Source: Candidatus Omnitrophota bacterium (GTDB taxonomy: Bacteria; Omnitrophota; Gorgyraeia; 1-14-0-20-64-10). From it: a stretch of DNA of 64,000 nt. A program made the position numbers and the translations under genes. Positions 1 through 64,000 of the stretch are shown in pieces (position 1 is the stretch's first letter; the number at the start of each line of letters is the position of its first letter). Under the pieces are notes generated by a model. That model did no database searches. It saw only the letters and a program-made list of their open reading frames with translations, and was not told where the DNA came from. The stretch is taken from the NCBI GenBank assembly GCA_016177405.1, contig JACOVG010000024.1, positions 7,079-71,078 of the forward strand, written 5' to 3'.

Positions 1-1
1 A

Positions 2-451
2 TGGATGGCCGACGCCCCCCTTTTCACGATCCCCTTCCTGGGCGGGGGGATGCGCGCGGCCGGCTACGTGCCGGTGAAGCGCGGCGACCCCAAAGCGGCC
101 CTGCGCAGCCTGGAACAGGCCAAGGAGTGGCTGGCGAAGGGAATCTCCGTCTTCATCTTTCCGGAGGGGACCCGCAGCCGCACCGGAGGGTTCGGGCGGT
201 TCCTGACCGGCGGATTCCGCCTGGCCGTCACCACCGGCACCCCGATCGTTCCGGTGGTCCTCGTGGGGAGCCGACAGCTTTTGCCCCGGGGAGGCTGGAT
301 CTTCCGATGGTGGGCGAGGCTTAAGATCCATGTTCTGCCCGCGGTCACCCCGGCCTCCTCGAATGCGAGCCAAGTGCGCGGGCTCGCCCGCCAGGTCCGG
401 GCGCAGATGGCCCGGGTGTACCGCCAGCATCTGAAGGAAATAAGAAGGTGA
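2..451 (+). CDS. plsC: 1-acyl-sn-glycerol-3-phosphate acyltransferase, C-terminal fragment (5' end lies outside the window)
   Basis: The translation contains the acyltransferase blocks FPEGTRSRTGG and PIVPVVLVGS. The upstream NHxxxxD block is absent, so the ORF is truncated by the window edge. Confidence 0.7.
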   Translation, partial: WMADAPLFTIPFLGGGMRAAGYVPVKRGDPKAALRSLEQAKEWLAKGISVFIFPEGTRSRTGGFGRFLTGGFRLAVTTGTPIVPVVLVGSRQLLPRGGWIFRWWARLKIHVLPAVTPASSNASQVRGLARQVRAQMARVYRQHLKEIRR

Positions 452-500
452 GAGGTGAAGGGTTGTCATTGCGAGCCCCGCAGGGGCGAAGCAATCTGGT
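452..500. repeat. REP-like palindromic element (GTCATTGCGAG...GAAGCAATCT family)
   Basis: The sequence gtcattgcgagccccgcaggggcgaagcaatctgg contains a ccccgcagggg hairpin. The same family recurs at 2764, 7625, 12440 and 17330. Confidence 0.6.
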
Positions 501-534
501 TTTTAGATTGTTTCAGGTACTTTGTACCTTCGCG

Positions 535-1401
535 ATGACGGCCGCTCTCCTTTCTCCTTTCAGCGGTCATCCCTCACCCGCTTGCGCGCAGGAGAGCCGC
601 GTGGGCGTGCTTATCCTGGCCCACGGCGGCGCGACCACCTGGAACGCGCAGGTGCAGGAGGCCGTCGTGGAGGCGGACCTCGGCCTGCCCACGGAGATTG
701 CCTTTGGCATGGGGATGGAACCCCGTGAGGCGGACCGCGTTCGGGAAGCGGTGAACCGGCTCACGGCGCGCGGCGTTCACGAGATCCTGGCGGTGCCGTT
801 TCTGATTTCCACCCATTCGAGCGTCTACCGCCAGTACGAGTATCTCTTGGGCCTAAGAAGGGAGCCCTCTTGGCCGGACCATCCGGTCAAGCCGGTCGAG
901 CTCACGATGCCGGTCCGCCTTGTTCAGGCGCTGGACGATTCCCCTTGGACGGGCGAGATCCTGCTCGCGCGGGCCCTGGCGTTGAGCGAGGACCCCTCCC
1001 GTGAGGCGGTGGTGCTGGTGGCGCATGGACCGGAGGAGGAAGCGGACAACGCCTCCTGGATGGAGGTCATGCAAAGACTGGGAGCGGATCTTCTGGCCAG
1101 AGGCGGTTTCGCCGCGTTCAGGGCGGCGACCCTTCGGGATGACGCGGAACCCAAAATCGAGGAGCAGGCGGTCCGGCAGTTGAGGGAAGAGGTCTCCTCC
1201 TTGTCCGGCTCCCTGCGGGTTCTGGTGGTCCCGCTGTTGATCAGCCAGGGGGGCATCGAGGAGAAGATCCCGGAGTGCCTGAAGGGGCTTCGCTACCGCT
1301 TTTCCGGCCAGGGGCTTCTGCCGCACCCGTACGCGGCCCGCTGGATCAGGGAGAGGGTGGAGTCAGCCTTTCCTGAAGCGGCCGCCGGCGGCCTGACCTA
1401 A
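535..1401 (+). CDS. cbiX: Sirohydrochlorin chelatase CbiX-like protein with two tandem CbiX halves
   Basis: The ORF track gives 448..1401, but its first 29 codons are encoded by the REP-like repeat. The in-frame ATG at 535 precedes the segments VLILAHGG...AVPFLIS and VVLVAHGPEEE...VVPLLIS, which are typical of CbiX. Confidence 0.65.
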   Translation: MTAALLSPFSGHPSPACAQESRVGVLILAHGGATTWNAQVQEAVVEADLGLPTEIAFGMGMEPREADRVREAVNRLTARGVHEILAVPFLISTHSSVYRQYEYLLGLRREPSWPDHPVKPVELTMPVRLVQALDDSPWTGEILLARALALSEDPSREAVVLVAHGPEEEADNASWMEVMQRLGADLLARGGFAAFRAATLRDDAEPKIEEQAVRQLREEVSSLSGSLRVLVVPLLISQGGIEEKIPECLKGLRYRFSGQGLLPHPYAARWIRERVESAFPEAAAGGLT

Positions 1402-1599
1402 AACAGCGGCCGCGATCACCAGAGGAACCGTCGCGTAAGGGATCTTCAGGGTGATCCTCAAGGCGATGACCAGTGGGATGGGAAGGTGAATCGCCACCCA
1501 CCAGGGTGCGGAGAACTTCCGGAATCCCTTCCGCCACCACCCGAAGGGCAGGTTGATCAGGAAGGTGGCCGCCAGAACCAGTAACAACTTAACCAGCAT
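1363..1599 (-). CDS. Small hydrophobic membrane protein (79 aa)
   Basis: The internal Met of minus-strand ORF 1363..1854 begins MLVKLLLVLAATFLINLPFGWW with two predicted TM segments. The upstream part of that ORF is a GC-rich shadow frame. Confidence 0.4.
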   Translation of the reverse strand: MLVKLLLVLAATFLINLPFGWWRKGFRKFSAPWWVAIHLPIPLVIALRITLKIPYATVPLVIAAAVLGQAAGGRFRKG

Positions 1600-1623
1600 A
1601 ACGCGTATGATATCATACCCACC

Positions 1624-2757
1624 ATGACCGACGTCAACTCGGCAATTCTCATTGTGGCGGCAAGCGAAACCGACGCCAATCTTTATTACGCCACCGGCTT
1701 CTGGGCGCCGGACCCCTTCATCTTCACCCGGATCGGCGGCCGCAGGATCCTGATCATGAGCGACCTGGAGCTGGACCGGGCCAAGGCCGAATCCAAGGCC
1801 GACGAGGTTCTCTCCCTCTCCAAGCTCCAAGCCGAGGTTAAACAGAAAACCCAAAGCCCGCCCGGCACCGCCGAGGTCTTGGACTGCCTATTCAAGGAAC
1901 GGCAGGTGAAGGAGGTCAAGGTGCCGGGCAATTTCCCGCTGGGGCTGGCCGACCGGCTCCGGGCCAAGGGTTACACCCTGACCGTCGGCCCAGAGCCCTT
2001 TTTCCCCGAGCGGACGGTCAAAAACCCCGACGAGGTGGCCGCCATCCGGGAGACCCTGCGGTTGACCGAGGAGGCCCTGGAGTCCGCCATTGAGGTCATT
2101 CAAGAATCGGAGGTGAAGGGTGACGAGCTTTGGCTGCGCGGGAAACCGCTCACCTCGGAGCTTGTCCGAAAGCTCCTGCACCTGACCCTGATGGGCTCCG
2201 ACTGCCTGGCCCGCGAGACGATTGTGGCGGGCGGCCGGCAGGCCTGCGACCCCCATGGCATCGGATCCGGCCCCTTAAAGGCCCACTGGCCGATTGTCCT
2301 GGACGTTTTTCCGGTCTCCGCCAAGACCCGCTACTATGCCGACATCACCCGCACGGTGGTGAAGGGCAAGGCCGCGCCCAAGGTCAAGAAGATGTACGCG
2401 GCGGTCCAGGCAGGGCAGGAGATTGCTTTTTCCAAATTAAAGGCAGGGGTGGACGGCAAGGCAATCCACACCGCGATCCTCGATCTATTCGAGAAAGAGG
2501 GCTTCCGCACTGGCGAGATGGACGGCCGGATGCAGGGTTTCTTCCATGGCACCGGCCACGGCCTGGGGTTGGAGATTCATGAGCCGCCCAGGATCAGCTC
2601 CGGCGGCGAGATCCTTCAGGCGGGCCAGGTGGTGACGGTGGAGCCGGGCCTCTACTATCTGGATGCCGGCGGCATCCGCCTGGAGGACGACGTCCTCATC
2701 ACTGCCGCCGGCTGTGAAAACCTCACCACCTTCCCCAAGCTCCTCGAGCTGACTTAG
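1624..2757 (+). CDS. pepP: Xaa-Pro aminopeptidase / M24 family peptidase
   Basis: The ORF is 377 aa. Its C-terminal pita-bread motifs HGTGHGLGLEIHE and VTVEPGLY match M24B peptidases. Confidence 0.85.
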   Translation: MTDVNSAILIVAASETDANLYYATGFWAPDPFIFTRIGGRRILIMSDLELDRAKAESKADEVLSLSKLQAEVKQKTQSPPGTAEVLDCLFKERQVKEVKVPGNFPLGLADRLRAKGYTLTVGPEPFFPERTVKNPDEVAAIRETLRLTEEALESAIEVIQESEVKGDELWLRGKPLTSELVRKLLHLTLMGSDCLARETIVAGGRQACDPHGIGSGPLKAHWPIVLDVFPVSAKTRYYADITRTVVKGKAAPKVKKMYAAVQAGQEIAFSKLKAGVDGKAIHTAILDLFEKEGFRTGEMDGRMQGFFHGTGHGLGLEIHEPPRISSGGEILQAGQVVTVEPGLYYLDAGGIRLEDDVLITAAGCENLTTFPKLLELT

Positions 2758-2763
2758 ATAACC

Positions 2764-2800
2764 AGTCATTGCGAGGCCTTCAGGCCGAAGCAATCTCGTT
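2764..2800. repeat. REP-like palindromic element
   Basis: The sequence gtcattgcgaggccttcaggccgaagcaatctcgtt lies immediately 3' of pepP. Confidence 0.6.
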
Positions 2801-2887
2801 CTTTGTTAATTGACATAAAGTTAGATATTATTTCTTGTTTTTTGGGCTGGATTCAGCCATACTTTTTGTATCTTACCGACTAAACCC

Positions 2888-5800
2888 ATGAGAAGAAACC
2901 CACTCTCAAGCAGGATCATCGCTTCCATCCTGGCCGGCGCCCTTTTCCTGCCCGCCACTGATGCGTCGGCGGGCAGGCCTGCCGGGCCCTCCCATGCCCT
3001 GCGGGAGACCCAAGAAGATCCTGGCACCCTTCAGGCGATCTCCGCCAAGCTCCAGAAGTCCACTGGTTTGGAGGAGCGGCCCAAGGGATTGCCTGGCAAG
3101 GGAATGTCTGGTTTTGAAGGGGCGGCGATTCAGAGTCTCCTTTTGATGGCGATGGTTGGGGCGCATAAGGCAGGAAACCTGGCGGAGATCATTCAGGGAG
3201 AGGAAGGGGAAGTTATTCTTGGTCCCAATGAGGTTGAACGCCTTTTTCAGCGCCCCGAAGTGATGGAGCGCCTGCCCTCCAAGGATGGAAAGCCGCATAA
3301 ATTTTCGGTTTGGTTGAACGGATTGATTTCCGGAAGTGCCTACAACGCTTCGATGAACATCCGGTTGATCAATTCCGGCTTGAACGATCTCTTCCGGTCG
3401 GTAAGAGCGTCGGACGGAGGAATCCCTAACGATGAGGATGATGAATTTTGCACCTGGCGGTTAAGGGACGCGGCCGTCTTGTTCAAGGAGGCTGGCATTC
3501 GGAATCTTCAATTGGTAAGGACCAAGACATACAAGAAGCCCCTGCTTGACAGGGTGGAGAAGTCCTTGCAGGGACTGCTTGCCCAATACCGGCAAAGAAA
3601 AGCGGAAGGGAAGAAGGTGTCGTCAGGGCAGATTAAACTCACTCCGTCAACCGCCGATTTGAGAACCTTGGGTGAGGATGGGATGAATCGCCGCGCGGCC
3701 AATAATTTTTTACTGCAGGCCTTTAAACCTCCCCGACAGGAAACAGCCCAGGCGTTTTTCGATGAATTTGGAATCACAGGGATCGAGATAGTGCTCTCCG
3801 GCAGGTCCTCGTCCTCCCCGAGGAATCCCCCGCGGGCCGGTGCTTCGGCTCGGCTCAGCACAGGCCTGGAGGAGGCAAGCGGCAGGGCCAAGGCGGACCG
3901 GCGGGCCGAGAGATTGGCTGGAGTTTTGCGCGCGAAGGTCGCGGCGCTGAACGATCCGAAGGAGGCCTTTCGATACCAGATTCATCCTGGCGGGATCCTG
4001 AAGCTGGCGCCTCCGGACGCGGCGAAATATTTGGCCAGGATGGCAAATCTAAGTCAGATTGCGGCGAACGATGCCTTGCGGAAAGCGATCAATCGCCACA
4101 ATCAAGAGGCCTTCGCGAGAAAGAAGAAGGATCATGCCGTCTCCAGCTTGGAAGGAAAAGGGATTCGCCGGTTGGAGATCGCGGTCTTAGGCGAAGTCTA
4201 CAACCCCGTGACCGTTGGGCAAGAGGTTTTCCGTGTGATTCATGAGACCCTGGGGAATCTTCGCGGCAGTATTCCCAAGGAGGTTGGAATCGTTGAGATC
4301 GCCGGATCCGACATCTCCGAATTCACCGAGGGGCAAGTCAGGAGAGATGTGCTCAATCCCAATCGGAATTTTTCGCTGGGTAAAGCCATACAAGAGGAGA
4401 TGAATCGGCTGCTTGAGAACCCTGGCGGCAGGATGATGAGGAAAGAGTTCGGCGTAACGCAATTCAGCGTTGTTCCGGCCAACAGGAGTCCTTGGCTTAG
4501 ACGGGTTCGAGAGTGGGAGGCGTACCGGGCCAACTTGGCCAAGGGCGAGGTTTCCGGTTCGACGGTTCCCCAGCCCAAAAGGCCGGCCGCCGATTTTGCC
4601 TTGGCGGCCAGTGAGATTATCCACAACCTGACAAAGAAACCAGCTCTTCTGGCCAGGCAGCGGGGGTGGATGGATAAGACGATGGGCGATGGATCCACCG
4701 GCCGGCCTTTCCAGGCGTTCCTGCACAGCGTGGTGGCCGCCTGGTTTTCAAACGGGACCATCGGCGTGGCCACCCTGCGAAGCAGAGAAGATTACCGGCA
4801 GGCGGTCAACCTCCTTTTGGAAATGGCTTTTCGCGGGACGTGTGATCTTGGAAGTTTCCAAGGCCCTGACAGCGTGAAAGAGCGGGTGATAGAGGCTGTC
4901 GCGCGCCTTGAGAAGGCAAGACAAGGCGGTGGGTTGGATGGAGCCGCCGAACAGGATGAACTGGTCCGGCTATGGGAAGAGGCGAAGGCGTTCCGAGACG
5001 GCCCTTTGAAGCTGACCGGGATTCGGATCGGCCCACTGCCTTATGGCACAAAGCTTGAGGACCGCTTACGAGAGATGAATCCGGCGACGCTCGCGGTCAA
5101 GGCACAGCCCCGGCGGGTCGGGCCCTGGAGGAGGTCGCCGACGGTGGTGGCCGGTGCCATCGCCAGAGGACTTCTTAGAACGAAAAAAGGTTCAGAGATT
5201 ATCCGGATGGAGGAGGGGATCCTGCAGAGGGCCGCTCCGGAAGCCCGCGATCGCCCTCTTTACCTTCTTTTGAGGCCCTCCTGGGCCGACAAGTTCTTAA
5301 ACGACTCTGGGGTGGATGGAAATCCCGCTTTGCTCGATACGGTCAACAAGGTTTTCCGCCTGGCCTTTGGATGGGAAGACCCCTTTTTCGGGGTAGAGCC
5401 AAACAGCCAGGAGGAAACGGAGCTGGTGGAGCTTTTTGCCAGGTGCATTTTGTCTGCTCCGCGCCAACTGCAGGAGGATTTGATCAACAGCGCCGGCGAC
5501 GAGGTGGCCGGGAGGATGGCCTCCCTTAAGAAGGAGAGAAAAAGCCAGCGGAGACCCCTGCAGGAAAAGAAGTTCCTTGATTTCTGGGAGGCCATCAAGG
5601 ATCTGAAAGAGATCGAAAATATGATAGGCATCGTCATCGAGCAGGTGGGTCCAAAGGGGTTTCCTGAAGAGCGTTTTTTGAGGTTAAACTGGCTTGGCCC
5701 GGTTGAGGCATCGCCCATGGAGTGGGATTCTAAAGACGTCTTCTCCCTGGAGGCAGCGGGCACCGGAGATGGCGCGCGCCAACCCCAGAAACCTTCGTTT

Positions 5801-7627
5801 CCAGACAACGAGTGGCTGGCGCTGGAAGCTGCCGTGAAGCAGGGTCGTCTCAGGTCCGGGGCGCCCATCTGGCACCCTGGGACAGGGCAGACGGGTGTTG
5901 TTGAGAGGATCGAAAGGAACGGTTCGGCGCTTCCTCAAATTCAGGTCAGGCTGAATTGGAAGACAGCTATTTTGGGGGGTCCGACAGGCCATTTGCTCTT
6001 GAATGGGGTGGAGCCGGAGGTCTCTGTTCCACTGCCTAAGCCGGAGCGTTTTTCCAAGGAGCTTGATCTGGCAGTCCGCAGAACAAAGGCGTGGGAAAAG
6101 GTTCCCTTCTCGCGAATCCGTCGGGCTTTTAAGCGCGCGTTGGAAGATTTGCCCTCGCCGAACCCGTCCGCCGATTGGGTCGTATTCCTGACCAGAGCCC
6201 ACCTGATGGGCGGAAGTAAGAGGGCGGTCCTGGATTTCTTTCCGGCCTTGCCGCAGCGGCTCCTCGACAGGATTTTTCTTTTGCAGGAGATTCACCCCAA
6301 GAGGGCCGATGTCTGGGACCCCTTGGTAGAGTTGGATCCCAGATGGAAGGAGCGGGTTGTTCTATACGAGAGCGTTGAGGAAACTGTCAGCAGGGTCAGG
6401 CCTGATAGAGGGAACCTGACGCCGCTGATGCGGCAGCTCGTCCGAGTTGAAAATCTTAAGGTGGTTGCCCGCGAGGCCTTGGGTCTTAAAAGAGCCCTGC
6501 CGCTGGTTGTCTCCATTGGAGAGCCAGCCAGGAAGAGCCGATCCAAGAGTCCGAAAACTGTTCCCCTTTCTTCCGAGCTCGCCAAGCTCATGGAATCCGA
6601 CGGGATCAAGGTGGTGTCTCTTGAGTACGACAAAGAAAGAGAGGCCTTCTTCATGGACCTCCTGACCGCCCTGGGGTTTTCCGATGAGGATGTTGCGGCC
6701 GCCAAAGATAAAATCACCGCGGCGCTGGTTAAGGTTTTAGAGAAAACAGCCGCTGCAGGCGTTCCGGCTCCGGCGGGACTTGGGGCCGGGCTGGAAGAGA
6801 ACCCGATGTTCGAGCCGGGAGGGTCCAGGTGGAATCCGGCGTACGGTGCCCGGATTCAGGAGGATGCCCGCTGTCTTCTGGTTGGCGTGAAGGGCGAGGT
6901 AAGGTCCGCCAAGGGACGGCAACGTCTCTGGATTCGGCTTCATCCCGGGGGGATGCTCAAGCTCGGCCAAGGTTACGTTGCGAAGCTTATTGAAGAAGGG
7001 AGCAGATCCGGGCGGACAGTCAGGCAAGTTTCTCTTGGGCGCAAGACGCCCCATGGCAATGGCCTTGGAGAGGAGCTTGCGAAGATCTTCCGGCTTGACG
7101 GATCGGCAGGGCAAAAACTCGAGACTCAAGCGCGAGCCCTTAAAGAGGAAGGCATCGAGGGCATCCAGATCGTCAGCGAGGTGGATTCTCTCAATGACCG
7201 CAGGATGTTGGCGGCCGCCCTGAAGGAACTTCGGCCTGCTGTAAACGGCGCGCTCCGCAAGAAGAAGTCCAAGATCGCCACCGCCATCGTCAGAAGAGAA
7301 GACGGGAAGTTAAGCATCACCTGGTCTTCTTTCATGAAGCTGTTGGGGATCAATAGGATGAGGAGCGGTAAGGTCGTTGAGGATCTGGGGCCTCCCAAGC
7401 GGATAAACCGATTGGCCAAAGAGGTTTTCCAGAATGGCGCGATTCCTCAAGGCGGGTGGGGATCTGAAAAGGAAGCGGCCTCTTTCCTCGCGGATGTCAC
7501 CCGGTTCAAGAAGGCCGGCATTATCTCTTTCGAGATTTCAATGCCTTCTGGTTCGCGGGAAGCGACGGGATTAGAGGAGAGAACGAAGGAGCTTTACCGG
7601 GCGCGCGAGCTGGATTCCAAGGCCTAG
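2888..7627 (+). CDS. Very large secreted hypothetical protein (1579 aa) with no recognised domain
   Basis: The ORF is uninterrupted and opens with a signal peptide (MRRNPLSSRIIASILAGALFLPATDASAG). It is Glu/Arg/Leu-rich and has no nucleotide-binding or catalytic motifs. A TTGACA -35-like hexamer lies upstream at 2810-2815. Confidence 0.6.
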   Translation: MRRNPLSSRIIASILAGALFLPATDASAGRPAGPSHALRETQEDPGTLQAISAKLQKSTGLEERPKGLPGKGMSGFEGAAIQSLLLMAMVGAHKAGNLAEIIQGEEGEVILGPNEVERLFQRPEVMERLPSKDGKPHKFSVWLNGLISGSAYNASMNIRLINSGLNDLFRSVRASDGGIPNDEDDEFCTWRLRDAAVLFKEAGIRNLQLVRTKTYKKPLLDRVEKSLQGLLAQYRQRKAEGKKVSSGQIKLTPSTADLRTLGEDGMNRRAANNFLLQAFKPPRQETAQAFFDEFGITGIEIVLSGRSSSSPRNPPRAGASARLSTGLEEASGRAKADRRAERLAGVLRAKVAALNDPKEAFRYQIHPGGILKLAPPDAAKYLARMANLSQIAANDALRKAINRHNQEAFARKKKDHAVSSLEGKGIRRLEIAVLGEVYNPVTVGQEVFRVIHETLGNLRGSIPKEVGIVEIAGSDISEFTEGQVRRDVLNPNRNFSLGKAIQEEMNRLLENPGGRMMRKEFGVTQFSVVPANRSPWLRRVREWEAYRANLAKGEVSGSTVPQPKRPAADFALAASEIIHNLTKKPALLARQRGWMDKTMGDGSTGRPFQAFLHSVVAAWFSNGTIGVATLRSREDYRQAVNLLLEMAFRGTCDLGSFQGPDSVKERVIEAVARLEKARQGGGLDGAAEQDELVRLWEEAKAFRDGPLKLTGIRIGPLPYGTKLEDRLREMNPATLAVKAQPRRVGPWRRSPTVVAGAIARGLLRTKKGSEIIRMEEGILQRAAPEARDRPLYLLLRPSWADKFLNDSGVDGNPALLDTVNKVFRLAFGWEDPFFGVEPNSQEETELVELFARCILSAPRQLQEDLINSAGDEVAGRMASLKKERKSQRRPLQEKKFLDFWEAIKDLKEIENMIGIVIEQVGPKGFPEERFLRLNWLGPVEASPMEWDSKDVFSLEAAGTGDGARQPQKPSFPDNEWLALEAAVKQGRLRSGAPIWHPGTGQTGVVERIERNGSALPQIQVRLNWKTAILGGPTGHLLLNGVEPEVSVPLPKPERFSKELDLAVRRTKAWEKVPFSRIRRAFKRALEDLPSPNPSADWVVFLTRAHLMGGSKRAVLDFFPALPQRLLDRIFLLQEIHPKRADVWDPLVELDPRWKERVVLYESVEETVSRVRPDRGNLTPLMRQLVRVENLKVVAREALGLKRALPLVVSIGEPARKSRSKSPKTVPLSSELAKLMESDGIKVVSLEYDKEREAFFMDLLTALGFSDEDVAAAKDKITAALVKVLEKTAAAGVPAPAGLGAGLEENPMFEPGGSRWNPAYGARIQEDARCLLVGVKGEVRSAKGRQRLWIRLHPGGMLKLGQGYVAKLIEEGSRSGRTVRQVSLGRKTPHGNGLGEELAKIFRLDGSAGQKLETQARALKEEGIEGIQIVSEVDSLNDRRMLAAALKELRPAVNGALRKKKSKIATAIVRREDGKLSITWSSFMKLLGINRMRSGKVVEDLGPPKRINRLAKEVFQNGAIPQGGWGSEKEAASFLADVTRFKKAGIISFEISMPSGSREATGLEERTKELYRARELDSKA

Positions 7628-7740
7628 AGAGATCTCGTTTTTCAAAGCGAGATCGCCACGCCCCCGCCTATGGCGGGGGCTCGCGATGACGGTTTTGAAA
7701 TGGGCGCTTAGCTTCAAATGAAGTAATCTCGCTTTCGCGC
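7625..7740. repeat. Cluster of REP-like palindromic elements
   Basis: Three hairpins are present: gagatctcg..cgagatc, gcccccgcc-tat-ggcgggggc, and ctcgcgatgac / gaagtaatctcgc half-sites. The cluster lies between the giant ORF and leuD. Confidence 0.55.
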
Positions 7741-8297
7741 TTAAGGGTGAGGCCGATCTCATCCAGCCCGCGGATCAGGTGCTCCTTCACCCCGCCGTCC
7801 ATCTCGAAGTGGAAGGAGATCTCCTCCGGCAGGTGTAAGGTGACCCGCTGTTCCTCCAGGTTGGCCGTGGCTGTAAGCCCCTTGCAGCGCCCCGCCATCT
7901 GAAAAATCTCCTCCACCTCGGCCTCGGTCAGCGTGAGGGTGAGCAGGCCGTTTTTCACCGAGTTGTTCCGGAAGATGTCGGCGAAGCCGGCGGCGATCAC
8001 TGCTTTAAAACCGTACTGCTGGATGGCCCAGACCGCGTGCTCCCGCGAGGAGCCACAGCCGAAGTTGTTCCGCGCCACCAGGATGGAAGCCCCCTGGAAC
8101 TCCGGCCGGTTCAGCTCGAACTGGGGGTTGGGTTTGCCATCGGCCAGAAACCGCCAGTCGTGAAACAGGCCCTTCTCGAAGCCGGTCCGGCCGATCGCCT
8201 TCAAAAACTGCTTGGGGATGATCTGGTCGGTGTCCACGTTGGAGCGGTCCAGCGTGGCGATGAGGCCCTTATGCGACCGGAAAGGGGTCATGCCCAT
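7668..8297 (-). CDS. leuD: 3-isopropylmalate dehydratase small subunit
   Basis: This is the C-terminal 209 codons of minus-strand ORF 7668..9224 ([32 protein letters not shown]...). Its start overlaps the leuC stop as ATGA. Confidence 0.9.
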
Positions 8298-9688
8298 GTT
8301 CGGATGTCCACGAAGCGGCCGGCGATGGCGGCGGCGGCGGCCATCTCCGGGCTCACCAGATGGGTCCGGCCTCCCTTGCCCTGGCGGCCCTCGAAGTTCC
8401 GGTTGGAGGTGGAGGCGCACCTCTGGCCGGGCTTCAGCTGATCCGGGTTCATCCCCAGGCACATGCTGCAGCCGGCAAAGCGCCAGTCGCATCCGGCCTC
8501 CTTGAAGACGCGGTCCAGCCCCTCGGATTCGGCCTGGCGGCGGACCTGCTCGGAGCCGGGCACCACCAGGACCTGAACGCCGTCCGCCTTCTTGCGGCCC
8601 TTCAAGATCTTGGCCGCCGCGCGCAGATCCTCGATCCGGGCGTTGGTGCAGCTTCCGATGAAGACCACATCCAGCTTCAGGCCGGTGATCGGCGTGCCGG
8701 GGACAAGCCCCATGTAGGCCAGGGCCTGCTCGACATCCTTGCGGGCCATCCCGGGCACCTGATCCGGCTGGGGCACGCGCCCGGTGATATCCACCACCAT
8801 CCCGGGGTTGGTCCCCCAGGTGACCTGCGGGGCGATTTGACCGGCGTCGATCGTGAGCTCTTTGTCGAATTTCGCCTCCGGGTCGCTGGGCAAGGTCCGC
8901 CAGCAGGCCAGCGCCTTCTCCAGCTCTTTGCCCTGCGGGGCGAAGGGCCGGGCGCCGGAGGCGAGGTACTCGAAGGTGGTATCGTCCGGGGCGATCATCC
9001 CGGCCCGGGCGCCGGCCTCGATGGACATGTTGCAGACCGTCATCCGGGCCTCCATGGAGAGGCCCCGGATGGCCGGGCCGCAGTACTCGAAGACATGGCC
9101 GGTTCCCCCGGCGGTGCCGATGGCGCCGATCAGCTTCAGGATCATGTCCTTGGCGGTCACGCGGGGCTTGAGGTTTCCGGCGAACTCCACCTTGAAGGTG
9201 AGCGGTTTCTTCTGGCGCAGGCACTGCGTGGCCAGGACGTGCTCCACCTCGGAGGTGCCGATCCCGAAGGCGAGGGTGCCGAAGGCGCCGTGGGTGGAGG
9301 TGTGGGAGTCGCCGCAGACGACGGTGGCCCCGGGCAGGGTGAGCCCCAGCTCCGGGCCGATGATGTGGACGATTCCCTGCTTGTCGCTGGCCAGGTCGTA
9401 GAGGGCGATGCCGAACTCGGCGCAGTTCTTGGCCAGGGCCTCGATCTGGGCGCGGGAGATCGGGTCCGCGATGGCAAGCCGGTCTGATGTGGGGACGTTG
9501 TGGTCCATGGTGGCGAAGGTGAGCTCCGGCCGCCGGACCTTGCGGTTGGCCAGGCGCAACCCCTCAAAGGCCTGGGGGCTGGTCACCTCGTGCACCAGGT
9601 GCCGATCAACGTAAAGCAGGGCATTCCCATCGGGCAGGGCGGCCACGATGTGGGAGTCCCAGATCTTCTCGAAGAGGGTCTTAGGCAT
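8288..9688 (-). CDS. leuC: 3-isopropylmalate dehydratase large subunit
   Basis: The translation begins with the canonical LeuC N-terminus [15 protein letters not shown] and continues with aconitase-family segments. The start was set at CAT 9686-9688 within ORF 8288..9787. Confidence 0.93.
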
Positions 9689-10175
9689 CCGGCTTGCGCT
9701 CGTAGGTGATGAAGCTGTAGGCGTAAGGATTCTCCGGATCGGCCTGGTGGTCTTCACGCGAGGTTTGGGCCCAGATTGCCGGGTCAACCGGGAAGAGGAA
9801 CCGGTCTCCCTCGAAGTCTTGGTGAAGCCGCGTGAGATAGATCCTGCCGGCCAGCGGCAGGGCCTCCCGGTAAAGGGTTTCCCCGCCGATCACAAAAACC
9901 TCCTCCTCATCCCGGCAGCGCTCCAGGGCTTCTTCGAGGGAATGGGCGATCAGACAGCCGCTGGCCTTAAGGCTTGGCTGGTTCGTGACCACGAGGTTGG
10001 TTCTGCCCGGCAGGGGCTTGCCGATCGACTCGAAGGTTTTCCGGCCCATGACGACCGGATGGTTCAGGGTGAGCGCCTTGAACCGCTTCAAATCGGCAGG
10101 CAGCCGCCAGGGAAGATGGTTGTCGATCCCGATGGCGCCGTTGGCGGAGGCGGCGCAGATTAAGGAGAGAATCAT
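9681..10175 (-). CDS. folA: Dihydrofolate reductase
   Basis: The motif [33 protein letters not shown] is typical of DHFR. The ORF is 164 aa. Confidence 0.9.
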
Positions 10176-10966
10176 ACCGCCACTTCAGCCCGAATGGCCG
10201 GATGGCACTGGTAATTCTCCAGCGTGAAGTCCTCGTAGGTGAAGTCGAAGATTGATTCCACCTTGGGGTTAAGCTTCATGGTTGGCAAAGGGAAGGGGTC
10301 TCGGCCAAGCTGGAGCTTCGCCTGCTCCAGATGGTTCGAATAGAGGTGCGCGTCGCCGAAGGTGTGGATGAACTCCCCGGGGGCGAGACGGCAGACCTGG
10401 GCGAACATGAGGGTGAGCAGGGCATACGAGGCGATGTTGAAGGGGACCCCCAGGAAAACATCGGCGCTCCTCTGGTACATCTGGCAGGAGAGCCGGCCGT
10501 CCGCCGCGTAAAACTGGAAGAGGCAGTGGCAGGGGGGCAGTTTCATCTTGGCCAGATCGGCCACGTTCCAGGCCGAGACGATGAGCCGCCGGGAGTCCGG
10601 ATTATTCCTGATTTGGGAGATCACCTCGGAGATTTGGTCCACGGCGCCCCGGTCTGGGGTGGGCCAGCTCCGCCACTGACGGCCGTAGACCGGGCCCAGC
10701 TCTCCCTGGGGGTCGGCCCACTCGTCCCAGATGGTGACCCCCCGGTCCCGGAGGTATTTGACGTTGGTGTCCCCCTTTAAAAACCAGAGAAGCTCGTGGA
10801 TGACCGATTTCAAATGCACCTTCTTGGTGGTGACCAGGGGGAAGCCCTCGGCCAGGTCGAACCGCATCTGATGGCCAAAGAGGCTTAAGGTTCCGGTGCC
10901 GGTCCGGTCGGATTTTCTCGTCCCGCGCTCCAGAACATCCCGCATCAGTTGGAGGTATTGGATCAT
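10172..10966 (-). CDS. thyA: Thymidylate synthase
   Basis: The translation contains the ThyA motifs HQMRFDL, LPPCH and [10 protein letters not shown]. Its stop overlaps the folA start. Confidence 0.95.
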
Positions 10967-11014
10967 GGTGAATGTTATTATAGCGTGCTAAAATAATATT
11001 TTCTCGATCAAGCG
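10967..11014. promoter_or_regulatory. AT-rich divergent promoter region between thyA and nuoA
   Basis: A 48-bp AT-rich spacer (ttattatagcgtgctaaaataatatttt) sits in otherwise >60% GC DNA. It contains a TAAAAT -10-like hexamer. Confidence 0.3.
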
Positions 11015-11368
11015 ATGTCTGAATACCTCGGAGTGATCGTAACCTTCTTCTTGGCTGCCGTCGTGGGCGGGGCCTTCCTCCTTTTGGCCAGCGTCCTGGG
11101 GCCCAAGCGCCCCTCCGCGGCCAAGGCCGAGCCCTTCGAGTGCGGGAAGGAGCCGCTGGCCCTGCCGGCCGGCCGCCTGCCCGTCAAGTTTTACCTCGTG
11201 GGGATGCTCTTCATCCTGTTTGACATCGAGCTCGTCTTCCTCTTTCCGTGGGCGGTGGTCTGCCGGAAGCTGGGCCTTGTGGGTTTTGTGGAGATGGGGG
11301 CCTTCCTGGGTGTGGTGATCCTGGCTTTTGTGTACGCCCTCCAAAAGGGCGCGCTGGAGTGGCAATAG
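11015..11368 (+). CDS. nuoA: NADH-quinone oxidoreductase subunit A
   Basis: The protein is 117 aa with three TM segments and the conserved FECG and [12 protein letters not shown] motifs. Confidence 0.9.
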
Positions 11369-11370
11369 CG

Positions 11371-11877
11371 ATGTTCGGCGCGGCCAATTTCCTCACGAGC
11401 AAGCTGGAATCGGCGATCGGCTGGGCCAGGAAGTTCTCCCTCTTCCAGTATCCCTTTGTGACCGCCTGCTGCGGCATGGAGTACATGGCGGCCGCCTGCT
11501 CCCACTACGACGTGGACCGCTTCGGCGCCGGCTTTCCCCGTTTCTCCCCGCGGCAGGCCGATGTGCTGTTTGTGGTGGGGACGATCAGCCACAAGATGGC
11601 CCCGGTTTTAAAGCGGATCTACGACCAAATGACCGAGCCCAAGTGGGTGGTGGCCTTCGGGGTCTGCACCTGCACCGGCGGCTTTTACGACAATTACGCC
11701 ACGGTGATGGGGATCGACACGATCATTCCGGTGGATGTTTACATCCCGGGCTGCCCCCCCAGGCCCGAGAATGTCTTGGACGGGCTCATGAAGCTTCAGG
11801 AAAAGATCCAGGCCCAGCACTCCCGAAAAGCAGTCCTTCCCGCGCAGAGATTCTATGCTCCCAAGCCAGCTGTGTGA
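11371..11877 (+). CDS. nuoB: NADH-quinone oxidoreductase subunit B
   Basis: The start was set at the internal ATG 11371, three nt after the nuoA stop. The 4Fe-4S ligand motifs CCGMEY, CTCTGG and GCPP are present. Confidence 0.92.
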
Positions 11878-12439
11878 GGCGCTGGCCGCCCGGTTCCCGG
11901 AAGCGGTCCTCGCCCGCCACACCTACCGAAACGACGCCACGGTGACCGTCCGCCCGGAGGGGCTCTTGGCGGCGGCGCGCGCCCTGAAGGAGGACCCGCT
12001 TTTTCAGATGAACTTCCTGATGGACCTGACGGCGGTGGACTATTCCGCCTTCGGCAAGAGGCCGCCCGCGCGGGGGGCCTTTCCCTCGTCGGGCGTGGAG
12101 GTCCGCCCCGAAGATGGGGTCCCGGATGAGGCCCCTTGGCCGGGGCCGGCCGTGGGCGAGCGTTTCGAGGTGGTGTACCACTTCTTCTCCTGGCCCCTGA
12201 AGCACCGCCTGCGCCTGAAGGTGCCGGTGGGGGAGGCGCTCCCCGAGGTGGATTCCTTGACGCCCCTGTGGGCCGCCGCCAACTGGTTTGAGCGGGAGGT
12301 GTGGGACATGTTCGGGATCCGGTTCCGGGGGCACCCCAACCTGAAGCGGATCCTCATGTACGAGGAGTTCGCCGGCCACCCCCTGCGCAAGGATTACCCG
12401 GTGAACAAGCGCCAGCCCTTGATCGGCCCGGTAAATTGA
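11855..12439 (+). CDS. nuoC: NADH-quinone oxidoreductase subunit C (30 kDa)
   Basis: The translation contains the NuoC motifs [12 protein letters not shown] and ERE(V)WDMFGI(RF)RGHP. There is a Gly/Pro-rich internal insertion. Confidence 0.88.
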
Positions 12440-12574
12440 CATGAGGCCAGAACTTACGGAACGCAGAGACGTAAGTTCCCCGGCCGAATGTCATCCCGAG
12501 GAGGCCCCCAGGCCGACGAAGGATCTCATGAGGCGAGATTGCTTCGTCCGCCAAAGATCGTTGGCGGACTCGCA
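12440..12574. repeat. REP-like elements inserted between nuoC and nuoD
   Basis: The half-sites gtcatcccgagg...ggatctc and gcgagattgcttcgtccgccaaagatcgttggcggactcgcaatgac are the inverted orientation of the 2764 element. They occupy the whole nuoC-nuoD spacer. Confidence 0.6.
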
Positions 12575-13912
12575 ATGACGGAGCAGTCCTTGGAAACGCG
12601 CGACATGCTGCTGAACGTGGGCCCGGCCCACCCGGCCATGCACGGGATCGTCCGGATCATCACCCGCCTGGAGGCGGAGGTGATCCGGGAGGCCGACGTG
12701 GAGATCGGCTACCTCCACCGGGGCTTCGAGAAGATGTCCGAGGAGGTTCCCTTCAACGGGGTGATCCCCTACACCGACCGGCTCAATTACGTGTCGCCGC
12801 TTATCAACAACATGGGCTACTGCATGGCGGTGGAGAAACTCCTGGGGCTGACGGTGCCGGAGCGCTGCCACTACATCCGGGTGCTGATGTCGGAGATCTC
12901 CCGGGTGTGCGACCACTTGACCTGCATCGGGGCCACCGCCATGGAGCTGGGGGCCTTCACCGTCTTCCTCTATATGATCAAGGCGAGGGAGTTCCTGTGG
13001 GAGCTGGTCGAGGAGGTCACCGGGGCGAGACTGACCATCTCTTACTGCCGGGTGGGAGGGGTCAAGGCCGATCTGCCGGGGGATTTTGCCGGGCGCGCCC
13101 AGGAGGCGATCCGCCAGACCCGCGAGGTCCTGAAAGAGGTGGACAAGCTCTTGACCCGCAACCGGATCTTCGTGGACCGGATGAAGGCCACCGGAAAGAT
13201 CACGCAGGAGGAGGCGGTCTCCTACGGGATCACCGGCCCCTTCTTAAGGTCCACCGGGGTGAGCTTTGACGTCCGCAAGGCCCAGCCGTACGCCATCTAC
13301 GACCGGCTCAAGTTTGAGGTTCCCTTAGGTGTCCACGGGGACAACCTGGACCGCTACTACGTCCGGATGGAGGAGATGGAGCAGGCGATGCGGATGGTGG
13401 AGCAGTGCCTGGCGCAGATGCCGCCGGGCCCGGTCGGGGTGAGCCCCGAAACCGGAGAACCTATCCCCGCGGCCGAGATGGTGGACAAGGCCAAGAGGGG
13501 GGAGATTCACTCCATTGCCGGCCGGGCCGCCGTGACCGACCCCACCCTGGAGGGAAGCGGCCAGTCGGCTCATCCGGCGATCGGCGCCGCCGAAAAAAGG
13601 GTTTTCCTGCCGCCCAAGGAGGACACCTACGGCAACATCGAGGGGCTGATGCAGCACTTCAAGCTGGTCATGTTCGGCCACGGCATCCGGCCGCCCAAGG
13701 GGGAGGTTTACTTCCCGGTGGAGGGGGCCAATGGGGAGCTGGGCTTCTACGTGGTCAGCGACGGCTCGGACAAGGCCTACCGGGTCCGGGTGCGGCCGCC
13801 CTGCTTCACCATCATGGCGGCCTTGCCCCGGCTGCTTCAGGGGGACATGATGGCCGATGTGGTGCCCACCTTTGGGTCGGTGAACATGATCGGCGGCGAG
13901 CTCGACCGATGA
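12575..13912 (+). CDS. nuoD: NADH-quinone oxidoreductase subunit D (49 kDa)
   Basis: The start was set at the internal ATG 12575 (MTEQSLETRDMLLNVGPAHPAMHG...), because upstream codons are repeat-encoded. NiFe-hydrogenase-like large-subunit motifs are present. Confidence 0.92.
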   Translation: MTEQSLETRDMLLNVGPAHPAMHGIVRIITRLEAEVIREADVEIGYLHRGFEKMSEEVPFNGVIPYTDRLNYVSPLINNMGYCMAVEKLLGLTVPERCHYIRVLMSEISRVCDHLTCIGATAMELGAFTVFLYMIKAREFLWELVEEVTGARLTISYCRVGGVKADLPGDFAGRAQEAIRQTREVLKEVDKLLTRNRIFVDRMKATGKITQEEAVSYGITGPFLRSTGVSFDVRKAQPYAIYDRLKFEVPLGVHGDNLDRYYVRMEEMEQAMRMVEQCLAQMPPGPVGVSPETGEPIPAAEMVDKAKRGEIHSIAGRAAVTDPTLEGSGQSAHPAIGAAEKRVFLPPKEDTYGNIEGLMQHFKLVMFGHGIRPPKGEVYFPVEGANGELGFYVVSDGSDKAYRVRVRPPCFTIMAALPRLLQGDMMADVVPTFGSVNMIGGELDR

Positions 13913-15729
13913 CGGTCTTCGACTTTAAGAGCCTGGATTCCCAGGCGAAGGTGATCATCGGGCGCTACGAGGAGCCCCGGGCGGCCATGCTGCCCCTCCT
14001 GTGGCTGGTGCAGGAGCGGGCGGGCTTCATCCCGCCGGAGGGGGAGGCCTGGGTGAGCCAGAAGCTGGGGGTGGCCATCTCCCATGTCCGGGAGGTGGTC
14101 TCCTTTTACACGATGTTCCGGACAAAACCGGCCGGCAAGCACCACCTTCAGCTTTGCATGAGCTTGCCGTGTCTCCTCAAGGGTTCCGGCGGCGTTTTGG
14201 CCCAACTCACGGAGCGTCTGGGAATAGGCGCCGGGGAAACCACCCTCGACGGCAAGGTGACCCTCTCCACCGTGGAATGCCTGTGCGCCTGCGAATCGGC
14301 CCCGATGGCGCAGGTGAACGAGCGCTACGTGGGGCCTCTGGATGCCAAGAGCCTGCCGGAGGTCTTTCGCCATCTCTTGGAGGAGCCCCATACCCCGGCG
14401 CGCTTTGACGAGTACAGCTCTTTTCACGTCTCCACCGGCGGGCCGGTTCTTTCGAAACGCTTCAAGAACGCCGAGGGGACCTGGTTCGACGCCTACGCGG
14501 CCGATGGGGGCTACGAGGCGGCCCGGAAGGCGTTGACCTCCATGACCCCCGCCCAGGTGACCGAGGAAATCTCCCGCTCCAACCTGCGCGGCTTGGGGGG
14601 CGCCGGCTTTCCCACGGGAAAGAAATGGGGATTCATCCCCAAGGCCTCTTCCAAGCCGGTCTTTCTGGTGGTGAACGCCGATGAGGGAGAGCCCGGCACC
14701 TTCAAGGACCGGTACCTCCTGGAGCGGGACCCGCACGCCCTGCTCGAGGGGATGATCATCGCCGCTTACGCCATCGGCTCCCACAAGGCGTACGTCTACA
14801 TCCGGGGCGAGTATTTCCGGCCGGCCGCCCGGTTCGCCAAGGCCGTGGAAGAGGCCTACGCGCGCGGGTGGCTGGGCAAGAAGATCCAGGGCACCGGCTT
14901 CGATCTGGAGGTGGTGATCCACCGCGGGGCAGGGGCCTACATCTGCGGCGAGGAGACGGCCCTCTTGTCTTCTCTGGAAGGGGGGAAGGGCTACCCGAAG
15001 CTGAAGCCCCCTTTTCCGGCGATCTCCGGGCTCTTCAAGTGCCCGACCATCGTCAACAATGTGGAAACCCTTTCGTGTGTCCCGCCGATCATCCGCCAGG
15101 GGGCGGCGTGGTTCGCGGGGCTGGGGACCGCCAAGCAGGGGGGAAGCCGGCTCTTCAGCCTGTCCGGTCACGCGGCCAGGCCGGGCCTGTATGAGGCCCC
15201 GGTAACAGTCACCCTGCGGGATCTCATCATGAACCAGGCCGGCGGCGTCCGCCAAGGGCGAAAACTGAAGGCGGTGATCCCGGGCGGCATCTCCGCCAAG
15301 GTGCTGACGGCCGACGAGATTGATGTGGCGATGGATTTCGATTCGCTCGCGGAGCGCGGGACGATGGCCGGTTCGGCCGGGGTCATCGTGATGGACGAGA
15401 CCACCTGCATGGTGGAGGCCCTGGCCAGCGCGGCCCGCTTCTTCGCGGACGAATCGTGCGGCCAATGCTCGCCCTGCCGGGAAGGGACCGGCTGGATCCT
15501 GAAGGTGATGAACCGGATCCGGCGCGGCGAGGGCCGCGACGGGGATCTGGAGGCCCTGCTTTCCGCGGCCTCCCGCATGGAGGGCAAGACGATCTGCGTC
15601 TTTGCCGACGCCGCGGCCTGGCCGGTTGTGAGCTACATCACGAAGTTCCGTTCGGAGTTTGAGCACCACGTGAAAACCGGAACCTGCGATTTGAAGCGAG
15701 AGCCGTCTCATGCCCACGCTGACCATTGA
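13909..15729 (+). CDS. nuoEF: Fused NADH-quinone oxidoreductase subunits E and F (single 606-aa polypeptide)
   Basis: The ATG 13909 overlaps the nuoD stop as ATGA. The N-terminal part carries the NuoE 2Fe-2S motif CMSLPC...CLCAC. The same frame continues without a stop into NuoF, which carries GGAGFPTGKKW, GEPGTFKDR and ESCGQCSPCREG. Confidence 0.8.
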   Translation: MTVFDFKSLDSQAKVIIGRYEEPRAAMLPLLWLVQERAGFIPPEGEAWVSQKLGVAISHVREVVSFYTMFRTKPAGKHHLQLCMSLPCLLKGSGGVLAQLTERLGIGAGETTLDGKVTLSTVECLCACESAPMAQVNERYVGPLDAKSLPEVFRHLLEEPHTPARFDEYSSFHVSTGGPVLSKRFKNAEGTWFDAYAADGGYEAARKALTSMTPAQVTEEISRSNLRGLGGAGFPTGKKWGFIPKASSKPVFLVVNADEGEPGTFKDRYLLERDPHALLEGMIIAAYAIGSHKAYVYIRGEYFRPAARFAKAVEEAYARGWLGKKIQGTGFDLEVVIHRGAGAYICGEETALLSSLEGGKGYPKLKPPFPAISGLFKCPTIVNNVETLSCVPPIIRQGAAWFAGLGTAKQGGSRLFSLSGHAARPGLYEAPVTVTLRDLIMNQAGGVRQGRKLKAVIPGGISAKVLTADEIDVAMDFDSLAERGTMAGSAGVIVMDETTCMVEALASAARFFADESCGQCSPCREGTGWILKVMNRIRRGEGRDGDLEALLSAASRMEGKTICVFADAAAWPVVSYITKFRSEFEHHVKTGTCDLKREPSHAHADH

Positions 15730-17389
15730 CGGCAAGCCGGTCACCGTGCCGGAAGGGACCACGGTGATCCAGGCGGCCGAAAAGCTCGGGATCTTCGTCC
15801 CGCGCTACTGCTACCACCCCGGCCTCTCGGTCGCCGGCAACTGCAGGATTTGCCTGGTGGAGGTGGCGAAAAGCCCCAAGCTTCAGATCGCCTGCAACAC
15901 GCCCGCCGCCGAGGGGATGGTGGTGCTCACCCGCGGCGCGAAGGTTGAGGAGGGCCGGCAGGCGGTGCTGGAGTTTCTCCTGATCAACCATCCCCTGGAC
16001 TGCCCGGTCTGCGATCAGTCGGGGGAGTGCGACCTCCAGAACTTCTACATGACCTACGGCCTCTACGACCCCCGCTTCAAGGAGCAGAAGGTGAAAAAGG
16101 CCAAGGCCGTCGCGATCGGGCCGAAGGTCATGCTGGACGCCGAGCGCTGTATCCTTTGCTCCAGGTGCGTGCGCTTCACCGACGAGGTCACGAAGACCGG
16201 CGAGTTCGGGATCTTCAATCGGGGTGACCGCTCCCAGATCGGCCTGTATCCCGGCAAGACGCTGGACAACCCCTACTCCGGCAATGTGGTGGACATCTGC
16301 CCGGTGGGGGCCCTGACCGACCGGGACTTCCGGTTCAAGGCCAGGGTCTGGTACCTCTCGACGGCCCCGTCGGTGTGCGGCGGCTGTTCCCGCGGATGCA
16401 ACGTCGACCTCCATTACGTCCTGGACCGGCCCCACCTGGCCCAGGGCGCGCGGGTGATGCGGCTCAAGCCCCGCTTCAACCCCGACGTCAACCGGTGGTG
16501 GATGTGCGACGAGGGTCGCTACGGCTACAAATTCATGGATCAGAAACGGCTTACCCGGGTGACCCACCGCGGGTCGGAAAGCACCTGGGAAGAGGCCCTG
16601 ACGGCCCTGGCCGGCTGGCTCGCCCGGGCCCGGGAGGAGGGCCGGCTGGATCAGGTGGGAGTGATCCCCTCCGCGCGGTTGACCACCGAGGAGCTTTTTC
16701 TGATCCGGAAGCTGTTTCAGGAAGCGCTTGGATTGAAGAACTGCCTCCTGGACCTCCCGCCCAAAGACGGCACCAGCGACGGCTTTCTGATTCAGGCGGA
16801 TAAAAACCCGAATACAATGGGCGCCGCGCTTTTGGACCTCTCACCCTCACCCCAACCCTCTCCCATCAAGGGAGAGGGCGGTGGGGCGGGGGATGGCCTG
16901 TCCATCCTCCAGAAGGCCCTGGACGGCCAGCTGAAGGCGCTCTGGATCTTCGGCCACGATCTGGTGGGGCTTCTGGGAGAAGAGAAGACGGCCCAGCTGG
17001 CCAAACAGCTTGAGCTTCTTGTCTATCAGGGTTCGAACGAAAACCCGACCGCGCGCCATGCCCATTGGGTCCTGCCCGGCGCGGTCTACGTGGAGAAGGA
17101 CGGCACCTTCGTGAACTGCCAGGGGCGGGTCCAGAGGGTGGGCAAGGCGTTCAAGCCCCTTCCTGGGGCGCGGCCGGAGGCGGAATTTCTGGTGGAGTTG
17201 GCCAAGCGGCTTGAGATCCAGGTCCAGGGCCGGACGCCCGAGGAGCTGTTTGCCTGGCTGGCGCGGGAGGTCCCCGCCTTCGCGGGGCTCACCTACGAAA
17301 AGCTGGGCTGGCAGGGGATGGCCGTAAACTTGTCGTCATCCTCGCGAAAGCGAGGATCCCCGATCGAGTCGGGGATGACAAACCCATGA
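15710..17389 (+). CDS. nuoG: NADH-quinone oxidoreductase subunit G, short form
   Basis: The N-terminal 2Fe-2S and 4Fe-4S cysteine clusters (CRICLVEV, HPLDCPVCDQSGECDLQ, CILCSRCVRF) are present. The protein is 559 aa and contains a repeat-derived insertion; its last ~20 codons are repeat-derived. Confidence 0.85.
   Translation: MPTLTIDGKPVTVPEGTTVIQAAEKLGIFVPRYCYHPGLSVAGNCRICLVEVAKSPKLQIACNTPAAEGMVVLTRGAKVEEGRQAVLEFLLINHPLDCPVCDQSGECDLQNFYMTYGLYDPRFKEQKVKKAKAVAIGPKVMLDAERCILCSRCVRFTDEVTKTGEFGIFNRGDRSQIGLYPGKTLDNPYSGNVVDICPVGALTDRDFRFKARVWYLSTAPSVCGGCSRGCNVDLHYVLDRPHLAQGARVMRLKPRFNPDVNRWWMCDEGRYGYKFMDQKRLTRVTHRGSESTWEEALTALAGWLARAREEGRLDQVGVIPSARLTTEELFLIRKLFQEALGLKNCLLDLPPKDGTSDGFLIQADKNPNTMGAALLDLSPSPQPSPIKGEGGGAGDGLSILQKALDGQLKALWIFGHDLVGLLGEEKTAQLAKQLELLVYQGSNENPTARHAHWVLPGAVYVEKDGTFVNCQGRVQRVGKAFKPLPGARPEAEFLVELAKRLEIQVQGRTPEELFAWLAREVPAFAGLTYEKLGWQGMAVNLSSSSRKRGSPIESGMTNP
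16848..16905. repeat. GGGAGAGGG-hairpin repeat copy inserted in-frame inside nuoG
   Basis: The sequence ctcaccctcaccccaaccctctcccatcaagggagagggcggtggggcggggg encodes LSPSPQPSPIKGEGGGAGDG. It is the same family as the tandem copies at 29478-29565 and the copy at 45545-45596. Confidence 0.5.
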
Positions 17390-17392
17390 CCG
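17330..17392. repeat. REP-like element forming the 3' end of nuoG and the nuoG/nuoH junction
   Basis: The sequence gtcgtcatcctcgcgaaagcgaggatccccgatcgagtcggggatgacaaacc has two nested hairpins. It encodes the nuoG tail SSSRKRGSPIESGMTNP. Confidence 0.55.
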
Positions 17393-18477
17393 GATACTTC
17401 CTCATCAAGCTGGCGCTGGCCTCGGTGGTCTTCTTCGGGGTGCTGAACTTGGCCGGCCTGCACACCTGGGTGGAGCGCAAGCAGTCGGCCCTCATGCAGG
17501 ATCGGATCGGGGCCAACCGGGCGAGCATCCTGGGGCTTCGCCTCTTTGGGATCTTTCACCCGCTGGCCGACGCGGTGAAGATGTTCACCAAGGAGGATTT
17601 CATCCCGGCGGGCGCGGACCGCTTCCTCCATACGCTGGCCCCTTTCGTCTCCATCTTCTTCGCCCTGGCGGCCTTCGCGGGCATCCCCTTCGGGGACCGG
17701 CTTGCCGTGGGCGGGCAAATGATCGAACTGCAGGTGGCCAAGATAGACGTGGCCCTCCTCTACATCTTCGCGATGCTCTCCCTGGGGATCTACGGCGTCA
17801 TCCTGGCCGGGTTCGCCTCCCGCAGCAACTACGCCATGCTGGGCTCCCTGCGGGCCTGCGCCCAGATGCTCTCCTACGAGATTGTCCTTGGGGTTTCCAT
17901 CATCGGGGTCGTGATGGTCTTCGGGACGCTGGACCTCCAGGAGATGGTCCGGGCGCAGGGGAAATATTTCCTGGGCGTGGTCCCCCTGTGGGGGGTGGTC
18001 CTTCAGCCGGCGGCCTTCTTCATCTTCCTGACGGCGGCGCTGGCCGAAACCAAGCGGGTCCCCTTTGACCTGCCGGAAGGGGAGTCGGAGATCGTGGGCT
18101 ACTTCGTGGAATACTCCGGGATGAAATTCGGGATGTTCTTCATGACCGATTTCATCGAGACGGTGATGGTGGCGTGCCTGGCGACCACCCTCTTCTTCGG
18201 CGGCTGGCAGGTGCCCTACCTCCGGCCGGAGGGTTTCTTCTTCCCCTGGGGGGCCCATCTGGCGGTGAGCCAGCTCACCTACGTTCTTCTTGGGGTGGGG
18301 GCCTTCATGCTGAAGGTGATCGTCTTCTGCTGGCTCTTCATGACGATCCGCTGGACTCTGCCCCGGTTCCGATACGATCAGCTGATGCATTTGGGCTGGG
18401 GGATCCTCTTTCCGATCTCGTTGGCGAACGTGCTGGTCACCGGCTTGGTGTTGGCGTGCTTCGGAAACGCGAATTAA
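17386..18477 (+). CDS. nuoH: NADH-quinone oxidoreductase subunit H
   Basis: The protein is 363 aa with eight TM segments and the NuoH/ND1 motifs RKQSALMQDRIGANR and EYSGMKF. Its ATG overlaps the nuoG stop. Confidence 0.92.
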   Translation: MTGYFLIKLALASVVFFGVLNLAGLHTWVERKQSALMQDRIGANRASILGLRLFGIFHPLADAVKMFTKEDFIPAGADRFLHTLAPFVSIFFALAAFAGIPFGDRLAVGGQMIELQVAKIDVALLYIFAMLSLGIYGVILAGFASRSNYAMLGSLRACAQMLSYEIVLGVSIIGVVMVFGTLDLQEMVRAQGKYFLGVVPLWGVVLQPAAFFIFLTAALAETKRVPFDLPEGESEIVGYFVEYSGMKFGMFFMTDFIETVMVACLATTLFFGGWQVPYLRPEGFFFPWGAHLAVSQLTYVLLGVGAFMLKVIVFCWLFMTIRWTLPRFRYDQLMHLGWGILFPISLANVLVTGLVLACFGNAN

Positions 18478-19091
18478 ACTTCTGGGAGAGGATTTACCTC
18501 CCCGAGATCATCCGGGGCGTGGCGATCACAAGCCGCCATTTTTTCGTGAATCTCTTCTTCCACAGCGCCCACCGGCTGGGGCTTTTCAAGGGCAAGCTGG
18601 CGGCCGTCACCTTTCAGTATCCGGAGCAGACCCGCCCCCTGGCGTCCAGGTCGCGCACCCGGCACCGGCTGACCGTCCGGGAGGAGGGGACCCCCCGGTG
18701 CGTGGGTTGTATGCTCTGCGAGACGGTCTGCCCGGCCAAGTGCATCACCATCGTGGCCGGCGAGCACCCGGACCCCAACGTGGAGAAATATCCGGTGCGC
18801 TTCGACATTGACCTGGGGGTGTGCGTCTACTGCGGGTACTGTGTGGAGGTCTGCCCGGAGGACGCCATCCGGATGGACACCGAGATCCTGGACATCGCCG
18901 CCTACTCCCGCGACGCGATGAAGCTGGACCTCCATGAGCTGATGGACCCCAAACTGCGCAAGCCGGTGGCGGAGTGCAAGCTGAAATTCCCGCACCAGTG
19001 CAAAATTCATGGGAACCAAACGAGGGGGAGCTGGAAGGCCGTTTACGGAGAGCAAACATGCGCTGCCGGGAGCTTGGAACCACAGGACTGA
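18456..19091 (+). CDS. nuoI: NADH-quinone oxidoreductase subunit I (2x[4Fe-4S] ferredoxin)
   Basis: The two ferredoxin motifs [12 protein letters not shown] and [12 protein letters not shown] are present. There is no in-frame ATG, so a GTG start at 18456 was chosen, giving an N-terminus [21 protein letters not shown]. Confidence 0.8.
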
Positions 19092-20074
19092 AGGTCTCCG
19101 AGATCGGCTTCGGGGTCTGGACCGTGGCCACCACCTGGTGGGGGATCAAGGAGGAGGCGGTTGGCGTGCGGCTTCTTCAGAAGGCCTTTGATCTGGGGAT
19201 CAACTTCTTCGACACGGCCGACACCTACGGCACCGGCCTGGGGGAGACGATCCTGGCCAAGGCGCTGGGAGATAAGCGGGATCAGATCGTCATCGGCACC
19301 AAGGTGGGCTACGACTTTTACCACCACACCTCCCGCCAGGGGCAGGAGGAGATCCCGCAGGATTTCTCCGCCAAGTATCTGGAATTCGCGCTGGGAGAGT
19401 CGTTGAAGCGGCTGGGCGCCGAAACGATTGATCTCTACCAGCTCCACAACCCCAGGATCGAGGCGATCGCCAACGACGAAATCTTTGAAACCCTGGAGCG
19501 CTTCAAGAAGGAAGGGAAGATCAGAAGCTACGGCGTCGCCCTGGGGCCGGCCATCGCCGAACGGCAGATTGATGAAGGCAAGCTTGCCATCAAAACCCGC
19601 GGGGTTTCTGCCGTCCAGATCATCTACAACCTGCTGGAGCCCATGCTGGGGCAGGCCCTCTTTCCGGCGGCCCGCGGGGGATCGGCCGGTTTCCTTGTTC
19701 GGGTGCCCCATGCCTCCGGCCTGCTGGACGGCACGGTGACGCCGCGGACGACCTTCGCCCAGACCGACCACCGCTTCCACCGGGTTTCCACCGATGAGAG
19801 AAAGAAGAAATGGCAGGAAGAGGGTTTGAAGAAGGTGGAGAGGCTTGCCTTCCTCACGGAAGGCAAGGGAAGGAGCCTGGGCCAGGCGGCCCTCAAATTC
19901 ATCTTGTCGGAGCCCACCGTCACGTCGGTTTTGCCCAACATCTACAACAAGAAACTCCTCGCCGAATTTGCCAAGGCTCCAGATTCCATGGACTTGACCG
20001 CCGATGAACTGAAGAAGGTGCAAGAACTGTACGCCTCGGACTTCGACCTTGCCCCAAGTCGCGCCGTACGTTAG
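19058..20074 (+). CDS. Aldo/keto reductase family oxidoreductase
   Basis: The N-terminus [21 protein letters not shown]...FFDTADTYG is an AKR signature. The start was set at the internal ATG 19058 of ORF 18974..20074. Confidence 0.85.
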
Positions 20075-20137
20075 TATTTATATAAAGTTAAATTTAATCT
20101 TGTTTTTCCCGCTTTCCATCAGGTAAACTTACATTTG

Positions 20138-20165
20138 GAAACCCTCTATTCGCAAGGGGTTTTTT
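20138..20165 (+). terminator. Putative intrinsic terminator downstream of the AKR gene
   Basis: The stem aaaccc / gggttt has a 12-nt loop and is followed by a T-run (tttttt). Confidence 0.35.
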
Positions 20166-20203
20166 AATACACAGTTTCTTGAGGGATAAGAAGAATTTCC
20201 AAT

Positions 20204-22873
20204 ATGCCGTCACGTAGAATATTCCGCCGCCAGGGTGCAGCCGTCTTCACGCTGCTGGCCTTTGTCTCGCTTGAGCTGGCCGGGCCGGCAGGCGGTCTCG
20301 CCTTCGATAACCTCCGCCAGGCGGCGATCGGAGAGAACCGCTCCGGCCTGGAGGAGCTTGGAGAGAAGCTCCAAGGCGTCCCGGAGGGGGAGCTTTTTCC
20401 CGCGAGGACGAAAAGGCTGCTTCCCGTAGTCCTGGCTGTTTTCTTTGGCTTTGCACCGTCTCTTCCCAACGAGGAGGCAAAGCCCCCGCCATCCGCCCCA
20501 ACGTCAGGACCGGTTGGCCCAGCCGGCGAGCGAGCCGCGCCTCTTCCCCAGAGGGAGTTGGCCCTCATCAACCTGGAGCCGGGTTATTCCCTGGAAGATT
20601 TCGGCGCCAACCTGGAAGCGATTGCCCTGCAGGTCCCTCCCAAGGAGCGGACCCTGGTTTTTCTGCTTCCTCGGCCCTGGACCCTGCGGGATGTCTGGTG
20701 GTTCCTTCAGTCCGACAAGGAGGATCCGGACTACCACACCCTTTACCCCCTCCTTTATCGGCGAGATCCAAAACTCTTCAAGGATACCGAATCGAGAGAA
20801 GCGCTCCTTCGGCTGGTTGCTCGGATGCAGAGCGCCAACAGCGAAACGCTCGCCGACCTCTGGCGCTCCAACCCTGAATGGATGGCGCGGTTGGGTTTGA
20901 GGATCCATCGCCCAGACTCCGAAACCGCTGCCAGGTTCTTGGAGGCAGAATTTCTTCTTCAGTCCGCCTTCAACACTCTTTTTCTGGAAACCGATGAGGG
21001 AGGTCGGCCCGCCGCCGGGAGGATAGACGAATTCCTGGGACGGCTCCAGGAGGCCGTCTCCCTTCGCGCCCGCAGACCCAATCTTTCTGAGGTTGGCGCC
21101 CGCGAGATCAATGCGCTGATGAGCGAGAAGGAAACGACCCAGAAGTACCAGGCGGTTTCGGTCTTGATGGATGAGGCGTTTGGGGATGTGATGCCGTTTC
21201 TTGAAGAAAGGCCGGCGGCTCTCCCTCCATTGCGCGATCAAGAGCTTGCCGGGCGCCTGGAGAGAATTCCGGCGAACGAGTCCCTTCCCAAAGAGCTTCG
21301 GCTCGAGCTGCTTTCCTATCTGCTGGAGGGGGCGCTTTTGGACCGTGGAGAGCTCAAGCAGGGGTACAGCTCGTTCGCGCGGGAAAAGGAAAATGCTCCG
21401 CCGTTTGAGAAGTGGATCCATGAGATCCTCACCAGCCTCTCCGAGGAAAAGCTCATCGACTTCATCGGCCAGGTTGGAGAGGATTGGAGGGAGTACCTGG
21501 GCCGATTTGAGAACACCCTCTATGGGCCCGACGAAGAGGATGCCCGGGAGGTTTTTTCGGATTTTGTCCGGAGGCGCCTGAAGCAGAACCAGAAGAAGTG
21601 GCTTCCCAGGGCGATGCTTCAAAGGTTTGAAGAGCTGCTCGATCATCTGGAGAAGCTGCGGAAGCTCAAGCAGGGGCCTGGCAACCCCGACGACGACGGC
21701 AAGGAGGCGTACTCCTATCTCGACGCCACCCGCAGGCCCGCCCCCAGGCGCCTTGCCAGAGACACTTCCCGTCAGACCCGCTCCCGCGCCGCCGGGCTGG
21801 AGGAGCCGGAGCTTATCGTGGCACATCCCAACGAGGTAAATGGGTTAGGGGTCATTGATCGGGTTTGGCTTGGGGAGACGAAAATACAAGAAGAAGTCCT
21901 CCGGGAGGTATTGAGCCACCTAAGTCAGTTTGATCCCTCCATCGATCCGCTCAACTCCCTCGTGCTCAATGTCGCTTCAGGTCCTTTTCGTCTGAAACTC
22001 AAGGAGGGCCCACCGGAGGATCAAAACCTGATCAACATGGATCCTAACTACCCTAAGGGTTTCACGCAAAGCAAAGGAGCTAGGCTCCTTGGAGAGTCCA
22101 CATCCTCGGCCATTGAAAAAGGAACCTTCCGTTCCAAGTCCTCTCTTCCTAAGATTGTTCTCCTTTACCACCCGGAAGCGATGAGGGATTATCTGGGGGG
22201 AGATGAAAAGGTCCAAGCCTTCCTGAAACAAGTTTGGTCTCTTACCGCAGAGGGAGGGTGGATCCTTTTCATAGAGTCACGCTCGCCAGGCCGGGAATAC
22301 GGAAAGAGGCTGGACTATTTCTACCACCTGCTTTTAAAGGGGATTTCCTCGCAGAAACCGGCCCGTCTTTTCGTGGTCAGTGATAGCAAGGTAGGGAATC
22401 AGAAATTGGAGTTGTATGAGGTGTTGCGGCGCCCCCTGGTGGTTGCTCTCCAGAAGCCCGCCGGGCTGGAGGAGGGGCGGCGGACCTTGGGGATTCTGGG
22501 GGAGGCGGCGCAGGGGCCGGGGGTGGTGGTTGTGGATAAGGCGCTGTTGCCAGGCAGCTGGCTGGCGGAGTTCCTTAAGAGAGCTCCTGACCCGCTGGCC
22601 GGAAGGGTGGTAGCAGGCGGGTTGGAGGAACTGGATGAAGTGGTGGTTACCTTGATGGGTATGCCCCAAGCAGAGCGAATTGGCGTGGTGGGAGATCCGA
22701 AGATGGCGGAAGGCCTCTCTCGTCTTCTGCCTGACAGCATGGATGTGATACTGCTGGGTACCCACGTAGGCCTTGAAGAGATTTCTAGATTCTTAAGAGT
22801 GCCGGAGGCTGTTCTGGATCAGGTGGACGCGGCCGGGTTGGAGGAGGATCTGGCGGCCCAGCGGGGGGCGTAA
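20204..22873 (+). CDS. Large secreted hypothetical protein (889 aa) with no recognised domain
   Basis: The ORF is uninterrupted and opens with a signal-peptide-like N-terminus (MPSRRIFRRQGAAVFTLLAFVSLELAGPAGG). No catalytic or nucleotide-binding motifs were recognised. Confidence 0.55.
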   Translation: MPSRRIFRRQGAAVFTLLAFVSLELAGPAGGLAFDNLRQAAIGENRSGLEELGEKLQGVPEGELFPARTKRLLPVVLAVFFGFAPSLPNEEAKPPPSAPTSGPVGPAGERAAPLPQRELALINLEPGYSLEDFGANLEAIALQVPPKERTLVFLLPRPWTLRDVWWFLQSDKEDPDYHTLYPLLYRRDPKLFKDTESREALLRLVARMQSANSETLADLWRSNPEWMARLGLRIHRPDSETAARFLEAEFLLQSAFNTLFLETDEGGRPAAGRIDEFLGRLQEAVSLRARRPNLSEVGAREINALMSEKETTQKYQAVSVLMDEAFGDVMPFLEERPAALPPLRDQELAGRLERIPANESLPKELRLELLSYLLEGALLDRGELKQGYSSFAREKENAPPFEKWIHEILTSLSEEKLIDFIGQVGEDWREYLGRFENTLYGPDEEDAREVFSDFVRRRLKQNQKKWLPRAMLQRFEELLDHLEKLRKLKQGPGNPDDDGKEAYSYLDATRRPAPRRLARDTSRQTRSRAAGLEEPELIVAHPNEVNGLGVIDRVWLGETKIQEEVLREVLSHLSQFDPSIDPLNSLVLNVASGPFRLKLKEGPPEDQNLINMDPNYPKGFTQSKGARLLGESTSSAIEKGTFRSKSSLPKIVLLYHPEAMRDYLGGDEKVQAFLKQVWSLTAEGGWILFIESRSPGREYGKRLDYFYHLLLKGISSQKPARLFVVSDSKVGNQKLELYEVLRRPLVVALQKPAGLEEGRRTLGILGEAAQGPGVVVVDKALLPGSWLAEFLKRAPDPLAGRVVAGGLEELDEVVVTLMGMPQAERIGVVGDPKMAEGLSRLLPDSMDVILLGTHVGLEEISRFLRVPEAVLDQVDAAGLEEDLAAQRGA

Positions 22874-22902
22874 GGGGTGTATCCGTATGCTATACTTAAT
22901 GT

Positions 22903-23349
22903 ATGGTGCCGGTGAAATTTTCAACGGAAATTCCAAGTCTGGGACCCACGGTCAGGAAGAAGCTGAAGCGCCTGGGAGTGGCCCTGGTCTATCTGTACGG
23001 TTCGGAGGCGATCGGGCGATCCAGCGCCTTGAGCGACATTGATGTAGGGATTGTCTTCAGGGATTCGGGCCGCCTGAGGGATCGCCGGCGGCGGTTCCAC
23101 CTTCGTTCCGATCTGGTGCAGTGCCTCGGTTCAGTTCTTGCCCCTGGGTTCACGAGAGAGATCGATCTCGTCTTCCTGCAGTCCGCATCTGCCATTCTCC
23201 GATTTGAGGCCACAAAGTTTGGGCGCCTGCTGTTTGTCGCCGCTCCTCTCTTCTGGGCCAACTATGAGGCCTCGGTCCTTAAGGAGTATCTCGACGTCCA
23301 CCCCCTGGTTGAAGTCCACTATCAAGCGGTACTGGAACGGGCCGCATGA
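22903..23349 (+). CDS. mntA: Minimal nucleotidyltransferase (MntA-like antitoxin)
   Basis: The GS-X9-SDIDVGIV Pol-beta-type nucleotidyltransferase motif is present (LYGSEAIGRSSALSDIDVGIVF). The stop overlaps the downstream HEPN gene. Confidence 0.8.
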   Translation: MVPVKFSTEIPSLGPTVRKKLKRLGVALVYLYGSEAIGRSSALSDIDVGIVFRDSGRLRDRRRRFHLRSDLVQCLGSVLAPGFTREIDLVFLQSASAILRFEATKFGRLLFVAAPLFWANYEASVLKEYLDVHPLVEVHYQAVLERAA

Positions 23350-23813
23350 AGGCGGTTCCCCTCAATCGCAAGGTTCTTGTCAATCGCCTCGCTGAGATAG
23401 AGAGGGACCTTGTGGAACTGGCGAAATTTAAGGATATGAAACTCAAGGAGTTCACCCACGGGGTTCATTATGCCGTGGCGGAGCACCACCTCCGTCGGGC
23501 GCTTGAGGCGATCTTTGATGCGGGAAACCACATCCTCTCGCGCCTGCCCCTGGCCCCCAGTCAGAGGCCAGAGACGTACAAGGCCATCGCTCTTACCCTG
23601 GGCCGTTACAAGGTGGTTTCTCAAGCCTTTGCCCAAGGCCCGTTGTCTCAAATGGCTGGTTACCGGAACCGATTGGTCCATTTCTACGATGAGATTACCT
23701 CGGGGGAGCTCTATGGAATTGTTCAGAACGATCTTCGAGACATAGAGGCGTTCGCTAAGTCTCTACGGAGGGTTATCCTCAACCCCGGACGGATTGGTTT
23801 GACGATCCAGTAG
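23346..23813 (+). CDS. hepT: HEPN-domain (DUF86/HepT-like) toxin
   Basis: The R-X4-H HEPN motif YRNRLVHFY is present. The protein is 155 aa and overlaps mntA by 4 bp. Confidence 0.8.
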   Translation: MKAVPLNRKVLVNRLAEIERDLVELAKFKDMKLKEFTHGVHYAVAEHHLRRALEAIFDAGNHILSRLPLAPSQRPETYKAIALTLGRYKVVSQAFAQGPLSQMAGYRNRLVHFYDEITSGELYGIVQNDLRDIEAFAKSLRRVILNPGRIGLTIQ

Positions 23814-23818
23814 GGCGC

Positions 23819-25255
23819 TTAGAAGAAGGAGCGGACGGCGGCGAGGGAGAGCCGGACGCACGGCTCCTGGAAGATGCCGATCCCTAGGATGCCGGCCAGG
23901 CAGGCGTACAGGGCCAGCCGGACCGGCAGGGAAACCGGGATGGGGGTGGGGTCTTTGGGAGGGTCGGCGTACATGGTCGCCACCAGCAGGAGATAGTAGT
24001 AGAGGGAGATCACCACGGCCGCCGCCCCCACGATGGCCACCCACAGGAATCCCTCCTGAATGGCGCTCAAGAGGAGCAGGAACTTCCCAAAGAATCCGAC
24101 CATCGGCGGCACGCCGGCCAGAGACAGCAAGGCCACGAACATCGCCGCCGCCAGGAACGGGGAGCGCCTGGAAAGCCCGGCGTAATCCGCCATCTCATCC
24201 GAGCCCACCGCCTGCCAGAAGGCCGAGATCACCAGGAAGATCGTCAGGTTGCTCACCAGATACCCCGCCAGATAGAAGCTTGTTGCCGCCGAACCCAGCG
24301 ACGAGGCGGCCGCCACGCCGATTAAGATGTAGCCGGCGTGCCCGATGGAGGAATAGCCCATGAGGCGCTTGATGTTCTTTTGCGGGATGGCGCAGAGGTT
24401 GCCGTAGAGGATCGTCAAACCGGCGAGCCAGGCGATGAGGCCCGCCCATTGGTTTGAGGCGGGCAGGAAGAGCTCGTGCAGGACCCGCAGGGCCGCCACA
24501 AAGCCGGCCGATTTGGAGCCCACCGACAAGAAGGCGGTCACCGGAGTCGGGGCCCCCTCGTAGACGTCCGGCACCCACAGGTGAAGGGGAACGCAGGCCG
24601 CCTTGAAGGTGATGCCGCTGACGATGAGGAGAAGCCCCAGGGCGAGACCCGGCGAAAGGGTGGTTCGGCCCGCCAGGGCCTGGCGCAGGCCCGCGAAGCT
24701 GGTGGTGCCGGCGGCTCCGTAGACCCAGGCGATCCCGTAGAGGAACAGGCCCGAAGCGATGGAGCCCAGGATGAGATACTTGAGCCCCGCCTCCAGGGAC
24801 CGGGCGTCGGTTTTGAGGTAGGCGGTCATCACGTAGAAGCTGATCGTGATGAGCTCCAGCGCCACGAAGAGCATCAGGAAGCTGGCCGAAGAGGCCGCCA
24901 GCAGCATCCCCAGCAGGGCCAGCAGGATAAGCGCGGTGAATTCCGCGTGGGCCCTCTCCAGGGTCCGGGAGAATTCCCGGGTCATCACCAGCACCAGGAT
25001 TCCCGCCGCGACGAAGATCACCTTGAAGAAAAGGGCCAGGGGGTCCAGCCGGTACATCCCGCCCAAGAGGGTCCGGGTTCCGAGGTTCACCTGCAAGAGG
25101 AGGATCGGGGCGACCGGAAGCAAGGCGATGGCGGCGCCGAGAGGAATCTCCCGCGAGCCCTTTCCCTTGCAGGCCAGGTCCACCAGGAGAATGAGGGCGG
25201 CCAGCCCCGCCACCCAGAGCTCGGGCGCCAGATACCACAAATGGGGCGGCATCAT
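23819..25255 (-). CDS. nuoN: NADH-quinone oxidoreductase subunit N
   Basis: This is a 478-aa polytopic antiporter-like protein of the NuoN/ND2 family. Its stop lies 5 bp from the hepT stop, convergent. Confidence 0.92.
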   Translation of the reverse strand: MMPPHLWYLAPELWVAGLAALILLVDLACKGKGSREIPLGAAIALLPVAPILLLQVNLGTRTLLGGMYRLDPLALFFKVIFVAAGILVLVMTREFSRTLERAHAEFTALILLALLGMLLAASSASFLMLFVALELITISFYVMTAYLKTDARSLEAGLKYLILGSIASGLFLYGIAWVYGAAGTTSFAGLRQALAGRTTLSPGLALGLLLIVSGITFKAACVPLHLWVPDVYEGAPTPVTAFLSVGSKSAGFVAALRVLHELFLPASNQWAGLIAWLAGLTILYGNLCAIPQKNIKRLMGYSSIGHAGYILIGVAAASSLGSAATSFYLAGYLVSNLTIFLVISAFWQAVGSDEMADYAGLSRRSPFLAAAMFVALLSLAGVPPMVGFFGKFLLLLSAIQEGFLWVAIVGAAAVVISLYYYLLLVATMYADPPKDPTPIPVSLPVRLALYACLAGILGIGIFQEPCVRLSLAAVRSFF

Positions 25256-26742
25256 CGCATCGCCACCACTTGAAGGCCCTCCAGCGGGCTCAAGGCCGAG
25301 GGAACGGAGACGGCGATCAGGTCGGTCAGCAGGCTCGGGAAACAGCCGACAATGACCAACGCGGTGATGAGGATGAAATACGGCAGGCGCTCAAACGGCG
25401 CGGCGTCCTTCAAGCCGGCCCAGCGGGGGTTGAGCGGACCGAAGAAACCGGTCCGGACGGCCCGGAGCATGTAGAAGGCGGTGATGACGATTCCAAAGAC
25501 CGCCGCCAAGGCCGGCAGGCGGTACGTCTCCCAGGAGCCGAAGAAGACCAGAAGCTCCGCGACGAAGTTGGCGAAGCCGGGCAGACCGCTTGAGGCCAGG
25601 GCGGAGACGACAAAGGCGGTCGCGATGAAGGGAACCTGCCGGGCCAGGCCTCCCCACTCGGCGATCTGCCGGGTGTGGGTCTGGTCGTAGATGTGGCCCA
25701 CCGCCGCGAAGGCCAGGGCGGTCATCAGCCCATGCGCGAACATGAGGAGCACCGCCCCCGAGACCGCCAGCGGGTTGAGGCACGCGATTCCCAGCAGGAC
25801 ATACCCCATGTGGCTGGAGGAGGAGTAGCCGATCAGGAACTTGATGTCCTTCTGGGCCAGCGCCACAAAGCCGCCGTAGAGGATGTTCATGATGGAGATC
25901 CCGGCCACCCAGGGAAGCCAGGTGTAGGCCCCCTCCGGCAAAAGCCCCACCGCGACCCGGAGGATGGCGTAGGAGCCGAGCTTCATCAGCACCCCGGCGT
26001 GAAGCATGCTGACGGCCGAGGGGGCGGCGGCGTGTCCGATGGGAGACCAGGAGTGCAGCGGCCACATGGGGGCGATCACCCCGAAGCCTATTAAGAGGAA
26101 GGGAAAGAGCCAGCGCTGGAACGAGCCGGGGATGGGGTTTTGGGCGAGGTACCTGGAAAGCTCGATCAGGTCGAAGCTTCGGATCCCGCTGATCAGGTAC
26201 AGGCTCAAGAGGCCCACCAGGGCGAGCACCGCCCCGGCGGTGAGGTACAGGGTCAGCTTCATCGTGGCGTACGCCTTCTCCCCGGAACCCCAGATGCCGA
26301 TCAGGGGGAACATGGGGATCACCGCCATCTCGTAAAAGAGGTAGAAGAAGAAAAGGTCCAGCGAGACAAAGACCCCGTAGACCCCGCCGATCAAGAGCAG
26401 GTAAAAAAGGTAATACTCCTTCACCCGCTCCTTGATCCGGTAGGAGATGAGCACCCCGGTGAAGCTGCACAGCGCGTGCAGGAGCACCAGGACCGCGCTG
26501 ATCCCGTCCACCCCCACCTGGTAATGGATTCCCAATGCGCGGATCCAAGGGATCCGGTCCACCCACTGGAAGCCGCCTTGCGCTTTGGAATAGGCCGCCG
26601 CCAGAAAAAGGGCCAGCACCAGGGGAATTCCGGTGGCGGCCGCGGCGATCCGGCGGACCCATTTGACTTGGTGGGATGGGATGCCGAGCAGGGCCGCCGC
26701 CCCAAGGAAGGGCAGAAGAAGAATCCAGCTTACCGGGCCCAT
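25252..26742 (-). CDS. nuoM: NADH-quinone oxidoreductase subunit M
   Basis: This is a 496-aa antiporter-like NuoM/ND4 protein. Confidence 0.92.
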   Translation of the reverse strand: MGPVSWILLLPFLGAAALLGIPSHQVKWVRRIAAAATGIPLVLALFLAAAYSKAQGGFQWVDRIPWIRALGIHYQVGVDGISAVLVLLHALCSFTGVLISYRIKERVKEYYLFYLLLIGGVYGVFVSLDLFFFYLFYEMAVIPMFPLIGIWGSGEKAYATMKLTLYLTAGAVLALVGLLSLYLISGIRSFDLIELSRYLAQNPIPGSFQRWLFPFLLIGFGVIAPMWPLHSWSPIGHAAAPSAVSMLHAGVLMKLGSYAILRVAVGLLPEGAYTWLPWVAGISIMNILYGGFVALAQKDIKFLIGYSSSSHMGYVLLGIACLNPLAVSGAVLLMFAHGLMTALAFAAVGHIYDQTHTRQIAEWGGLARQVPFIATAFVVSALASSGLPGFANFVAELLVFFGSWETYRLPALAAVFGIVITAFYMLRAVRTGFFGPLNPRWAGLKDAAPFERLPYFILITALVIVGCFPSLLTDLIAVSVPSALSPLEGLQVVAMR

Positions 26743-28592
26743 GGTTTACCCAATGATAAAAAGGTGAGCAGGCTTAGGCCGGCCAGAAAAAGGAGGGCGT
26801 AGGCCTGAACCTTCCCGGTCTGGATGAGCCGAAGCGCGCTGCCAGTTAACCCGGTCATCTTGGCGGTCCCGTTGACCCACAGGCCGATGATCACATACCG
26901 CTCGAAGGCGTTGGAGAGGTGGGCCAGCCTTTGCTGGACGTTGCGGTTGATCCAGGCGTAGAGGTCATCCACGAAGTATTTGCGCTCCAAAAGGGTAAGG
27001 AAGGGCCGCGCGAGACGCGTGAGCCACGGCAGGGGCCGCCAGGAGAGGCGAAAGAGCGCGAAGGCCAACCCCAGCCCTGCCGCCGAAACCACGGTGGAAG
27101 TGACGGCGACGGTCCAGTTCATCTCCTCGTGGTTGGGAGCGCCCATGAGAAAGTGGGGAATGCCGAGGAACCCCCCCACGGCCGAGAAAAAGGCCAGCAC
27201 CAGGAGCGGCCGGGTCATGATGGGGGGCGCCTCACGCGCGGGGTGGCGCGCCCGGGATTCCCCCAGGAAGGCGATGGAGACAAGCCTGCCCATGTAAAAG
27301 GCGGTGAGCCCCGCCGTGAGCGTGCCGATTTTCCACAGCAGGGGATCGTGGGCGTAGGCGACGGCCAGAATCTCATCCTTGCTGAAGAAGCCGCTTAGGG
27401 GAAAGATTCCGCACAGGGCGAACGTCCCCACCAGGAAGGTGGCGGAGGTGACCGGCATCGGCTTGAGCAGTCCTCCCATCTGGCGGATGTCGTTGGTGTG
27501 AAGGGCGTGGATCACCGAGCCGGCCCCCAGGAAAAGCAGGGCCTTGAAAAAGGCGTGGGTGGTCAGGTGATAGATCCCGGCGGCGCGCCCCCCCAGCCCC
27601 AGGGCCATCACCATGAACCCGAGCTGGCTCAAGGTGGAGTAGGCCAGGATCCGCTTGATGTCGTTTTCCACCAGGGCCAGACCGGCCGCGAGCAAGGCGG
27701 TGGCGCCGCCCACCCAGGCGATGAGGGCCATCAGATCGGGTGAGGCCGCGAAAAGAAAGAAGGCCCGCGACAGGAGGTAGACCCCGGCCGCCACCATGGT
27801 GGCGGCGTGGATCAGGGCCGAGACCGGCGTGGGGCCCTCCATGGCGTCCGGCAGCCAGACGTGCAGAGGAAACTGGGCCGATTTTCCGACGACCCCGCAG
27901 AAGATGAGCCCGCCGGCCAGGGCCAGCAGTGAAGCGTTCACCGCGGGCGAGGCGGCCAGGAACTCCAGGCGCTTGGCCAGCTCCAGGTAGTTGAGGGTTT
28001 TGGTTTCTCCGGCCAGCCCCGAGAGGGACCAGAGAAGGAGGATCCCAAGCAGGAATCCGAAATCGGCGATCCGGTTCACGAGAAAGGCCTTCTTGCCGGC
28101 CTCCGCCGCCTTGGGGCGGTCGTACCAATGCCCGATGAGGAGGTAGGAGCTGGCGCCGACCAGCTCCCAGAAGATGAAGCAGGTCACGAAGTTGTTGGCG
28201 AGCACGATCCCCAGCATGGAGAAGGCAAAGAGGGACAGGACCGCGAAATAGCGGGTGAACCCGGCGTCCCCCTTCATGTAGCCCACCGAATAGATGAAGA
28301 TGTTCAGCCCCACCCCGGTGACCACCAGGCTCATCAGGACGGCCCAGGGGTCCACGAGGATCCCGAATTCCAGCAGGAGGCCCGGCAGTTTAACCCACGT
28401 GAGCGAGCTCTCGGCCGCGTTCTTCAGGGTGTGCGCCGCCGGCTGAAGGAGGAGCGCCACGGCGCAGAAGAAGGAAACGGCCAGGCCGCCGATGGCCAAC
28501 CCCGCCGAGATCCTCCGGGAGCGCAGGCCCACCCCCACGATCCCGAGGAACGCCAGGGCCGGCGCGAACAGCAAGACCCAGGCCGCTACCAT
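26730..28592 (-). CDS. nuoL: NADH-quinone oxidoreductase subunit L
   Basis: This is a 620-aa antiporter-like NuoL/ND5 protein with a C-terminal amphipathic helix extension. Confidence 0.92.
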   Translation of the reverse strand: MVAAWVLLFAPALAFLGIVGVGLRSRRISAGLAIGGLAVSFFCAVALLLQPAAHTLKNAAESSLTWVKLPGLLLEFGILVDPWAVLMSLVVTGVGLNIFIYSVGYMKGDAGFTRYFAVLSLFAFSMLGIVLANNFVTCFIFWELVGASSYLLIGHWYDRPKAAEAGKKAFLVNRIADFGFLLGILLLWSLSGLAGETKTLNYLELAKRLEFLAASPAVNASLLALAGGLIFCGVVGKSAQFPLHVWLPDAMEGPTPVSALIHAATMVAAGVYLLSRAFFLFAASPDLMALIAWVGGATALLAAGLALVENDIKRILAYSTLSQLGFMVMALGLGGRAAGIYHLTTHAFFKALLFLGAGSVIHALHTNDIRQMGGLLKPMPVTSATFLVGTFALCGIFPLSGFFSKDEILAVAYAHDPLLWKIGTLTAGLTAFYMGRLVSIAFLGESRARHPAREAPPIMTRPLLVLAFFSAVGGFLGIPHFLMGAPNHEEMNWTVAVTSTVVSAAGLGLAFALFRLSWRPLPWLTRLARPFLTLLERKYFVDDLYAWINRNVQQRLAHLSNAFERYVIIGLWVNGTAKMTGLTGSALRLIQTGKVQAYALLFLAGLSLLTFLSLGKPWAR

Positions 28593-28608
28593 TTCGGTTC
28601 GGCCTCGC

Positions 28609-28920
28609 TCACCATTTGAGATTCCGGAAGGAATCGGCGTCCGACTTGCCCGTCCGCCGGACCATCACCACCGCGATGGCCAGCCCCACCGCGACCTCGG
28701 CCGCGGCCACGATCATCACGAAGAAGACCATGATCTGGCCCTCCAGATTCCCGAGGATCTTCGAGAAGGTGACGAAGGCGAGGTTGGCCGCGGAGAGGAT
28801 CAGCTCCAGCGAGAGCAGGATCATGATGATGTTCCGGCGGCTGGCGGCCCCCGCCAGGCCGATCGCGAACAGAAGGCCGCTAAGAACGAGATAGTGGGAA
28901 GGGCCGACGGGTGGAATCAC
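28609..28920 (-). CDS. nuoK: NADH-quinone oxidoreductase subunit K
   Basis: The protein is 103 aa with three TM segments (MIPPVGPSHYLVLSGLLFAIGLAG...). Confidence 0.92.
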   Translation of the reverse strand: MIPPVGPSHYLVLSGLLFAIGLAGAASRRNIIMILLSLELILSAANLAFVTFSKILGNLEGQIMVFFVMIVAAAEVAVGLAIAVVMVRRTGKSDADSFRNLKW

Positions 28921-29408
28921 AGCTTCTTCTTGGCCAGGACGACCGCGCCGATCACCCCCACCAGAAGGAGCAGGGAGGCCGCTTCAAAGGGGAGGGCGTA
29001 GGTGGTGAAGAGGAGCTTGCCGACCGCGACAACGGTTCCCTCGACCGGCTGAACCCCCGCGGGGATGGGAAGGGTTCGGGCGACCCTCGCCGTCTGCCAG
29101 AAGAGCAGGCCCCCCAGCCCCAGGGCGGCCCCGCGCCAGGTGGCCGAGCGCAGACGGGACAGCTCGTCGGGGCGAAGATCAAGCAGCATCACCACGAAGA
29201 GAAAGAGAACCAGGATCGCCCCGGCGTAAACCAGAATCTGGATGGCCGCCACAAAGAAAGCCCCCAGCAGGACGAACAGGCCCGAAAGCCCAAACAGGGC
29301 CGCCACCAGGCTCAAGACGGCGTAGACCGGGTGCCGGGCCAGCAAGACACCCAGGGCTCCCAGGAGGGTCACGAAGGCCAAGCCGTAGAAAAGGATGGGA
29401 CTTTCCAT
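28917..29408 (-). CDS. nuoJ: NADH-quinone oxidoreductase subunit J
   Basis: This is a 163-aa NuoJ/ND6 family membrane protein and the first gene of the minus-strand nuoJKLMN unit. Confidence 0.9.
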   Translation of the reverse strand: MESPILFYGLAFVTLLGALGVLLARHPVYAVLSLVAALFGLSGLFVLLGAFFVAAIQILVYAGAILVLFLFVVMLLDLRPDELSRLRSATWRGAALGLGGLLFWQTARVARTLPIPAGVQPVEGTVVAVGKLLFTTYALPFEAASLLLLVGVIGAVVLAKKKL

Positions 29409-29477
29409 GAAATGGTCATTCTACCTCAAAAAGCCGCAAAAAGGTGCCGGGCACCTTAGAGCGCTTGCACTCCTCAT

Positions 29478-29565
29478 CCCGTCCTTCTCCCCTCACAGGG
29501 GAGAAGGTAAGGTTGAGGGGTACCTCTTTCCCTCTCCCCTCGCGGGAGAGGGCGGGGGGTGAGGG
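29478..29565. repeat. Two tandem GGGAGAGGG-hairpin repeats upstream of nuoJ
   Basis: The first copy is cttctcccctcacaggggagaaggtaaggttgagggg. The second copy is ccctctcccctcgcgggagagggcggggggtgagggg. Confidence 0.55.
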
Positions 29566-29589
29566 GTGTCCCTTTTTGGAGCGTCCCCG

Positions 29590-29628
29590 ATATACGATAT
29601 GTACTATTAGCCATACTTCTGGTATACT
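29590..29628 (+). promoter_or_regulatory. AT-rich region with an extended -10 (TGgTATACT), candidate promoter for the RHH-dcm-vsr genes
   Basis: TGgTATACT lies at 29620-29628 in the only AT-rich stretch between nuoJ and the RHH gene. The -35 element is weak. Confidence 0.3.
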
Positions 29629-29732
29629 CTTACTGTGGACAAAGATTACGGCAGCTTTATTTGGAACCTAGAGAAGAAGCGGAAAGATCAGGATCTTTGG
29701 CGCGGGCTATTGGAGAGGAGGGAAGAGATACT

Positions 29733-29969
29733 ATGAGCGGGAAAAGTAGCTGGGAGATGCCGGTGGGTAAGCTAAGCCGCGTGAGAGATTTTCTGCCTCC
29801 GCCTCATCGGCTTGTGGTGGAGGGGGAGATGGCGAAGGTGACCATAGCCCTTAGGAAATCGAGCGTCGATTTCTTTAAACTACAGGCGAGGAAGAATCAC
29901 ACGAAATATCAAAGAATGATCCGCGAACTGCTGGACCAGTACGCCTCCCACTACAGCCTGGCTGCTTGA
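29733..29969 (+). CDS. Ribbon-helix-helix / BrnA-antitoxin-like small protein
   Basis: The sequence MSGKSSWEMPVGKLSRVRDF...KVTIALRKSSVDFFKLQARKNHTKYQRMIRELLDQYA follows the BrnA/CopG-like pattern (beta-strand TIALR followed by two helices). No toxin partner is adjacent. Confidence 0.55.
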   Translation: MSGKSSWEMPVGKLSRVRDFLPPPHRLVVEGEMAKVTIALRKSSVDFFKLQARKNHTKYQRMIRELLDQYASHYSLAA

Positions 29970-30340
29970 TGGTTGGCCCCCTGGAGGGGGAGGCATTGCT
30001 GAAGTGTCAGGCCCAAGGCAGCGCGGCGCGGGCAGTAGACGCCTCCGATGATGCGTTGACAGGACCGCGGCAGAGACTCAGAATGATGAGCAATGATGCA
30101 GAAACCCAGCCGCGGCCAGCCCTGATGGCGGAACGCAAGGCGAAGAACCAGGACGGGGCGGACCGCCTCACAGTTACGCTGGCTCCCGGCCAGCGCAAGA
30201 TGCTGGAAACGATTGCGAGGGAGAACCATGTATCGCTCGCCTTCGTAGCCAGGCGGATGCTGTCCGATTTCATTCATGCTCACAGGAACAAGCGGCTACG
30301 CCTGTCGTTCGCCGAGACGCCCAGGAAAAGCGAGGCATGA
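29966..30340 (+). CDS. Ribbon-helix-helix (CopG/Arc/MetJ-like) DNA-binding protein
   Basis: The segment RLTVTLAPGQRKMLETIARENHVSLAFVARRMLSDFI is an RHH signature. An alternative start exists at the MM pair at 30083. The stop overlaps dcm. Confidence 0.55.
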   Translation: MMVGPLEGEALLKCQAQGSAARAVDASDDALTGPRQRLRMMSNDAETQPRPALMAERKAKNQDGADRLTVTLAPGQRKMLETIARENHVSLAFVARRMLSDFIHAHRNKRLRLSFAETPRKSEA

Positions 30341-31305
30341 GGAAACCGAAGCTGAGGCTCGTTGATCTGTTCGCAGGCATCGGAGGCGCCCGGATCGGCT
30401 TCGAAGCCGCCGGCTTCGAGACGGTCTACGCCAACGACTGCGATCCGAAGGTGGCGGAAGCCTACCGGCTGAATTTCGGAGAAGTCGACGGCGAGGAGCT
30501 TTTCAGCGTGATACGGAACGGAGGCATGAAGCGGGTGCCCAAGCGCTTCGACGTCCTGGCGGCCGGATTCCCCTGCCAGCCGTTCTCAGTCGCCGGGCGC
30601 AGGCGCGGATTTTCCGACGAAGGGCGGGGCGACCTACTCTTCGGGGTCGTAGAGATCCTGAAAGCCAGGAAGCCCGAAGCGGTTCTCCTGGAGAACGTGA
30701 AACATCTGAAGAACCACAACGACGAGAAAACCTTCCAGCGCATACAGGGGGAATTAAAGGGCGCGGGATACGCGATGAAAGCAGAGGTCCTGAACAGCCT
30801 GCACTACGGCAACGTGCCGCAGGCCAGAGAGCGCATCTACATCGTGGCTTTCCGCTCGCCGAGGACACTGATGAAGTTCCATTTCCCGGAGAGGATTCCC
30901 CTTTTGAGGACTATGCCGCAGATCCTGGAAAAGCACGTGCCCGAAAAGTACTACTACACGGAAGAAGACAGGTACATTTACCCCAAGCTGAAAGCGGCCG
31001 TCCGCCGGAAAGACCGCTTCTACCAGTACCGCCGCACCTACGTCCGGGAGAATAAAAGCGGCGCCTGCCCTACTTTGATGGCGAACATGGGGGCGGGCGG
31101 GCACAACGTCCCGATCGTAAGGGACGCGCAGGGCATCAGGCGGCTTACTCCCCGCGAATGCGCCCGGCTCCAGGGATTCCCCGAGTCGTTCGCGTTTCCA
31201 GCCGGCCAGGCCGACTCCCATCTGTACAGGCAGATCGGGAATTCGATGACGGTTCCGCTCATCGTCCGCCTTGCCGAAAACATAAGAATCGCCCTCGAGT
31301 CTTGA
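30337..31305 (+). CDS. dcm: DNA (cytosine-5)-methyltransferase
   Basis: C5-MTase motif I DLFAGIGG, motif IV GFPCQPFS, motif VI ENVKHL and motif X QIGNSM are all present. Confidence 0.92.
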   Translation: MRKPKLRLVDLFAGIGGARIGFEAAGFETVYANDCDPKVAEAYRLNFGEVDGEELFSVIRNGGMKRVPKRFDVLAAGFPCQPFSVAGRRRGFSDEGRGDLLFGVVEILKARKPEAVLLENVKHLKNHNDEKTFQRIQGELKGAGYAMKAEVLNSLHYGNVPQARERIYIVAFRSPRTLMKFHFPERIPLLRTMPQILEKHVPEKYYYTEEDRYIYPKLKAAVRRKDRFYQYRRTYVRENKSGACPTLMANMGAGGHNVPIVRDAQGIRRLTPRECARLQGFPESFAFPAGQADSHLYRQIGNSMTVPLIVRLAENIRIALES

Positions 31306-31314
31306 GCGCCCCCC

Positions 31315-31725
31315 ATGGCGGACACGTTCACGAAGCGGAAGCGGAGCGAAATCATGTCCCGCATCCACGCCAAGAATACGGGGATAGAAAGGCGCGCCTT
31401 CTCGCACCTCAGAAAACATCGCGTCCATTTCCAGGCCCACTACGGCAAAGCTCCCGGCAAACCGGACATCGCGGTTCCATCCAGAAAACTGGCGGTCTTC
31501 ATCCACGGCGATTTCTGGCACGGGTACCGCTTCTCCGCCTGGAGGCGCCGGATCCCCCGCGAATACTGGCGCGACAAGATAGCATCGAATATCAAGCGGG
31601 ACAGGAAGCACCGAAGGGCTCTGAAGCGACAAGGCTGGCGCGTCCTTAAGGTATGGGGCCACGAACTACTCGAAGATCCGGAGCTTGCCTGCAGGAAGAT
31701 CGCTGATTTCATGCGTACACGTTAA
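31315..31725 (+). CDS. vsr: Very-short-patch-repair endonuclease
   Basis: The Vsr signature KRSEIMSRI..KNT, PDIAV, AVFIHGDFWHG and GWRVLKVWGHEL is present. It lies immediately downstream of dcm. Confidence 0.92.
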   Translation: MADTFTKRKRSEIMSRIHAKNTGIERRAFSHLRKHRVHFQAHYGKAPGKPDIAVPSRKLAVFIHGDFWHGYRFSAWRRRIPREYWRDKIASNIKRDRKHRRALKRQGWRVLKVWGHELLEDPELACRKIADFMRTR

Positions 31726-31826
31726 AATATCATCCAGGGACTCCGTTTTTATCCCCTAGAATGATTCTCTGTATAAATAAATTACCTATTGACACAGGTA
31801 TTTACCCTGTGATACGGTGAGCGCAA

Positions 31827-32045
31827 ATGGACAGGCGCAGGGATAATTTCAAGAGGCTGGCGGCCTCAAGAACCAATGAAGTACTGAGGCGTTTGAAGAT
31901 ACTGGGGAACTGCGCCAATCGTAGCCATTACGACTACACGGAGGAGGAGGTCGCCAGGATCTTTTCCGAGATCGACAAACGGGCCAGGCAGGCGAGGGCG
32001 AAGTTCACCTTCCCGAGCGAAACCGGCGAGGAGTTCAGGATTTAG
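31827..32045 (+). CDS. Small hypothetical protein (72 aa), paralog of 35585..35833
   Basis: The segment FKRLAASRTNEVLRRLKILGNCANRSHYDYTEEEVARIFSEI aligns with FQRLATKRTQVALKRIGLVGNLTGPGYDYTPEQAAKIISAL in the downstream paralog. The stop is 2 nt before the GHKL gene. Confidence 0.5.
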   Translation: MDRRRDNFKRLAASRTNEVLRRLKILGNCANRSHYDYTEEEVARIFSEIDKRARQARAKFTFPSETGEEFRI

Positions 32046-32047
32046 CC

Positions 32048-33931
32048 ATGGCCAAGAAGCGTCCCAAAGCCGAGTCGGCTTTCCGAAGGACCCCTGAGCG
32101 GCCGGAGGGAAGCGCATGCTGGCTTTTCCCAAGCACCGATCATGGCGAGGACGATGGGTTCTCTGACTCGCAGCTGGAATACTTCCAGGGCGACCACGAG
32201 AGGCATGTCGCCAGGGAAACGATCCAGAACTCGGTCGACCAGCGCCTGGACTACAGGAGGCCCGTGTCGGTCGTATTCGAGCGCTTCGCCATGCCCGTCT
32301 CCGCGCTTCCGGGACACGCCAGCCTGCTTGATACGATGCGGCGTTGCCGGGAATTCGTAGCGGGCCAGGATAAAGCGGAACGCTTCTTCGATTCCGCAGC
32401 CAAGTTTTTAACCGGCACCCGGCTGCCGGTCTTGAAAATAAGCGATTCCAACACCTGCGGCCTCTCGGGCTCGGACATGGACAAAGAAGGCAATTGGTAC
32501 CGGCTGGTAAGGGCCGCAGGAACCAGTTCGCCGAAAGGCGTTGCGGGCGGATCTTTCGGCATCGGCAAAGGCGCGCCGATCGCAGCGTCGGCACTGAGGA
32601 CCGTCTTCTACTCCAGCATCAACGAAGCCGGCGAGCCGGTCTTCCAGGGGAAGTCCAGGCTCGTCAGCCACTACGACGGTGGCGGAGACGTCCGCCAGGG
32701 GGTCGGCTTCTACGGGACCGACGGCCACCGGGCGATACGGAACGCTGCCCTCATACCAAGCATCTTCGGGCGCAAAGAGCGCGGCACCGACATCTTCATC
32801 ATCAGCTACGCGATCGAGGGCAACTGGCTGGAGAAGCTCATCAAGCCGATCCTCTACAACTTCTGGCTCGCGATCCACCACGGCGACCTGGAAGTAACGA
32901 TCAGAGACGGCCGCGAAAAGACGATTTCGAAGGCGACCCTCGCGAAGGATCTCGCCGAACACGACTGCGGAAACGCGAGATTCTTCTTCGAAGCGGTCAC
33001 CAACCCGACGCAGACGTTTGAGAAAGACCTGCAGTACTTCGGAAACGCTTCCCTCTTCGTCAGGAAGCATCCGGATTACCCGAGCGAAGTGATGATGGTG
33101 AGGAAACCGCGGATGCTCGTCCGGGAGCGCCCGTTCCGCGCGCTGAGGGAGCCGTATGCAAGCGTGCTCGTATGCGACGACGACCGGGGGAACGACCTGT
33201 TGCGCGAACTGGAGCCGCCTGCGCACGACAAATGGGACAAGGCGCGCCACCCGGACGGGGAAGCGGCTCTGCGGGAGCTCGATCACTTCATCCGAAGCTC
33301 GCTCAAGAGCATGGGAGAGGCCGTTTCAGGAGAGCTCCAGGACATCCCCGGCCTCGACCGCTATCTGCCGGACAGCGACGACCGGGATCCGGCATTCCCC
33401 GGCGGGCCGGATGCCTTCGAGCCGTCGGAGCTCGCGACGTCCGAGGAGACGGGCCGGGAGGTGGGAGCGGCCGGAGAACCGGCCGAAGGATCGGTAGACG
33501 GCGTCCCGCGGCGGGCCGTCGTAGTGACAAGCCCGGCGGGAGGGGGGCGCCACCGAAAGGGCAAGAAAAGACTACGGCCGTCTCCTACGCCTCCTCCGGG
33601 CGAGGAAAAGGGGGAGGGGAAGCGCATCCGAACATCGGACATCCGCTTCAGGAGCTTCGTCCAGCGCGACGGCGGCGGAATCGAATACCGCGTCCTGATC
33701 ACCGGCCGCGAGCCCTGCGAAGGGGATATGCACCTCGTGGCAGTCGGAGACGACGGATCCTACGCCGCCGACGTGGAATCCGCGGTCGACGCCGACACCC
33801 GCGCTCCCTACCCGGTGAGCGGCCCAGCCATCCGGGGGCTGGCTGTAGGCAAAGGGGAAACAATCAAGCTGATCGTCCGGCTTGCATCGAACAAGAAGTA
33901 TGCGCTGGGGATCGAAGCTTATGAAGGTTAA
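32048..33931 (+). CDS. GHKL (Bergerat-fold, MORC/MutL/Hsp90-like) ATPase-domain protein, 627 aa
   Basis: The N-box ETIQNSVDQ, a G1-like LKISDSNTCGLSG and the G2 box GGSFGIGKGA are present. The C-terminal half is acidic and low-complexity, followed by a small terminal domain. There is no P-loop. Confidence 0.6.
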   Translation: MAKKRPKAESAFRRTPERPEGSACWLFPSTDHGEDDGFSDSQLEYFQGDHERHVARETIQNSVDQRLDYRRPVSVVFERFAMPVSALPGHASLLDTMRRCREFVAGQDKAERFFDSAAKFLTGTRLPVLKISDSNTCGLSGSDMDKEGNWYRLVRAAGTSSPKGVAGGSFGIGKGAPIAASALRTVFYSSINEAGEPVFQGKSRLVSHYDGGGDVRQGVGFYGTDGHRAIRNAALIPSIFGRKERGTDIFIISYAIEGNWLEKLIKPILYNFWLAIHHGDLEVTIRDGREKTISKATLAKDLAEHDCGNARFFFEAVTNPTQTFEKDLQYFGNASLFVRKHPDYPSEVMMVRKPRMLVRERPFRALREPYASVLVCDDDRGNDLLRELEPPAHDKWDKARHPDGEAALRELDHFIRSSLKSMGEAVSGELQDIPGLDRYLPDSDDRDPAFPGGPDAFEPSELATSEETGREVGAAGEPAEGSVDGVPRRAVVVTSPAGGGRHRKGKKRLRPSPTPPPGEEKGEGKRIRTSDIRFRSFVQRDGGGIEYRVLITGREPCEGDMHLVAVGDDGSYAADVESAVDADTRAPYPVSGPAIRGLAVGKGETIKLIVRLASNKKYALGIEAYEG

Positions 33932-34766
33932 TGCCAAATCCTATCCGCATCCGGTCCTGGGCAACGAAGACGATCTTGACGGCTCTTTCAGCGTGGACTT
34001 CCGCTACGAGCTGGGGAGGAAGGAAATCCTCTTGCTGCCTGCGTTCTCGATCAAAAGCCCGGCCATTGAGGAGCTCATCAGGAAGAACAGGGCGTCCTTC
34101 CTCGCCGAGGTGGAATGCCGGAGCACTTTTTTCAGGACATGCTTTTCGACCAGGAAACCACTCGAGCGCTTCTCCATCCCGGCGGCGCGGGTGCGGGAGC
34201 GGGTAACCGTAGGCTTCTATGTCTGCGCCGACGAAGACGTCAAGGGCTACCGGCCGAGCGGCTGCCATCCGGATTACGAAGGCGCCACGTTCGACGTGGA
34301 GAAGGGCGACGTGCTCGCAGCGGGGGGATTCTGCTCTTTCATAGCCGAGAAGGAGTTCGACCCCCTGCGGCCGCCGGTATCGTCTTTCATGGCCATCCGC
34401 GAGGGGCGGCACCACGAGGGCCTGATGGAGATCGATTACGACGAGGAAAAGATCGCAATCGAGCTGTCTAAAGCCGATTGGCGGGAATATGCCGGCATAC
34501 GGGGCCAGAAAGCTGCTGAGGGAGTCCTCCATGCCGCGATCGTCTTTCCCGTTCTGGTAAGCGCCATCCAGCACGTCCAGAATCCGAACTCCGACTACGA
34601 AGGCAAGAACTGGTTCGGCCGGCTCCAGACCATTCTTGAAACGAAGGGGCTCCGAGAGAGGGATCCTTTGGAAGCGGCCCAGAAGATCCTCGAAAACCCT
34701 GTTGCGAGGGCGCTGAGCGGCTTTTCCGCCCTGCTCGAACCGGGGAGCGAGCATGAGGACAGCTGA
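33921..34766 (+). CDS. Hypothetical protein (281 aa), component B of the GHKL cassette
   Basis: The ATG 33921 overlaps the GHKL gene stop (MKVNAKSYPHPVLGNEDDLDGSF...). No known motif was recognised. Confidence 0.5.
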   Translation: MKVNAKSYPHPVLGNEDDLDGSFSVDFRYELGRKEILLLPAFSIKSPAIEELIRKNRASFLAEVECRSTFFRTCFSTRKPLERFSIPAARVRERVTVGFYVCADEDVKGYRPSGCHPDYEGATFDVEKGDVLAAGGFCSFIAEKEFDPLRPPVSSFMAIREGRHHEGLMEIDYDEEKIAIELSKADWREYAGIRGQKAAEGVLHAAIVFPVLVSAIQHVQNPNSDYEGKNWFGRLQTILETKGLRERDPLEAAQKILENPVARALSGFSALLEPGSEHEDS

Positions 34767-35649
34767 AAGGCGCTGCCAGAAGATTTTCAGGCGGGCGGCC
34801 ATAGCGCGCCTCCGGTCCGAACTGCGGGACGGCAGGGCCCTGAAGGGGTACTTCGAAGAAACATTCAGGATCAAACCGAAAGAGGTCATGCTCTCGACCA
34901 TCGAGCTCAGAGGCAAGATGCCGAAGCTGAAAGCCCCAAAGAGGGACCCTGTATCGGCTGATCTCGAGAATGCGATCGCCCTGCATTCCTATTACTCAGG
35001 GTTGGATGAAACCCAGGCGTCCGACCCGCGCCTGTGGGCGTACCTGAGCCATGTCGAATTCAGGAAGTATGCCCTGGTCCGGTGGGGCCTAAGCGGCTCA
35101 TTCAAGGTTCTGCAGGGCGAGGCCGAAAAAATCAAGGCAATCAATCAGATCATCGACCACTGGTTCGTAAGCGGCAACGACCGCGATCTGCGCAGACACG
35201 CCATCGCCAGGCTCTGGTGGGCGGCGCATCTGACCTTCGCGCCGTGGGAGCGGGATCCGGAATTCTTCGCCGGCCTCAAGCGCAAGGATCCCTACCATTA
35301 CACGCGGGTCCTGCTGGCAACGCAGGACATCTACCAGCAAGTCCTGGAGCGCGCGATGGGGCGCTCCAACCGGATTTTAATCTCCATTCTGGATTATCTG
35401 GACCAAAACCCGGATTTTGCGGCGTCGCGGGAGCGGATACGAGGGTTCACCAAGGAGCTCAACCTCCTTTATGGGACGAAGAAACTGATCGGGCTGGACA
35501 GGGGCAGCCTCAGCCTCCTCATCGAGAGCGTGGCCAGCGATGCTGCCGGGGACGGAGCAGTTACAACGCAAGGAGGATCAGAAGATGGGCGCAGAGCAAG
35601 CAGTGCGGGCAGAAACGAAGGCGCAGCGGTTCCAGCGGCTGGCGACTAA
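34753..35649 (+). CDS. Hypothetical protein (298 aa), component C of the GHKL cassette
   Basis: The start overlaps the stop of B. The internal segment RLWWAAHLTFAPWERDPEFFAGLKRKDPYHYTRVLLATQDIYQQVL is followed by a low-complexity tail. There is no P-loop or nuclease motif. Confidence 0.5.
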   Translation: MRTAERRCQKIFRRAAIARLRSELRDGRALKGYFEETFRIKPKEVMLSTIELRGKMPKLKAPKRDPVSADLENAIALHSYYSGLDETQASDPRLWAYLSHVEFRKYALVRWGLSGSFKVLQGEAEKIKAINQIIDHWFVSGNDRDLRRHAIARLWWAAHLTFAPWERDPEFFAGLKRKDPYHYTRVLLATQDIYQQVLERAMGRSNRILISILDYLDQNPDFAASRERIRGFTKELNLLYGTKKLIGLDRGSLSLLIESVASDAAGDGAVTTQGGSEDGRRASSAGRNEGAAVPAAGD

Positions 35650-35833
35650 GCGGACGCAGGTGGCGCTGAAAAGAATCGGGCTGGTCGGCAATCTCACCGG
35701 CCCCGGCTACGACTACACTCCGGAGCAAGCGGCGAAGATCATCAGCGCCCTGCGCGCAGCCGTGAGCGCCGTTGAAACCAAATTCAGCCGGACCCGCGGA
35801 GCCAAGGCGTCGGAAGCCTCATTCACGCTGTAG
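35585..35833 (+). CDS. Small hypothetical protein (82 aa), paralog of 31827..32045
   Basis: This is the internal Met of ORF 35540..35833. It shares the RLA-RT..L+R..GN...YDYT.E motif with the upstream small protein and overlaps the 3' end of gene C. Confidence 0.45.
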   Translation: MGAEQAVRAETKAQRFQRLATKRTQVALKRIGLVGNLTGPGYDYTPEQAAKIISALRAAVSAVETKFSRTRGAKASEASFTL

Positions 35834-35912
35834 CATGTCTGCAGAATAGGCGGCCATTCGCGATTTTCTTTCTGATCGGCTAATTCGGGTCGCCTTTTTC
35901 TGGGCTTATACG

Positions 35913-36812
35913 ATGCCAATTGCAGAATCGAAGCTTTCCACGTGGGCTCACCAGGGCGCGATAACTGCAGCGCGCCAGACCTACAGGGCAATTCAAACAG
36001 CCCTAGAGGCCGGTTCGTCTTCCGTTGCCCCTAGAGGTTTCGAAGTCTACCTCCAGGGTTCTTATAAGAATGACACGAATGTCCGGAGCGACAGCGACGT
36101 AGACGTCGTCGTAGAGTTCCGCGAAACTTTCGGGAGAGACCTCGCGGCACTGCCGTTGGAGCAGCAAAGGGCCTACGCGCTGGCATATCAAGATGCTGCA
36201 TATAAGCTGGAGCATTTCCGGTCCGGCGTTTTAAGCGCGCTCCAAAACCATTTCGGGAGAACAGCAGTTTCCAGAGGAAGAAAATCCATAAAAGTCGCGC
36301 CCGCCTATCGGCTGCGAGCCGATGTCGTGCCCTGCATCACCTTCCGAAGGTATCTTTACTTCCGAAGCCTGGGCGACCAAAATTATGTCGAGGGAATCAG
36401 GTTTGATATACCGTCGGAAAACAACAGGACGGTCATCAACTATCCGAAGCGCCACTATGACAACGGCGTTGCCAAAAATAGTCCTGCCAGAACCAACGGG
36501 TGGTACAAGCACACCGTACGAATGTTCAAGAACGCGAGATCCAAACTGATCGACGGCGGAGCAATCGGGCAGGGCCTGGCCCCTTCCTATTTTCTCGAGT
36601 GCCTCCTATTCAACGTGCCTGACCGCTGTTTCGGAGGAGGAGATGAGGAAACGTTCTATGGCGTGCTGAACTGGCTGAACCAGGCGAACCTTCAGAATCT
36701 CAAATGCCAGAACGGCGTTGTAAACTTGTTCGGCGAATCTCCCGAGCAGTGGTCAACGAGCCAAGCATCCGAGTTGATCGGCGCGCTGGTCGGTCTTTGG
36801 AATAACTCGTAA
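35913..36812 (+). CDS. SMODS / CD-NTase-like nucleotidyltransferase (candidate CBASS cyclase)
   Basis: The motif LQGSYKNDTNVRSDSDVDVVVEF matches the GS-X9-13-[DE]h[DE]h pattern. A third acidic residue lies in the strand RADVVPCITF, and the helical C-terminus carries SYFLECLLFNVP. GC content is lower than in flanking DNA. Confidence 0.6.
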   Translation: MPIAESKLSTWAHQGAITAARQTYRAIQTALEAGSSSVAPRGFEVYLQGSYKNDTNVRSDSDVDVVVEFRETFGRDLAALPLEQQRAYALAYQDAAYKLEHFRSGVLSALQNHFGRTAVSRGRKSIKVAPAYRLRADVVPCITFRRYLYFRSLGDQNYVEGIRFDIPSENNRTVINYPKRHYDNGVAKNSPARTNGWYKHTVRMFKNARSKLIDGGAIGQGLAPSYFLECLLFNVPDRCFGGGDEETFYGVLNWLNQANLQNLKCQNGVVNLFGESPEQWSTSQASELIGALVGLWNNS

Positions 36813-36818
36813 CCCCGT

Positions 36819-37427
36819 ATGCATCCCTACAGCACTGACTCGAAAGAGCGGATATTCGTCCCCTTCTTCTTAGCCGTATTGAGCATCCTGGGTGCTCTGC
36901 TTTTTCACAAGTGGCTTGCCTTTCTAAGAATTGAACTGCCGTGGTGGTCTGAGGCTCCGTCCGTTATGGGTGTTTATGGATTATTCCACGGTTTCTTCGA
37001 TCGGGCGGCTTGGCGATGGCCTATCCTTCGGAAAATTGGCATTGTGAAGATCCCAGATCTAAACGGTTCGTGGAAGGGCGAAGCCGGTTCCTCTTTTGAT
37101 AGGCATAGCTCGGGGCGCGAGATAACCGTTGAAATCCAACAACGCTGGTCTCGAATTTCTGTGGTTTTAAGGGCGCCGGATTCCATTTCGCGTAGCTTGA
37201 TAGGCGGCCTTCTCACGGAGGATCCGATTGGAGCGATGCTCAGCTACGAGTACCTAAATGAGCCGAAATCTAATGCGCCCGCTACGATGCAGACTCATCG
37301 AGGGACGACTCGGCTAATTATCGGGGAGAATCTTCGAACGCTTGAAGGCGAGTACTATTCGGGACGTGGCAGAAGCAGCGCGGGGGTTCTCAACCTTAAG
37401 CGAATTACCCGGGATGGACGGGTCTAA
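36819..37427 (+). CDS. Two-TM effector-like protein (SLATT/Cap15-like candidate)
   Basis: Two N-terminal TM helices (FVPFFLAVLSILGALLFHKWLAF and SVMGVYGLFHGFF) precede a ~130-aa soluble domain. The gene lies 7 bp after the NTase gene. Confidence 0.55.
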   Translation: MHPYSTDSKERIFVPFFLAVLSILGALLFHKWLAFLRIELPWWSEAPSVMGVYGLFHGFFDRAAWRWPILRKIGIVKIPDLNGSWKGEAGSSFDRHSSGREITVEIQQRWSRISVVLRAPDSISRSLIGGLLTEDPIGAMLSYEYLNEPKSNAPATMQTHRGTTRLIIGENLRTLEGEYYSGRGRSSAGVLNLKRITRDGRV

Positions 37428-37442
37428 ATTTAAGAAGGAGCG

Positions 37443-38990
37443 TTGCATACGCTGACCATGGCCACCGCCAATGATGAAAAGATGATCGCCGGACTTCCGA
37501 CACAGCACCAGGCTGCTCTCAGGTGGTTCTCTGAGAATGCCGGAGGAGAATGTCAGTGGCCGGGTTCTTCTCCTGCCGGGCTGCTCGCCAGCAGAGCAAA
37601 AGGGATCTACAAGCCGCGCTGGTCAAAATATGCATTGAGCGTCCGGCAAGCTGTGAACAGCCCGTATCCAAATTTAGAGCCCTCACCGAGAGCTGATGGA
37701 ACCTGGGCTTATTCCTATTTCCAGGAGGGCAAGGATCCGCATCTGCGCGACTCCAGATATACAAACCGAGCGTTAGTCGCATGCTGGCATGATCGCGTTC
37801 CGATCGGAGTACTGAAGCAGGTTAGCGGGCGCCCAAAAGCTCGATACCGGGTGCTAGGCCTTGCCCTCGTAACAGGGTGGAAAAAGGGCTACTTCCTCTT
37901 GGAAGGATTCTCGCCCAGCGGAACAGTAAACCATGGGGATGGGACTCGTGCGCAAGATTGGAGCCGCACTGCTCCTAAACACCTGATCGCCAACATCACA
38001 TGGAATCGCCATGGGTGGAGAAATCTTTATGTGGATCCGCGTGCGGGGCACCGGTACGCTCGAAAATATCCGGGGCACGAATCGTTAAACTTCGACTTTT
38101 CCAAGAAAGGCATCGATACAGCGGATGAAGTTTATGGCCACATTGCATGGACGAGGCCGCCCGCAAAATTCGGGCCTCCCGGTTTCATCTTCTTTTATTC
38201 AAGGAATCTTGATACGGGAGGCGGCGAGATCGTGGGTGTCTATGGCAACGCGCGAATTACAGACAGAAGGAAGGTTCCTTGCAGCGGGTTCCACAACAAT
38301 GTTTTGGAGCTGAATGTCGCTGCCCAGAAGTCCTTGTCCATGCTTTTCCCCGTCCCCCTTAGAGCCAGCCGTTATTCCAACGGCAGGCTGGTTCCCCAAT
38401 GCGGCTTCACCTATATTGGAAAAACTTTGGCGGATGGAATCTTACGCGACGAGATCCATGCCCTTCACACTGCTGGCGGGCCCCGGCTTCCAGAGTTGCA
38501 GAAGCTGAAGAATATCTACTCCCTGGCAACAGGGAAAAACTACCAGGATGATTACCAGGACGACGATCTGCAGCAACAAGAGGAGATAGTCGGCCATCTA
38601 CAGATACAGAAAGTCTCAAGGCAGTCCATCGCAGAAGAGCTTCGCCGCCTCCGGCCAACTGATCCTCAGACGGTCACAATCAGGGCAAAGGCATACAAGC
38701 GGGATAACAAGACTATCGCCCAGCTCAAAATTCTGCGCGGCTTTAAATGTCAGCTTTGCCAAACACAGATCCGAAAAAGAAACGGCGGGTTTTACGCTGA
38801 GGCTGCGCATATTACCCCCAAGAGCCGCAGGGGGCTAGAGATGCCTGACAACATTCTGATTCTCTGTCCGAATCATCACAAGGAATTCGATTTAGGGGAC
38901 AGAAAAATAACGTCTCGGCTGCAGGAGAAAATCGAGTTTTACCTCAACGGTCGGTTTTTTAAGGTCGACCTGCGACTGCTGCGACAGTAA
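37443..38990 (+). CDS. HNH endonuclease with N-terminal modified-base-reader-like (SRA/EVE/PUA-like) domains; putative type IV restriction enzyme
   Basis: The C-terminal HNH motif reads FKCQLCQT...AEAAHITPKS...ILILCPNHHKEFD. The N-terminal beta-rich segments YTNRALVACWHDRVPIGVL and GFIFFYSRNLDTGGGEIVGVYGNARI resemble PUA-like folds. GC is lower (~52%). Confidence 0.65.
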   Translation: MHTLTMATANDEKMIAGLPTQHQAALRWFSENAGGECQWPGSSPAGLLASRAKGIYKPRWSKYALSVRQAVNSPYPNLEPSPRADGTWAYSYFQEGKDPHLRDSRYTNRALVACWHDRVPIGVLKQVSGRPKARYRVLGLALVTGWKKGYFLLEGFSPSGTVNHGDGTRAQDWSRTAPKHLIANITWNRHGWRNLYVDPRAGHRYARKYPGHESLNFDFSKKGIDTADEVYGHIAWTRPPAKFGPPGFIFFYSRNLDTGGGEIVGVYGNARITDRRKVPCSGFHNNVLELNVAAQKSLSMLFPVPLRASRYSNGRLVPQCGFTYIGKTLADGILRDEIHALHTAGGPRLPELQKLKNIYSLATGKNYQDDYQDDDLQQQEEIVGHLQIQKVSRQSIAEELRRLRPTDPQTVTIRAKAYKRDNKTIAQLKILRGFKCQLCQTQIRKRNGGFYAEAAHITPKSRRGLEMPDNILILCPNHHKEFDLGDRKITSRLQEKIEFYLNGRFFKVDLRLLRQ

Positions 38991-39311
38991 AGGGAGGCGG
39001 TGCGACAGTAAACAGGAAGGGAGGCGGTACTGGGTGTGCCATGCTGGATGGTGGTTAGGCTGACGCCTCCCAGTGACCCTAATGAAATGGCCCCCAAGGG
39101 GATTAAGAAGATAACCCTTGAGATCGAGGAGACCTAGAAGACGATTCGCCCAAGGGTTTTTACGGCTGTTCCAAGCCTTCTCCTGCCCTTCCTCCTCTTT
39201 ACAACTGCTGTTTTAGCCCGTCCCGCCGACGTTGAGAACATCCCGCCTGATCGCTATTTCGAAGTTGCCCTGAACGAGATCCAACAGGCCAAATCCTCCA
39301 TATGGCTCACC

Positions 39312-40670
39312 ATGTACCTCGTTGCTCTGCCGCCAACCCGACGGGATTCTAAGGTCTACCGGCTGGTGGACGCGCTGGTGGACGCCAAGGAGAGAGGCGT
39401 GGACGTTCAGGTGGCGCTGGACCGGAACATCGCCTGGACGGAGGATAACAATCTCGGATTCTGGAATTCCGCCGGGAAGAACGAGAAGGCCTACCGGTAT
39501 CTCCGGGAGAAGGGGGTGAAGGCCTACTTCGATGATGAGGCGGTCTTCACGCATGCCAAGGCGCTGGTGGCCGACCAGAAGACCGTGATCTTAGGCTCGA
39601 CCAACTGGAGTGAGGCGGCACTGACCCGCAACGTGGAAGCCAACGTCCTGATCCGGTCCAAGGCGTTTGCTGAAGAAATTCTGAAGGGTTTCGAGACGCT
39701 GAAGCTCTACGCGCCGGAGATCGGGAACTCCGAAACCGTCGTGGTGCCGCTGGCATTCCTCAACAGTAAGCAACTGCTGGGACGGATGGTGGCCGCCCAT
39801 GATGACCGGTCTTTTGACACCTACCTCTTTCTGCTCAAGGTCCTGGGTAAAAAAGGGGAGGGGAAAGAGGAGATCGCGGGTTATGAGGCGCTCAAGGAGC
39901 TGCTCGGAATCCGGGGCGAAAACGAGTGGAATAACGGGCGGGCTGTCAGGAGGGTCCTGAAGCGGCTGCAAGACAACTACGGGCTGGTCACCCTTTCTTA
40001 CAAGCGGGGAGAAGAACCGGTGGTTTCTCTGAAGGCGATAGAGGACCGAACCGGGCCGGGTTTGGCTTCCGGCGCGCAGGTGGTGGAGATTCCCGTCACT
40101 TACTGGGAATGGGGCTGGAATAAGGAATTGAGCTTTCCGGGAAGGGTGATGTACGTTCTGGGAACGATGTATTCCTCCGCGTCGCGGACGGCCCCGACCT
40201 GGTTCAGATCGGGGGATGATTTGGTGAAGAGACATGGTTTCGCAAGGATGTTTCTTCAGGACGGGTTTATGGACCTGCGGCGGCATAATCTGGTGGAGGT
40301 TCGGCCGGATCGGCTCAAGCCCGGGAATTACAGCGGCCGGAAGGCGAATCGGTACGCTCCCAACCCGCTGTATGACCCGCGGGAATTGAAACGCAGATTC
40401 ACGGAGCTTAAGGAACGCTACGGAAAAAAGAAGGTGCAAAAGGCCGCGGGCTACGCCTCGCTGGTCTACGAAGACAGCGATGTGGAGGCGGTGGAGCGGC
40501 TGATTCTGCTGGAGGAGGAGTTCGGGGCGGAAGTGGTCCAGCGGGCGGCGAGAGTTGTGGGGAAGATGCACGGCAGCAACCCCAAAAAGACGGTGGGGTA
40601 CCTGATCGCAACCATCCAGGGTATTGGGACCCGGGAAGGCCGGAAGGTTCCCCTTCCTAGTCGAAACTGA
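39312..40670 (+). CDS. Phospholipase D / Nuc-family (HKD) protein with a ~300-aa C-terminal extension
   Basis: The HKD motif HAKALVADQKTVILGSTNWS is present. The upstream in-frame sequence (39138-39311) encodes a signal-peptide-like stretch and the first beta-strands, but it is closed by a TAG at 39135 and has no ATG/GTG/TTG start. Confidence 0.6.
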   Translation: MYLVALPPTRRDSKVYRLVDALVDAKERGVDVQVALDRNIAWTEDNNLGFWNSAGKNEKAYRYLREKGVKAYFDDEAVFTHAKALVADQKTVILGSTNWSEAALTRNVEANVLIRSKAFAEEILKGFETLKLYAPEIGNSETVVVPLAFLNSKQLLGRMVAAHDDRSFDTYLFLLKVLGKKGEGKEEIAGYEALKELLGIRGENEWNNGRAVRRVLKRLQDNYGLVTLSYKRGEEPVVSLKAIEDRTGPGLASGAQVVEIPVTYWEWGWNKELSFPGRVMYVLGTMYSSASRTAPTWFRSGDDLVKRHGFARMFLQDGFMDLRRHNLVEVRPDRLKPGNYSGRKANRYAPNPLYDPRELKRRFTELKERYGKKKVQKAAGYASLVYEDSDVEAVERLILLEEEFGAEVVQRAARVVGKMHGSNPKKTVGYLIATIQGIGTREGRKVPLPSRN

Positions 40671-40833
40671 AGTGAGTCTGGGGATTCTCTTTCTGGATCA
40701 TTCCTTGGATTACCCCGACGAGCTGTGAAGCGGCCTTGAGGGCGCTTTCCGCTTCCGTGAGGGTTCCAAGTGTTCCACCAGCGCGGCATAATTCTTTCCT
40801 AAGAGCTGGTGGGTCAGTGAATTCAAGCAGCAT
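40657..40833 (-). CDS. Small ORF (58 aa) overlapping the 3' end of the wHTH-NTase gene
   Basis: The translation is MLLEFTDPPALRKELCRAGGTLGTLTEAESALKAASQLVGVIQGMIQKENPQTHFSFD. It overlaps the NTase gene end by 11 bp and has no recognised motif. Confidence 0.25.
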   Translation of the reverse strand: MLLEFTDPPALRKELCRAGGTLGTLTEAESALKAASQLVGVIQGMIQKENPQTHFSFD

Positions 40834-41389
40834 TCGGGTTTCCCTTTAGGGGGATCTTCCTGTCGGTCAGCACTTCCTCAAGGAAAGGGTCGTTTTTGTT
40901 TCGTTTCTGGCGGTATTCGTCTTCGCTGTACAGCTTGTAGTTGATCTCCCGCTGGAGCTTCTTCTCAAGGCGCGTGATTTCCCGAACGAGTTTATCCTCC
41001 ACGCTGGGTTTTCCGACGACCAGCAGATCGATGTCGGAATCCTTCCGCTGGCCGCCCTTCGCGAAGGATCCATAGATCAGGGCTACCCTTACTTCGGGAA
41101 GCCGTTCAACGAGGTTCCGCAGGGTTCCTTCCACGCCGGTCGTTTTGGCGACGATCCTTTTCAGCTCGGGGTAAAGGGGGTGGCGGGTATCCGCCTGAAA
41201 GAAACGGGCGTGGCCTCGGTATTCACTTTTAAGGAGTCCCTCCTCCGTCAGTGAGTTTAGAGCGCGTTGAAAAACCCCGGGCTTCTTCCCCAGGGTCCTT
41301 CCTACCTCCTGCATGTAGAAGGACTTCTCGGGGTTTGTGTAGAACAAACCAAGAAGAAGAAGCCGGTTTTGGCTTAAGAGCTGTTTCAT
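40823..41389 (-). CDS. Winged-HTH + nucleotidyltransferase-domain protein
   Basis: The start was set at the internal Met (MKQLLSQNRLLLLGLFYTNPEKSFYMQEVGRTLGKKPGVFQRALNSLTEEGLL = wHTH). The NTase motif LIYGSFAKGGQRKDSDIDLLVVG is present. Confidence 0.7.
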   Translation of the reverse strand: MKQLLSQNRLLLLGLFYTNPEKSFYMQEVGRTLGKKPGVFQRALNSLTEEGLLKSEYRGHARFFQADTRHPLYPELKRIVAKTTGVEGTLRNLVERLPEVRVALIYGSFAKGGQRKDSDIDLLVVGKPSVEDKLVREITRLEKKLQREINYKLYSEDEYRQKRNKNDPFLEEVLTDRKIPLKGNPNAA

Positions 41390-41406
41390 CGGGCCAATTG
41401 TCGATC

Positions 41407-41424
41407 TGCATACGATTGTATGCA
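41407..41424. promoter_or_regulatory. Perfect inverted repeat TGCATAC-gatt-GTATGCA, a candidate operator upstream of the wHTH-NTase gene
   Basis: The palindrome lies 18 bp upstream of the wHTH-NTase start codon. It sits in an AT-rich spacer. Confidence 0.35.
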
Positions 41425-41459
41425 TAATGCATAGATTTGGAAGGGAATTGTGAATCCCG

Positions 41460-41525
41460 GCCCGCAACAGAAGGGAATTGACCGGCCTGAAAAAAATCGG
41501 TATCATCAAACTCATCATGCCGTTT
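41460..41525 (+). repeat. Direct repeat copy 1 (duplicate of the tkt promoter, 5'UTR and first codons)
   Basis: This ~65-66 bp stretch is identical to 60810-60875. It includes TTGACC-17 bp-TATCAT and ATGCCGTTT. Here it is followed by only a 24-codon ORF. Confidence 0.75.
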
Positions 41526-41752
41526 TCGAAAAAAAGGTGCCAGGCGCCTCAAGAGCTAAAACAAAAAGCACCAGGCGGGAAGAGTTGACCGCGAGAGCGC
41601 CAAAGTTGCGAGGGTAAAGCAGGGAGATGTCGCTCTTTAAAGGTGTTCTTTGAAAGTGATTGAAGCTGATTGCGAACCTTGATAACATACCGCTCATGGA
41701 TGGGGAGCTGTGGGAGCTATAAAATTCAAGAAATAAATACTTTTAGAAATCA

Positions 41753-41763
41753 GGGGGGGGGGG
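41753..41763. repeat. Homopolymeric G11 tract
   Basis: The sequence is aaatcaGGGGGGGGGGGcgcc, about 100 bp upstream of the histidine kinase gene. Confidence 0.8.
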
Positions 41764-41859
41764 CGCCTCGAAACTGTAGATTTTTCCCAAGGCAGATACG
41801 GCGGCCTGTTTGCCAGGAGAAGTGATGGCGAACGGGCCGCCGCATTTTTATAACACCCC

Positions 41860-43155
41860 ATGAGCAATCCGCCCATTAAAGTGTTGTTGATCGAGGACGA
41901 TGCCGAATGCGCAGACGCCCTGCGGGAAATGCTGTCTCAAGAGAAGAACCCTTCCTTCGAGATGGAATGCGCCAAGAAGCTCCAGACAGGGTTGGAACGC
42001 CTTGCAAAAGGCGGCATCCATGTCGTCTTATTGGACCTGGTCCTTCCGGATTCTCAAGGACTTGACACGTTGGCGAGGGTGCAGGCGCAGGCGGCTGAGA
42101 TTCCGATCATCGTTGTGACGGGTATGGCGGATGAAACGCATGCCCTGGAGGCTTTGAGGCATGGGGCGCAGGAGTATCTGGTCAAGGGGGAGGTGCATGG
42201 CAAGATGCTCTCGCGCGTCATGCGCTATGCCATGGAGCGTATGTGTGCGGAAGAACGTGTCAAGGTGGAGAAGGCGCAGGCGGAACGCCTGGCCAAAGAA
42301 TTGGATCGGGTCGTCAAGGAATTGAAGGAAGCCCAGGAAGAGATGCTCCGCCGCGAGAAGGTTCTCGCCACAGGGGAACTGGCCGCTGCGGTAGCGCACG
42401 AGATCCGGAATCCCCTATCCATCATTTCCATGTCGGTCCAGTACCTCCAATCCAAGTTTCTCTCCAAGGACCCCCGCCGGGAGTTCACCGAGGCCATTGT
42501 CCGAAAGGTTCAGAGGCTGGATGCCGTTACCAAGCGCCTGGTCTCCTACGGCCGGCACCGAGAGCTTAAACTGGTCCGCCGCAATCTGAAACGGTGCCTG
42601 GGTCGGACCTTAAGCCTGATGAAGGTTCACTGCAAAGCCCAAGGGATCGCCATCGTTCGCCGGTACAGCTCGAAGCTCCCCCTGGTGGTGGTGGACGAGG
42701 AGATGCTCGATGAGGCGCTCACCAATCTGCTCACCAACGCGGTGGAGGCGATGCCAAAGGGGGGCAAACTTATGTTGGAGGCGGCCTACGATCCGGCGCG
42801 AGACGAAGCCGTCATCAAGATAAACGACACCGGCATAGGCATCTTGCCCAAGTACCGTGAGGACCTCTTTAAGCCCTTCTTCAGCACCAAGAAGGAAAGC
42901 GGCGGCACCGGCTTAGGACTTGCCATCTCCCATCGGATTATTGCTGACCATGGGGGGAGCGTCACGGTCGAGAGTTGCATCTCGGGAGCGAACCGTGGGA
43001 CCAGCTTTACCATCCGATTGCCAGTCAAGGGGCCCCATCTCTTGCCGCCGTCGTCACGCGCATCCGCTGTTTCATTCGGAGATTATGACAAACAAGGTAA
43101 AAAAGTCGTTGAGTCAGAAACCGCCCACCACGCCGCCGCGTCTGCTCATCATTGA
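41860..43155 (+). CDS. Hybrid sensor histidine kinase (N-terminal receiver + HisKA + HATPase_c)
   Basis: The receiver begins VLLIEDD...DLVLPD. The H-box is AAVAHEIRNPL, the N-box is LLTNAVEAM, and the G-boxes are DTGIGI / GGTGLGLAI. Confidence 0.85.
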   Translation: MSNPPIKVLLIEDDAECADALREMLSQEKNPSFEMECAKKLQTGLERLAKGGIHVVLLDLVLPDSQGLDTLARVQAQAAEIPIIVVTGMADETHALEALRHGAQEYLVKGEVHGKMLSRVMRYAMERMCAEERVKVEKAQAERLAKELDRVVKELKEAQEEMLRREKVLATGELAAAVAHEIRNPLSIISMSVQYLQSKFLSKDPRREFTEAIVRKVQRLDAVTKRLVSYGRHRELKLVRRNLKRCLGRTLSLMKVHCKAQGIAIVRRYSSKLPLVVVDEEMLDEALTNLLTNAVEAMPKGGKLMLEAAYDPARDEAVIKINDTGIGILPKYREDLFKPFFSTKKESGGTGLGLAISHRIIADHGGSVTVESCISGANRGTSFTIRLPVKGPHLLPPSSRASAVSFGDYDKQGKKVVESETAHHAAASAHH

Positions 43156-44548
43156 CGACGAACCGGACGCAGGCCGGATTCTTTCAAGGATTCTGGGTGA
43201 GCAAGGGTTCGCCGTAGAGACCGCCGCCTCGGGAGAGGAGGGCCTTAGAAGCGTTGAGCGCAGGGCTCCCGATCTGGTCCTGCTTGACGTGGCCCTGCCC
43301 ACGTGGGACGGAATCGAAACGCTGCGGCGGATCAAGGCGCTTAGACCGCAGACAGCGGTCATCATGATGACCGGCCACGAGGCGGTCAAGACGGCGGTGG
43401 AGGCAATGAAATGCGGGGCTTATGACTATCTCCCCAAACCTCTTCCGATGGATCGGCTTCCCCAGATTCTCCGTCAGGCGCTTCAGGTGCGGGCCCTGGA
43501 GCAATCCGCATTTTCCAAGATGCCCACGCGACCGGAACCGGTTGCCCCGGAGGAGATGGTCGGCCAGCACTTAAGCATGGTGGCGATCTTCGATCTTGTC
43601 CGCAGGATCGCCCCCCAGGACTTGACCGTGCTGATTCGGGGAGAGAGCGGAACCGGCAAGGAGCTGATTGCCCGGGCGATCCATACGCTGTCTTTAAAGC
43701 GAGAGAAGCCGTTCGTGCCGGTGGATTGCGCGAGCCTCCCCGAGCCGCTCTTTGAAAGCGAGCTTTTCGGATATGAGCGAGGAGCTTTCACGGGAGCGGA
43801 CGCGCCTAAGGAGGGAAGATTCGAGCAGGCCGAGGGCGGCACGCTCTTCCTGGATGAGATTGGCAACCTGACCCTTGCCGCTCAGGCGAAGCTGTTGCGC
43901 GTCCTCCAGGAACGAGAGATCATCCGGCTGGGAGGCAAGCGCCCCATCAAGATCCATGTGCGTATTTTGGCGGCGACCAACCAGAATCTTGAAAATCTGA
44001 TGGAGAGACAGCTCTTCCGTGAAGACCTCTTTCATCGGCTGAATGTTTTCTCAATCACCCTTCCTCCCCTGCGCCACAGGGGTGAGGATGTGAAGCTTTT
44101 GTGCCGATTTTTCATCAACCGGTTTAATCAAGAGCTGGGCAAGCGGGTCTGCGGCATTTCGGACGAAGCGATGAAACTTCTGTCGAGCTACTTCTGGCCT
44201 GGGAATGTCCGGGAATTGGAAAACACCGTAAAGGGCGCGCTCCTCTTGGCTGATGAGGAGATTTTTCCGGAGCATCTGCCGGAGAAGGTTCAGAGCATGG
44301 GGGCGAGAGGCGGGAGGGAGGAAGCCGGGTTGCCAGGCAACGGAGGGCCTCTTTCCTCGGGATCCCTTCGGGAGATCAGCCGCCGCGCCGCGGAAGGAAC
44401 GGAGAAGCAGCTGATCCTGCGCACCTTGAGGGAGACCCATGGGAACAAAAGGGCTTCCGCTCAAAGGCTGGGCATCGACTACAAAACCCTTTTCAACAAG
44501 CTAAAGGCCTTTGGGGTTACCAAGGATCAGGTGGAGGAGATGAGGTAG
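43085..44548 (+). CDS. Sigma54-dependent response regulator (NtrC family: receiver + AAA+ sigma54-interaction + Fis HTH)
   Basis: The receiver begins RLLIIDDEPD. The Walker A is GESGTGKE, the sigma54-contact motif is GAFTGA, and the C-terminal HTH is QRLGIDYKTLFNKLK. The start was set at ATG 43085. Confidence 0.88.
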   Translation: MTNKVKKSLSQKPPTTPPRLLIIDDEPDAGRILSRILGEQGFAVETAASGEEGLRSVERRAPDLVLLDVALPTWDGIETLRRIKALRPQTAVIMMTGHEAVKTAVEAMKCGAYDYLPKPLPMDRLPQILRQALQVRALEQSAFSKMPTRPEPVAPEEMVGQHLSMVAIFDLVRRIAPQDLTVLIRGESGTGKELIARAIHTLSLKREKPFVPVDCASLPEPLFESELFGYERGAFTGADAPKEGRFEQAEGGTLFLDEIGNLTLAAQAKLLRVLQEREIIRLGGKRPIKIHVRILAATNQNLENLMERQLFREDLFHRLNVFSITLPPLRHRGEDVKLLCRFFINRFNQELGKRVCGISDEAMKLLSSYFWPGNVRELENTVKGALLLADEEIFPEHLPEKVQSMGARGGREEAGLPGNGGPLSSGSLREISRRAAEGTEKQLILRTLRETHGNKRASAQRLGIDYKTLFNKLKAFGVTKDQVEEMR

Positions 44549-44552
44549 GCCT

Positions 44553-44921
44553 ATGGCTAAACTGCTGATTGTAGATGATGAAAAAGACCTTTGCTGGGTG
44601 TTTCAAAGGATCTTTCAGGAAGAGGGGCACTCGGTGGCCACAGCGACCACAGGCCAAGAGGGGATTGCCAAGGCCAGGGTTGACCAGCCGGACTTGATCT
44701 TCCTGGATCTCAAGATGCCTTCGATGGATGGGATTACCTGCTTGAAGAGGCTCCGAACGGTTTCCAAGGTTTCCAAGGTTGTGGTTTTGACCGGCTATGG
44801 TACCTTGAAGACGGCCAAGGAGGCGATGCGCTTGGGTGCCTACGATTACACCGCCAAGCCGTTCGATCTGGACCTCATTCGGGATCTTATCCAAGAAGTG
44901 GCTTCGGTGGCCGGAAGGTAA
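44553..44921 (+). CDS. Single-domain CheY-like response regulator
   Basis: The signature LLIVDDEKD...DLIFLDLKMP...KPF is present. The protein is 122 aa. Confidence 0.8.
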   Translation: MAKLLIVDDEKDLCWVFQRIFQEEGHSVATATTGQEGIAKARVDQPDLIFLDLKMPSMDGITCLKRLRTVSKVSKVVVLTGYGTLKTAKEAMRLGAYDYTAKPFDLDLIRDLIQEVASVAGR

Positions 44922-44928
44922 AGGTTGC

Positions 44929-45591
44929 GTGCGCCAGCTTATCTACATCCCCGTCATCCACACGCAGGTCGACATGGGTTCCATGGGCGGGTCCTTGAAA
45001 GAGGCCTATCTTTCCCGCTACGGAGAGGAGAGGTGGGCCAGCCACGTCAAGGCGATCGAGCAGATGTGGGATGGCATCAAGCGCAAGCTGGGTGCCCTGG
45101 TTCTTGACCCTCCGAGAACGAAACTCTACCAAGATGGTTTGCCCCTCTGCGGAAAGGAGCTTGAGATTGTGACCGAGGTTGCCGCCAGGGGCAGCCGAAA
45201 TCACCAGATTCTTCTCGACCTCGTCCAGAAAGGTTGCGTGCTCATCGGGACAGAATCCCCTCAACTTCTGGTGAAGGAATATCGCCAGATCAAGGAAGCC
45301 GCCGAAGAGGGGAACCGTCCCAAGCCTTTCTGGGAACGGCTGCGGTCACGATGGCAAGCCCAGCAGTTGCTTCTAAGACGCGACCGGTTCATCGCCCGGC
45401 GGATTGCCGAGACCCTTCGTGAGGGTGAAACCGGTCTGCTGTTCATGGGGATTCAACATGGGGTGGACCGCTACCTGCCAAACAGTTTCTCCGTGAGGTA
45501 CCTCTTCCACCGGCTGCCCTTCCAGTACACGAGCCGATTTTCTTCCCCCCCACCGTCATCCTCTCCCCCAAAGGGGGAGAGTGGGAGTTGA
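44929..45591 (+). CDS. Hypothetical protein (GTG start inferred)
   Basis: The ORF frame 44836..45591 overlaps the CheY gene, so GTG 44929 was chosen just after the CheY stop. The C-terminus is encoded by a GGGAGAG-hairpin repeat. Confidence 0.35.
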   Translation: MRQLIYIPVIHTQVDMGSMGGSLKEAYLSRYGEERWASHVKAIEQMWDGIKRKLGALVLDPPRTKLYQDGLPLCGKELEIVTEVAARGSRNHQILLDLVQKGCVLIGTESPQLLVKEYRQIKEAAEEGNRPKPFWERLRSRWQAQQLLLRRDRFIARRIAETLREGETGLLFMGIQHGVDRYLPNSFSVRYLFHRLPFQYTSRFSSPPPSSSPPKGESGS

Positions 45592-45596
45592 GGGGG
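45545..45596. repeat. GGGAGAGGG-hairpin repeat copy
   Basis: The sequence cctctcccccaaagggggagagtgggagttgaggggg is the same family as 16848 and 29478. Confidence 0.5.
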
Positions 45597-45597
45597 T

Positions 45598-45638
45598 TAT
45601 GGAATCCGATCCATAGGACTATGGAACTGGTTCCATAG
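45598..45638. promoter_or_regulatory. Palindrome pair (TATGGAATC-cg-GATCCATAG; perfect CTATGGAAC-tg-GTTCCATAG), a candidate enhancer/UAS for the NtrC-family activator
   Basis: A 20-bp perfect palindrome lies at 45619-45638, with an imperfect copy sharing TATGGAA half-sites at 45598-45616. They are 130-170 bp upstream of the sigma54 promoter. Confidence 0.4.
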
Positions 45639-45765
45639 AATTCCCATTCCTCTGGGTGTCTCAAAACAGAAGCTACAAACACTCTTTCTCTGGTTGAGTC
45701 CCTAACTCATTGCCTTCTCTTAAGTTATGTGGTTTTCCAGAAATCCTGAAGGCTTTTACGAGGTT

Positions 45766-45781
45766 TGGCATGGCTATTGCT
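45766..45781 (+). promoter_or_regulatory. Sigma54 (-24/-12) promoter
   Basis: TGGCATG-gcta-TTGCT matches the TGGCACG-N4-TTGCW consensus with GG/GC correctly spaced. It lies 48 bp upstream of the TTG start of the CheY-gvpA operon. Confidence 0.55.
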
Positions 45782-45828
45782 CAATTAATATGTGGTGAAG
45801 AAGCAGGGTGTCCAAGGAGCATCTCTGA

Positions 45829-46206
45829 TTGACTGAAAAAACGATCCTCTTGGTGGATGACGAAAAAGACATGGGTTGGGTGATCAAACAAATCTTGACG
45901 GACGCGGGCTACCGTGTGGTGACGGCGAAAACAGGAGCCGAAGGCCTCGCGAAGTTTCGGCAAGTCACCCCATCGGTCCGACTGGTCCTTCTCGATCTGC
46001 GTCTCCCAGACATGAGCGGCATTGAACTCCTCAAGCGGATCAAAGCGATCTCCTCACGCACGAAGATCCTCATGATTACAGCTTTTGGGACCTTGGAATC
46101 AAAGAAAGAGGCAAAGTCGGCGGGCGCCATGGAGGTGTTGGACAAGCCATTCCGTGTGGAGAAGGTCTTGAAGGCGGCGCGTTTGGCCTTCGAGGTTGGA
46201 GGGTAG
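45829..46206 (+). CDS. Single-domain CheY-like response regulator (TTG start)
   Basis: The receiver signature LLVDDEKD...LVLLDLRLPD...KPF is present. The RBS AAGGAG lies 9 nt upstream of TTG. Confidence 0.8.
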   Translation: MTEKTILLVDDEKDMGWVIKQILTDAGYRVVTAKTGAEGLAKFRQVTPSVRLVLLDLRLPDMSGIELLKRIKAISSRTKILMITAFGTLESKKEAKSAGAMEVLDKPFRVEKVLKAARLAFEVGG

Positions 46207-46243
46207 ATGAACAGCAAGAGAATAATAAAAGGAGGGTACTCAA

Positions 46244-46453
46244 ATGGCCGTTGAGAAAACCATCGCTGGGGCTTCCCTGGCTGAGGTGTTGGATCGGATC
46301 CTGGACAAGGGTCTCGTCATCGATGCCTGGGTGAGAGCGTCGTTGGTCGGCATCGAGTTGCTTGGCATTGAGGCTCGGGTGGTTGTGGCGTCCGTTGAGA
46401 CGTTCCTCAAGTATGCCGAGGCGGTCGGATTGACGGCTGGGGCAACGGCGTAA
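46244..46453 (+). CDS. gvpA: Gas vesicle structural protein GvpA
   Basis: The translation [63 protein letters not shown] is a near-canonical GvpA. The RBS is AAGGAGG. Confidence 0.95.
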
Positions 46454-46494
46454 TTCGCCCAAGCTGGACAGATTTCGAGCATCCCTCGGGGGCA

Positions 46495-46518
46495 CCGCCG
46501 GTTAAGAAGAACCGGCGG
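46495..46518 (+). other. Stable RNA hairpin in the gvpA 3' region (9-bp stem CCGCCGGTT/AACCGGCGG, loop aagaag) followed by a CCCCGGGG palindrome
   Basis: The hairpin is seen directly in the sequence. There is no U-tract, so it is not a classical intrinsic terminator. Confidence 0.4.
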
Positions 46519-46562
46519 GCCCCCGGGGAGCCGGGAAAGGCAAAAAAAGGAGGCGAGCCAAA

Positions 46563-47375
46563 ATGGGTTTCTCAGATGATATGAAAGAAACGTGTGAGAT
46601 GCTTGCCCAAAGCCGCTCGAATCGGGACAGGGCGATGAAGGAACTCCACAACGTTCACTCCAAGGACCGAATGGAGCGCAGGGCCACGATCAAGCGGACT
46701 GCCGGGGATGTCAAGCATCTCTTCAGCGATGTCCATGTGCTGATCCAGCATTTCCATGCCGACCGGGGGAAGATGAGCAAGGAGATGCAAGAAATGCTGG
46801 GGACCTTTTTTGAAAACACCCGGAAAGAAACTCAAGGAATCCTCAAGGAGGCCCGATCGTTCCTGAGGGGTTTCCGAGGGGAGCAAAGAAAGATGGCCGA
46901 GGAGCTGCACCAGATGCTGGAGGGGTATGCCCAGAGAATCCATAGGGATACCAACCGTTTCATGAAGGAGTTCCACTCCCAGTTTGAGGCAACGTGCGAA
47001 AAGGAAGGCGAGGAGCGGAAGACTTTCTTCAACGGAATCCGGCGTCAGGTCGGCGGCATTCGGCGTGATGTGGGCCAGATGCGGAAGGGTTTCCAAGAAG
47101 CTCAAAAGGCTCTTCATACCGATTTTCAGAAGGCGCAGGCATTCTGGAAGGAGTTTGACGGCGGTATGCGTCAGCCTAAGGCCATCCTAAAGGCGAAGGT
47201 TTCCGGTTTGCAGGCTCGCATCATGTCGACCCTGAAGGGTTCTCGGGAAGGGATGACGCTGAAGGAATTGAGCTATGCGATGGGCATGCCGGAGAAGAGC
47301 CTCAATCGCGTTTTGTCTCGGATGCGCCGGGAGAGGCATCTCCGCAAGCGCAAGAGCACCTTTTTTGCGCGATAA
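46563..47375 (+). CDS. Repetitive helical protein (GvpC-like candidate) with C-terminal winged-HTH
   Basis: The protein is 270 aa with a periodic K/E/R-rich pattern (..KE.H..F...) reminiscent of GvpC 33-aa repeats. The C-terminal stretch MTLKELSYAMGMPEKSLNRVLSRMRRERHLRKR is HTH-like. Confidence 0.45.
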   Translation: MGFSDDMKETCEMLAQSRSNRDRAMKELHNVHSKDRMERRATIKRTAGDVKHLFSDVHVLIQHFHADRGKMSKEMQEMLGTFFENTRKETQGILKEARSFLRGFRGEQRKMAEELHQMLEGYAQRIHRDTNRFMKEFHSQFEATCEKEGEERKTFFNGIRRQVGGIRRDVGQMRKGFQEAQKALHTDFQKAQAFWKEFDGGMRQPKAILKAKVSGLQARIMSTLKGSREGMTLKELSYAMGMPEKSLNRVLSRMRRERHLRKRKSTFFAR

Positions 47376-47452
47376 ACAAAACGGGGGGAAAGGGGCGAGA
47401 CCCCTTGGGGCCGGGCTCCTTTCCCCTATCGGCCTGACGAGGTGCGTAACCT

Positions 47453-47644
47453 ATGGACGGGTTTGGGGAATCCTTCAAGGAACTTGAGCGAGACGAGCTT
47501 CATGAGGAACTCTTGAATCGTTTCCTGGATCTCTATTCTGTCTGGAGACGCACGGGAGAGGGGCGCCTGCTGGCGCTGGCGACAGAGGTGGCTAAGGATC
47601 TGGAATTGATTGACCCGGAATTTCACTTTGGGAAGGCGGCCTGA
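47453..47644 (+). CDS. Small hypothetical protein (63 aa)
   Basis: The ORF lies within the gas-vesicle cluster. No motif was recognised. Confidence 0.3.
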   Translation: MDGFGESFKELERDELHEELLNRFLDLYSVWRRTGEGRLLALATEVAKDLELIDPEFHFGKAA

Positions 47645-48081
47645 TGAAACGAGAAAGCCTGTTGAACTTAAAGACCTGTCGTGAGATTGTGACCGGGATG
47701 GACATTGCCAGGGGGAAGCGGTCCGCCCCAACGATGTTCCAGAAGATGCGCCGGATCGTCAGTCAGGGAACAGGAGAATTTACCCCGCATGTCAACGAAG
47801 CTACCCTGGCCGTTGAGATGGATAAAGAGCGCCGGCGATTCGGCCGGCGGTATCAAAAGGTGGAACGAGCCGCGGCCAAGATTTTAGGATTCCGTCGAAA
47901 ACTGGCCGCCACCCATGAGAAAAACCGGCGGATCATGGACTTGAGGATCGATCTACAGCGCCAGTACTGGGAAAACACCAGGCCGGCAGGTCTTAAGGCG
48001 CCCTGTTTGGCCGGAGCAGTCACCGAGGCAGAGGGACGAAGGATTAAAGTGCGACGTTTGCGCTACGGAGGGAGATCTTGA
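47644..48081 (+). CDS. Hypothetical protein (145 aa), basic
   Basis: The ORF is translationally coupled to neighbours within the gvp cluster. No motif was recognised. Confidence 0.35.
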   Translation: MKRESLLNLKTCREIVTGMDIARGKRSAPTMFQKMRRIVSQGTGEFTPHVNEATLAVEMDKERRRFGRRYQKVERAAAKILGFRRKLAATHEKNRRIMDLRIDLQRQYWENTRPAGLKAPCLAGAVTEAEGRRIKVRRLRYGGRS

Positions 48082-49019
48082 GGGAAACCGAGGTCGTCGA
48101 TTCGCCTGGCGGGGTTATGCTGGAGCCGGAACCTGGATTCGTGGAGACTCTGAACATTAAGCGCTTGACCGAACGGGCTCTTTCGTACTTGAAGGCCGGC
48201 TACCCGGTTCACTTCAGCGGCCCCGCCGGGGTGGGCAAGACCACGCTGGCGATGCATCTGGCCAGAACCTTAGGGCGCCCCGCTTGTTTTATGGTGGGTG
48301 ATGATGAGTTCGGCTCCTCGGACCTGGTGGGTGGCCAGTGCGGCTACCGACGCAAGAAGGTGGTGGATCGCTTCATTCATTCGGTCCTGAAGATGGAAGA
48401 TGATGTGACCTCTCGCTGGGTGGATGCGCGCCTTACCGAGGCCTGCAAGAATGGTCTCACCCTGATCTACGATGAATTCAACCGCTCCCGCCCTGAAGCC
48501 AACAACGTTCTTCTTTCCGTCTTGGAGGAAGGGGTAATGACCATGCCGCCGGCCAGCGGTGAAGCTAAAGAGGCGTATCTGGAGGTTCATCCCAGCTTCC
48601 GCGCCATCTTCACCTCTAACCCGGAGGAGTACGCCGGGGTCCATAAAACGCAGGATGCCCTTCGGGACCGGCTGGTGACGATTGAGCTTTTCCACTATGA
48701 TGAAGAGACGGAGATTGCCATCACGATGTCCCGGACGAAACTCACTCGACCAGAGGCGGCCAAGATCGTGAAACTGGTTCGTGCCATACGGCAGAAGGGC
48801 CCCTCCAAGGCGTCTCCCACCATCCGGGCCTGCATCATCATTGGCAAGGTGGCCAAGCTTCGCAAGGCCAGGATCGATCGCCGGGATGAGCGTTTTAGAG
48901 AGATCTGCGGGGACGTTTTGGCCTCAACGAATCACGCAGGGCGGAACGGTTCAGGGCTGAAACAGAAGCTGGGGCAGTCTCGACAGCTCGTTGAACGTCT
49001 TCTTCGCCGCCACTGCTAA
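48078..49019 (+). CDS. gvpN: Gas vesicle AAA+ ATPase GvpN (copy 1)
   Basis: The Walker A is GPAGVGKTT and the Walker B/sensor is LIYDEFNRSRPEANNVLLSVLEE. This is the CbbQ/NirQ/GvpN family. Confidence 0.85.
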   Translation: MRETEVVDSPGGVMLEPEPGFVETLNIKRLTERALSYLKAGYPVHFSGPAGVGKTTLAMHLARTLGRPACFMVGDDEFGSSDLVGGQCGYRRKKVVDRFIHSVLKMEDDVTSRWVDARLTEACKNGLTLIYDEFNRSRPEANNVLLSVLEEGVMTMPPASGEAKEAYLEVHPSFRAIFTSNPEEYAGVHKTQDALRDRLVTIELFHYDEETEIAITMSRTKLTRPEAAKIVKLVRAIRQKGPSKASPTIRACIIIGKVAKLRKARIDRRDERFREICGDVLASTNHAGRNGSGLKQKLGQSRQLVERLLRRHC

Positions 49020-49035
49020 TTCAAGGAGATGATGG

Positions 49036-49590
49036 ATGCCTAAGGAACCTAAGGAGAAGTCGAAGAAACCAGGGGGCGAGGAGCCTGTGGAGTTGGACTT
49101 TGGGTTGGGCAAGCTAAGCCTCGGCGGGCTCTTCAAGGGTTTGGGGCAGCTCGTTGACCTTGCCAGCACCCTTCAGGAAAAAGCCGGGGAGATCAAGAAG
49201 GAAGGGACTTTCAAGGCAGGCCAAGTCGGCGGAAAGGAGATCAAAGGGATCTACGGCTTCTCCATCCGGACTCTGGCAGGCGGCAAGCCGGTGGTGGAAA
49301 CCTTTGGGAATGTGGTCAAGAAGACTCCAAAAGGGCCCGTGGTGGAGGAGGTGCGGGAGCCGCTGACAGATCTGTTTGACGAAAAAGACCGGATCAAGAT
49401 CATCGCGGAGCTTCCGGGGGTAACCGAAGCCGAGGTTAAGACGGAGCTAAAAGGGGACATCCTGACGATTGCCAGCACCGGCGAAAAGAAGTACACCAAG
49501 GAGGTTCTTTTGCCGGCTAAGGTCAAGCCGGAGAGCCTTGAGGTCACTTACCGGAACGGTATCTTGGAGATCGAGCTGGAGAAGGCCTAA
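49036..49590 (+). CDS. Hsp20/alpha-crystallin family protein (GvpH-like)
   Basis: The C-terminal alpha-crystallin segment reads DLFDEKDRIKIIAELPGVTEAEVKTELKGDILTIAS...EVTYRNGILEIEL. Confidence 0.8.
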   Translation: MPKEPKEKSKKPGGEEPVELDFGLGKLSLGGLFKGLGQLVDLASTLQEKAGEIKKEGTFKAGQVGGKEIKGIYGFSIRTLAGGKPVVETFGNVVKKTPKGPVVEEVREPLTDLFDEKDRIKIIAELPGVTEAEVKTELKGDILTIASTGEKKYTKEVLLPAKVKPESLEVTYRNGILEIELEKA

Positions 49591-49657
49591 ATGGCGTTAG
49601 AAGCCCAAAATTTTTTTACTTGGAAGGTGCGAAAATGCACAGCACAAGCGAGCGACC

Positions 49658-51787
49658 ATGACCGAGCCGCGATCAACAGTTCGTGAACCGCGAACGCTGA
49701 CCGTCCGAGTGAAGGAGGCCCGGGCTCAAGATGTGGGGCGTGGAATTGCCCGGGTGGATCCGAAGGAGATGGAAAGGCTTGGGTGCGTCGTTGGAGACCT
49801 CGTCGAGTTGGAGGGCAAGCGCCATACGGTGGCCAAATTGATGCCGGCGTATCCGGAAGATCGAGGCCAAGGAATCATCCAGATCGACGGGCTTGTCCGA
49901 GACAACGCCAAGGTGGGCCTGGACGAGAAGATCAAGATCCAAAGGTGTGAATGGAAGCTGGCTGAAAAGATTGTCCTCGCCCCCCTGACCCTCACGCGCG
50001 CTTCATCTGGCGACGAGCGATACCTGGGATCTCTCCTGACTGGCCTGCCGCTTGTGGAAGGGGATCGCGTTCGCGCCACCTTGATCGGCACGCAAACCCG
50101 CGAATTCCAGGTCGCGGCGACCTTTCCTAAGGGAGTCGTGGTGATCCAGGCCTCCACGAAGGTTGAGCTGGAGTCCCGGGAGCCCACCGAGGCCGGTGAA
50201 GCGGTCAAGATCTCTTATGAGGACATCGGAGGCTTGGGTTCCCAGATCCAAAGGATTCGGGAAATGATCGAGCTTCCCTTGAGATACCCGGAGGTCTTCG
50301 AGCGGTTGGGGATCGAGCCGCCCAAAGGGGTGCTCCTTCATGGGCCGCCGGGTACCGGCAAGACCCTCATCGCACGGGCGGTCGCCAATGAAACGGAAGC
50401 TTATTTTACCCACATCAGCGGTCCGGAGATCATGGGCAAATTTTACGGGGAGTCTGAAGGGAGACTCCGGGCTGTCTTTGAGGAGGCCCAGGAACACGCC
50501 CCAGCCATTTTGTTCATTGACGAGATCGATGCCATCGCCCCCAAGCGGGAGGAGATGGGGGGTGAGCGCCAGGTGGAACGCCGGGTCGTGGCGCAGCTTT
50601 TGGCGTTGATGGATGGCTTGGAGTCCCGGGGCAAGCTCATCGTCATCGGGGCCACCAACCTACCCAATCTTCTGGATCCAGCCCTAAGGCGGCCCGGCCG
50701 GTTTGATCGGGAGATCGCCATCCCGATCCCGGATAAGAAGGCGCGTCTGGAGGTCCTCCAGATCCACACCCGCGGCATGCCTTTGGCCAAGGACGTGGAT
50801 CTGGAGAAGCTGTCCGCTATTACCCATGGTTTCGTTGGGGCGGATCTGGCCGCCCTGGCCCGAGAGGCGGCGATGGCCTGTTTAAGAGGACTGTTGCCTT
50901 CGATCAACTTCGATTTGTCCGAGATTCCCTATGAAACCCTCATGAAACTGGAGGTCACCCAGGAGCATTTCCTCTCCGCTCTTCGGGAGGTGGAGCCTTC
51001 CGCGATCCGGGAGGTGTTCGTGGAAACACCGGATGTCACCTGGGAGGATGTCGGTGGTTTGGAGGAAATGAAGGAGGAGCTCAAGAAGGCGGTGGAGTGG
51101 CCCTTGAGACATGAGGCCCTTTTCACGCAGGCGAAGGCCAGGCCCCCCAAGGGAATTTTGTTTCATGGTCCGCCGGGCACCGGGAAAACCCTCCTGGCCA
51201 AAGCGCTGGCTCATGAATCCCAAGTGAACTTCATTTCGGTCAAGGGGCCAGAGCTCATCAGCAAATTCGTTGGGGAGTCGGAGCGAGGAGTCCGGGAGGT
51301 CTTCAAAAAAGCCAAGCAGGCGGCCCCCACGATCCTGTTTTTCGATGAGATCGACTCCCTGGTTCCCCGGCGAGGGACAGGAGACTCTTCCATGGTCACC
51401 GAGCGGGTGATCAGCCAGTTCTTGACCGAGCTGGATGGGTTGGAGGAGCTCAAGGGGGTCCTGGTCTTGGCCGCCACCAATCGGATGGATCTGGTGGATC
51501 CAGCCCTTCTGCGTCCCGGGCGGTTCGATCTCATCTTGGAGATGCCGTTGCCGGATCTCAAGGCCAGGCAGGCGATCTTAAAGGTACACCTGAAGGCCAA
51601 GCCCTTAGGCAACGATGTGGACATCGGCTTGCTGGCCAAGCAGACCGAGGGAGCCAGCGGCGCCGAGATCGAAAACCTTTGCCGCCGAGCCGCCATGGAA
51701 GCGATTCGGGAATGCGTCGAATCGCAAAAGGGAGAGCCAAAGAGGTTGAAGATCGAGAGGAAGCACTTTGAAAATTCTCCTCATTGA
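49658..51787 (+). CDS. CDC48/VCP-like AAA+ ATPase (N-domain + two AAA modules)
   Basis: Two Walker A motifs (GPPGTGKTL twice) and two Walker B motifs (ILFIDEIDA and ILFFDEIDS) are present. The N-domain begins [22 protein letters not shown]. Confidence 0.88.
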
Positions 51788-52316
51788 GGCAGACCCCCTC
51801 TTGAGGGGTTTCTGGACGGAGGTTTTCAAGAAGGAGGGATTTCAAATTTCCTTAGCCGAGGATGAAACGCAGGCCCGTGAGCAGATAGACTTAAACGGCC
51901 CGGATCTTGTCTTTCTGGGCAGCAACATGGAAGGAGCTCATGGGGTCCACCTCATGACAGAGCTTAAGTCAGAACCCTTCGCCTTGGCCCAAGGTAAACT
52001 CCGCGACCTGATCGTTGTGGCTCCGCTGAATACCTCCAGCCTCCGCCAGAAGCTTCAGGCAGCCAGAGAGCAGGGGGCCGCGTTCCCTCGGATTGATGTG
52101 GAACGGATGACCTACGCCGTCAAGGAGGCGTTGGGTCTTCGAGAGGCCTCCCTCTTTGGCGATCTGTCCATCCATGAGATGGAACGCCAGATGATCGGGG
52201 AGGCATTAAAGCGTTCGAGAGGAAATCAGACACGGGCAGCCCGCCTTCTGGGGATTAGCCGATTTGCCCTTCGGAATCGACTGAAGAAATATCAGTTGGA
52301 GGAAGCACCACGATGA
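51768..52316 (+). CDS. Receiver-like domain + Fis-type HTH regulator
   Basis: The N-terminus [12 protein letters not shown] is receiver-like. The C-terminus [20 protein letters not shown] is a Fis-type HTH. Confidence 0.6.
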
Positions 52317-53344
52317 GCGGTCTCTACATTTACGGAATCATGCGGGAAGAGGACCTGGCAAGGGTTGATCCAGCGGCCCTTTTCCCTGAAAAGAAGATAT
52401 TGACGGTGGTCAAGGACAACTTTGGCGCTGTGGCCGTGTCGACCCAGGAGGAGATTTTTAGGGCGACTCAAGAAGGGCTTCTTGGCCACTTCGAGGTTCT
52501 CTCAAAGCTGATGAACGTGGGGCCGGTTTTTCCGATCCGGTTCGGAACGGTAGCCAAAACGGAAGAAGATGCGCGCCATCTCCTTGGCTCCCTCTTAAAT
52601 CTCATTGATCCAGTTCTCGATCACCTGAATGGGAAAGTGGAGTTCGACGTGGAGGCCCGCTGGAACCCCCAGGTGGCTTATTCCAAGATTGCCTTGGCCG
52701 ATCCAAAGATCAAGGCGTTTAAGGAGCGCGTCGCCAACCAGGGCACTCCGCCTTCGATGGGGGACCGTTTGGCCGTTGGGAAATTGGTGGCCGAGGCGGT
52801 CACAAACCAAGCGGAATTGTACCGCCAACAGATCAAGGAGGCACTTCGCGAGGTAGCCTTAGAGTCCGCACCGCTTCCGGTGGGGAGGGACAAGGATCTC
52901 TTTATGAACATGGCTTTTTTCGTTGGAGAGACGCAAACAGAAGCCTTCGAGAAGAAACTCTATTTCCTTGGGGAATCTTTCCAGGATGCCGTCCATTTCA
53001 AGTATGCAGGGCCCTTGCCCCCCTACAGCTTCACCGGCTGCGAAATTGCCGCGGTCACGCCGGCGATGCTGGAAGAAGTCAGGCAAACCCTGGGGTTGGG
53101 GGAAAGGTTTACCCGGGAGGAGTTTACCAACCAGTACCGGAGATTATCACTGGCTTGGCATCCCGACCGAAACGCGGGAGATCCCTCGGCTACCGAACGC
53201 TTCAAGCGGCTGTTGACAGCCGGAGCGCTTCTGGAGCGTTTCTTCGCGCAGTGCAAAGGGGAGTTTGTGAAGAGCGCCCTGCCGGACACGATCTTTCTTG
53301 TGGCAAAAGAGTTCGGCCGCAAGGAACATCTGGAATGGGCGTAA
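52313..53344 (+). CDS. GvpL/GvpF-family gas vesicle protein fused to a C-terminal J-domain
   Basis: The N-terminus [12 protein letters not shown] is a GvpL/F signature. The C-terminal YRRLSLAWHPDRNAGDPSATERFKRL carries the HPD J-domain motif. Confidence 0.75.
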   Translation: MSGLYIYGIMREEDLARVDPAALFPEKKILTVVKDNFGAVAVSTQEEIFRATQEGLLGHFEVLSKLMNVGPVFPIRFGTVAKTEEDARHLLGSLLNLIDPVLDHLNGKVEFDVEARWNPQVAYSKIALADPKIKAFKERVANQGTPPSMGDRLAVGKLVAEAVTNQAELYRQQIKEALREVALESAPLPVGRDKDLFMNMAFFVGETQTEAFEKKLYFLGESFQDAVHFKYAGPLPPYSFTGCEIAAVTPAMLEEVRQTLGLGERFTREEFTNQYRRLSLAWHPDRNAGDPSATERFKRLLTAGALLERFFAQCKGEFVKSALPDTIFLVAKEFGRKEHLEWA

Positions 53345-53346
53345 CC

Positions 53347-54102
53347 ATGAATGGAGAAGGGCGCTATCTCTATGGAATCATCGAGTCGGCCAAGCGGATC
53401 GAATTTGGGCCGGTGGGATTGCCGGGAGGCGATCCCATGGTCTACACGATACACCATCGGGACCTGGGCGCCTGCGTCAGCGGCTACCCTCCGCAAAGGG
53501 AGATCAGGGCGGATGCCGAGCACTGTCTGGCCCATGAGCGGGTTCTGGAGGCGATCATGCAGCGCTTCACCATCCTTCCCTTTGAGTTTGGGACCGTGGC
53601 GCCTACGGAGGCCGAGGTGGTGAAGCTTCTGTCTCGCCATCGAAACGGTATCAAGCTGGCTTTAAGGCGCCTCCATGGACGGGTGGAGGTGGGGGTGAAG
53701 GCCTTCTGGAAAAGTCTGCAAGCCGCCGCTTTAGAAGTGGCAAAGGAGCATACGGCGATTGCCCGCTATCGCCGGGAGATTGCCTCCAAGCCCCCGGAGG
53801 AGACCTACCAGGACCGGATTCAGCTCGGCGAGATGGTGGCCGTTGCGTTAGGCGAGAAGCGCAAGCGGGAAGCCAACAGTCTCGCGGGGACCCTGAAGCG
53901 AGTTGCAGCCGATGTAAGCCAGGGCGCCACTGTCGGAGACACGATGGTTTTAAATGCAGCCTTCTTAATTCGAAAGGCCGACTTCCCCAGATTTGAACAG
54001 ACCCTAAAGGCTTTGGGGAAACGCCTGGATGGACGGCTGGACTTCAAGTACAGCGGTCCGTTGCCCCCCTACAGTTTTACCGGGTTGAGTCTACGGGTGT
54101 GA
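53347..54102 (+). CDS. GvpF/GvpL-family gas vesicle protein
   Basis: The N-terminus is MNGEGRYLYGIIESAKRIEFGPVGL. The ATG 53347 is the internal start of ORF 53155..54102. Confidence 0.7.
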   Translation: MNGEGRYLYGIIESAKRIEFGPVGLPGGDPMVYTIHHRDLGACVSGYPPQREIRADAEHCLAHERVLEAIMQRFTILPFEFGTVAPTEAEVVKLLSRHRNGIKLALRRLHGRVEVGVKAFWKSLQAAALEVAKEHTAIARYRREIASKPPEETYQDRIQLGEMVAVALGEKRKREANSLAGTLKRVAADVSQGATVGDTMVLNAAFLIRKADFPRFEQTLKALGKRLDGRLDFKYSGPLPPYSFTGLSLRV

Positions 54103-54103
54103 G

Positions 54104-54889
54104 ATGAGAGCCAGCGGTAAGTACCTCTACTGTGTGATCCAAGCGGAGAAACCTCAAGAATTTGGGCCGCTGGGGATCGGGGGAAGGGAAGACCCCCTGA
54201 CCACGGTGCATTGGCAGAACTTGGCCTGTGTGGTGAGCGCCTCTGTTTTGGATGACTACCCGGTCAGCCGAGAATACACCATGGCGCATCATCGGGCCAT
54301 TGAAGCGGTACGCAAGCATTTCCCGGCCCTGCTGCCGGTTTGCTTTAACACCATTGCCAAGACAGAGCAATCCATCATTGAAAAGGTCCTTCGGCCAAGA
54401 TATCAGGAATTCCTGGACCTCCTCGATTGGGTCAAGGATAAGGATGAGATCGGCGTCAAAACCTACTGGCGGGCCCAGGAACCGGTTTTTAAGAAGATCC
54501 TGGAAGAGCAACCGGGGATTCGGGCTTTGAGGGATGAACTGGCGAAGCGTCCTCCGGCGGCCCGATATTACGAGCAGATCGATCTGGGCAAACAGATCGA
54601 GGCGGCCCTGAAGAGTTACCGGGAGCGGGAGGGAAGACGGGTCGTGGAGTTCCTTAAGATCCATGCGGCGGAGGCGCGGCAGGATCCGGTTTACGGTGAC
54701 AAATGGATCCTGAACGCATCCTTCCTTGTAAACAAGTCGAAGGTCGCGGAGTTCGTTCAGGCGCTCGAGACATTGGGCGCTCAATCGGACGGCAATCTGG
54801 TCTTCAAATACACCCCCGATGGTGCCCCGTTCCATTTTGTGGAGGTACGTATCACCTGGGGAGAGGAAGCCCATGTTCCTCATCGATGA
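54104..54889 (+). CDS. GvpF/GvpL-family gas vesicle protein
   Basis: The N-terminus is MRASGKYLYCVIQAEKPQEFGPLGIGG. Confidence 0.7.
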   Translation: MRASGKYLYCVIQAEKPQEFGPLGIGGREDPLTTVHWQNLACVVSASVLDDYPVSREYTMAHHRAIEAVRKHFPALLPVCFNTIAKTEQSIIEKVLRPRYQEFLDLLDWVKDKDEIGVKTYWRAQEPVFKKILEEQPGIRALRDELAKRPPAARYYEQIDLGKQIEAALKSYREREGRRVVEFLKIHAAEARQDPVYGDKWILNASFLVNKSKVAEFVQALETLGAQSDGNLVFKYTPDGAPFHFVEVRITWGEEAHVPHR

Positions 54890-55124
54890 CATCCTGATGT
54901 CTCCGGTGAACTTCACCGTCTGGCTTGCGGAGAGGGTCAAGGAGCAAGCCGAGAAGCAACTTTACGATGTGGAGGCCCTAAAGGCAGCCCTGGAGGAACT
55001 CCGGGAGCAGCACGATTCGGGTGAGTTGAGCAACCAGGAATTCGAACGAAGGGAAGACCGGCTCTTGAAAACCCTGCAGGAAGCCAGGGAGCGTCAAAAA
55101 GCCAAGACGGAAGGGGAGGTTTAG
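54873..55124 (+). CDS. gvpG: Gas vesicle protein GvpG
   Basis: The N-terminus MFLIDDILMSPVNFTVWLAERVKEQAEKQLYD, followed by a coiled coil, matches GvpG. Confidence 0.7.
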   Translation: MFLIDDILMSPVNFTVWLAERVKEQAEKQLYDVEALKAALEELREQHDSGELSNQEFERREDRLLKTLQEARERQKAKTEGEV

Positions 55125-55129
55125 GGCCG

Positions 55130-55933
55130 ATGGGAGAGCTTGTGCAGTTGTATGGGTTTGTGGAGTACGGGGGAGGGGATTTTCGATTCCCAGCCAGCCA
55201 TCTCTTTCTCATTCCATACCTGGACATTGCCTGCTTGGCCCGCCGCGTCTCCGAGGAAGAGTTTGCCCAAGGGGCGCTTCAAGAGCGTCTGAAAGATACG
55301 AAGTGGCTTAAGGTGCAGTTGATGGAGCAAGAAGAGGCCTTAGAACGGATCATGAAGGCCTGTACCGTTGTTCCGCTCAAATGGGGGGCTCTTTTTCGTA
55401 CGGTGGAGGCTGCCCAGGGGATGCTCAAGGAGCGCTACGAGACGGTTCGGGAATTGCTGAAGAAGCTTAAGGGTCGTGAGGAGTGGACGGTCCGGGCCTC
55501 CGTGGATCGAGGACGGTTGCAAGAGGCGGCTGCGCTTGAAGACCCTGAAATTCAGCGGCTTAGGGCGACCATCGAGAAGATGCCGCCGGGTACCGCGTAC
55601 CTGCTTACCGAGCGGCTGAAGCTCCTGACGGAAGAAGTTGGCCAGCGAACGATTGATGCGATGCTCCAAGAGTTCTTTGCTCATATGATGAGATACGCTG
55701 AAGCTTCGACAACTGCCGAGCCGGTCCGTGGCGCCGACGATCCGGAAGACAAGGAGCTGATCTTCCAGATGGCCTTCCTGGTGCCCCAGGAGAGGGTGCC
55801 TGGATTTACCCAAGCGGTCCTCCAGGAAGCGCGCCAGCGGCACGCCCAGGGCTTTGAGATTCAGCAGGTGGGCCCATTTCCGCCATACTACTTCTGCAAT
55901 TTGGAGCTTAAGGGAGCGCAAGCGCATGACTGA
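55130..55933 (+). CDS. GvpF/GvpL-family gas vesicle protein
   Basis: The N-terminus MGELVQLYGFVEYGGGDF is followed by a GvpF-like fold pattern. Confidence 0.65.
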   Translation: MGELVQLYGFVEYGGGDFRFPASHLFLIPYLDIACLARRVSEEEFAQGALQERLKDTKWLKVQLMEQEEALERIMKACTVVPLKWGALFRTVEAAQGMLKERYETVRELLKKLKGREEWTVRASVDRGRLQEAAALEDPEIQRLRATIEKMPPGTAYLLTERLKLLTEEVGQRTIDAMLQEFFAHMMRYAEASTTAEPVRGADDPEDKELIFQMAFLVPQERVPGFTQAVLQEARQRHAQGFEIQQVGPFPPYYFCNLELKGAQAHD

Positions 55934-56597
55934 AATTGCGGTCCAGATTCCGCAGGGAGTCCAGAGAAGGGCCACGTTGCTTGACCTGTTGGATCGGGTT
56001 TTGGGCAAGGGGGTGGTGGCCTACGGGGACATCGTGTTGTCCATTGCCGATCTGGATCTGGTGTATCTCAACCTGCGGGCGGTCCTTTCCTCCATCGGCG
56101 CGCTGGAGAGTAAAAACGGCGGATCGCGGTTCGTGGATGGCGGATCGAAGATTCCGGTTGTTTCCGATGGGGTCCCTGAACTTGCGGTGGAAGGCGAACG
56201 GAGGCAGACCCGTAGGTTTTTGGAGGAAGTCGAAACTCTAAGGGAGGCAGCCTCTCAACTCTTGCCGGCCGACGACACCCTTACAGACAGGCCTCTTTTG
56301 GGTGGAACATCTGCCCTCCCTGAAAGCCGCAAGGCAGGTAAGCTGGAGCTGAATCCGCAGAAAACGGCGCAGGGACTGGCGAAGCTGGCCATGACACTCA
56401 TCCATCTTCTGCGAAAGCTGATGGAACGGCAGGCCATTCGGCGAATGGAGGCGGGGACCCTTAACCCAGAGCAGTTGGAGCGGGCCGGTCAGGCCTTCCA
56501 GCAGTTGGACGATCAAATCAAAGAGCTTTGTAAGCAATTCGACCTCAAGGAGGAAGACCTGAATCTCGACCTTGGACCCTTGGGGAAGGTCGTTTAG
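55926..56597 (+). CDS. GvpJ-like (GvpA-fold) domain fused to GvpK
   Basis: The N-terminal LLDLLDRVLGKGVVAYGDIVLSIADLDLVYLNLRAVLSS is the GvpA/J fold. The C-terminal LAKLAMTLIHLLRKLMERQAIRRMEAGTLNPEQLERAG...DLNLDLGPLGKV matches the GvpK consensus. Confidence 0.7.
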   Translation: MTEIAVQIPQGVQRRATLLDLLDRVLGKGVVAYGDIVLSIADLDLVYLNLRAVLSSIGALESKNGGSRFVDGGSKIPVVSDGVPELAVEGERRQTRRFLEEVETLREAASQLLPADDTLTDRPLLGGTSALPESRKAGKLELNPQKTAQGLAKLAMTLIHLLRKLMERQAIRRMEAGTLNPEQLERAGQAFQQLDDQIKELCKQFDLKEEDLNLDLGPLGKVV

Positions 56598-56607
56598 GGA
56601 GGCACCT

Positions 56608-56925
56608 ATGGCAGAGCAAGAAGTGATCCATGCGTTGCAGCCGGCCGGCTTGGCCGACATCTTGGAGAGGGTCCTGGATAAAGGGGTCGTCATTGTCGGA
56701 GACATCAAGGTCAAGCTCGTTGATGTGGAGCTTCTGACCATCAAGATCCGGTTGCTCATCTCTTCGGTGGAACGGGCCAAAGAGATCGGGATCGACTGGT
56801 GGACATCCGATTTTGAGCTTTCCTCCAAGGCGAAACAACTCCATGAGGAGAACCGGCTGTTGCGGGATCGACTGGACCGGATTGAAGCAGCGCTTAAATC
56901 AACGGAAAGAAGGAAGGGCGGTTGA
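56608..56925 (+). CDS. GvpA-family minor gas vesicle protein (GvpJ/S/M-like)
   Basis: The segment LADILERVLDKGVVIVGDIKVKLVDVELLTIKIRLLISSVERAKEIGIDWW is the GvpA core fold. Confidence 0.7.
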   Translation: MAEQEVIHALQPAGLADILERVLDKGVVIVGDIKVKLVDVELLTIKIRLLISSVERAKEIGIDWWTSDFELSSKAKQLHEENRLLRDRLDRIEAALKSTERRKGG

Positions 56926-56954
56926 TCAAAAGTGAATGAGAGGAGGAAAAAACC

Positions 56955-57215
56955 ATGGCGGACATGATTGTGCTGGCGGAAAAAGCCAAGACAAAACTGG
57001 AGCGGGTGACAGGTCTGAAGGCCTCCAGTGTCATTGGGGTGGCCCAGGAGGAGGGGGGGCAATGGATGGTGACCCTGGAGTTGATCGAGAAAAAATCCAT
57101 TCCCGACTCCATGGACATCTTGGGTACGTATGAGGTCAAGATGGATGAAGCTGGCGACGTCCTCGACTTTGCGCGAACCAGGCTTCGCAAGCGGGGCGAT
57201 ACCATTGAGGCGTGA
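56955..57215 (+). CDS. GvpO-like gas vesicle protein
   Basis: The segment IPDSMDILGTYEVKMDEAGDVLDFARTRLRKRGD resembles the conserved GvpO C-terminal block. Confidence 0.5.
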   Translation: MADMIVLAEKAKTKLERVTGLKASSVIGVAQEEGGQWMVTLELIEKKSIPDSMDILGTYEVKMDEAGDVLDFARTRLRKRGDTIEA

Positions 57216-58150
57216 CGATGACCCAGACCAGTAACACAGAGTCCCAGAGCGTTCTCGAACCGATCGCTGATCCAGGTTTTGTTCTCACTCCCTATGTGAA
57301 ACAGTTGGCCGACTTTGCGTTGACGTATCTGAAGGCGGATCTACCGGTTCATTTCTCCGGTCCGGCCGGAACCGGCAAGACAGCGCTGGCCCTGTATGTG
57401 GCGGCTCAACGAAAGCGCCCCATTGTCCTGATGCACGGGGATGAGGAGTTCAAGACGGCTGACCTCGTGGGTGCCGAGTACGGCTTTCGGTTAAAAAGAA
57501 CACGAGATCAGTACATCCACTCCGTCACTAAGCTTGAGGAAGATGTGGTCAAGCGCTGGACGGACAATCGCCTGACCGTGGCCTGCAAGTACGGCTTTAC
57601 CCTCATTTACGATGAGTTTACCCGCTCTCGTCCGGAGGCCAACAATGTCTTGTTGGCCATCCTGGAGGAAAAGATGCTGGATTTGCCCCCGGCGGGCGGC
57701 GATGAGAATTACCTCCAGGTGCACCCGGAGTTCCGCGCGATCTTTGCCTCCAACCCCGCCGAGTATGCCGGTGTCTACACCGCTCAAGATGCCCTCCGGA
57801 ATCGCTTGGTGACCATTGATATGGGGTACTTCGATGAAGAAACCGAGGCGGCTATTGTCAAAAGCCGCGCGGGGATAACGGAGGCGGATGCGAAGAAAGT
57901 CGTGAAGCTCGTGCGGGCCTTCCGGAAGGAAGGGGAAGGAATCTACAAATATGCCCCAACGGTCCGAGAGGCAGTCAAGATTGCCCGGGCCCTGAAGGTG
58001 AGGAAGCTCAAGCCTTCCAAGAGGGATCCTTTTTTCCGCGTTGTTTGCCTCCATGTCTTGACGAACGAGGTGCATCCCGTGGATCTCAAGCAGACCAAGT
58101 CTACGAAGTGCGGGCAGCTTCTGTTCAAACTCATCAACCGATACGGGTAA
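57212..58150 (+). CDS. gvpN: Gas vesicle AAA+ ATPase GvpN (copy 2)
   Basis: The Walker A is GPAGTGKTA and the Walker B is LIYDEFTRSRPEANNVLLAILEE. This is a paralog of the 48078 copy. Confidence 0.85.
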   Translation: MTMTQTSNTESQSVLEPIADPGFVLTPYVKQLADFALTYLKADLPVHFSGPAGTGKTALALYVAAQRKRPIVLMHGDEEFKTADLVGAEYGFRLKRTRDQYIHSVTKLEEDVVKRWTDNRLTVACKYGFTLIYDEFTRSRPEANNVLLAILEEKMLDLPPAGGDENYLQVHPEFRAIFASNPAEYAGVYTAQDALRNRLVTIDMGYFDEETEAAIVKSRAGITEADAKKVVKLVRAFRKEGEGIYKYAPTVREAVKIARALKVRKLKPSKRDPFFRVVCLHVLTNEVHPVDLKQTKSTKCGQLLFKLINRYG

Positions 58151-58159
58151 GGGGAATCG

Positions 58160-58579
58160 ATGCGTTGGCGATCGGCGCGTTTAAGCCAGTACCTAAGCGA
58201 TGGGATTTTCTATAGGGAAGGGGTCGCCGTCCTCAAACGGGAAGAAGGACAAGCGACCATCCGTTGCGGCTTCTGCCAGGGAAACGGCCACTACTCCCGT
58301 GGGGCAACTTGTCCAAGCTGCAGCGGCCGAGGCACGCATGTGATGGTGGAACCTATTGTGCGCTGCGGTTACTGCCAAGGGGCAGGGAAGGCGGAGCTTC
58401 GCACCGGTACCACCTGTCCTTCTTGCCGCGGCCGAGGGGCCCACGCGGTGGTTGAGCCATTCGTCACTTGCTCAACTTGCCATGGGAATGGCCGCAAAGA
58501 CAGGAGCCGGCTTTCTTGCCATAGCTGTTCCGGCAAGGGGGTTGTCGCTGGTGTCGATGGCGAGAAAATAGGAGGCTGA
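58160..58579 (+). CDS. DnaJ-type zinc-finger repeat protein (six CxxCxGxG motifs)
   Basis: The six motifs are CGFCQGNG, CPSCSGRG, CGYCQGAG, CPSCRGRG, CSTCHGNG and CHSCSGKG. Confidence 0.6.
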   Translation: MRWRSARLSQYLSDGIFYREGVAVLKREEGQATIRCGFCQGNGHYSRGATCPSCSGRGTHVMVEPIVRCGYCQGAGKAELRTGTTCPSCRGRGAHAVVEPFVTCSTCHGNGRKDRSRLSCHSCSGKGVVAGVDGEKIGG

Positions 58580-58591
58580 AGAAGGAGGGTA

Positions 58592-58858
58592 TTGATGGAA
58601 AGCCAAGATCGAACGATTCCTTGCCCCATCTGTCAGAGGGCGAATCCTTTCTTTGACTCGCTGAATAGGCAAATCAATCAGACCAGGGCTGTCACGGATA
58701 AGGTTTACTTTGCCAGAAAACTCCTGGCGAAGGCGGAGGATGTTTTGGAGGAGCATGGCCAGGCGGGCGATCCCGCTGGAAAAGCTTGCCGAGCCGTTTT
58801 GAATCTTCGGAAACAGGCCGCCGAACTGATCCTAAAAGCCCAGAAGCTGGCCGATTAG
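58592..58858 (+). CDS. Small hypothetical protein (88 aa) with CPIC motif
   Basis: The ORF has a good coding pattern. No known domain was recognised. Confidence 0.3.
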   Translation: MMESQDRTIPCPICQRANPFFDSLNRQINQTRAVTDKVYFARKLLAKAEDVLEEHGQAGDPAGKACRAVLNLRKQAAELILKAQKLAD

Positions 58859-58950
58859 GTGACCCCACCACCTCATTCAATGAAACTCCGTTTCATGTTT
58901 CCTTCGGAAACATTTCGCTGCCGAAGGCAGCGAAAGAAGGAGGTGGTGGG

Positions 58951-59337
58951 GTGAGAGGCCTCCTCGTTCGGTGGGGAGTTAATTCCTTGGCCCTTCTTAT
59001 TGTCGTCCACACGGTCCGGGGAATCGAAGTCGCAAATCCCGTTGCGGTTGTCGTGGCGGCGCTTTTTCTGGGCATCCTCAACGCCTTCCTTCGGCCCGCC
59101 TTGATCCTGGTGACACTGCCGCTCAACCTCATTACGTTGGGCCTGTTCACCTTCCTCATCAACGGCTTTCTTCTCTGGCTGGTAGGGCAGGTGATCAAGG
59201 GCTTCACCGTGACGGGGTTCTGGCCGGCCGTGGCGGGATCGTTCCTCTTCAGCCTCATGAGCTTTCTGATCAGCATCCTGATCGACAAGAAGGGACGCCT
59301 TCAGGTCACCATCACGGAGCGGCAAGCCCCAGATTGA
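58951..59337 (+). CDS. Small polytopic membrane protein (DUF360/YvlD-like candidate)
   Basis: The GTG start has the RBS AAGGAGG 7 nt upstream. The protein has four TM segments (LALLIVVHTV..., AALFLGILNAFL..., ...). Confidence 0.5.
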   Translation: MRGLLVRWGVNSLALLIVVHTVRGIEVANPVAVVVAALFLGILNAFLRPALILVTLPLNLITLGLFTFLINGFLLWLVGQVIKGFTVTGFWPAVAGSFLFSLMSFLISILIDKKGRLQVTITERQAPD

Positions 59338-59375
59338 GGATTGATTTCAGAAGCGCGAGTTCAAACCTTCCCCAC

Positions 59376-60734
59376 CTACCTCCTCAAGTGAGCCGGCAGG
59401 GTCTTAAGTTCCTCCCTGTATTTTGACACGGTCCGCCGGGCCACGGCGATCCCTTCCGCCTTCAGTTTCTCCGAGATCCCTTGATCTGTAAGCGGTTTCA
59501 AAGGATTCTCCTGCATAAGGACTTGCCGGACCTTCTCTTTGAGCTGGGACCTAAGGAACTCTTCTCCGCTTGCCGTCGAAACCTTCTTCGCGAACAGATC
59601 CTTTATGAGATGCAGCCCCCAAGGGGTTGCGATGTACTTTTCCGCGATCGCCCGGCTGACGGTCGATTCGTGGCAGCCCACCTTCCGGGCAAGTTCCTTG
59701 GCGGTCAGGGGCTTGAGGTATTCAGGGCCTTTCTCGAAAAACTCGGTCTGCTCCTTGAGGAGCGCTTCCGCGATCTTTTCCATGGTACGCCGTCGATCTT
59801 CAAGCGCTTTGACAAGCCCCAGGGCTTCTTGAAGCTTCTCCTTAAGCTTATCTGAAAGGGCGTCTTTTGTCTTTGGGCGCAGCAGCGATCGGTAATCGGT
59901 GCGAACCTTCAGCTTCGGCAGATAGCCATTCATGCACTCCACCTCAAATCGGTTGCCCGCCTTCTCCACGGACAGATCTGGCACCATCGGTTGCGCCGAG
60001 GTTCCGAACGCGCTTCCCGGCTTGGGGTCAAGCGTGCGGATCTCCTTCACCGCTTTCTGGATCAAATCCGCCGGTGCCTTGAGGCGCTTCGCGATTCGAT
60101 CAAAGCGATGCCCCGCCAGATCCTCGAAGTGATGGCCCACCAATTTCCAGGGCAGACTCCCTTCGCGCCCTTTTCTCTTCAGTTGGATCATGAGGCATTC
60201 CTGTAAATTCCGGGCCCCGACCCCAACCGGTTCGAGGGATTGGATAACCGCGAGCACCCGCGAGGCTTTTTCTTCTTTGATCCCAAGCTCCCGGGCGATT
60301 TCCCCGATGGAACTGGTCAGGTATCCATGGGTGTTAAGGTTCCCTATGATGATTTCACCGATTTGGAGTTCTTCAGGCGAGGAAATGCTTAGTTGAAGCT
60401 GTCTGGATAGTTCCTCGCGAAGGGAAGCTGGAGGGGCGGCTAAGGTAAGAAGATAATCGCGGCGTTCCTGGAGCGTTTCCGCAGCGGAGGGATCGGTTTC
60501 CCCTTGAATCCAGTCGTCCAGGGTGTCACCGAAGGGTTCCGCCATTTGCTCTAAAGAGAGTTCTCGTTCCGGAGACCCTTCGGCCTCCAGGAACGGATTC
60601 TCCGTCAAGACTTGGTCGATGAAGCCTTTGAGTTCCAGGATCGGTTTTTGGAGGATGGCGAGGGACAACTTGAGCTGCGGCGTCACCCGCAACTGTACGG
60701 AAGGTTTAACTTGAAGTTGGAGCCTTGGCTCCAT
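59376..60734 (-). CDS. rpoN: RNA polymerase sigma-54 factor
   Basis: The start was set at the internal Met (MEPRLQLQVKPSVQLRVTPQLKLSLAILQKP). The C-terminal RpoN box ARRTVSKYRE and the HTH are present. Upstream codons of ORF 59376..61637 are antisense to tkt. Confidence 0.92.
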   Translation of the reverse strand: MEPRLQLQVKPSVQLRVTPQLKLSLAILQKPILELKGFIDQVLTENPFLEAEGSPERELSLEQMAEPFGDTLDDWIQGETDPSAAETLQERRDYLLTLAAPPASLREELSRQLQLSISSPEELQIGEIIIGNLNTHGYLTSSIGEIARELGIKEEKASRVLAVIQSLEPVGVGARNLQECLMIQLKRKGREGSLPWKLVGHHFEDLAGHRFDRIAKRLKAPADLIQKAVKEIRTLDPKPGSAFGTSAQPMVPDLSVEKAGNRFEVECMNGYLPKLKVRTDYRSLLRPKTKDALSDKLKEKLQEALGLVKALEDRRRTMEKIAEALLKEQTEFFEKGPEYLKPLTAKELARKVGCHESTVSRAIAEKYIATPWGLHLIKDLFAKKVSTASGEEFLRSQLKEKVRQVLMQENPLKPLTDQGISEKLKAEGIAVARRTVSKYREELKTLPAHLRR

Positions 60735-60809
60735 TACAACCTCCAACGCTCTCCATACCAAAGTATACCACCCCTCACAGGTGAAAGGCACTCTTAAGGC
60801 TGCGTGGCA

Positions 60810-60875
60810 GCCCGCAACAGAAGGGAATTGACCGGCCTGAAAAAAATCGGTATCATCAAACTCATCATGCCGTTT
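60810..60875 (+). repeat. Direct repeat copy 2, the native tkt promoter (TTGACC 60828-33, TATCAT 60851-56) and start
   Basis: This stretch is identical to 41460-41525. It is followed by the intact transketolase N-terminal subunit gene. Confidence 0.75.
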
Positions 60876-61751
60876 GTGCCGCTTACCCTGCCTGAACTGC
60901 CCCGCATGGCCCTGGCGATCCGCAAGGAGGTCATCCGGATGCTGGGCCGTTCCGGTTCCGGCCATCCGGGGGGTTCCCTCTCCGAGGCCGACCTGCTGAC
61001 GTGCCTTTTCTTCCACCTGATGCGCCACGACCCGGCCAACCCTTCCTGGGAGGAGCGGGACCGCTTTGTCTTGAGCAAGGGCCATGGCTGTCCGGGCGTT
61101 TACGCGGCGATGGCCTTGGCCGGCTACTTTCCCAAGGAGGAGCTTCTGACCCTGCGCAGGCTGGGCTCCCGCCTGCAGGGCCACCCGGACACCCGGTTCC
61201 TGCCGATGCTGGAGGCCTGCACCGGATCGCTGGGGCAGGGGCTTTCCATCTCCTGCGGGATTGCCCTGGCCGCCAAGATGGACCGGAAGGATCACCGGGT
61301 CTACTGCCTGATGAGCGATGGAGAGACCCAGGAGGGACAGACCTGGGAGGCGGCGGCCTTTGCCGGCTTTCATGGCTTGGACCGGCTGATCGCCTTGGTG
61401 GACTACAACAAGTTTCAGTTGGACGGCAAGGTGGCCGACATCATGGACCTGGAGCCCCTGGCCAAGAAGTGGGAGTCGTTCCGCTGGCACGCGCAGGAGA
61501 TTGACGGGCACGACATCCTCAAGATTGTCCAGGCGGTCCGGCAGGCCCAGGCGGCGCCGGGCAAGCCCCATGTGATTTTGGCCCACACGGTGAAGGGCAA
61601 GGGGGTTTCCTTCATGGAGCACAACAACTACTTCCACGGCGTCACCCCGACGGCCGAGGAAACCGAGGCCGCCCTGAAGGAGCTGGACGGAGACCCCTCC
61701 CTCTCGAAGGCGCTCGTCGCCGCCGGCAAGATCAAAATGGGCGGCAAATGA
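60867..61751 (+). CDS. tkt: Transketolase, N-terminal (TPP-binding) subunit
   Basis: The motifs GHPGGSLSEADLL, DRFVLSKGHG and the TPP-binding GDG...N are present. This is the split-tkt arrangement. Confidence 0.9.
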   Translation: MPFVPLTLPELPRMALAIRKEVIRMLGRSGSGHPGGSLSEADLLTCLFFHLMRHDPANPSWEERDRFVLSKGHGCPGVYAAMALAGYFPKEELLTLRRLGSRLQGHPDTRFLPMLEACTGSLGQGLSISCGIALAAKMDRKDHRVYCLMSDGETQEGQTWEAAAFAGFHGLDRLIALVDYNKFQLDGKVADIMDLEPLAKKWESFRWHAQEIDGHDILKIVQAVRQAQAAPGKPHVILAHTVKGKGVSFMEHNNYFHGVTPTAEETEAALKELDGDPSLSKALVAAGKIKMGGK

Positions 61752-62716
61752 CCCCGAGGCTTGGACTGGCCACCCGGGACGCCTACGGCCAGGCCCTGCT
61801 GGAGCTGGGCAGGGAAGACCCCCGCGTGGTGGTGCTGGACGCCGACCTCTCTGTTTCGACCAAGACGAACCTTTTCGCCAAGGAGTTCCCGGACCGCTTC
61901 CTGAACGTCGGCATCGCCGAGGCCAACCTGGTGGGCTTGGCCGGCGGCCTGGCCCATTCCGGAAAGATCCCCTTCATCTCCAGCTTTGCCTGCTTCATGA
62001 TCTGCAAGGGCTACGACCAGCTCCGGATGGCGGTGGCGGTGCCGCGCGCCAACGTGAAGGTGGTGGCTTCCCACGGCGGCATCAGCGTGGGAGAGGACGG
62101 CGCCTCCCAGCAGTCGGTGGAGGACATCGCCCTGGCCGCCTCCTTGCCCGGCTTCACGGTGATCGTCCCGGCCGACGAGCATGCCACCCGCGCCCTGGTG
62201 AAGGCCGCCGCCCGCATGAATGGGCCGGTTTACCTGCGCACCGGGCGGCCCAAGGCGCCCCTGGTGTATGAGGCGGATTCTTCCTTTGCCATCGGCAAGG
62301 GAGTCCTATTAAGGGAAGGCAAGGACGTGACCCTCGCGGCCAACGGGCTGTTGGTGGGCGCGGCGCTGGCCGCGGCCGAAGCCCTGGCGGCCGATGGGAT
62401 CTCGGCGGCGGTGGTGGATCTGCACACCGTCAAACCCCTGGATGAGGAGCTGATCGAGCGGCAGGCGAAGGCCACCGGCGCCATCGTGACGGCCGAGGAG
62501 CATCAGGTCTGGGGAGGCCTGGGCGCGGCGGTTTCGCAGGCCGTGGCGAGGCGCCATCCGGTGCCGATGGAGTTTGTGGCGATCCAGGACACCTATGCCG
62601 AGTCGGGCAAGCCGGAGGAGCTGATGGAGAAGTATGGGCTGACCGCCTCCGGCATTGTTCAGGCCGCCCGGCGCGTGCTGAAGAGAAAACGAGATCCCTC
62701 GCTTCGCTCGGGATGA
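61748..62716 (+). CDS. tkt: Transketolase, C-terminal (pyrimidine-binding) subunit
   Basis: The motifs FLNVGIAEANLVGLAGGLA and ASHGGISVGEDGASQQ are present. The gene overlaps the N-terminal subunit gene by 4 bp. Confidence 0.9.
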   Translation: MTPRLGLATRDAYGQALLELGREDPRVVVLDADLSVSTKTNLFAKEFPDRFLNVGIAEANLVGLAGGLAHSGKIPFISSFACFMICKGYDQLRMAVAVPRANVKVVASHGGISVGEDGASQQSVEDIALAASLPGFTVIVPADEHATRALVKAAARMNGPVYLRTGRPKAPLVYEADSSFAIGKGVLLREGKDVTLAANGLLVGAALAAAEALAADGISAAVVDLHTVKPLDEELIERQAKATGAIVTAEEHQVWGGLGAAVSQAVARRHPVPMEFVAIQDTYAESGKPEELMEKYGLTASGIVQAARRVLKRKRDPSLRSG

Positions 62717-62743
62717 CGGAAGTTGGCTCGGGATGACGGAGTC

Positions 62744-63388
62744 ATGAGCATCTACCTCCGGCAGATTGAGCTGGGACCCCTGCAAAATTTCGTCTACCTG
62801 ATTGGCTGTTTGGAAACCCACCAGGCCGCTGTAGTGGATCCGGGCTGGGACGTGCCGAAGATCCTGGAGACGGCCAAGCAGGATGAGATGCGGATCACCC
62901 AGATCATCGTGACCCACACCCACTTCGACCACGTGAACGGGGTGGGGGAGCTGGTGGCCGCCACCGATGCCCAGGTGCTGGTCCACAAGAAGGAGACGGG
63001 CCAGCTTCCGGTGGAGCCGTCCAACTTGAAAACCGTGGAGGGGGGCAGCGAGATCCAGGTGGGGAAGGTGACCCTCTCGTTTTTGCACACGCCGGGGCAC
63101 ACCCCGGGCTCGCAGTGCATCACCGCGGGCGACTGCCTGGTGAGCGGCGACACCCTTTTCGTGGGCGGCTGCGGCCGCTGTGACCTGCCGGGGGGCGACC
63201 CGGAGGAGCTCTTTAAGAGCTTGACCCGGTTGAGCCGCCTGGACGACCGGATGGTGGTCCATCCCGGGCACAACTACGCCGCCAGCGCCACCTCCACCTT
63301 GAGCCAGGAAAAAGGATACAACCCTTTTCTGAAGGCTCAAAGCCTGGACGGTTTCTTAAACCTGGTGGGGGCCATCCGGAGGGGATAG
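62744..63388 (+). CDS. MBL-fold metallo-hydrolase (glyoxalase II-like)
   Basis: The metal-binding motifs THTHFDHVNG and HTPGHTPGS are present. Confidence 0.75.
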   Translation: MSIYLRQIELGPLQNFVYLIGCLETHQAAVVDPGWDVPKILETAKQDEMRITQIIVTHTHFDHVNGVGELVAATDAQVLVHKKETGQLPVEPSNLKTVEGGSEIQVGKVTLSFLHTPGHTPGSQCITAGDCLVSGDTLFVGGCGRCDLPGGDPEELFKSLTRLSRLDDRMVVHPGHNYAASATSTLSQEKGYNPFLKAQSLDGFLNLVGAIRRG

Positions 63389-63396
63389 GCGGCAGG

Positions 63397-63804
63397 GTGG
63401 ACAAGGTCTTGATTGAAGGTCTGCGCTGTTTGGCCCATGTGGGGGTCGGCGAGGCGGAGCGCCGCAAACGGCAGAAGATCCTGGTGGACCTGGAGATGGA
63501 GCTTGATTTAAAGCGGGCCGGCCGGTCGGATGAGGTGAAGGCCACGGTGGACTACCTGGCGGCGGCCAACGAAACGCGCGGGATCATCCGGCGGCGCTCC
63601 TTCAAGCTGGCGGAGGCTCTGGCCGAGGCGGTGGCCCAGGGGCTCCTGAAGCGTTTTCAGCCGAGGCAGGTTCGGGTGCGGGTGAGAAAATTCTCCGTGC
63701 CCGGAGCGGCCAGCGTGGGCGTAGTTATCCACAGGAGGGGTCTGACCCCTCCTGTTGATAAGTCGCGAACGACGTGGGGGTTTCCCAGAGGCGGACCGAG
63801 GTGA
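63397..63804 (+). CDS. folB: Dihydroneopterin aldolase
   Basis: The FolB-like N-terminus reads IEGLRCLAHVGVGEAERRKRQKILVDLEMELDL...TVDY. Confidence 0.8.
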   Translation: MDKVLIEGLRCLAHVGVGEAERRKRQKILVDLEMELDLKRAGRSDEVKATVDYLAAANETRGIIRRRSFKLAEALAEAVAQGLLKRFQPRQVRVRVRKFSVPGAASVGVVIHRRGLTPPVDKSRTTWGFPRGGPR

Positions 63805-64000
63805 CCGGAAACCCCTGGCTTTTGGCCTGGTCGAAGATCAGCTTGGCGATGGCCTCGGCGGTGGGATTGGTTTTGAGGCGGACGATCGGCTCTTTCGAAG
63901 GCTCAAGGAGTTTGGCCGCGGGGTCGGCCTCGTGGAGGATCATCTTGTGATCGAGGGAATCGTCTATCCAGCCCTGAAGGGCCTTCTTGATGTCGTGGAA
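63725..64000 (-). CDS. queD: 6-carboxytetrahydropterin / 6-pyruvoyl-tetrahydropterin synthase family protein, 3' fragment (start outside window)
   Basis: The minus-strand translation ...LDHKMILHEADPAAKLL...SVRLWETPTSFATY is PTPS-like. It overlaps folB convergently. Confidence 0.7.
   Translation of the reverse strand, partial: FHDIKKALQGWIDDSLDHKMILHEADPAAKLLEPSKEPIVRLKTNPTAEAIAKLIFDQAKSQGFPVTSVRLWETPTSFATYQQEGSDPSCG

Follow-up and report, generated by a model that had tools for sequence, protein, structure and literature searches.

The analysed window is a stretch of 64,000 nucleotides from a Candidatus Omnitrophota bacterium (GCA_016177405.1, JACOVG010000024.1:7079-71078). The five co-directional plus-strand reading frames that a preliminary description had claimed for its central part were all recovered with the same boundaries and are called S1, A, B, C and S2 here. 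Together with the genes ahead of them, they give the following features.

30056..30084, + strand: promoter-like site TTGACA-17-CAGAAT ahead of RHH-Dcm-Vsr (consensus scan, 10/12 matches)
30125..30340, + strand: ribbon-helix-helix-like (RHH) protein, ~71 aa; its stop overlaps the Dcm start
30337..31305, + strand: Dcm-like C5 cytosine DNA methyltransferase (Pfam DNA_methylase 4e-80; TIGR00675 9e-82)
31315..31725, + strand: Vsr very-short-patch repair endonuclease (Pfam Vsr 2e-20; TIGR00632 2e-29)
31789..31817, + strand: promoter of the S1-A-B-C-S2 unit, TTGACA (31789-31794), 17-nt spacer, ATACGG (31812-31817)
31827-32045, + strand: S1, 72 aa, basic (pI 10.0); leads the operon, proposed controller
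32048-33931, + strand: A, 627 aa, MORC/MutL-like GHKL+S5 ATPase, PDC-M33A
33921-34766, + strand: B, 281 aa, acidic, PDC-M33B (PADLOC 1.1e-59)
34753-35649, + strand: C, 298 aa, basic (pI 9.7), all-alpha, DUF6339, PDC-M33C
35585-35833, + strand: S2, 82 aa, pI 10.7, divergent paralogue of S1; lineage-specific tail gene
35877..35902, + strand: weak terminator-like hairpin (5-bp stem) with T-rich tail, after S2 and before the CBASS genes

S1 and A are separated by 2 nt, and the following genes overlap by 11 nt (A/B), 14 nt (B/C) and 65 nt (C/S2). A ribosome-binding site, AAGGAGG, lies 7 nt upstream of S2. The hairpin is suggestive of a terminator between S2 and the CBASS genes, with terminator-like sites in the region no more numerous than expected from shuffling. 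The same is true of promoter-like sites, so that the one at 30056..30084 counts as weak evidence.

The neighbourhood is as described before, with Dcm and Vsr upstream and a CD-NTase with Cap15 (CBASS) and an HNH protein downstream. The defence-island setting also holds, and it extends to annotated homologues. In the window, CBASS, HNH and PLD genes lie alongside, and the locus is part of a lower-GC defence island. Neighbourhoods were counted in the 80 closest loci, and linkage distances were taken from 50 loci with full flanks. Conserved synteny, proposed as a check in the preliminary description, is found: A-B-C stay together as one unit in at least 71 of the 80 related loci, from many phyla and far above chance. 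The divergence of A tracks that of B (rho 0.83) and of C (rho 0.78).

The ATPase, its partners and the small proteins

Protein A contains ARETIQNSVDQ, KISDSNTCGLSG and GGSFGIGKGAP. Across 32 sequences, invariant residues are found in motif I, the N-box ExxxNxxD (E57, N61, D64), which aligns to E29/N33 of MutL, in the DxGxG-like G1 motif (D133, T136, G138, L139, G141) and in the GxxGxG motif G2 (G168, G171, I172, G173). The predicted fold combines a Bergerat fold with an S5/transducer domain. Motifs I-III and the fold agree with the earlier assignment as a MORC/MutL-type GHKL ATPase. The acidic low-complexity linker noted before coincides with a segment predicted to be disordered, residues 440-523; in the model, residues 530-627 then form a beta domain at the C-terminus. 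Also invariant in the 32 sequences are E389 and H393, an ExxxH inside LEPPxHDxW that directly follows the final S5 helix (modelled residues 379-388).

The A family is too divergent for detection by sequence profiles. The window protein has no match to Pfam HATPase_c or HATPase_c_3, one of the 32 members matches HATPase_c_3 with E = 0.24, and a profile search of the PDB with A gave no match. Likewise, MORC, SMCHD1 and MutL show no significant sequence-profile similarity to A. CW, coiled-coil and hinge domains are missing from it, as is the C-terminal endonuclease domain of MutL, and a disordered linker and a beta-rich C-terminal domain of its own set it apart from all three. By eye only, the consensus LGxVxLYVRK / VxMxRKPKMLV appears out of register with the MORC S5 motif GhXhhpXXRhl.

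B begins with MKVNAKSYPHPVLGNEDD and conserves P9, P11, D17, D18, C66, T69, R72, D118, D130, D186, W231 and Q254. Its representative relatives (n=2,667) are all standalone proteins of ~280 aa, and it has no sequence relatives in Pfam or the PDB. C carries the segments RLWWAAHLTF and PYHYTRVLL; invariant are R93, W95, H100, W111, R153-L-W-W156 and E199, and its predicted fold has no nuclease match. HEPN RNases, with an Rx4-6H motif and an all-alpha four-helix core, were considered as a comparison for C. Sequence searches of Pfam and the PDB, and the fold of C, reveal no known folds or motifs, in line with the earlier statement that B and C have no recognisable catalytic motifs. Profile and motif searches of A, B and C, and the fold comparison for C, turn up neither a domain nor a motif of a nuclease, which leaves the restriction step without an explanation.

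The paralogy of S1 and S2 is borne out by 37% identity over 54 aa (E = 1e-11). The idea of a cassette bracketed by two paralogous small proteins does not extend to the family, in which typically one S at most is present, heading the operon. In 46 of the 80 loci, a single copy is the first gene of the operon. Orthologues of S2 after C are confined to the closest relatives of the window (L083-L085, L093, L094), and S2-like genes, 84-96% mutually identical, stand solitary in unrelated contexts in L095-L102. S2 is probably not a core component. S is absent where Dcm is fused tightly to A; S-Dcm-A-B-C operons occur too (L080, L092).

Taken together, the operon-head position, a conserved promoter, a dyad in a subgroup of loci and a pI of ~10 lead us to propose S as a controller and putative DNA-binding protein. 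TTGACA-N17-TGATAYAT is conserved in position ahead of S in related loci, and a dyad, TGTAAAT-N9-ATTTACA, is ~17-fold enriched upstream of S in one subgroup. Palindromes overall are modestly enriched before S (7.0 vs 5.8 in shuffles). Within the spacer of the S1 promoter lies the inverted repeat CACAGG (31793-31798) / CCTGTG (31806-31811), which is weak alone, being equalled in 4/30 shuffles. S resembles the controller (C) proteins of type II restriction-modification (R-M) systems in being small, in leading the restriction-side operon when that has its own promoter and, at a subset of loci, in the dyad-symmetric promoter element. Known R-M controller proteins are of the Xre-type helix-turn-helix class. 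In contrast, the S proteins (n=29) have no helix-turn-helix match, nor any other in Pfam or the PDB.

Methylase linkage and relation to known systems

The methylase probably belongs to the A-B-C system. As in classical R-M, a linked cognate methyltransferase is present at the cassette loci: of the 50 loci with full flanks, 46 have a C5-methyltransferase no more than 3 kb from A-B-C, and 49 have one no more than 10 kb away. In 19 loci, Dcm-A-B-C form one operon with no other restriction enzyme there; otherwise, the methyltransferase is mostly immediately upstream of A-B-C or convergent with it. The earlier placement of Dcm-Vsr beside the cassette is right as to adjacency, but the methylase is more than a neighbour, since no other gene accompanies A-B-C as constantly. 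Vsr is found in 38/80 related loci. The RHH-like protein upstream, whose LTVTLAPGQRKMLETIARENHVSLAFV motif recurs ahead of Dcm in L081 and L082, the closest relatives, probably regulates the methylase unit; with no Pfam match, it was assigned to the RHH class by eye only.

Unlike classical R-M, A, B and C lack a recognisable restriction endonuclease domain (profiles; fold for C). No classical restriction enzyme was found in the window or in close relatives, and neither a helicase nor a recognisable nuclease in the cassette or the conserved core of the 80 loci. The divergence of A follows that of the methyltransferase more loosely (rho 0.48, p = 0.005) than that of B and C. Two Deinococcus loci (L050, L052) have no methyltransferase within 10 kb, the Lactobacillales plasmid versions are without a C5-methyltransferase and adjoin N6-methyltransferase systems, and the dcm near the Priestia copy may instead be the partner of the neighbouring Sau3AI-like enzyme.

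Run on the locus as proposed in the preliminary description, PADLOC assigns A, B and C to its candidate PDC-M33, which overturns the claim that the cassette matches no named system. PADLOC gave no matches to Mza, BREX, DISARM, Dnd or Ssp, and to this extent the earlier distinction holds. A aligns with PDC-M33A over residues 24-626 (profile positions 4-625 of 627, E = 4.9e-124), B with PDC-M33B (E = 1.1e-59) and C with PDC-M33C, the best of four C profiles (E = 1.6e-33). The three profiles are thus matched near end to end, in the same order and orientation. PDC-M33 is a bioinformatic candidate of three HMM-defined genes, one of 145 PDC candidates obtained by guilt-by-embedding (Payne et al. 2024, 10.1101/2024.01.29.577857). 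Our literature search returned no paper naming PDC-M33 or DUF6339 and no experimental defence evidence for the A-B-C family. Because the ATPase trio is already a PADLOC candidate, the cassette is uncharacterised rather than undiscovered; the link to methylase and Vsr, the S gene at the operon head and the folds predicted for A and C come from the present analysis.

Two published groups of loci are close in design. The paraMORC GHKL ATPases were predicted as R-M components with Dcm and Vsr (Iyer, Abhiman & Aravind 2008, PMC2292703). By the features described there, A can be likened to paraMORC2, as both have an N-terminal GHKL + S5 module with an ExxxH in the C-terminal S5 part. The operons share cytosine methylases, Vsr and a sporadic, laterally mobile distribution. 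They differ in that paraMORC operons mainly carry SF-II helicases and RE-fold nucleases, whereas the cassette has neither and has B and C. Loci of a C5-methyltransferase, a HEF_HK GHKL protein, Response_reg_2 and Vsr (Bellieny-Rabelo et al. 2021, PMC8011034) share the theme of a divergent GHKL protein that has a C5 methylase upstream, a partner specific to the family and, often, an adjacent Vsr. The families are different ones, with A lacking a HATPase_c_3/HEF_HK Pfam match and B lacking Response_reg_2.

A putative R-M-like system and its alternatives

We consider it probable, with moderate confidence, that the locus encodes one R-M-like anti-phage system in which Dcm marks self and A, B and C act on unmarked DNA. 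This reading draws on the PDC-M33 match, the methylase linkage, the co-divergence of A, B and C, the defence and mobile context, the patchy distribution, the controller-like features of S and the paraMORC precedent. Against it we count the failure of the searches to find a nuclease in A, B or C, the indirect nature of the case for S as a DNA-binding controller, the Deinococcus and Lactobacillales exceptions, the ownership of the Priestia dcm and the loose co-divergence with the methyltransferase. The locus would comprise two transcription units, RHH-Dcm-Vsr and S1-A-B-C, the latter with S2 as a lineage-specific extra. Dcm would methylate host cytosines at the target site and so mark self, with Vsr as an accessory that would repair T:G mismatches arising from deamination of 5-methylcytosine. 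The S1-A-B-C unit would be the interference machinery. By analogy with its structural relatives, A may dimerise upon ATP binding and serve as a clamp or switch on DNA that ATP operates, and the acidic B and basic C, as family-specific partners, may recognise unmethylated target DNA and carry out the effector step. The latter could be cleavage by an unrecognised active site, for which the conserved acidic residues clustered in B, the invariant R/H/E of C and the ExxxH of A are candidates, or entrapment without cleavage. S1 may delay or tune A-B-C expression relative to the methylase.

A-B-C could instead be a methylation-independent defence, abortive-infection-like or of the sensor-effector kind, that tends to lodge near or in R-M loci, with Dcm-Vsr a separate module, either orphan or neighbouring. 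The PDC candidates were found through embedding in other defence systems (10.1101/2024.01.29.577857), and several copies fit this pattern. That of L. salivarius is embedded within a type I R-M locus and that on an L. lactis conjugative plasmid is flanked by an AlwI R-M system on one side and AbiGI/GII on the other, both copies being without a C5-methyltransferase; the Deinococcus copies have no methyltransferase nearby, and the Priestia copy adjoins the Sau3AI-like R-M system that could own its dcm. However, nearly all of the 80 closest loci have a C5-methyltransferase. In 19 of them, with no other restriction enzyme present, it is part of the A-B-C operon by translational fusion, and operons that it shares with both S and A-B-C occur too. 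Mere co-location is hard to uphold given a linkage this regular across phyla, and we regard independence from methylation as unlikely.

A role in repair or epigenetic maintenance, in which a MutL-like A with B and C would assist Vsr repair or read the 5mC marks of Dcm, might matter in lineages with reduced repair sets, such as CPR bacteria. It appears improbable to us, as A-B-C persists in the roughly half of loci where Vsr is absent, is found on Lactobacillales plasmids in the company of Abi and R-M genes but of neither Dcm nor Vsr, and adjoins the integrase of a C. innocuum temperate phage. The sporadic spread, with 235 loci among 185,579 species genomes in many phyla, is also unlike a housekeeping repair pathway, and the window locus itself is set in a defence island of lower GC. 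In type II R-M, separate control of the M and R units is the architecture known to give addiction behaviour. With this R-M-like layout and copies on conjugative and mobilisable plasmids and prophages, the cassette could be a post-segregational addiction module that stabilises its mobile element, phage defence being incidental. Most loci are chromosomal, however, and 2.9 million viral contigs yielded just 5, which makes such a primary purpose very improbable. Addiction would be compatible with the R-M-like reading, since the molecular mechanism would be identical. The plasmid homologues in Lactococcus and Priestia make the system open to testing.

Genes of the cassette and their catalogue entries

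The cassette consists of five packed genes on the plus strand, and all ORFs of the preliminary description were found, including every peptide motif quoted there. Its paralogy of S1 and S2 holds, with 37% identity over 54 aligned residues (E = 1e-11), as does its account of the neighbours, with Dcm (Pfam 4e-80) and Vsr (Pfam 2e-20) upstream and a CD-NTase with Cap15 and an HNH protein downstream.

Features of the cassette and its flanks in the window
30056-30084, promoter-like site ahead of the small RHH-like gene
30125-30340, plus strand, small RHH-like gene (LTVTLAPGQRKMLETIARENHVSLAFV), stop overlapping the Dcm start
31789-31794 (TTGACA) and 31812-31817 (ATACGG), S1 promoter, starting a second transcription unit
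within the spacer of the S1 promoter, inverted repeat CACAGG-N7-CCTGTG
31827-32045, plus strand, S1, ORF of 72 aa
32048-33931, plus strand, A, ORF of 627 aa
33921-34766, plus strand, B, ORF of 281 aa
34753-35649, plus strand, C, ORF of 298 aa
35585-35833, plus strand, S2, ORF of 82 aa
35877-35892, weak terminator-like hairpin between S2 and the CD-NTase gene

A gap of 2 nt separates S1 from A and is followed by overlaps of 11 nt (A/B), 14 nt (B/C) and 65 nt (C/S2); an AAGGAGG ribosome-binding site lies 7 nt 5' of the S2 ATG. The RHH-like gene has no Pfam match; the closest relatives also carry it ahead of Dcm (L081:6031-6285, L082:1128-1337), and it may encode a second regulator, one for the methylase unit. 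The window sequence is the same as that of a Candidatus Omnitrophica MAG (P0001).

The cassette had been described as matching no named system. The trio is, however, already contained in PADLOC-DB, where A, B and C give nearly full-length matches to PDC-M33A (4.9e-124), PDC-M33B (1.1e-59) and PDC-M33C (1.6e-33). The PDC category comprises 145 "phage defence candidates", all untested, which were collected by "guilt-by-embedding" from BREX, DISARM, type I R-M and Hma loci (bioRxiv 10.1101/2024.01.29.577857). In Pfam, C belongs to DUF6339 (5.5e-40) and S1, A, B and S2 have no match, while NCBIfam matches none of the five proteins. Our literature search found no paper naming PDC-M33 or DUF6339, nothing on GHKL with Vsr in defence and no experimental characterisation of the A-B-C family. 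The trio is thus catalogued but uncharacterised, and the locus is a fresh member of an experimentally untouched family, in a class anticipated in 2008. We add linkage statistics for the methyltransferase (MTase) and S genes, and fold-level support for A with a MORC-like ranking; C is without known fold relatives, B without sequence relatives, and S2 no longer belongs to the core.

Conserved architecture and methylase linkage

In a profile-guided scan with each GTDB species represented by one genome, 235 loci with a relative of A were found; the best 80 were analysed by labelling six-frame ORFs with jackhmmer. These 80 span Patescibacteria, Bacteroidota, Planctomycetota, Verrucomicrobiota, Nitrospirota, Deinococcus, Bacillota, Thermotogota and others. 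The gene set is conserved, with A-B-C intact in 71 of the 80 and the remainder mostly truncated contigs. A Dcm-like C5-MTase is found in 70/80 loci, Vsr in 38/80 and an S-family gene in 46/80, with a maximum of one S gene per locus. Linkage was counted in the 50 loci that combine a complete A-B-C with 3 kb or more of flanking sequence on both sides, and it is near-obligate: 46 have the MTase within 3 kb of A-B-C and 49 have it within 10 kb. The cassette had been described as lying beside Dcm-Vsr; these counts make the methylase a component and not a neighbour. Pairwise divergence of A follows that of B (Spearman 0.83) and C (0.78) closely, and that of the MTase more loosely (Spearman 0.48; Mantel p = 0.005).

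Four classes of gene order are observed. The S-A-B-C block follows Dcm(-Vsr) after a gap, or it precedes Dcm and Vsr placed convergently downstream. Dcm-A-B-C(-Vsr) is found in 19 loci, where the MTase stop abuts the A start and none of the 19 has S in between, and S-Dcm-A-B-C is found in L080 and L092. No other restriction enzyme was found in the window and its close relatives. From the linkage counts, the gene orders and this lack of another restriction enzyme we conclude that the system comprises MTase(+Vsr)+(S)+A-B-C. No partner of A-B-C is as constant as the methylase, whose usual accessory is Vsr, and in a PADLOC-style annotation of PDC-M33 the adjacent methylase, Vsr and S are worth counting as system parts.

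Some copies depart from this architecture. Loci of Deinococcus hohokamensis and D. navajonensis (L050, L052) and plasmid CP029775.1 carry A-B-C with no MTase within 10 kb and beside an RPA-type plasmid replication initiator. Such orphan copies could show if the trio acts, or is tolerated, without a linked MTase. The Lactobacillales plasmid versions are more distant (27-28% identity in A) and have no C5-MTase. In Lactococcus lactis, an AlwI-family R-M system and AbiGI/AbiGII flank the trio; in Ligilactobacillus salivarius, the trio is embedded in the order HsdS-HsdM-small gene-A-B-C-MmeI fragments-MTase-helicase, which is the same situation that gave PADLOC its candidates. In Priestia, S-A-B-C adjoins a Sau3AI-like endonuclease and dcm, so this dcm may be the partner of that endonuclease instead. 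S-A-B-C and an MTase also lie beside the integrase of a Clostridium innocuum temperate phage, and viral contigs gave only 5 loci among 2.9 million. With homologues on L. lactis, L. salivarius and Priestia plasmids and on the C. innocuum phage, the system becomes testable outside uncultured Omnitrophota and CPR.

The C5-MTase of the system is ~515-580 aa long in many loci from Bacteroidota, Saccharimonadia and Bacillus (L047:14550-16142, minus strand; similar in L025, L026, L029, L036, L042, L044-L046, L053 and L073). The one scanned, from L047, is a fusion of LexA DNA-binding, S24 peptidase and DNA_methylase domains, a composition that suggests SOS- or autocleavage-controlled methylase expression.

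Proteins A, B and C and the proposed mechanism

Among 32 A sequences with 33-78% identity to the window protein, the invariant residues are E57, N61 and D64 of the N-box, D133, T136, G138, L139 and G141 of G1, and G168, G171, I172, G173 and A176 of G2, together with R352 and with L385, E389, P391, H393 and W396 ("LEPPxHDxW"). Proof of a GHKL fold by sequence profiles was tried and given up. Pfam has no match on the window protein and only one of the 32 members reaches HATPase_c_3 (E = 0.24), a PDB profile search with hmmsearch found nothing, and hhalign against E. coli MutL and HtpG failed or recovered the N-box only, the MutL alignment being 16 columns at the E29/N33 N-box (E = 0.09). The AlphaFold2 model of A has a mean pLDDT of 77.6, with a well-predicted core (residues 20-425), a disordered segment (440-523) and a beta-rich domain (530-627). 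Searched against the PDB with Foldseek, it gives 49 matches at E <= 1e-3, all 49 GHKL ATPases (Topo VI-B, GyrB/ParE 43K, Hsp90/Grp94), over ~430 columns covering ATPase and transducer. At the level of predicted structure, this supports the earlier "MORC/MutL/Hsp90-type" call: A has a MORC/MutL-like predicted fold with intact ATP-binding motifs.

The GHKL+S5 families paraMORC1-5 occur in R-M operons that also encode cytosine methylases and Vsr, and prokaryotic MORC/paraMORC proteins were predicted to be R-M components and ancestors of eukaryotic MORCs (Iyer et al. 2008, PMC2292703). The invariant E389-x3-H393 of A falls exactly at the position of the paraMORC2 ExxxH, in the C-terminal part of the S5 domain. 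In contrast to the paraMORC R-M operons (PMC2292703), most of which are described as containing an SF-II helicase and an RE-fold nuclease, the cassette has neither. In the acidic disordered linker of A, the motif EETGREVGA (residues ~463-472) is kept across the family, with E467 at least 90% conserved; this peptide may serve to dock B, C or the ATPase domain.

B is an acidic protein (pI 5.3) with no Pfam or PDB relatives when 34 members were scanned singly or as a profile. An exhaustive profile search retrieved 2,667 representatives (702 at E <= 1e-30); the best 150 of them are all standalone and nearly all ~280 aa. Conserved residues among 68 diverse sequences include P9, P11, V12, D17, D18, C66, T69, R72, D118, D130, D186, W231 and Q254. 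Assignment as a PD-(D/E)xK nuclease was rejected: close homologues have D-x-E-K after P117-D118, and the downstream residues are not conserved in the diverse set. For C, no known fold relative was found. Three C homologues from CPR metagenomes (P0282, P0316, P0334) carry a C-terminal DnaA domain IV (PF08299) of ~105 aa, which could be a true DNA-binding fusion or result from faulty gene calling. Sequence and profile searches with A, B and C, and fold searches with A and C, recognised no nuclease.

We consider a methylation-gated, restriction-like system the probable reading. Dcm would mark self DNA and Vsr would limit the mutational cost. A would dimerise upon ATP binding, as its structural relatives do, and serve as clamp or switch, while B and C would recognise unmethylated sites and carry out the effector step. 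S would adjust how strongly this dangerous unit is expressed in relation to the methylase. As effector, a new nuclease site may lie in B, in C or at the ExxxH of A, or DNA may be entrapped without cleavage. With no nuclease visible, either the catalytic fold is new or the mechanism does not cleave, and both outcomes would be informative. For a specialist the system is no surprise; it offers a tractable way into the role of prokaryotic MORC-like ATPases in R-M systems, a question standing since 2008, and a compact case with a near-obligate C5-MTase, a confidently modelled MORC-like ATPase, two partners without recognisable fold and possibly a new type of controller.

That the trio acts in defence independently of methylation and only co-locates with R-M genes seems unlikely; the orphan and Lactobacillales copies fit such a role, and the MTase within 3 kb in 46 of 50 loci speaks for a component. 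A repair or epigenetic module of Vsr/MutL-like type is improbable given the defence and mobile-element context. Plasmid addiction as the primary role is very improbable. Within the methylation-gated reading, it is conceivable, if rather doubtful, that the machine is nuclease-free: the MORC-like ATPase, guided by the new-fold B and DUF6339 proteins, would clamp or compact DNA lacking the C5-methyl mark and block replication or transcription, and S would be a new class of non-HTH controller. If true, this would be a bacterial counterpart to the eukaryotic link between MORC and DNA methylation.

The S family and the surrounding island

The S consensus is KRxRFxRLAxxRxxxVLxxLxxLGNCxNRxNYxYTEExVxKIFxxIE...KxKF. 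Members of the family are basic (median pI 9.8) and match nothing in Pfam or the PDB, and their gene always comes first in the operon. A sigma70-type promoter, TTGACA-N17-TGATAYAT, is positionally conserved before S, and several loci have a terminator hairpin at the end of the gene upstream. Ahead of S, palindromes show no more than a modest overall enrichment (mean score 7.0 vs 5.8 shuffled). In a subgroup of loci, a recurrent TGTAAAT-N9-ATTTACA dyad overlaps the promoter; it has 43 copies in 1.34 Mb, 6 of them within the 11 kb preceding S genes, compared to 0.35 expected. These features would fit an operon-leading controller analogous to the C proteins of R-M systems, although those have an Xre-type HTH and S does not.

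The cassette had been described as bracketed by its small paralogues. S2 is divergent, with at most 39% identity to any other S, and its orthologues are found 3' of C only in the nearest relatives of the window, where a TM protein and a HipA-like kinase follow instead of CBASS. A metagenome scan with S2 alone as query found stand-alone S2-like genes (L095-L102, e.g. L096:4462-4746, L098:2926-3177), 84-96% identical to one another, with ribonucleotide reductase and VIT-VWA genes as neighbours; L101 holds a less similar relative (38-47% identical), close to a viral-type PolB gene. These copies point to a broader family of S2-type small basic proteins that lacks annotation. With S2 confined to the nearest relatives and stand-alone copies elsewhere, S2 is a lineage-specific add-on and no system-defining bracket. 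Two other origins were rejected. S2 is not a split C-terminal domain of C, as the CPR extension is a genuine DnaA domain IV, unlike S by eye; nor is it a gene of the CBASS operon, as it accompanies the cassette also in relatives with other genes downstream, and the weak terminator-like site precedes the CD-NTase.

Directly 3' of the cassette lies a type I CBASS pair (35913-37427, plus strand) of a CD-NTase (PADLOC Cyclase 2e-110; NCBIfam DS2_2_antiphage 2.7e-94, just below cutoff) and a Cap15 two-TM effector (1.6e-71; Pfam 5.5e-32). The next protein (515 aa, 37443-38990, plus strand) has a C-terminal HNH_2 domain (6e-8), a large N-terminal region without assignment, and weak, sub-threshold likeness to phosphorothioate-DNA-binding restriction endonucleases (NCBIfam 1.4e-9) and type IV enzymes (PADLOC 1.7e-4). 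A PLD-like protein of 452 aa (39312-40670, plus strand; PLDc_2, 8e-22) and an HTH plus MNT-type nucleotidyltransferase (40823-41518, minus strand; NTP_transf_2/Polbeta, 1e-10) apparently prolong the defence island. No tRNA or integration site was found as an island boundary between positions 20 and 50 kb of the window; G+C is 0.52-0.61 across ~29-42 kb vs ~0.65 in the preceding nuo-gene region. Just 5' of the RHH gene, a 136-aa ORF (29559-29969, plus strand) gives nothing in Pfam at E <= 0.01; its C-terminus (...KVTIALRKSSVDFFKLQARKNHTKYQRMIRELLDQYASHY) resembles, by eye, a BrnA-type antitoxin.

Follow-up and report, generated by a model that had tools for sequence, protein, structure and literature searches.

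What do two adjacent genes, recorded in an NCBI Candidatus Omnitrophica MAG as a 'nucleotidyltransferase' and as 'hypothetical protein HYS41_04815', do together? The proteins are identical to those encoded by two neighbouring ORFs in the window, by which we mean the whole 64,000-nucleotide stretch of DNA analysed here. An earlier note, made from the letters of this DNA, had proposed a minimal type I CBASS, consisting of a CD-NTase and a two-transmembrane (2TM) effector. This proposal holds. The cyclase and Cap15 matches, together with the synteny described below, make the pair a type I (I-B) CBASS of CdnE and Cap15, intact and of the textbook kind. The pair was previously unlabelled but belongs to a well-known kind, and the cyclase of the corresponding operon, from Rhodothermus marinus (RmCdnE), has already been crystallised and assayed.

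Identity of the two proteins

Both co-directional ORFs that had been reported for this locus were recovered in the ORF listing, on the plus strand and at the same coordinates. Their features are as follows.

35913-36812, plus strand: ORF1, cdnE, clade-E cGAS/DncV-like nucleotidyltransferase (CBASS cyclase), 299 aa
36057-36104, plus strand: catalytic G49-S50 ... D62-x-D64 segment of CdnE, invariant in a family alignment of 27 sequences
36321-36323, plus strand: third catalytic acidic residue of CdnE, D137 in the ADVVP strand, aligned to RmCdnE D129
36438-36440, plus strand: N176, the 'lid 1' residue of CdnE and predicted selector of the acceptor uracil, aligned to RmCdnE N166
36705-36752, plus strand: donor-pocket residues C265 and E278-Q279-W280 of CdnE, equivalent to RmCdnE C252 and E265-Q266-W267, invariant in the same alignment
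36819-37427, plus strand: ORF2, cap15, two-TM beta-barrel CBASS effector, 202 aa
36846-37004, plus strand: membrane region of Cap15, with helices at aa 10-35 and 49-62 and a PWW loop between them, from the AlphaFold2 model and hydropathy
37044-37403, plus strand: predicted cyclic-dinucleotide receptor beta-barrel of Cap15, aa 76-195, from the model and its fold match

ORF1, for which more than 2235 homologs were found, matched the PADLOC Cyclase model PDLC00788 over aa 1-298 of its 299 residues (2e-110). All of its significant PDB matches are CdnE enzymes. The best is RmCdnE (6e0k, 1.8e-84; 53.7% identity over 283 aligned aa), followed by the Ef (2.9e-38), Em (1.2e-36), Lp (1.4e-35) and Cl (1.9e-31) proteins. 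The active-site motif on which the earlier note had based its cGAS/DncV-like reading, GSYKNDTNVRSDSDVDVVVEF, was found at residues 49-69, and the third acidic residue that it had placed in the ADVVP strand is D137. Indeed, the GS/DxD/D set is kept as a whole: window D64 aligns to RmCdnE D62, and the D137 position is occupied by Asp in 25 of the 27 aligned sequences. These residues and the PADLOC and RmCdnE matches bear that reading out. The helical C-terminus that had been described for the 299-aa protein corresponds to CD_NTase_C (PF26305), which the identical public protein carries in its precomputed Pfam record.

The Pfam models gave a less clear picture. The SMODS search (PF18144) that had been suggested as a check remained below the gathering cut-off (21.3 versus 26.5 bits, aa 19-73 only), although CBASS cyclase matches covered the full length. 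The PF18144 record is also missing from many close homologs of ORF1, so the SMODS model is insensitive for this subfamily. By comparison, the generic NTP_transf_2 model passed its cut-off of 21 with 25.1 bits, over aa 42-89 only. Pfam alone is thus ambiguous for ORF1, and its identity was settled by PADLOC, the PDB matches and synteny. In addition, the NCBIfam model NF053871, 'DS2_2_antiphage' ('anti-phage nucleotidyltransferase'), matched ORF1 over its full length with 315.8 bits, the equivalog cut-off being 350. By this NCBI threshold, ORF1 is a close relative of the family and not an equivalog. No source for the name 'DS2_2' emerged from a search of the literature. On the strength of its sequence matches, we assign ORF1 to the clade-E CD-NTases, that is, to the CBASS cyclases.

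For ORF2, the earlier note had offered two architectures, SMODS-SLATT or CD-NTase-Cap15, of which the latter stands and the former does not. At E<=0.01, Pfam reported two Cap15 models and no SLATT match: Cap15_CD_rec (PF18153; 111.1 bits, 5.5e-32, cut-off 31.2) and Cap15_TM (PF23471; 29.7 bits, 1e-06, cut-off 28.2). The SLATT identity was dropped on this result. ORF2 also matched the PADLOC model for 2TM CBASS effectors (1.6e-71) and the receptor domain of Yersinia aleksiciae Cap15 (YaCap15; PDB 7n34, 3.9e-12). ORF2 is a Cap15 effector, of the S-2TMbeta family.

The AlphaFold2 model of Cap15, built with 55 homologs (pLDDT 91.1, pTM 0.84), comprises a short N-terminal strand (residues 2-6), helices at 10-35 and 49-62, and eight strands spanning 83-195. 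The last form the small soluble C-terminal domain that had been noticed in the 202-aa protein, and the structural model proposed for that domain resolves it as an eight-strand Cap15 beta-barrel, in line with Cap15_CD_rec. Among PDB folds, it matches the YaCap15 barrel (7n34/7n35) best, superposing on it with a target-normalised TM-score of 0.85 and an rmsd of 2.4 A, the barrels sharing 22-24% identity.

Regarding the two N-terminal TM helices described earlier, the first is strong and the second weak by hydropathy. TM1 (~aa 11-37) is strongly hydrophobic, with a 19-residue Kyte-Doolittle maximum of 2.38, whereas TM2 (~aa 45-65) reaches a 15-residue maximum of 1.08 and is modelled as 14 residues. 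Nevertheless, Cap15_TM spans TM2 and a helix is modelled at 49-62, and the family median for TM2 is 1.27; weak hydropathy of TM2 is typical of Cap15 proteins. Between the helices, P41, W42 and W43 are almost invariant among homologs. The downstream protein, therefore, does possess the Cap15 TM region, the absence of which would have told against a 2TM effector.

Predicted signal and mechanism

The earlier note had called the nucleotide signal of the system unknown. It can, however, be predicted from a close counterpart. The best plasmid match is R. marinus pRHOM17201 (NC_015970.1, 18400-19853), where a gene annotated as 'nucleotidyltransferase' encodes the RmCdnE sequence, 51% identical to the window cyclase, and a 194-aa 'hypothetical protein' encoded 2 nt 3' of it is 52% identical to window Cap15. 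Gene order and strand are alike in the two operons, the cyclases being 51-54% and the effectors 52% identical, so that about half of the residues differ. The hosts also differ, a thermophilic Rhodothermus in one case and a Candidatus Omnitrophica MAG in the other, as do the neighbours (methyltransferase and helicase in R. marinus, PDC-M33 and an HNH gene in the window). The two operons correspond gene for gene, and we infer that they are orthologous.

The determinants of base selection in RmCdnE have been described. The enzyme makes 3'3'-cUMP-AMP (3'3'-cUA); N166 in lid 1 hydrogen-bonds the acceptor uracil, and its replacement in N166S shifts the product to cAA; C252 and E265 remain apart, which leaves the donor pocket open to adenine, while in di-pyrimidine CdnEs an (R/Q)xW motif closes this pocket (PMC10442399). 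When window CdnE was compared with RmCdnE (PDB 6E0K/6E0L), the catalytic residues compared (D64, D137) and the base-selecting residues (N, C, EQW) were identical; at the published selector sites these are N176, C265 and E278-Q279-W280, all invariant in the family alignment. LpCdnE, EfCdnE and ClCdnE, which make cyclic di-pyrimidines, resemble window CdnE in belonging to type I operons with Cap15 and in having an Asn in lid 1 (PMC10442399). They carry (R/Q)xW, however, whereas window CdnE has ExW, like RmCdnE, and a purine donor is therefore expected. On the effector side, Cap15 barrels are sensors of uracil-containing cyclic dinucleotides (PMC10419184). Taken together, the identical base-selecting residues, the correspondence to the RmCdnE operon and the Cap15 preference predict 3'3'-cUA, and with moderate confidence we consider 3'3'-cyclic UMP-AMP to be probably the signal of window CdnE. 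With 54% identity between the two enzymes, window CdnE could still make another product, even though its lid residues match those of RmCdnE. Both genes can now be named as the CdnE and Cap15 of a type I CBASS, for which 3'3'-cUA is the predicted signal; the significance is mainly one of annotation, and no new CBASS question is raised.

Other characterised pairs indicate how such a system might work. The effector of Yersinia aleksiciae CdnE-Cap15 (7N34/7N35) likewise combines two TM helices with a beta-barrel receptor for cyclic dinucleotides (CDNs), and YaCap15, a sensor of uracil-containing CDNs, forms oligomers and thereby disrupts the inner membrane (PMC10419184). The type I-B CBASS of Staphylococcus schleiferi (Ssc-CdnE03 and Cap15) is, like the window pair, a two-gene operon of a clade-E cyclase and Cap15, and disrupts the membrane without lysis (PMC10686824). 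It differs in its product, cGAMP as against the cUA predicted here, and in its activator, a phage RNA (cabRNA) bound on a positively charged surface, of which window CdnE gives no sign. Both staphylococcal CdnE03 and CdnE01 are activated by phage RNA (PMC10686824).

We put the probability at nearly nine in ten that the two genes are translationally coupled and form a functional type I CBASS operon, horizontally acquired into a defence island of Candidatus Omnitrophica. For the RmCdnE-like subfamily, to our knowledge, no trigger is known. By analogy with characterised relatives, phage infection would switch on CdnE, which would condense UTP and ATP to 3'3'-cyclic UMP-AMP. This would bind the cytoplasmic beta-barrel of Cap15, and the effector would oligomerise via its N-terminal helices in the inner membrane and disrupt it, such that the cell would die ahead of the release of phage progeny. 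We attribute the nucleotide product, the binding of the ligand, the toxicity and the protection against phage to the window pair from what its relatives do.

It is quite improbable, in our judgement, that the RmCdnE-like CdnE-Cap15 subfamily departs from the logic of a phage-triggered cyclase, be it by working like Panoptes or by forming a composite cassette with a type IV HNH nuclease. The first of these would invert the signalling: a constitutively made CDN would keep Cap15 inactive, and its depletion by a phage sponge would free Cap15 to kill. Such a scheme has a precedent in Panoptes (OptS mCpol and OptE S-2TMbeta), which has in common with the window pair both the effector family and the two-gene synthase-effector layout, OptE belonging to the S-2TMbeta family of Cap15 and acting in the opposite modality (PMC12657218). 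In addition, many CBASS cyclases need no trigger for their activity in vitro (PMC10686824). The Panoptes synthase, however, is an mCpol domain, whereas that of the window is a full-length CD-NTase, and in Panoptes the ligand keeps the effector off, whereas the characterised CdnE-Cap15 pairs are ligand-activated. Moreover, the Pfam Cap15 models and those for CBASS 2TM effectors match ORF2 along its whole length. Inverse signalling is thus very improbable, and activation of Cap15 by its ligand remains the preferred reading.

Acquisition of the pair and its genomic setting

The pair sits in a defence island of ~12 kb, with nuo genes on one side and a two-component system on the other, and its assignment helps to map this island. 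The order of genes is: Dcm-type methyltransferase and Vsr; PDC-M33A/B/C; the CBASS pair; a TagI/McrA-like HNH gene; a PLD/DrmC-like gene; and PDC-M05A. Two neighbours of the pair concern us here.

35603-35833: small ORF upstream of cdnE, 76 aa, paralog of a 72-aa ORF upstream of PDC-M33A (E 8e-12)
37443-38990, plus strand: HNH gene 3' of cap15, following it after 15-30 nt depending on the HNH start chosen

A lower GC content had been reported for the pair and the HNH gene. The dip is confirmed, at values of 52-54% rather than the ~50-52% quoted: GC is 0.541 in ORF1, 0.524 in ORF2 and 0.532 in the HNH gene, versus 0.599 for the whole window, and GC3 in the three genes is 0.56-0.63, versus 0.74-0.79 in the adjoining genes. 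The 3.1-kb patch that they occupy (35891-38990) falls within the lowest 0.3% of equal-sized windows; the dip exceeds chance. The spacing between cdnE and cap15 had been given as 7 bp, which is right as the difference between start and stop positions, the untranslated gap itself being 6 nt (CCCCGT).

A second line of evidence comes from two groundwater contigs (L091 and L092), whose DNA is 81% identical to window 31894-35835. The similarity ends 2 nt past the stop codon of the small ORF, and beyond this point the contigs continue with other cargo. In both, a homolog of the small ORF (71% identical) follows PDC-M33C. The break in similarity after the small ORF makes this ORF part of the PDC-M33 cassette and sets the beginning of the low-GC CBASS/HNH module at ~35836. 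Judging from composition and this break, we take the patch to be a separate, horizontally acquired module. The horizontal acquisition suggested earlier is thus supported by low GC and GC3 and by the end, at 35835 and so before cdnE, of the similarity to other PDC-M33 cassettes. The small ORF was considered as a CBASS regulator and dropped, having a homolog in none of the 80 loci described below and tracking PDC-M33C in L091 and L092. As for insertion scars, the search for flanking repeats of the patch returned short, chance-level matches alone; no tRNA marks the insertion nearby, and Rfam gave no match across the whole window.

A foreign composition also invites the view that the pair has decayed or fallen silent, its genes intact in sequence yet unexpressed or non-functional in this host. 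Upstream of cdnE, a scan for the sigma-70 consensus found no promoter-like site, and a terminator-like hairpin (35877-35892) stands just before the start codon; furthermore, the listed gene calls of L001 and L003, which span the cdnE-cap15 stretch, are without cap15. Against this, the promoter scan covered the sigma-70 consensus only and its counts were at chance level, as was the number of terminator-like sites, which across the scanned region was not above chance. Both ORFs, moreover, are full length for their families and retain every invariant family residue, and the identical sequence was obtained from several samples, with identical contigs in several runs (SRR12113383-SRR12113429 range). 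We therefore hold decay to be very doubtful and retain the functional operon.

Whether the operon ends with cap15 was addressed by synteny, using one genome per species. This gave 80 loci that encode a protein related to the cyclase, at 35-53% identity. The taxa extend over many bacterial phyla, CPR and archaea (Methanoperedens, Bathyarchaeota, Methanosarcinales, Aenigmarchaeota), and the window adds an Omnitrophica example to this subfamily, which is also found in CPR bacteria and archaea. A Cap15 homolog lies immediately 3' of the cyclase, on the same strand, in 70 of the 80. Two of the ten remaining loci are cut by a contig end, and five Cap15-less loci have a patatin-like gene downstream of the cyclase. 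The patatin-like gene in place of Cap15 represents effector swapping, which is typical of CBASS. Clustering of the flanking ORFs revealed no third conserved gene, the largest family being common to at most 12 of the 80 loci, and homologs of the HNH gene, the small upstream ORF, the PDC-M33 genes, the PLD-like gene and PDC-M05A occurred in none of them within 6 kb. In the closest non-self relative, P0002 (57%), cyclase and Cap15 stand amid housekeeping genes. The earlier note had also remarked that Cap2 and Cap3 were missing. Indeed, among the ten proteins encoded in 31827-41518, Pfam, PADLOC and NCBIfam detected no Cap2 or Cap3 (E1/E2, JAB), HORMA, TRIP13 or type IV accessory proteins.

These loci decide on the composite cassette, in which CdnE, Cap15 and the HNH protein would form a three-gene unit, co-acquired on the low-GC patch, with the HNH protein as second effector or sensor. 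The three genes do share one strand, a short gap after cap15 and a common low GC of 0.52-0.54. The absence of an HNH homolog from all 80 loci, P0002 included, and from the R. marinus operon as well speaks against such a unit. In addition, the HNH domain resembles those of the type IV enzymes TagI and EcoKMcrA, and neither SAVED nor any other nucleotide-sensor domain was detected in the protein. The HNH gene was therefore dropped as a CBASS component, and a three-gene unit is extremely unlikely; the two-gene operon is preferred. Finally, that ORF1 is a non-signalling NTase, an MNT-type antitoxin or antibiotic NTase beside an unrelated membrane protein, deserves next to no credence: NTP_transf_2 scores above its threshold and SMODS below its own, but the former covers a short segment, the full-length matches are CBASS cyclases and RmCdnE, with CD_NTase_C on the identical protein, and the partner is a Cap15 whose pairing with the cyclase is kept across the subfamily. 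The grouping with MNT or antibiotic nucleotidyltransferases, which the earlier note had named as the outcome that would overturn its reading, is thus not what the matches show.

A tblastn search of a phage genome collection gave no match. As a separate observation, the PHROGs collection has families for both CdnE and Cap15.

An effector exchange within the cyclase subfamily

In five CdnE loci that lack Cap15 (a subset of the related loci L059, L060, L062, L066 and L080–L083), a patatin-like phospholipase gene lies directly 3' of the cyclase gene. The replacement of Cap15 by the patatin-like gene is an effector swap within a single cyclase subfamily. The cyclase of the window itself, CdnE (35913–36812), aligns over its full length with the NCBIfam model NF053871, named 'DS2_2_antiphage', at 315.8 bits against a cut-off of 350 bits. 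Our literature search found neither the origin of the name 'DS2' nor what was tested under it.

As for Cap15, we would draw attention to its very beginning:

36819–36836, +, extreme N-terminus of Cap15 (residues 1–6), conserved across 55 homologs

In these homologs, His2 and Tyr4 are invariant and Met1 nearly so. Residues 2–6 form a β-strand in the predicted structure, and this modelling implies that the N-terminal strand would pair with the C-terminal barrel. Of the window protein, the solved YaCap15 chain matches the barrel only (residues 76–197).

A probable type IV restriction enzyme next to Cap15

The gene downstream of Cap15 lies in the same low-GC patch as the CBASS pair:

37443–38990, +, HNH protein of 515 aa with a C-terminal HNH domain

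The product would be 510 aa long if translation started at the ATG at 37458, and the start differs among gene callers, giving 252 aa in L001 (an entry that covers the CBASS pair) and at least 410 aa in the entry L087. The HNH domain, located at residues ~380–503, resembles those of TagI (6ghs, 7e-07) and EcoKMcrA (6ghc), both of which are modification-dependent enzymes, and the N-terminal ~370 residues matched no family. We read this protein as a probable type IV restriction enzyme whose DNA-reading domain would be novel.

PDC-M33 and the small proteins on either side

The following genes belong to, or flank, a candidate defence system in PADLOC:

32048–35649, +, PDC-M33A/B/C, full-length matches to the candidate system
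31827–32045 and 35603–35833, small proteins of 72 and 76 aa, flanking PDC-M33A/B/C on both sides

The matches have E-values of 4.9e-124 (A), 1.3e-59 (B) and 1.6e-33 (C), the C product also being DUF6339, and the cassette is 81% identical at the DNA level to groundwater metagenome contigs. The two small proteins are paralogues of each other (BLASTP E 8e-12), from a family of 1284 representatives (E ≤ 1e-3) for which Pfam and PHROG hold no model. In two groundwater contigs carrying PDC-M33 (L091 and L092), a homolog again sits 3' of M33C; in L092, a truncated ORF of 49 aa lies upstream of M33A. PDC-M33 may in fact be a five-gene cassette, counting both small flanking proteins.

Remaining genes of the island

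39312–40670, +, PLD-family protein, DrmC-like, with PLDc_2 over residues 17–130
40823–41518, −, MarR-like winged helix fused to an MntA-like nucleotidyltransferase, PADLOC candidate PDC-M05A (1.1e-51)
30337–31725, +, Dcm-type cytosine methyltransferase and, 3' of it, a Vsr mismatch endonuclease

The PLD-family protein carries a C-terminal extension of ~320 residues without any family match, and no further DISARM genes were found nearby. We saw no clear HEPN or partner gene next to the one for the PDC-M05A protein. The methyltransferase and Vsr genes, together with two small ORFs upstream of the former that have weak RHH/BrnA-like matches, make up the left edge of the island, which adjoins the nuo genes.

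Follow-up and report, generated by a model that had tools for sequence, protein, structure and literature searches.

To our knowledge, the model gas vesicle (gvp) gene clusters of Halobacterium, Anabaena, B. megaterium, and Serratia make vesicles without any of the four chaperone-type proteins considered here: a small heat shock protein (Hsp20), a CDC48-type ATPase, a GvpF paralog fused to a J-domain (GvpF-J), and a stand-alone CxxCxGxG zinc-finger protein. The HPD motif of J-proteins is the hallmark of Hsp70 ATPase activation. The presence of Hsp20 in gvp clusters has been described before, and the authors of an earlier genome paper took hsp20 near gvp genes as a link to heat shock. In archaea, Hsp20 and Cdc48 form a heat shock pair or operon (PMC5852551; PMC12974425). 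We found no description in the searchable literature of a J-domain, CDC48, zinc-finger, or Hsp70 link to gvp clusters. The region analyzed here is part of a complete gvp cluster in an Omnitrophota metagenome-assembled genome, carried on a 64-kb stretch of DNA (the window), and the cluster represents a widespread class in which a protein-handling module is encoded along with the gvp genes.

Results

The gvp cluster extends over ∼45.8 to 58.9 kb of the window and contains all four chaperone-type genes together with genes for GvpA, two GvpN proteins, four GvpF/L proteins, GvpG, a GvpJ-GvpK fusion, a GvpA-like protein, and GvpO. Its genes are tightly packed, all lying on the plus strand (as do all features described below) and either overlapping or separated by at most 110 nt. 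The four genes were recovered where the initial annotation had placed them and with the lengths it had given, and its claim that they sit inside a gvp cluster is borne out by the packing, the shared strand, the overlaps with neighbors, and the linkage kept in related loci. All four passed curated Pfam cutoffs; the four domain assignments are curated-threshold matches and not chance resemblance.

The major shell protein, GvpA (69 aa), is encoded at 46244-46453 (PF00741, 60.2 bits). A 270-aa helical protein follows (46563-47375) that has only subthreshold Pfam matches, apolipoprotein-like in character, and a weak winged-helix C terminus. At least 11 related loci have a homolog of it after gvpA, and the protein, which occupies the expected GvpC position, may be a GvpC analog. 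Two small open reading frames without a Pfam match encode 63 aa (47453-47644) and 145 aa (47644-48081), the latter conserved in related loci L001 and L002. The two GvpN genes are paralogs, one encoding a MoxR-like AAA+ protein at 48078-49019 (AAA_5, 75.4 bits) and the other lying at 57212-58150 (AAA_5, 53.6 bits). Besides GvpF-J, there are GvpF/L paralogs at 53347-54102 (PF06386, 210 bits), 54104-54889 (PF06386, 183 bits), and 55130-55933 (PF06386, 148.9 bits), with GvpG encoded at 54819-55124 (PF05120, 75.7 bits). The fusion of a GvpA-like (GvpJ-type) domain to GvpK (55926-56597; PF00741, 48.7 bits, and PF05121, 108.4 bits), also found in L001 and L087, is followed by a GvpA-like minor shell protein of the J/M/S type (56572-56925; PF00741, 56.4 bits) and GvpO (56955-57215; PF05800, 70.5 bits). 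An 88-aa open reading frame without a Pfam match (58592-58858), with homologs in L001, L030, L037, L040, L041, and L045, is probably the final gene of the cluster.

Upstream of the cluster, Pfam matches identified a hybrid histidine kinase (41854-43152), an NtrC-type sigma-54 activator (42920-44548), and a response regulator (44553-44921), a set that also precedes the homologous cluster in L087. A sigma-54-type promoter-like site, TGGCATggctaTTGCT (45766-45781), lies 48 nt 5′ of the first cluster gene and was the sole one-mismatch match to TGGCAC-N5-TTGCW in a scan of the window. It is the position of this site that is suggestive, because the pattern showed no overall enrichment in the window. 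Promoter- and terminator-like sites inside the cluster were no more common than in shuffled sequence, and the whole cluster is probably a single sigma-54-dependent transcription unit. Its first gene encodes a single-domain response regulator (45829-46206; PF00072, 93.9 bits), which is found at this position in L001, L002, and L087 as well. A truncated NtrC-like protein is encoded at 51768-52316 by a gene that overlaps both adjoining genes; it combines a partial receiver domain (PF00072, profile positions 1 to 68 only) with a Fis-type helix-turn-helix (PF02954), without the sigma-54 AAA module, and a full-length NtrC occupies this slot in L001 and L087.

The Hsp20 protein (184 aa, 49036-49590) has an alpha-crystallin domain at residues 115 to 183 (PF00011, 27.9 bits; cutoff, 20.8) and a family-specific N-terminal region. 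Its best named family is the NCBIfam entry “archaeal heat shock protein Hsp20” (139.4 bits; cutoff, 140), and its PF05455 (GvpH) score of 17.4 bits falls under the cutoff of 22. In the initial annotation of this gene as a GvpH-like Hsp20, the Hsp20 part holds and the GvpH-like part is weak. Of 44 assessable loci, 19 have an Hsp20 match immediately 5′ of CDC48, and the Hsp20 gene has this position in L086, L088, and L089. The window's gene pair resembles the known archaeal heat shock pair, and by this analogy, an archaeal-type Hsp20-Cdc48 pair appears to have been co-opted into the gvp cluster.

The description of the next gene product as a 709-aa CDC48/VCP-type ATPase with two AAA modules was confirmed. 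This Cdc48/VAT-type double-ring AAA+ unfoldase (49658-51787) has an N domain and D1 and D2 rings (CDC48_N, 99.4 bits; CDC48_2, 38.5 bits; two AAA modules; two lid domains), scores 955 bits against TIGR01243 (cutoff, 802.65), and has the Thermoplasma VAT ATPase as its top solved-structure match (755 bits). ATPase motifs and aromatic pore loops (KFYG in D1, KFVG in D2) are intact in both rings, and an HbYX motif is absent from the C terminus. The 48 gvp-linked CDC48 homologs share conserved Walker A/B motifs and aromatic pore loops, and their pairwise identities correlate with those of GvpF-J (r = 0.89).

GvpF-J (343 aa, 52313-53344) is a class C J-protein in which a GvpF domain (residues 3 to 241; GvpL_GvpF, 157.3 bits) is followed by a J-domain (residues ∼250 to 313) and a conserved beta-strand tail (residues 327 to 332). 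The Pfam check called for in the initial annotation returned DnaJ at 43.6 bits (cutoff, 27.8; residues 259 to 307), and the quoted peptide WHPDRNAGDPSATERFKRL is present. Helices I to III are encoded at 53060-53251, with HPD at 53159-53167, as expected of the bona fide C-terminal J-domain that had been proposed. An AlphaFold2 model (pLDDT, 89.3; pTM, 0.81) matched GvpF crystal structures 4qsg and 6l5d in Foldseek (E value, ∼1e−15), and its J-domain superposed on the DnaK-bound Escherichia coli DnaJ J-domain (5nro_B) with an rmsd of 1.4 Å over 52 columns. Degeneration of HPD in orthologs had been named as an outcome counter to the proposal; the motif was unvaried in 20 of 20 aligned homologs, down to 25% identity, and kept in 82 of 83 GvpF-J copies. 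In all but a few of the 83 loci, it lies 42 residues past the GvpF motif GPxPxYxF.

The zinc-finger protein (139 aa, 58160-58579) proved to have exactly the six CxxCxGxG repeats ascribed to it, and PF00684 matched at 41.1 bits (cutoff, 32.7) in the same Pfam check. A conserved 30-residue N terminus precedes three tandem ∼34-aa units of two repeats each, and all 12 cysteines are invariant across eight homologs. Each unit is Anti-TRAP-like (Anti-TRAP, 33.6 bits), whereas DnaJ has a four-repeat domain inserted in its C-terminal domain. In 49 of 82 related loci, there is a protein with at least three such repeats; 9 of the 28 complete loci (defined below) lack the zinc-finger protein. The comparative data gave no sign that J-domain and zinc finger arose by the splitting of one DnaJ. 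The earlier picture of a disassembled DnaJ was not supported and is a loose analogy only.

At least 78 species-representative genomes, with more than 12 phylum labels among them, encode a GvpF-J fusion. Both domains were present in 24 cluster representatives at 90% identity, and the best 150 representatives at 50% identity were all full-length fusions, each scoring at least 269 bits. The ranking of the 80 genome loci was by similarity to GvpF-J, and the frequencies given here are those of GvpF-J clusters, not of all gvp clusters. Among the 28 complete loci, which have at least 8 kb on either side of GvpF-J, the co-occurrence survey that had been suggested found CDC48 in 25, the same Hsp20 type in 21, the zinc-finger protein in 19, and Hsp70 in 13; CDC48 or Hsp70 was present in all 28. 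In all 48 loci compared, CDC48 shared the strand of GvpF-J, and in 36 of them the two genes were within 600 bp of each other. Gene order varies among lineages, with the chaperone-type and gvp genes remaining together. CDC48 homologs of ∼70% identity that were selected solely for long contigs were all inside gvp clusters (4/4), arranged as GvpN-Hsp20-CDC48. These data run counter to the CDC48 gene being an independent insertion, the other outcome named as adverse to the proposal, and support all four genes being part of the gvp cluster, neither hitchhikers nor a recent insertion.

Partial sets also occur. In Octadecabacter arcticus 238, a cultured, gas-vacuolate organism, the gvp cluster contains GvpF-J and Hsp20 without CDC48, the zinc-finger protein, or Hsp70. 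Three Dehalococcoidales-type gvp clusters contain Hsp20-CDC48 without a J-domain, which indicates that the parts need not act as one machine. None of the module's proteins was found in the stretch examined of a Streptomyces gvp cluster. Since the model clusters make vesicles without the module and Octadecabacter, which forms vesicles, has part of it, the module is accessory or lineage specific, not universally required.

The proposal that GvpF-J recruits host DnaK fared differently in its two parts. Recruitment of an Hsp70 gains support from related loci that have one in the cluster, where it is codirectional in 22 of 23 and immediately 5′ of GvpF-J in three. Several of these Hsp70s score below the DnaK equivalog cutoff of 822.55 (717, 676, and 636 bits), which marks them as diverged DnaK paralogs. 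The window has no Hsp70 gene, so that we infer, rather than observe, host DnaK as the J-domain partner. The relative closest in architecture, L001, does have an Hsp70 nearby, but it is a canonical DnaK encoded on the opposite strand and may be a housekeeping copy.

Discussion

The reading that we find best, and rather probable given gene content and conservation, is that these genes encode a dedicated chaperone/unfoldase module for GvpA-family shell proteins. By analogy with what the literature describes for GvpF elsewhere, the fusion would use its GvpF domain to bind either shell proteins of the GvpA family or a vesicle that is being formed. The canonical HPD J-domain rigidly fused to it would then trigger ATP hydrolysis by Hsp70, clamping the latter on hydrophobic segments of the Gvp client, much as HscB-HscA acts on IscU or auxilin-Hsc70 on clathrin. 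The partner would be a DnaK encoded outside the window and, in many relatives, a dedicated in-cluster DnaK paralog. Hsp20 and the CxxCxGxG protein could both be holdases that, without using ATP, maintain GvpA-type proteins in a recoverable state. The Cdc48/VAT-type hexamer may thread and unfold misassembled or aggregated shell protein, or the shell of collapsed vesicles, and the unfolded protein would go back into the assembly pathway.

The same linkage data fit equally well with a turnover machine, in which GvpF-J, bound to the finished shell, would bring in Hsp70 in the manner of auxilin on clathrin coats and CDC48 would extract GvpA for vesicle removal (buoyancy control) or the recycling of collapsed vesicles. 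The VAT-type aromatic pore loop in each ring, which a processive unfoldase should have, and the usual position of CDC48 as the immediate neighbor of GvpF-J agree with this idea. However, the cluster lacks a protease or proteasome partner and CDC48 lacks an HbYX tail, and a holdase-type Hsp20 and a zinc-finger protein are better suited to protecting unassembled subunits. The genes also sit among assembly genes and are apparently cotranscribed with gvpA, so the chaperone-type proteins would be made during vesicle building. We consider a turnover machine in place of an assembly aid unlikely, if a serious competitor.

Less credible still is that the J-domain mainly serves the adjoining CDC48, for example as an N-domain adaptor, and that Hsp70 is not key in clusters that lack it. 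The proximity of CDC48 (36/48 within 600 bp), set beside an in-cluster Hsp70 in only 13 of 28 loci, and a window with CDC48 but no Hsp70 would suit such an adaptor. It is hard to square with the retention of HPD, the hallmark of Hsp70 activation, in 82 of 83 copies, with the superposition on a DnaK-bound J-domain, and with the three loci in which Hsp70 directly precedes GvpF-J; moreover, GvpF-J occurs in Octadecabacter with no CDC48 in the cluster, and the reverse, CDC48 with no J-domain, is seen in three clusters. Generic stress genes lying in or beside a gvp cluster by chance, with no gas vesicle-specific role, seem very improbable. Hsp20 and Cdc48 are general archaeal heat shock proteins (PMC5852551; PMC12974425), and hsp20 near gvp genes has been interpreted in that light, but the J-domain is physically fused to GvpF, adjoining genes overlap within the window's cluster, linkage spans more than 12 phylum labels despite reshuffled gene order, and the four CDC48 homologs picked only for long contigs were all in gvp clusters.

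For the dedicated chaperone/unfoldase module that we favor, the genomic evidence would be compatible with assembly, quality control, or disassembly as the direction of action. The recurrence of chaperone-type genes in gvp clusters suggests that chaperones assist in building or recycling the vesicle shell.

A gas vesicle cluster with four chaperone-type genes

The gas vesicle (gvp) genes form a run of 20 co-directional genes on the + strand (about 45.8 to 58.9 kb), in which neighbors overlap or are separated by gaps of at most 110 nt. By Pfam match, the run opens with a response regulator, GvpA, and three proteins without a family, and continues with GvpN, Hsp20, a CDC48-type ATPase, and a short protein with receiver and HTH_8 domains. 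Four GvpF/L paralogs follow, the first of which bears a C-terminal DnaJ domain, and then GvpG, a GvpJ-type/GvpK fusion, a GvpA-like protein, and GvpO. The run closes with a second GvpN, a 139-aa protein matching the DnaJ zinc finger domain, and an 88-aa open reading frame (ORF). Genes for the gas vesicle core (gvpA, N, F/L, G, J-type, K, and O) thus lie together on one strand.

The initial annotation had singled out four of these genes as chaperone-type components: Hsp20 (49036 to 49590), CDC48 (49658 to 51787), a GvpF paralog with a C-terminal J-domain (52313 to 53344, here GvpF-J), and the zinc finger protein (58160 to 58579). Their positions, their lengths, and the peptide quoted for the J-domain were all correct, with the HPD tripeptide encoded at 53159 to 53167. 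The observation is confirmed, because all four assignments exceed the curated cutoffs of the domain models, PF00226 and PF00684 among them.

Just past the gvpA stop codon lies a perfect 9-bp hairpin (46495 to 46518, CCGCCGGTT-aagaag-AACCGGCGG) without a T-run. It could be an attenuator or an RNA stability element, increasing GvpA relative to the accessory proteins. The gene right after gvpA (46563 to 47375) encodes a helical 270-aa protein with subthreshold apolipoprotein-like and winged-helix matches. In at least 11 related loci, a homolog likewise sits after gvpA, and the protein may be a functional analog of GvpC, for which there was no Pfam profile match in the window's gvp cluster. A single 223-aa protein (55926 to 56597) combines a GvpA-like domain of the GvpJ type with GvpK, a fusion that recurs in L001 and L087, two of the related gvp loci in other genomes. 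The two GvpN paralogs (48078 to 49019 and 57212 to 58150) score about 321 bits against each other, and GvpN is also duplicated in loci L001, L017, L023, L033, L042, and L087.

GvpF-J is a conserved and widespread fusion

GvpF-J (343 aa) matches, at 100% identity, an NCBI entry that derives from a metagenome-assembled Candidatus Omnitrophica genome. The J-domain scores 43.6 bits with PF00226 (cutoff of 27.8), and the sole other Pfam domain is GvpL_GvpF (PF06386; residues 3 to 241, 157.3 bits). The chain contains neither a G/F region nor a zinc finger, which is the layout of class C (type III) J-proteins. In an AlphaFold2 model (pLDDT of 89.3, pTM of 0.81), the first 240 residues align with crystal structures of GvpF (4qsg and 6l5d; Foldseek E value of about 1e−15, target-normalized TM of 0.76 to 0.79). 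The J-domain helices span residues 250 to 259, 268 to 281, and 293 to 313, forming a helix II-III hairpin flanked by helix I. No helix IV was evident in the model, and a conserved beta-strand tail follows helix III. This part superimposes on the DnaK-bound J-domain of Escherichia coli DnaJ (5nro_B) with an rmsd of 1.4 Å over 52 columns (Foldseek), and HPD (H283-P284-D285) occupies the loop that connects helix II to helix III. GvpF-J falls below the NCBIfam equivalog cutoffs for both cyanobacterial GvpF and GvpL and is therefore placed in a distinct subfamily. Databases label the proteins generically, as “GvpL/GvpF family,” “DnaJ-domain-containing protein,” and “CDC48 family AAA ATPase.”

The fusion is not a local accident. 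PF06386 and PF00226 were both found in 24 cluster representatives, with identities down to 27%, in a set of 5.8 billion proteins. The best 150 matches of a profile search against 1.84 billion representatives were all full-length fusions and scored 269 bits or more. Scanning GTDB with each species represented by a single genome yielded 80 loci, at least 78 of which carry the fusion; these loci were ranked by how closely they resemble the fusion protein, and the sample is therefore biased towards clusters containing GvpF-J. Carriers in the Chloroflexota include Dehalococcoidia, Anaerolineae, Dictyobacter, Ktedonobacter, and Oscillochloris. Further matches are labeled Planctomycetota, Omnitrophota, Nitrospirota, Actinomycetota, Bacteroidota, KSB1, Alpha-, Gamma-, and “Delta”-proteobacteria, Aerophobota, Auribacterota, Elusimicrobiota, and others. 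The initial annotation had named degeneration of HPD in orthologs as evidence against its reading. HPD is instead kept both in homologs (20/20 aligned sequences) and across loci (82 of 83 fusion ORFs), so that objection falls away. In all but a few of the ORFs, HPD lies 42 residues past the GvpF motif GPxPxYxF.

Cultured organisms are among the carriers. The plasmid gvp cluster of Octadecabacter arcticus 238, which is gas vacuolate, contains GvpF-J with HPD as well as Hsp20; the paper describing this genome lists the gvp genes and leaves the J-domain unmentioned. The Dictyobacter and Oscillochloris genomes carry the fusion and CDC48 together. A long match on a Streptomyces plasmid was rejected as a GvpF-J instance, as the cluster it belongs to is of the classical actinomycete type and lacks a J-domain; the stretch examined also contained no CDC48, zinc finger protein, or Hsp70. 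The sole archaeal-labeled GvpF-J (locus L012, Candidatus Methanoperedens) is on a 3.6-kb contig, with a J-domain that hardly differs from the one in L013, which comes from a bacterial assembled genome of a different project. L012 is probably a binning or labeling error rather than an archaeal instance.

CDC48, Hsp20, and the zinc finger protein

The CDC48 protein scores 955 bits on TIGR01243 (cutoff of 802.65). Among solved structures, the archaeal VAT ATPase is its best match (5g4f, 755 bits), with p97 behind. The CDC48/VCP-type architecture with two complete AAA modules, as initially annotated, was borne out: an N domain is present (CDC48_N, 99.4 bits; CDC48_2, 38.5 bits), along with two AAA and two lid matches. 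D1 and D2 each contain GPPGTGKT and DEID, and their pore loops read KFYG and KFVG, respectively. The Walker A and B motifs and the pore loops are conserved across 48 gvp-linked CDC48 homologs. The HbYX motif, a trait of archaeal proteasome-coupled Cdc48 that is not family-wide, is absent from the protein, which ends in ...ENSPH, and no C-terminal tripeptide is conserved among the 48 homologs. With Walker motifs and aromatic pore loops intact in both rings and no HbYX tail, CDC48 looks like an active, stand-alone unfoldase.

The Hsp20 protein has an alpha-crystallin domain at residues 115 to 183 (PF00011, 27.9 bits, cutoff of 20.8) and scores 139.4 bits against the NCBIfam model “archaeal heat shock protein Hsp20” (NF041800), whose equivalog cutoff is 140. 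It had been called GvpH-like, a label that we do not retain because its PF05455 score of 17.4 bits is under the cutoff of 22.

The 139-aa zinc finger protein does contain six CxxCxGxG repeats, as first described. They follow a conserved 30-residue N terminus and form three tandem units, each about 34 aa long and containing two motifs; none of the 12 cysteines varies in 8 homologs. PF00684 matches at 41.1 bits (cutoff of 32.7), and the DnaJ zinc finger structure 1exk matches with an E value of 1.4e−5. The protein also matches Anti-TRAP in Pfam (33.6 bits, cutoff of 32) and scores 48.8 bits on NCBIfam RtpA (cutoff of 65). An AlphaFold2 model built from 8 sequences was unusable (pLDDT of 44.9). 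DnaJ carries four repeats inside its C-terminal substrate-binding domain, where they make up two interleaved zinc centers, an arrangement that the six repeats in three tandem units do not share. Neither a J-domain nor a DnaJ C-terminal domain is present, and NCBIfam models of full DnaJ score far below their cutoffs.

Chaperone genes recur together in related gvp clusters

Related loci were annotated from stop-to-stop ORFs by phmmer with the window proteins and by a regular expression for the zinc finger repeats; the resulting counts are approximate, and truncated loci undercount. At the 28 loci in which GvpF-J is flanked on each side by 8 kb or more, this survey of co-occurrence, which the initial annotation had called for, found CDC48 in 25, Hsp20 of the window's type in 21, a zinc finger protein (at least three CxxCxGxG) in 19, and Hsp70 in 13. 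Every one of the 28 contained CDC48 or Hsp70. Full-length CDC48 was on the same strand as GvpF-J in 48/48 cases and within 600 bp of it in 36/48; Hsp70 shared the strand of GvpF-J in 22 of 23 loci. Gene order varies. The window's order is GvpN-Hsp20-CDC48-regulator-GvpF-J, while Chloroflexia and Alphaproteobacteria have GvpJ-(zinc finger)-CDC48-GvpF-J, Planctomycetota and Dehalococcoidia have GvpK-Hsp70-Hsp20-CDC48, and some Anaerolineales have Hsp20-Hsp70-GvpF-J. Such togetherness despite reshuffled order is what functional coupling predicts.

Four CDC48 homologs (about 70% identity) that were chosen solely for their long contigs all lie in gvp clusters, as GvpN-Hsp20-CDC48. This sets aside the possibility that CDC48 is an independent insertion. 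A J-domain GvpF is absent from three of these four clusters, and the Hsp20-CDC48 pair is therefore a gvp component in its own right. We dropped the stronger claim that the two form an obligate pair, with Hsp20 always directly 5′ of CDC48, because two main architectures exist; that arrangement holds in 19 of 44 assessable loci. Many GvpF-J clusters also encode an ArsA/Get3-like two-domain ATPase of about 650 aa (PF02374, 450 to 483 bits), for example at 8257 to 10287 in L005, 13461 to 15422 in L033, and 13988 to 16024 in L068. There is no ArsA in the window.

The 64-kb window contains no Hsp70 gene. On the DnaK equivalog model (cutoff of 822.55), the in-cluster Hsp70s of relatives score from 876 down to 717, 676, and 636 bits. 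They range from near-canonical to clearly diverged DnaK paralogs, often below the cutoff (L005, L066, L074, and L029). The 511-aa Hsp70 of L029 (15626 to 17158) lacks the C-terminal helical lid, since its match ends at position 504 of 599 in the Pfam HSP70 profile. The Hsp70 adjacent to L001 was rejected as a dedicated partner, as it is encoded on the opposite strand and is a canonical DnaK. No GrpE gene was found beside the in-cluster Hsp70 genes inspected. By analogy with HscB/HscA in the isc operon, an in-cluster Hsp70 would be the natural partner of the J-domain.

Regulation and flanking regions

Genes of a sigma-54 regulatory set flank the cluster on both sides. The genes directly upstream, from 41854 onward, encode a histidine kinase of the hybrid type, a sigma-54 activator of the NtrC type, and a response regulator. 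A sigma-54-like site (TGGCAT-N5-TTGCT, 45766 to 45781) lies 48 nt before the first cluster gene; the pattern is not enriched window-wide, and this one well-placed site stands out. Just downstream, rpoN is convergent on the − strand (59376 to 60720), with the Sigma54 AID, CBD, and DBD on residues 308 to 753 of the ORF at 59376 to 61637. A promoter and terminator scan of 45.0 to 59.8 kb returned fewer sites than shuffled sequence and no sign of an internal transcription unit. A single sigma-54-dependent operon is plausible.

The gene between CDC48 and GvpF-J (51768 to 52316) encodes a shortened NtrC. Its receiver matches profile positions 1 to 68 only, the usual phospho-acceptor Asp reads as replaced, the sigma-54 AAA module is missing, and the Fis-type HTH is kept; a full 464-aa NtrC takes this slot in L001 and L087. 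Between the last cluster gene and rpoN is a “phage holin 4_2” family protein with four transmembrane segments (58786 to 59337, 100 bits). G+C content drops to 0.54 to 0.55 at 36000 to 42000, compared to 0.58 to 0.66 elsewhere. This region encodes an HNH_2 endonuclease-domain protein (37434 to 38987) and a PLD-like protein (39138 to 40667), and on the basis of its low G+C and these genes, it may be a small defense or mobile island adjoining the cluster. At 24000 to 34000, where complex-I-type membrane subunits are encoded on the − strand (e.g., Proton_antipo_M, 26733 to 28664), the + strand has a strongly positive AT skew (up to 0.30). Two very long ORFs (2825 to 7624, 1,600 aa; 20183 to 22870, 896 aa) had no Pfam match at an E value of ≤1e−5.

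Comparison with known systems

The core GvpA, N, F/L, G, J-type, K, and O are common to the window and the canonical gvp clusters of Halobacterium (gvpACNO/DEFGHIJKLM), Anabaena, Bacillus megaterium, Serratia, and Streptomyces. To these the window adds a J-domain GvpF, a Cdc48/VAT unfoldase, and a CxxCxGxG protein, and its relatives add Hsp70; we know of none of the four in model gvp clusters. Those clusters make vesicles without these proteins, and the module is therefore accessory. A precedent is the set of gvp clusters with ArsA/Get3 and Hsp20, which likewise hold extra ATPase and chaperone genes (PMC2963123). Hsp20 and ArsA-like two-domain ATPases in gvp clusters had already been reported, with the alpha-crystallin-type protein noted as Hsp20 or GvpH (PMC2963123; PMC7325909). 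J-domains, CDC48, zinc finger proteins, and Hsp70 are not mentioned in the first of these papers (PMC2963123). Subscription journals aside, the searchable full-text literature held no paper that links gas vesicles to J-domain GvpF, CDC48, CxxCxGxG proteins, or in-cluster Hsp70, only to Hsp20 and ArsA. The window belongs to a large class of gvp clusters, a class for which we found no description in that literature.

Each component has parallels elsewhere. HscB-HscA (isc operon) and auxilin-Hsc70 (clathrin) are client-dedicated J-protein/Hsp70 pairs in which a J-domain with HPD is likewise attached to a domain that binds one client or lattice. GvpF-J differs in having GvpF as the client-binding domain, with activity that is predicted, and in belonging, in the window, to a cluster without Hsp70. 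CxxCxGxG units also occur outside DnaJ, in Bacillus Anti-TRAP (RtpA) and in plant BSD2, a Rubisco assembly chaperone that provides a precedent for a stand-alone zinc finger protein dedicated to assembly; the window protein differs from both in its three tandem units (six motifs) and conserved 30-residue N terminus. In the ClpB/Hsp104 system, a small Hsp (sHsp) keeps aggregates workable, a J-protein targets Hsp70 to them, and a two-ring AAA+ motor extracts the protein. The window's set follows the same logic with a Cdc48/VAT-type motor that has an N domain and lacks the ClpB middle domain for Hsp70 coupling; the likeness is one of functional analogy, not membership. Hsp20 and Cdc48 form a heat shock pair or operon in archaea (PMC5852551; PMC12974425). 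The two-gene combination is identical in the Phr/HSR1 regulon and in the Nitrosopumilus Nmar_0010/0011 operon, whereas the window pair is bacterial, lies inside a gvp operon, and is apparently under sigma-54 rather than a heat shock regulator. Because the archaeal pair fits the archaeal affinities of the window's Hsp20 and CDC48, an archaeal origin and co-option are suggested.

A putative chaperone module for gas vesicle proteins

GvpA is extremely hydrophobic and prone to aggregation. That the gvp cluster contains a dedicated chaperone module is well supported by comparison among loci. This part of the original interpretation is strengthened by the comparative evidence; the accompanying idea of a disassembled DnaJ was not shown. 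We propose that the GvpF domain would bind GvpA-family proteins or the nascent shell, and that the J-domain would fire Hsp70 onto hydrophobic segments of the bound Gvp proteins. Hsp20 and the zinc finger protein may hold unassembled subunits, and a CDC48 hexamer could unfold misassembled or aggregated shell protein for another try. The scheme would resemble disaggregation by sHsp, J-protein, Hsp70, and ClpB, with a Cdc48-type motor replacing ClpB.

The main rival reverses the direction of this scheme, so that the module, like auxilin, would uncoat or recycle vesicles that are finished or have collapsed; the data are equally compatible with that role and with an aid to assembly. It is less likely that the J-domain, which superimposes on a DnaK-bound counterpart, serves the neighboring CDC48 rather than Hsp70. 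The parts of the module are not always found together across loci. That they are generic stress genes without a vesicle role is also less likely; the comparative evidence speaks for a dedicated module.

We advance a broader form of the chaperone module proposal tentatively, as a possibility that we consider rather doubtful: in a large, mostly uncultured share of bacteria, gvp clusters would encode a complete ATP-driven proteostasis machine that actively delivers, proofreads, or recycles GvpA where the shell is growing. GvpF-J would target the client for an Hsp70 that is often private, aided by Cdc48/VAT and an sHsp, possibly from the archaeal heat shock response, and by CxxCxGxG holdases.

These proposals bear on how GvpA is kept soluble, how it is inserted into a growing gas-filled shell, and whether recycling of collapsed vesicles is possible. 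A conserved Hsp70-activating domain on GvpF, together with the adjoining unfoldase and holdases and the private Hsp70 of relatives, makes the GvpA question directly testable, and cultured carriers are at hand in Octadecabacter arcticus for the fusion and in Dictyobacter and Oscillochloris for the fusion with CDC48. Proteotoxic stress limits heterologous gas vesicle expression for ultrasound reporters (PMC12848028), and the cluster-encoded chaperones are obvious parts to try there. The module would add a client-dedicated J-protein/Hsp70 system beside HscB/HscA and give Cdc48/VAT-type ATPases a clear bacterial context. If the broader proposal is true, it would identify a physiological role for Cdc48-type unfoldases in bacteria and the missing chaperone step of gas vesicle assembly.
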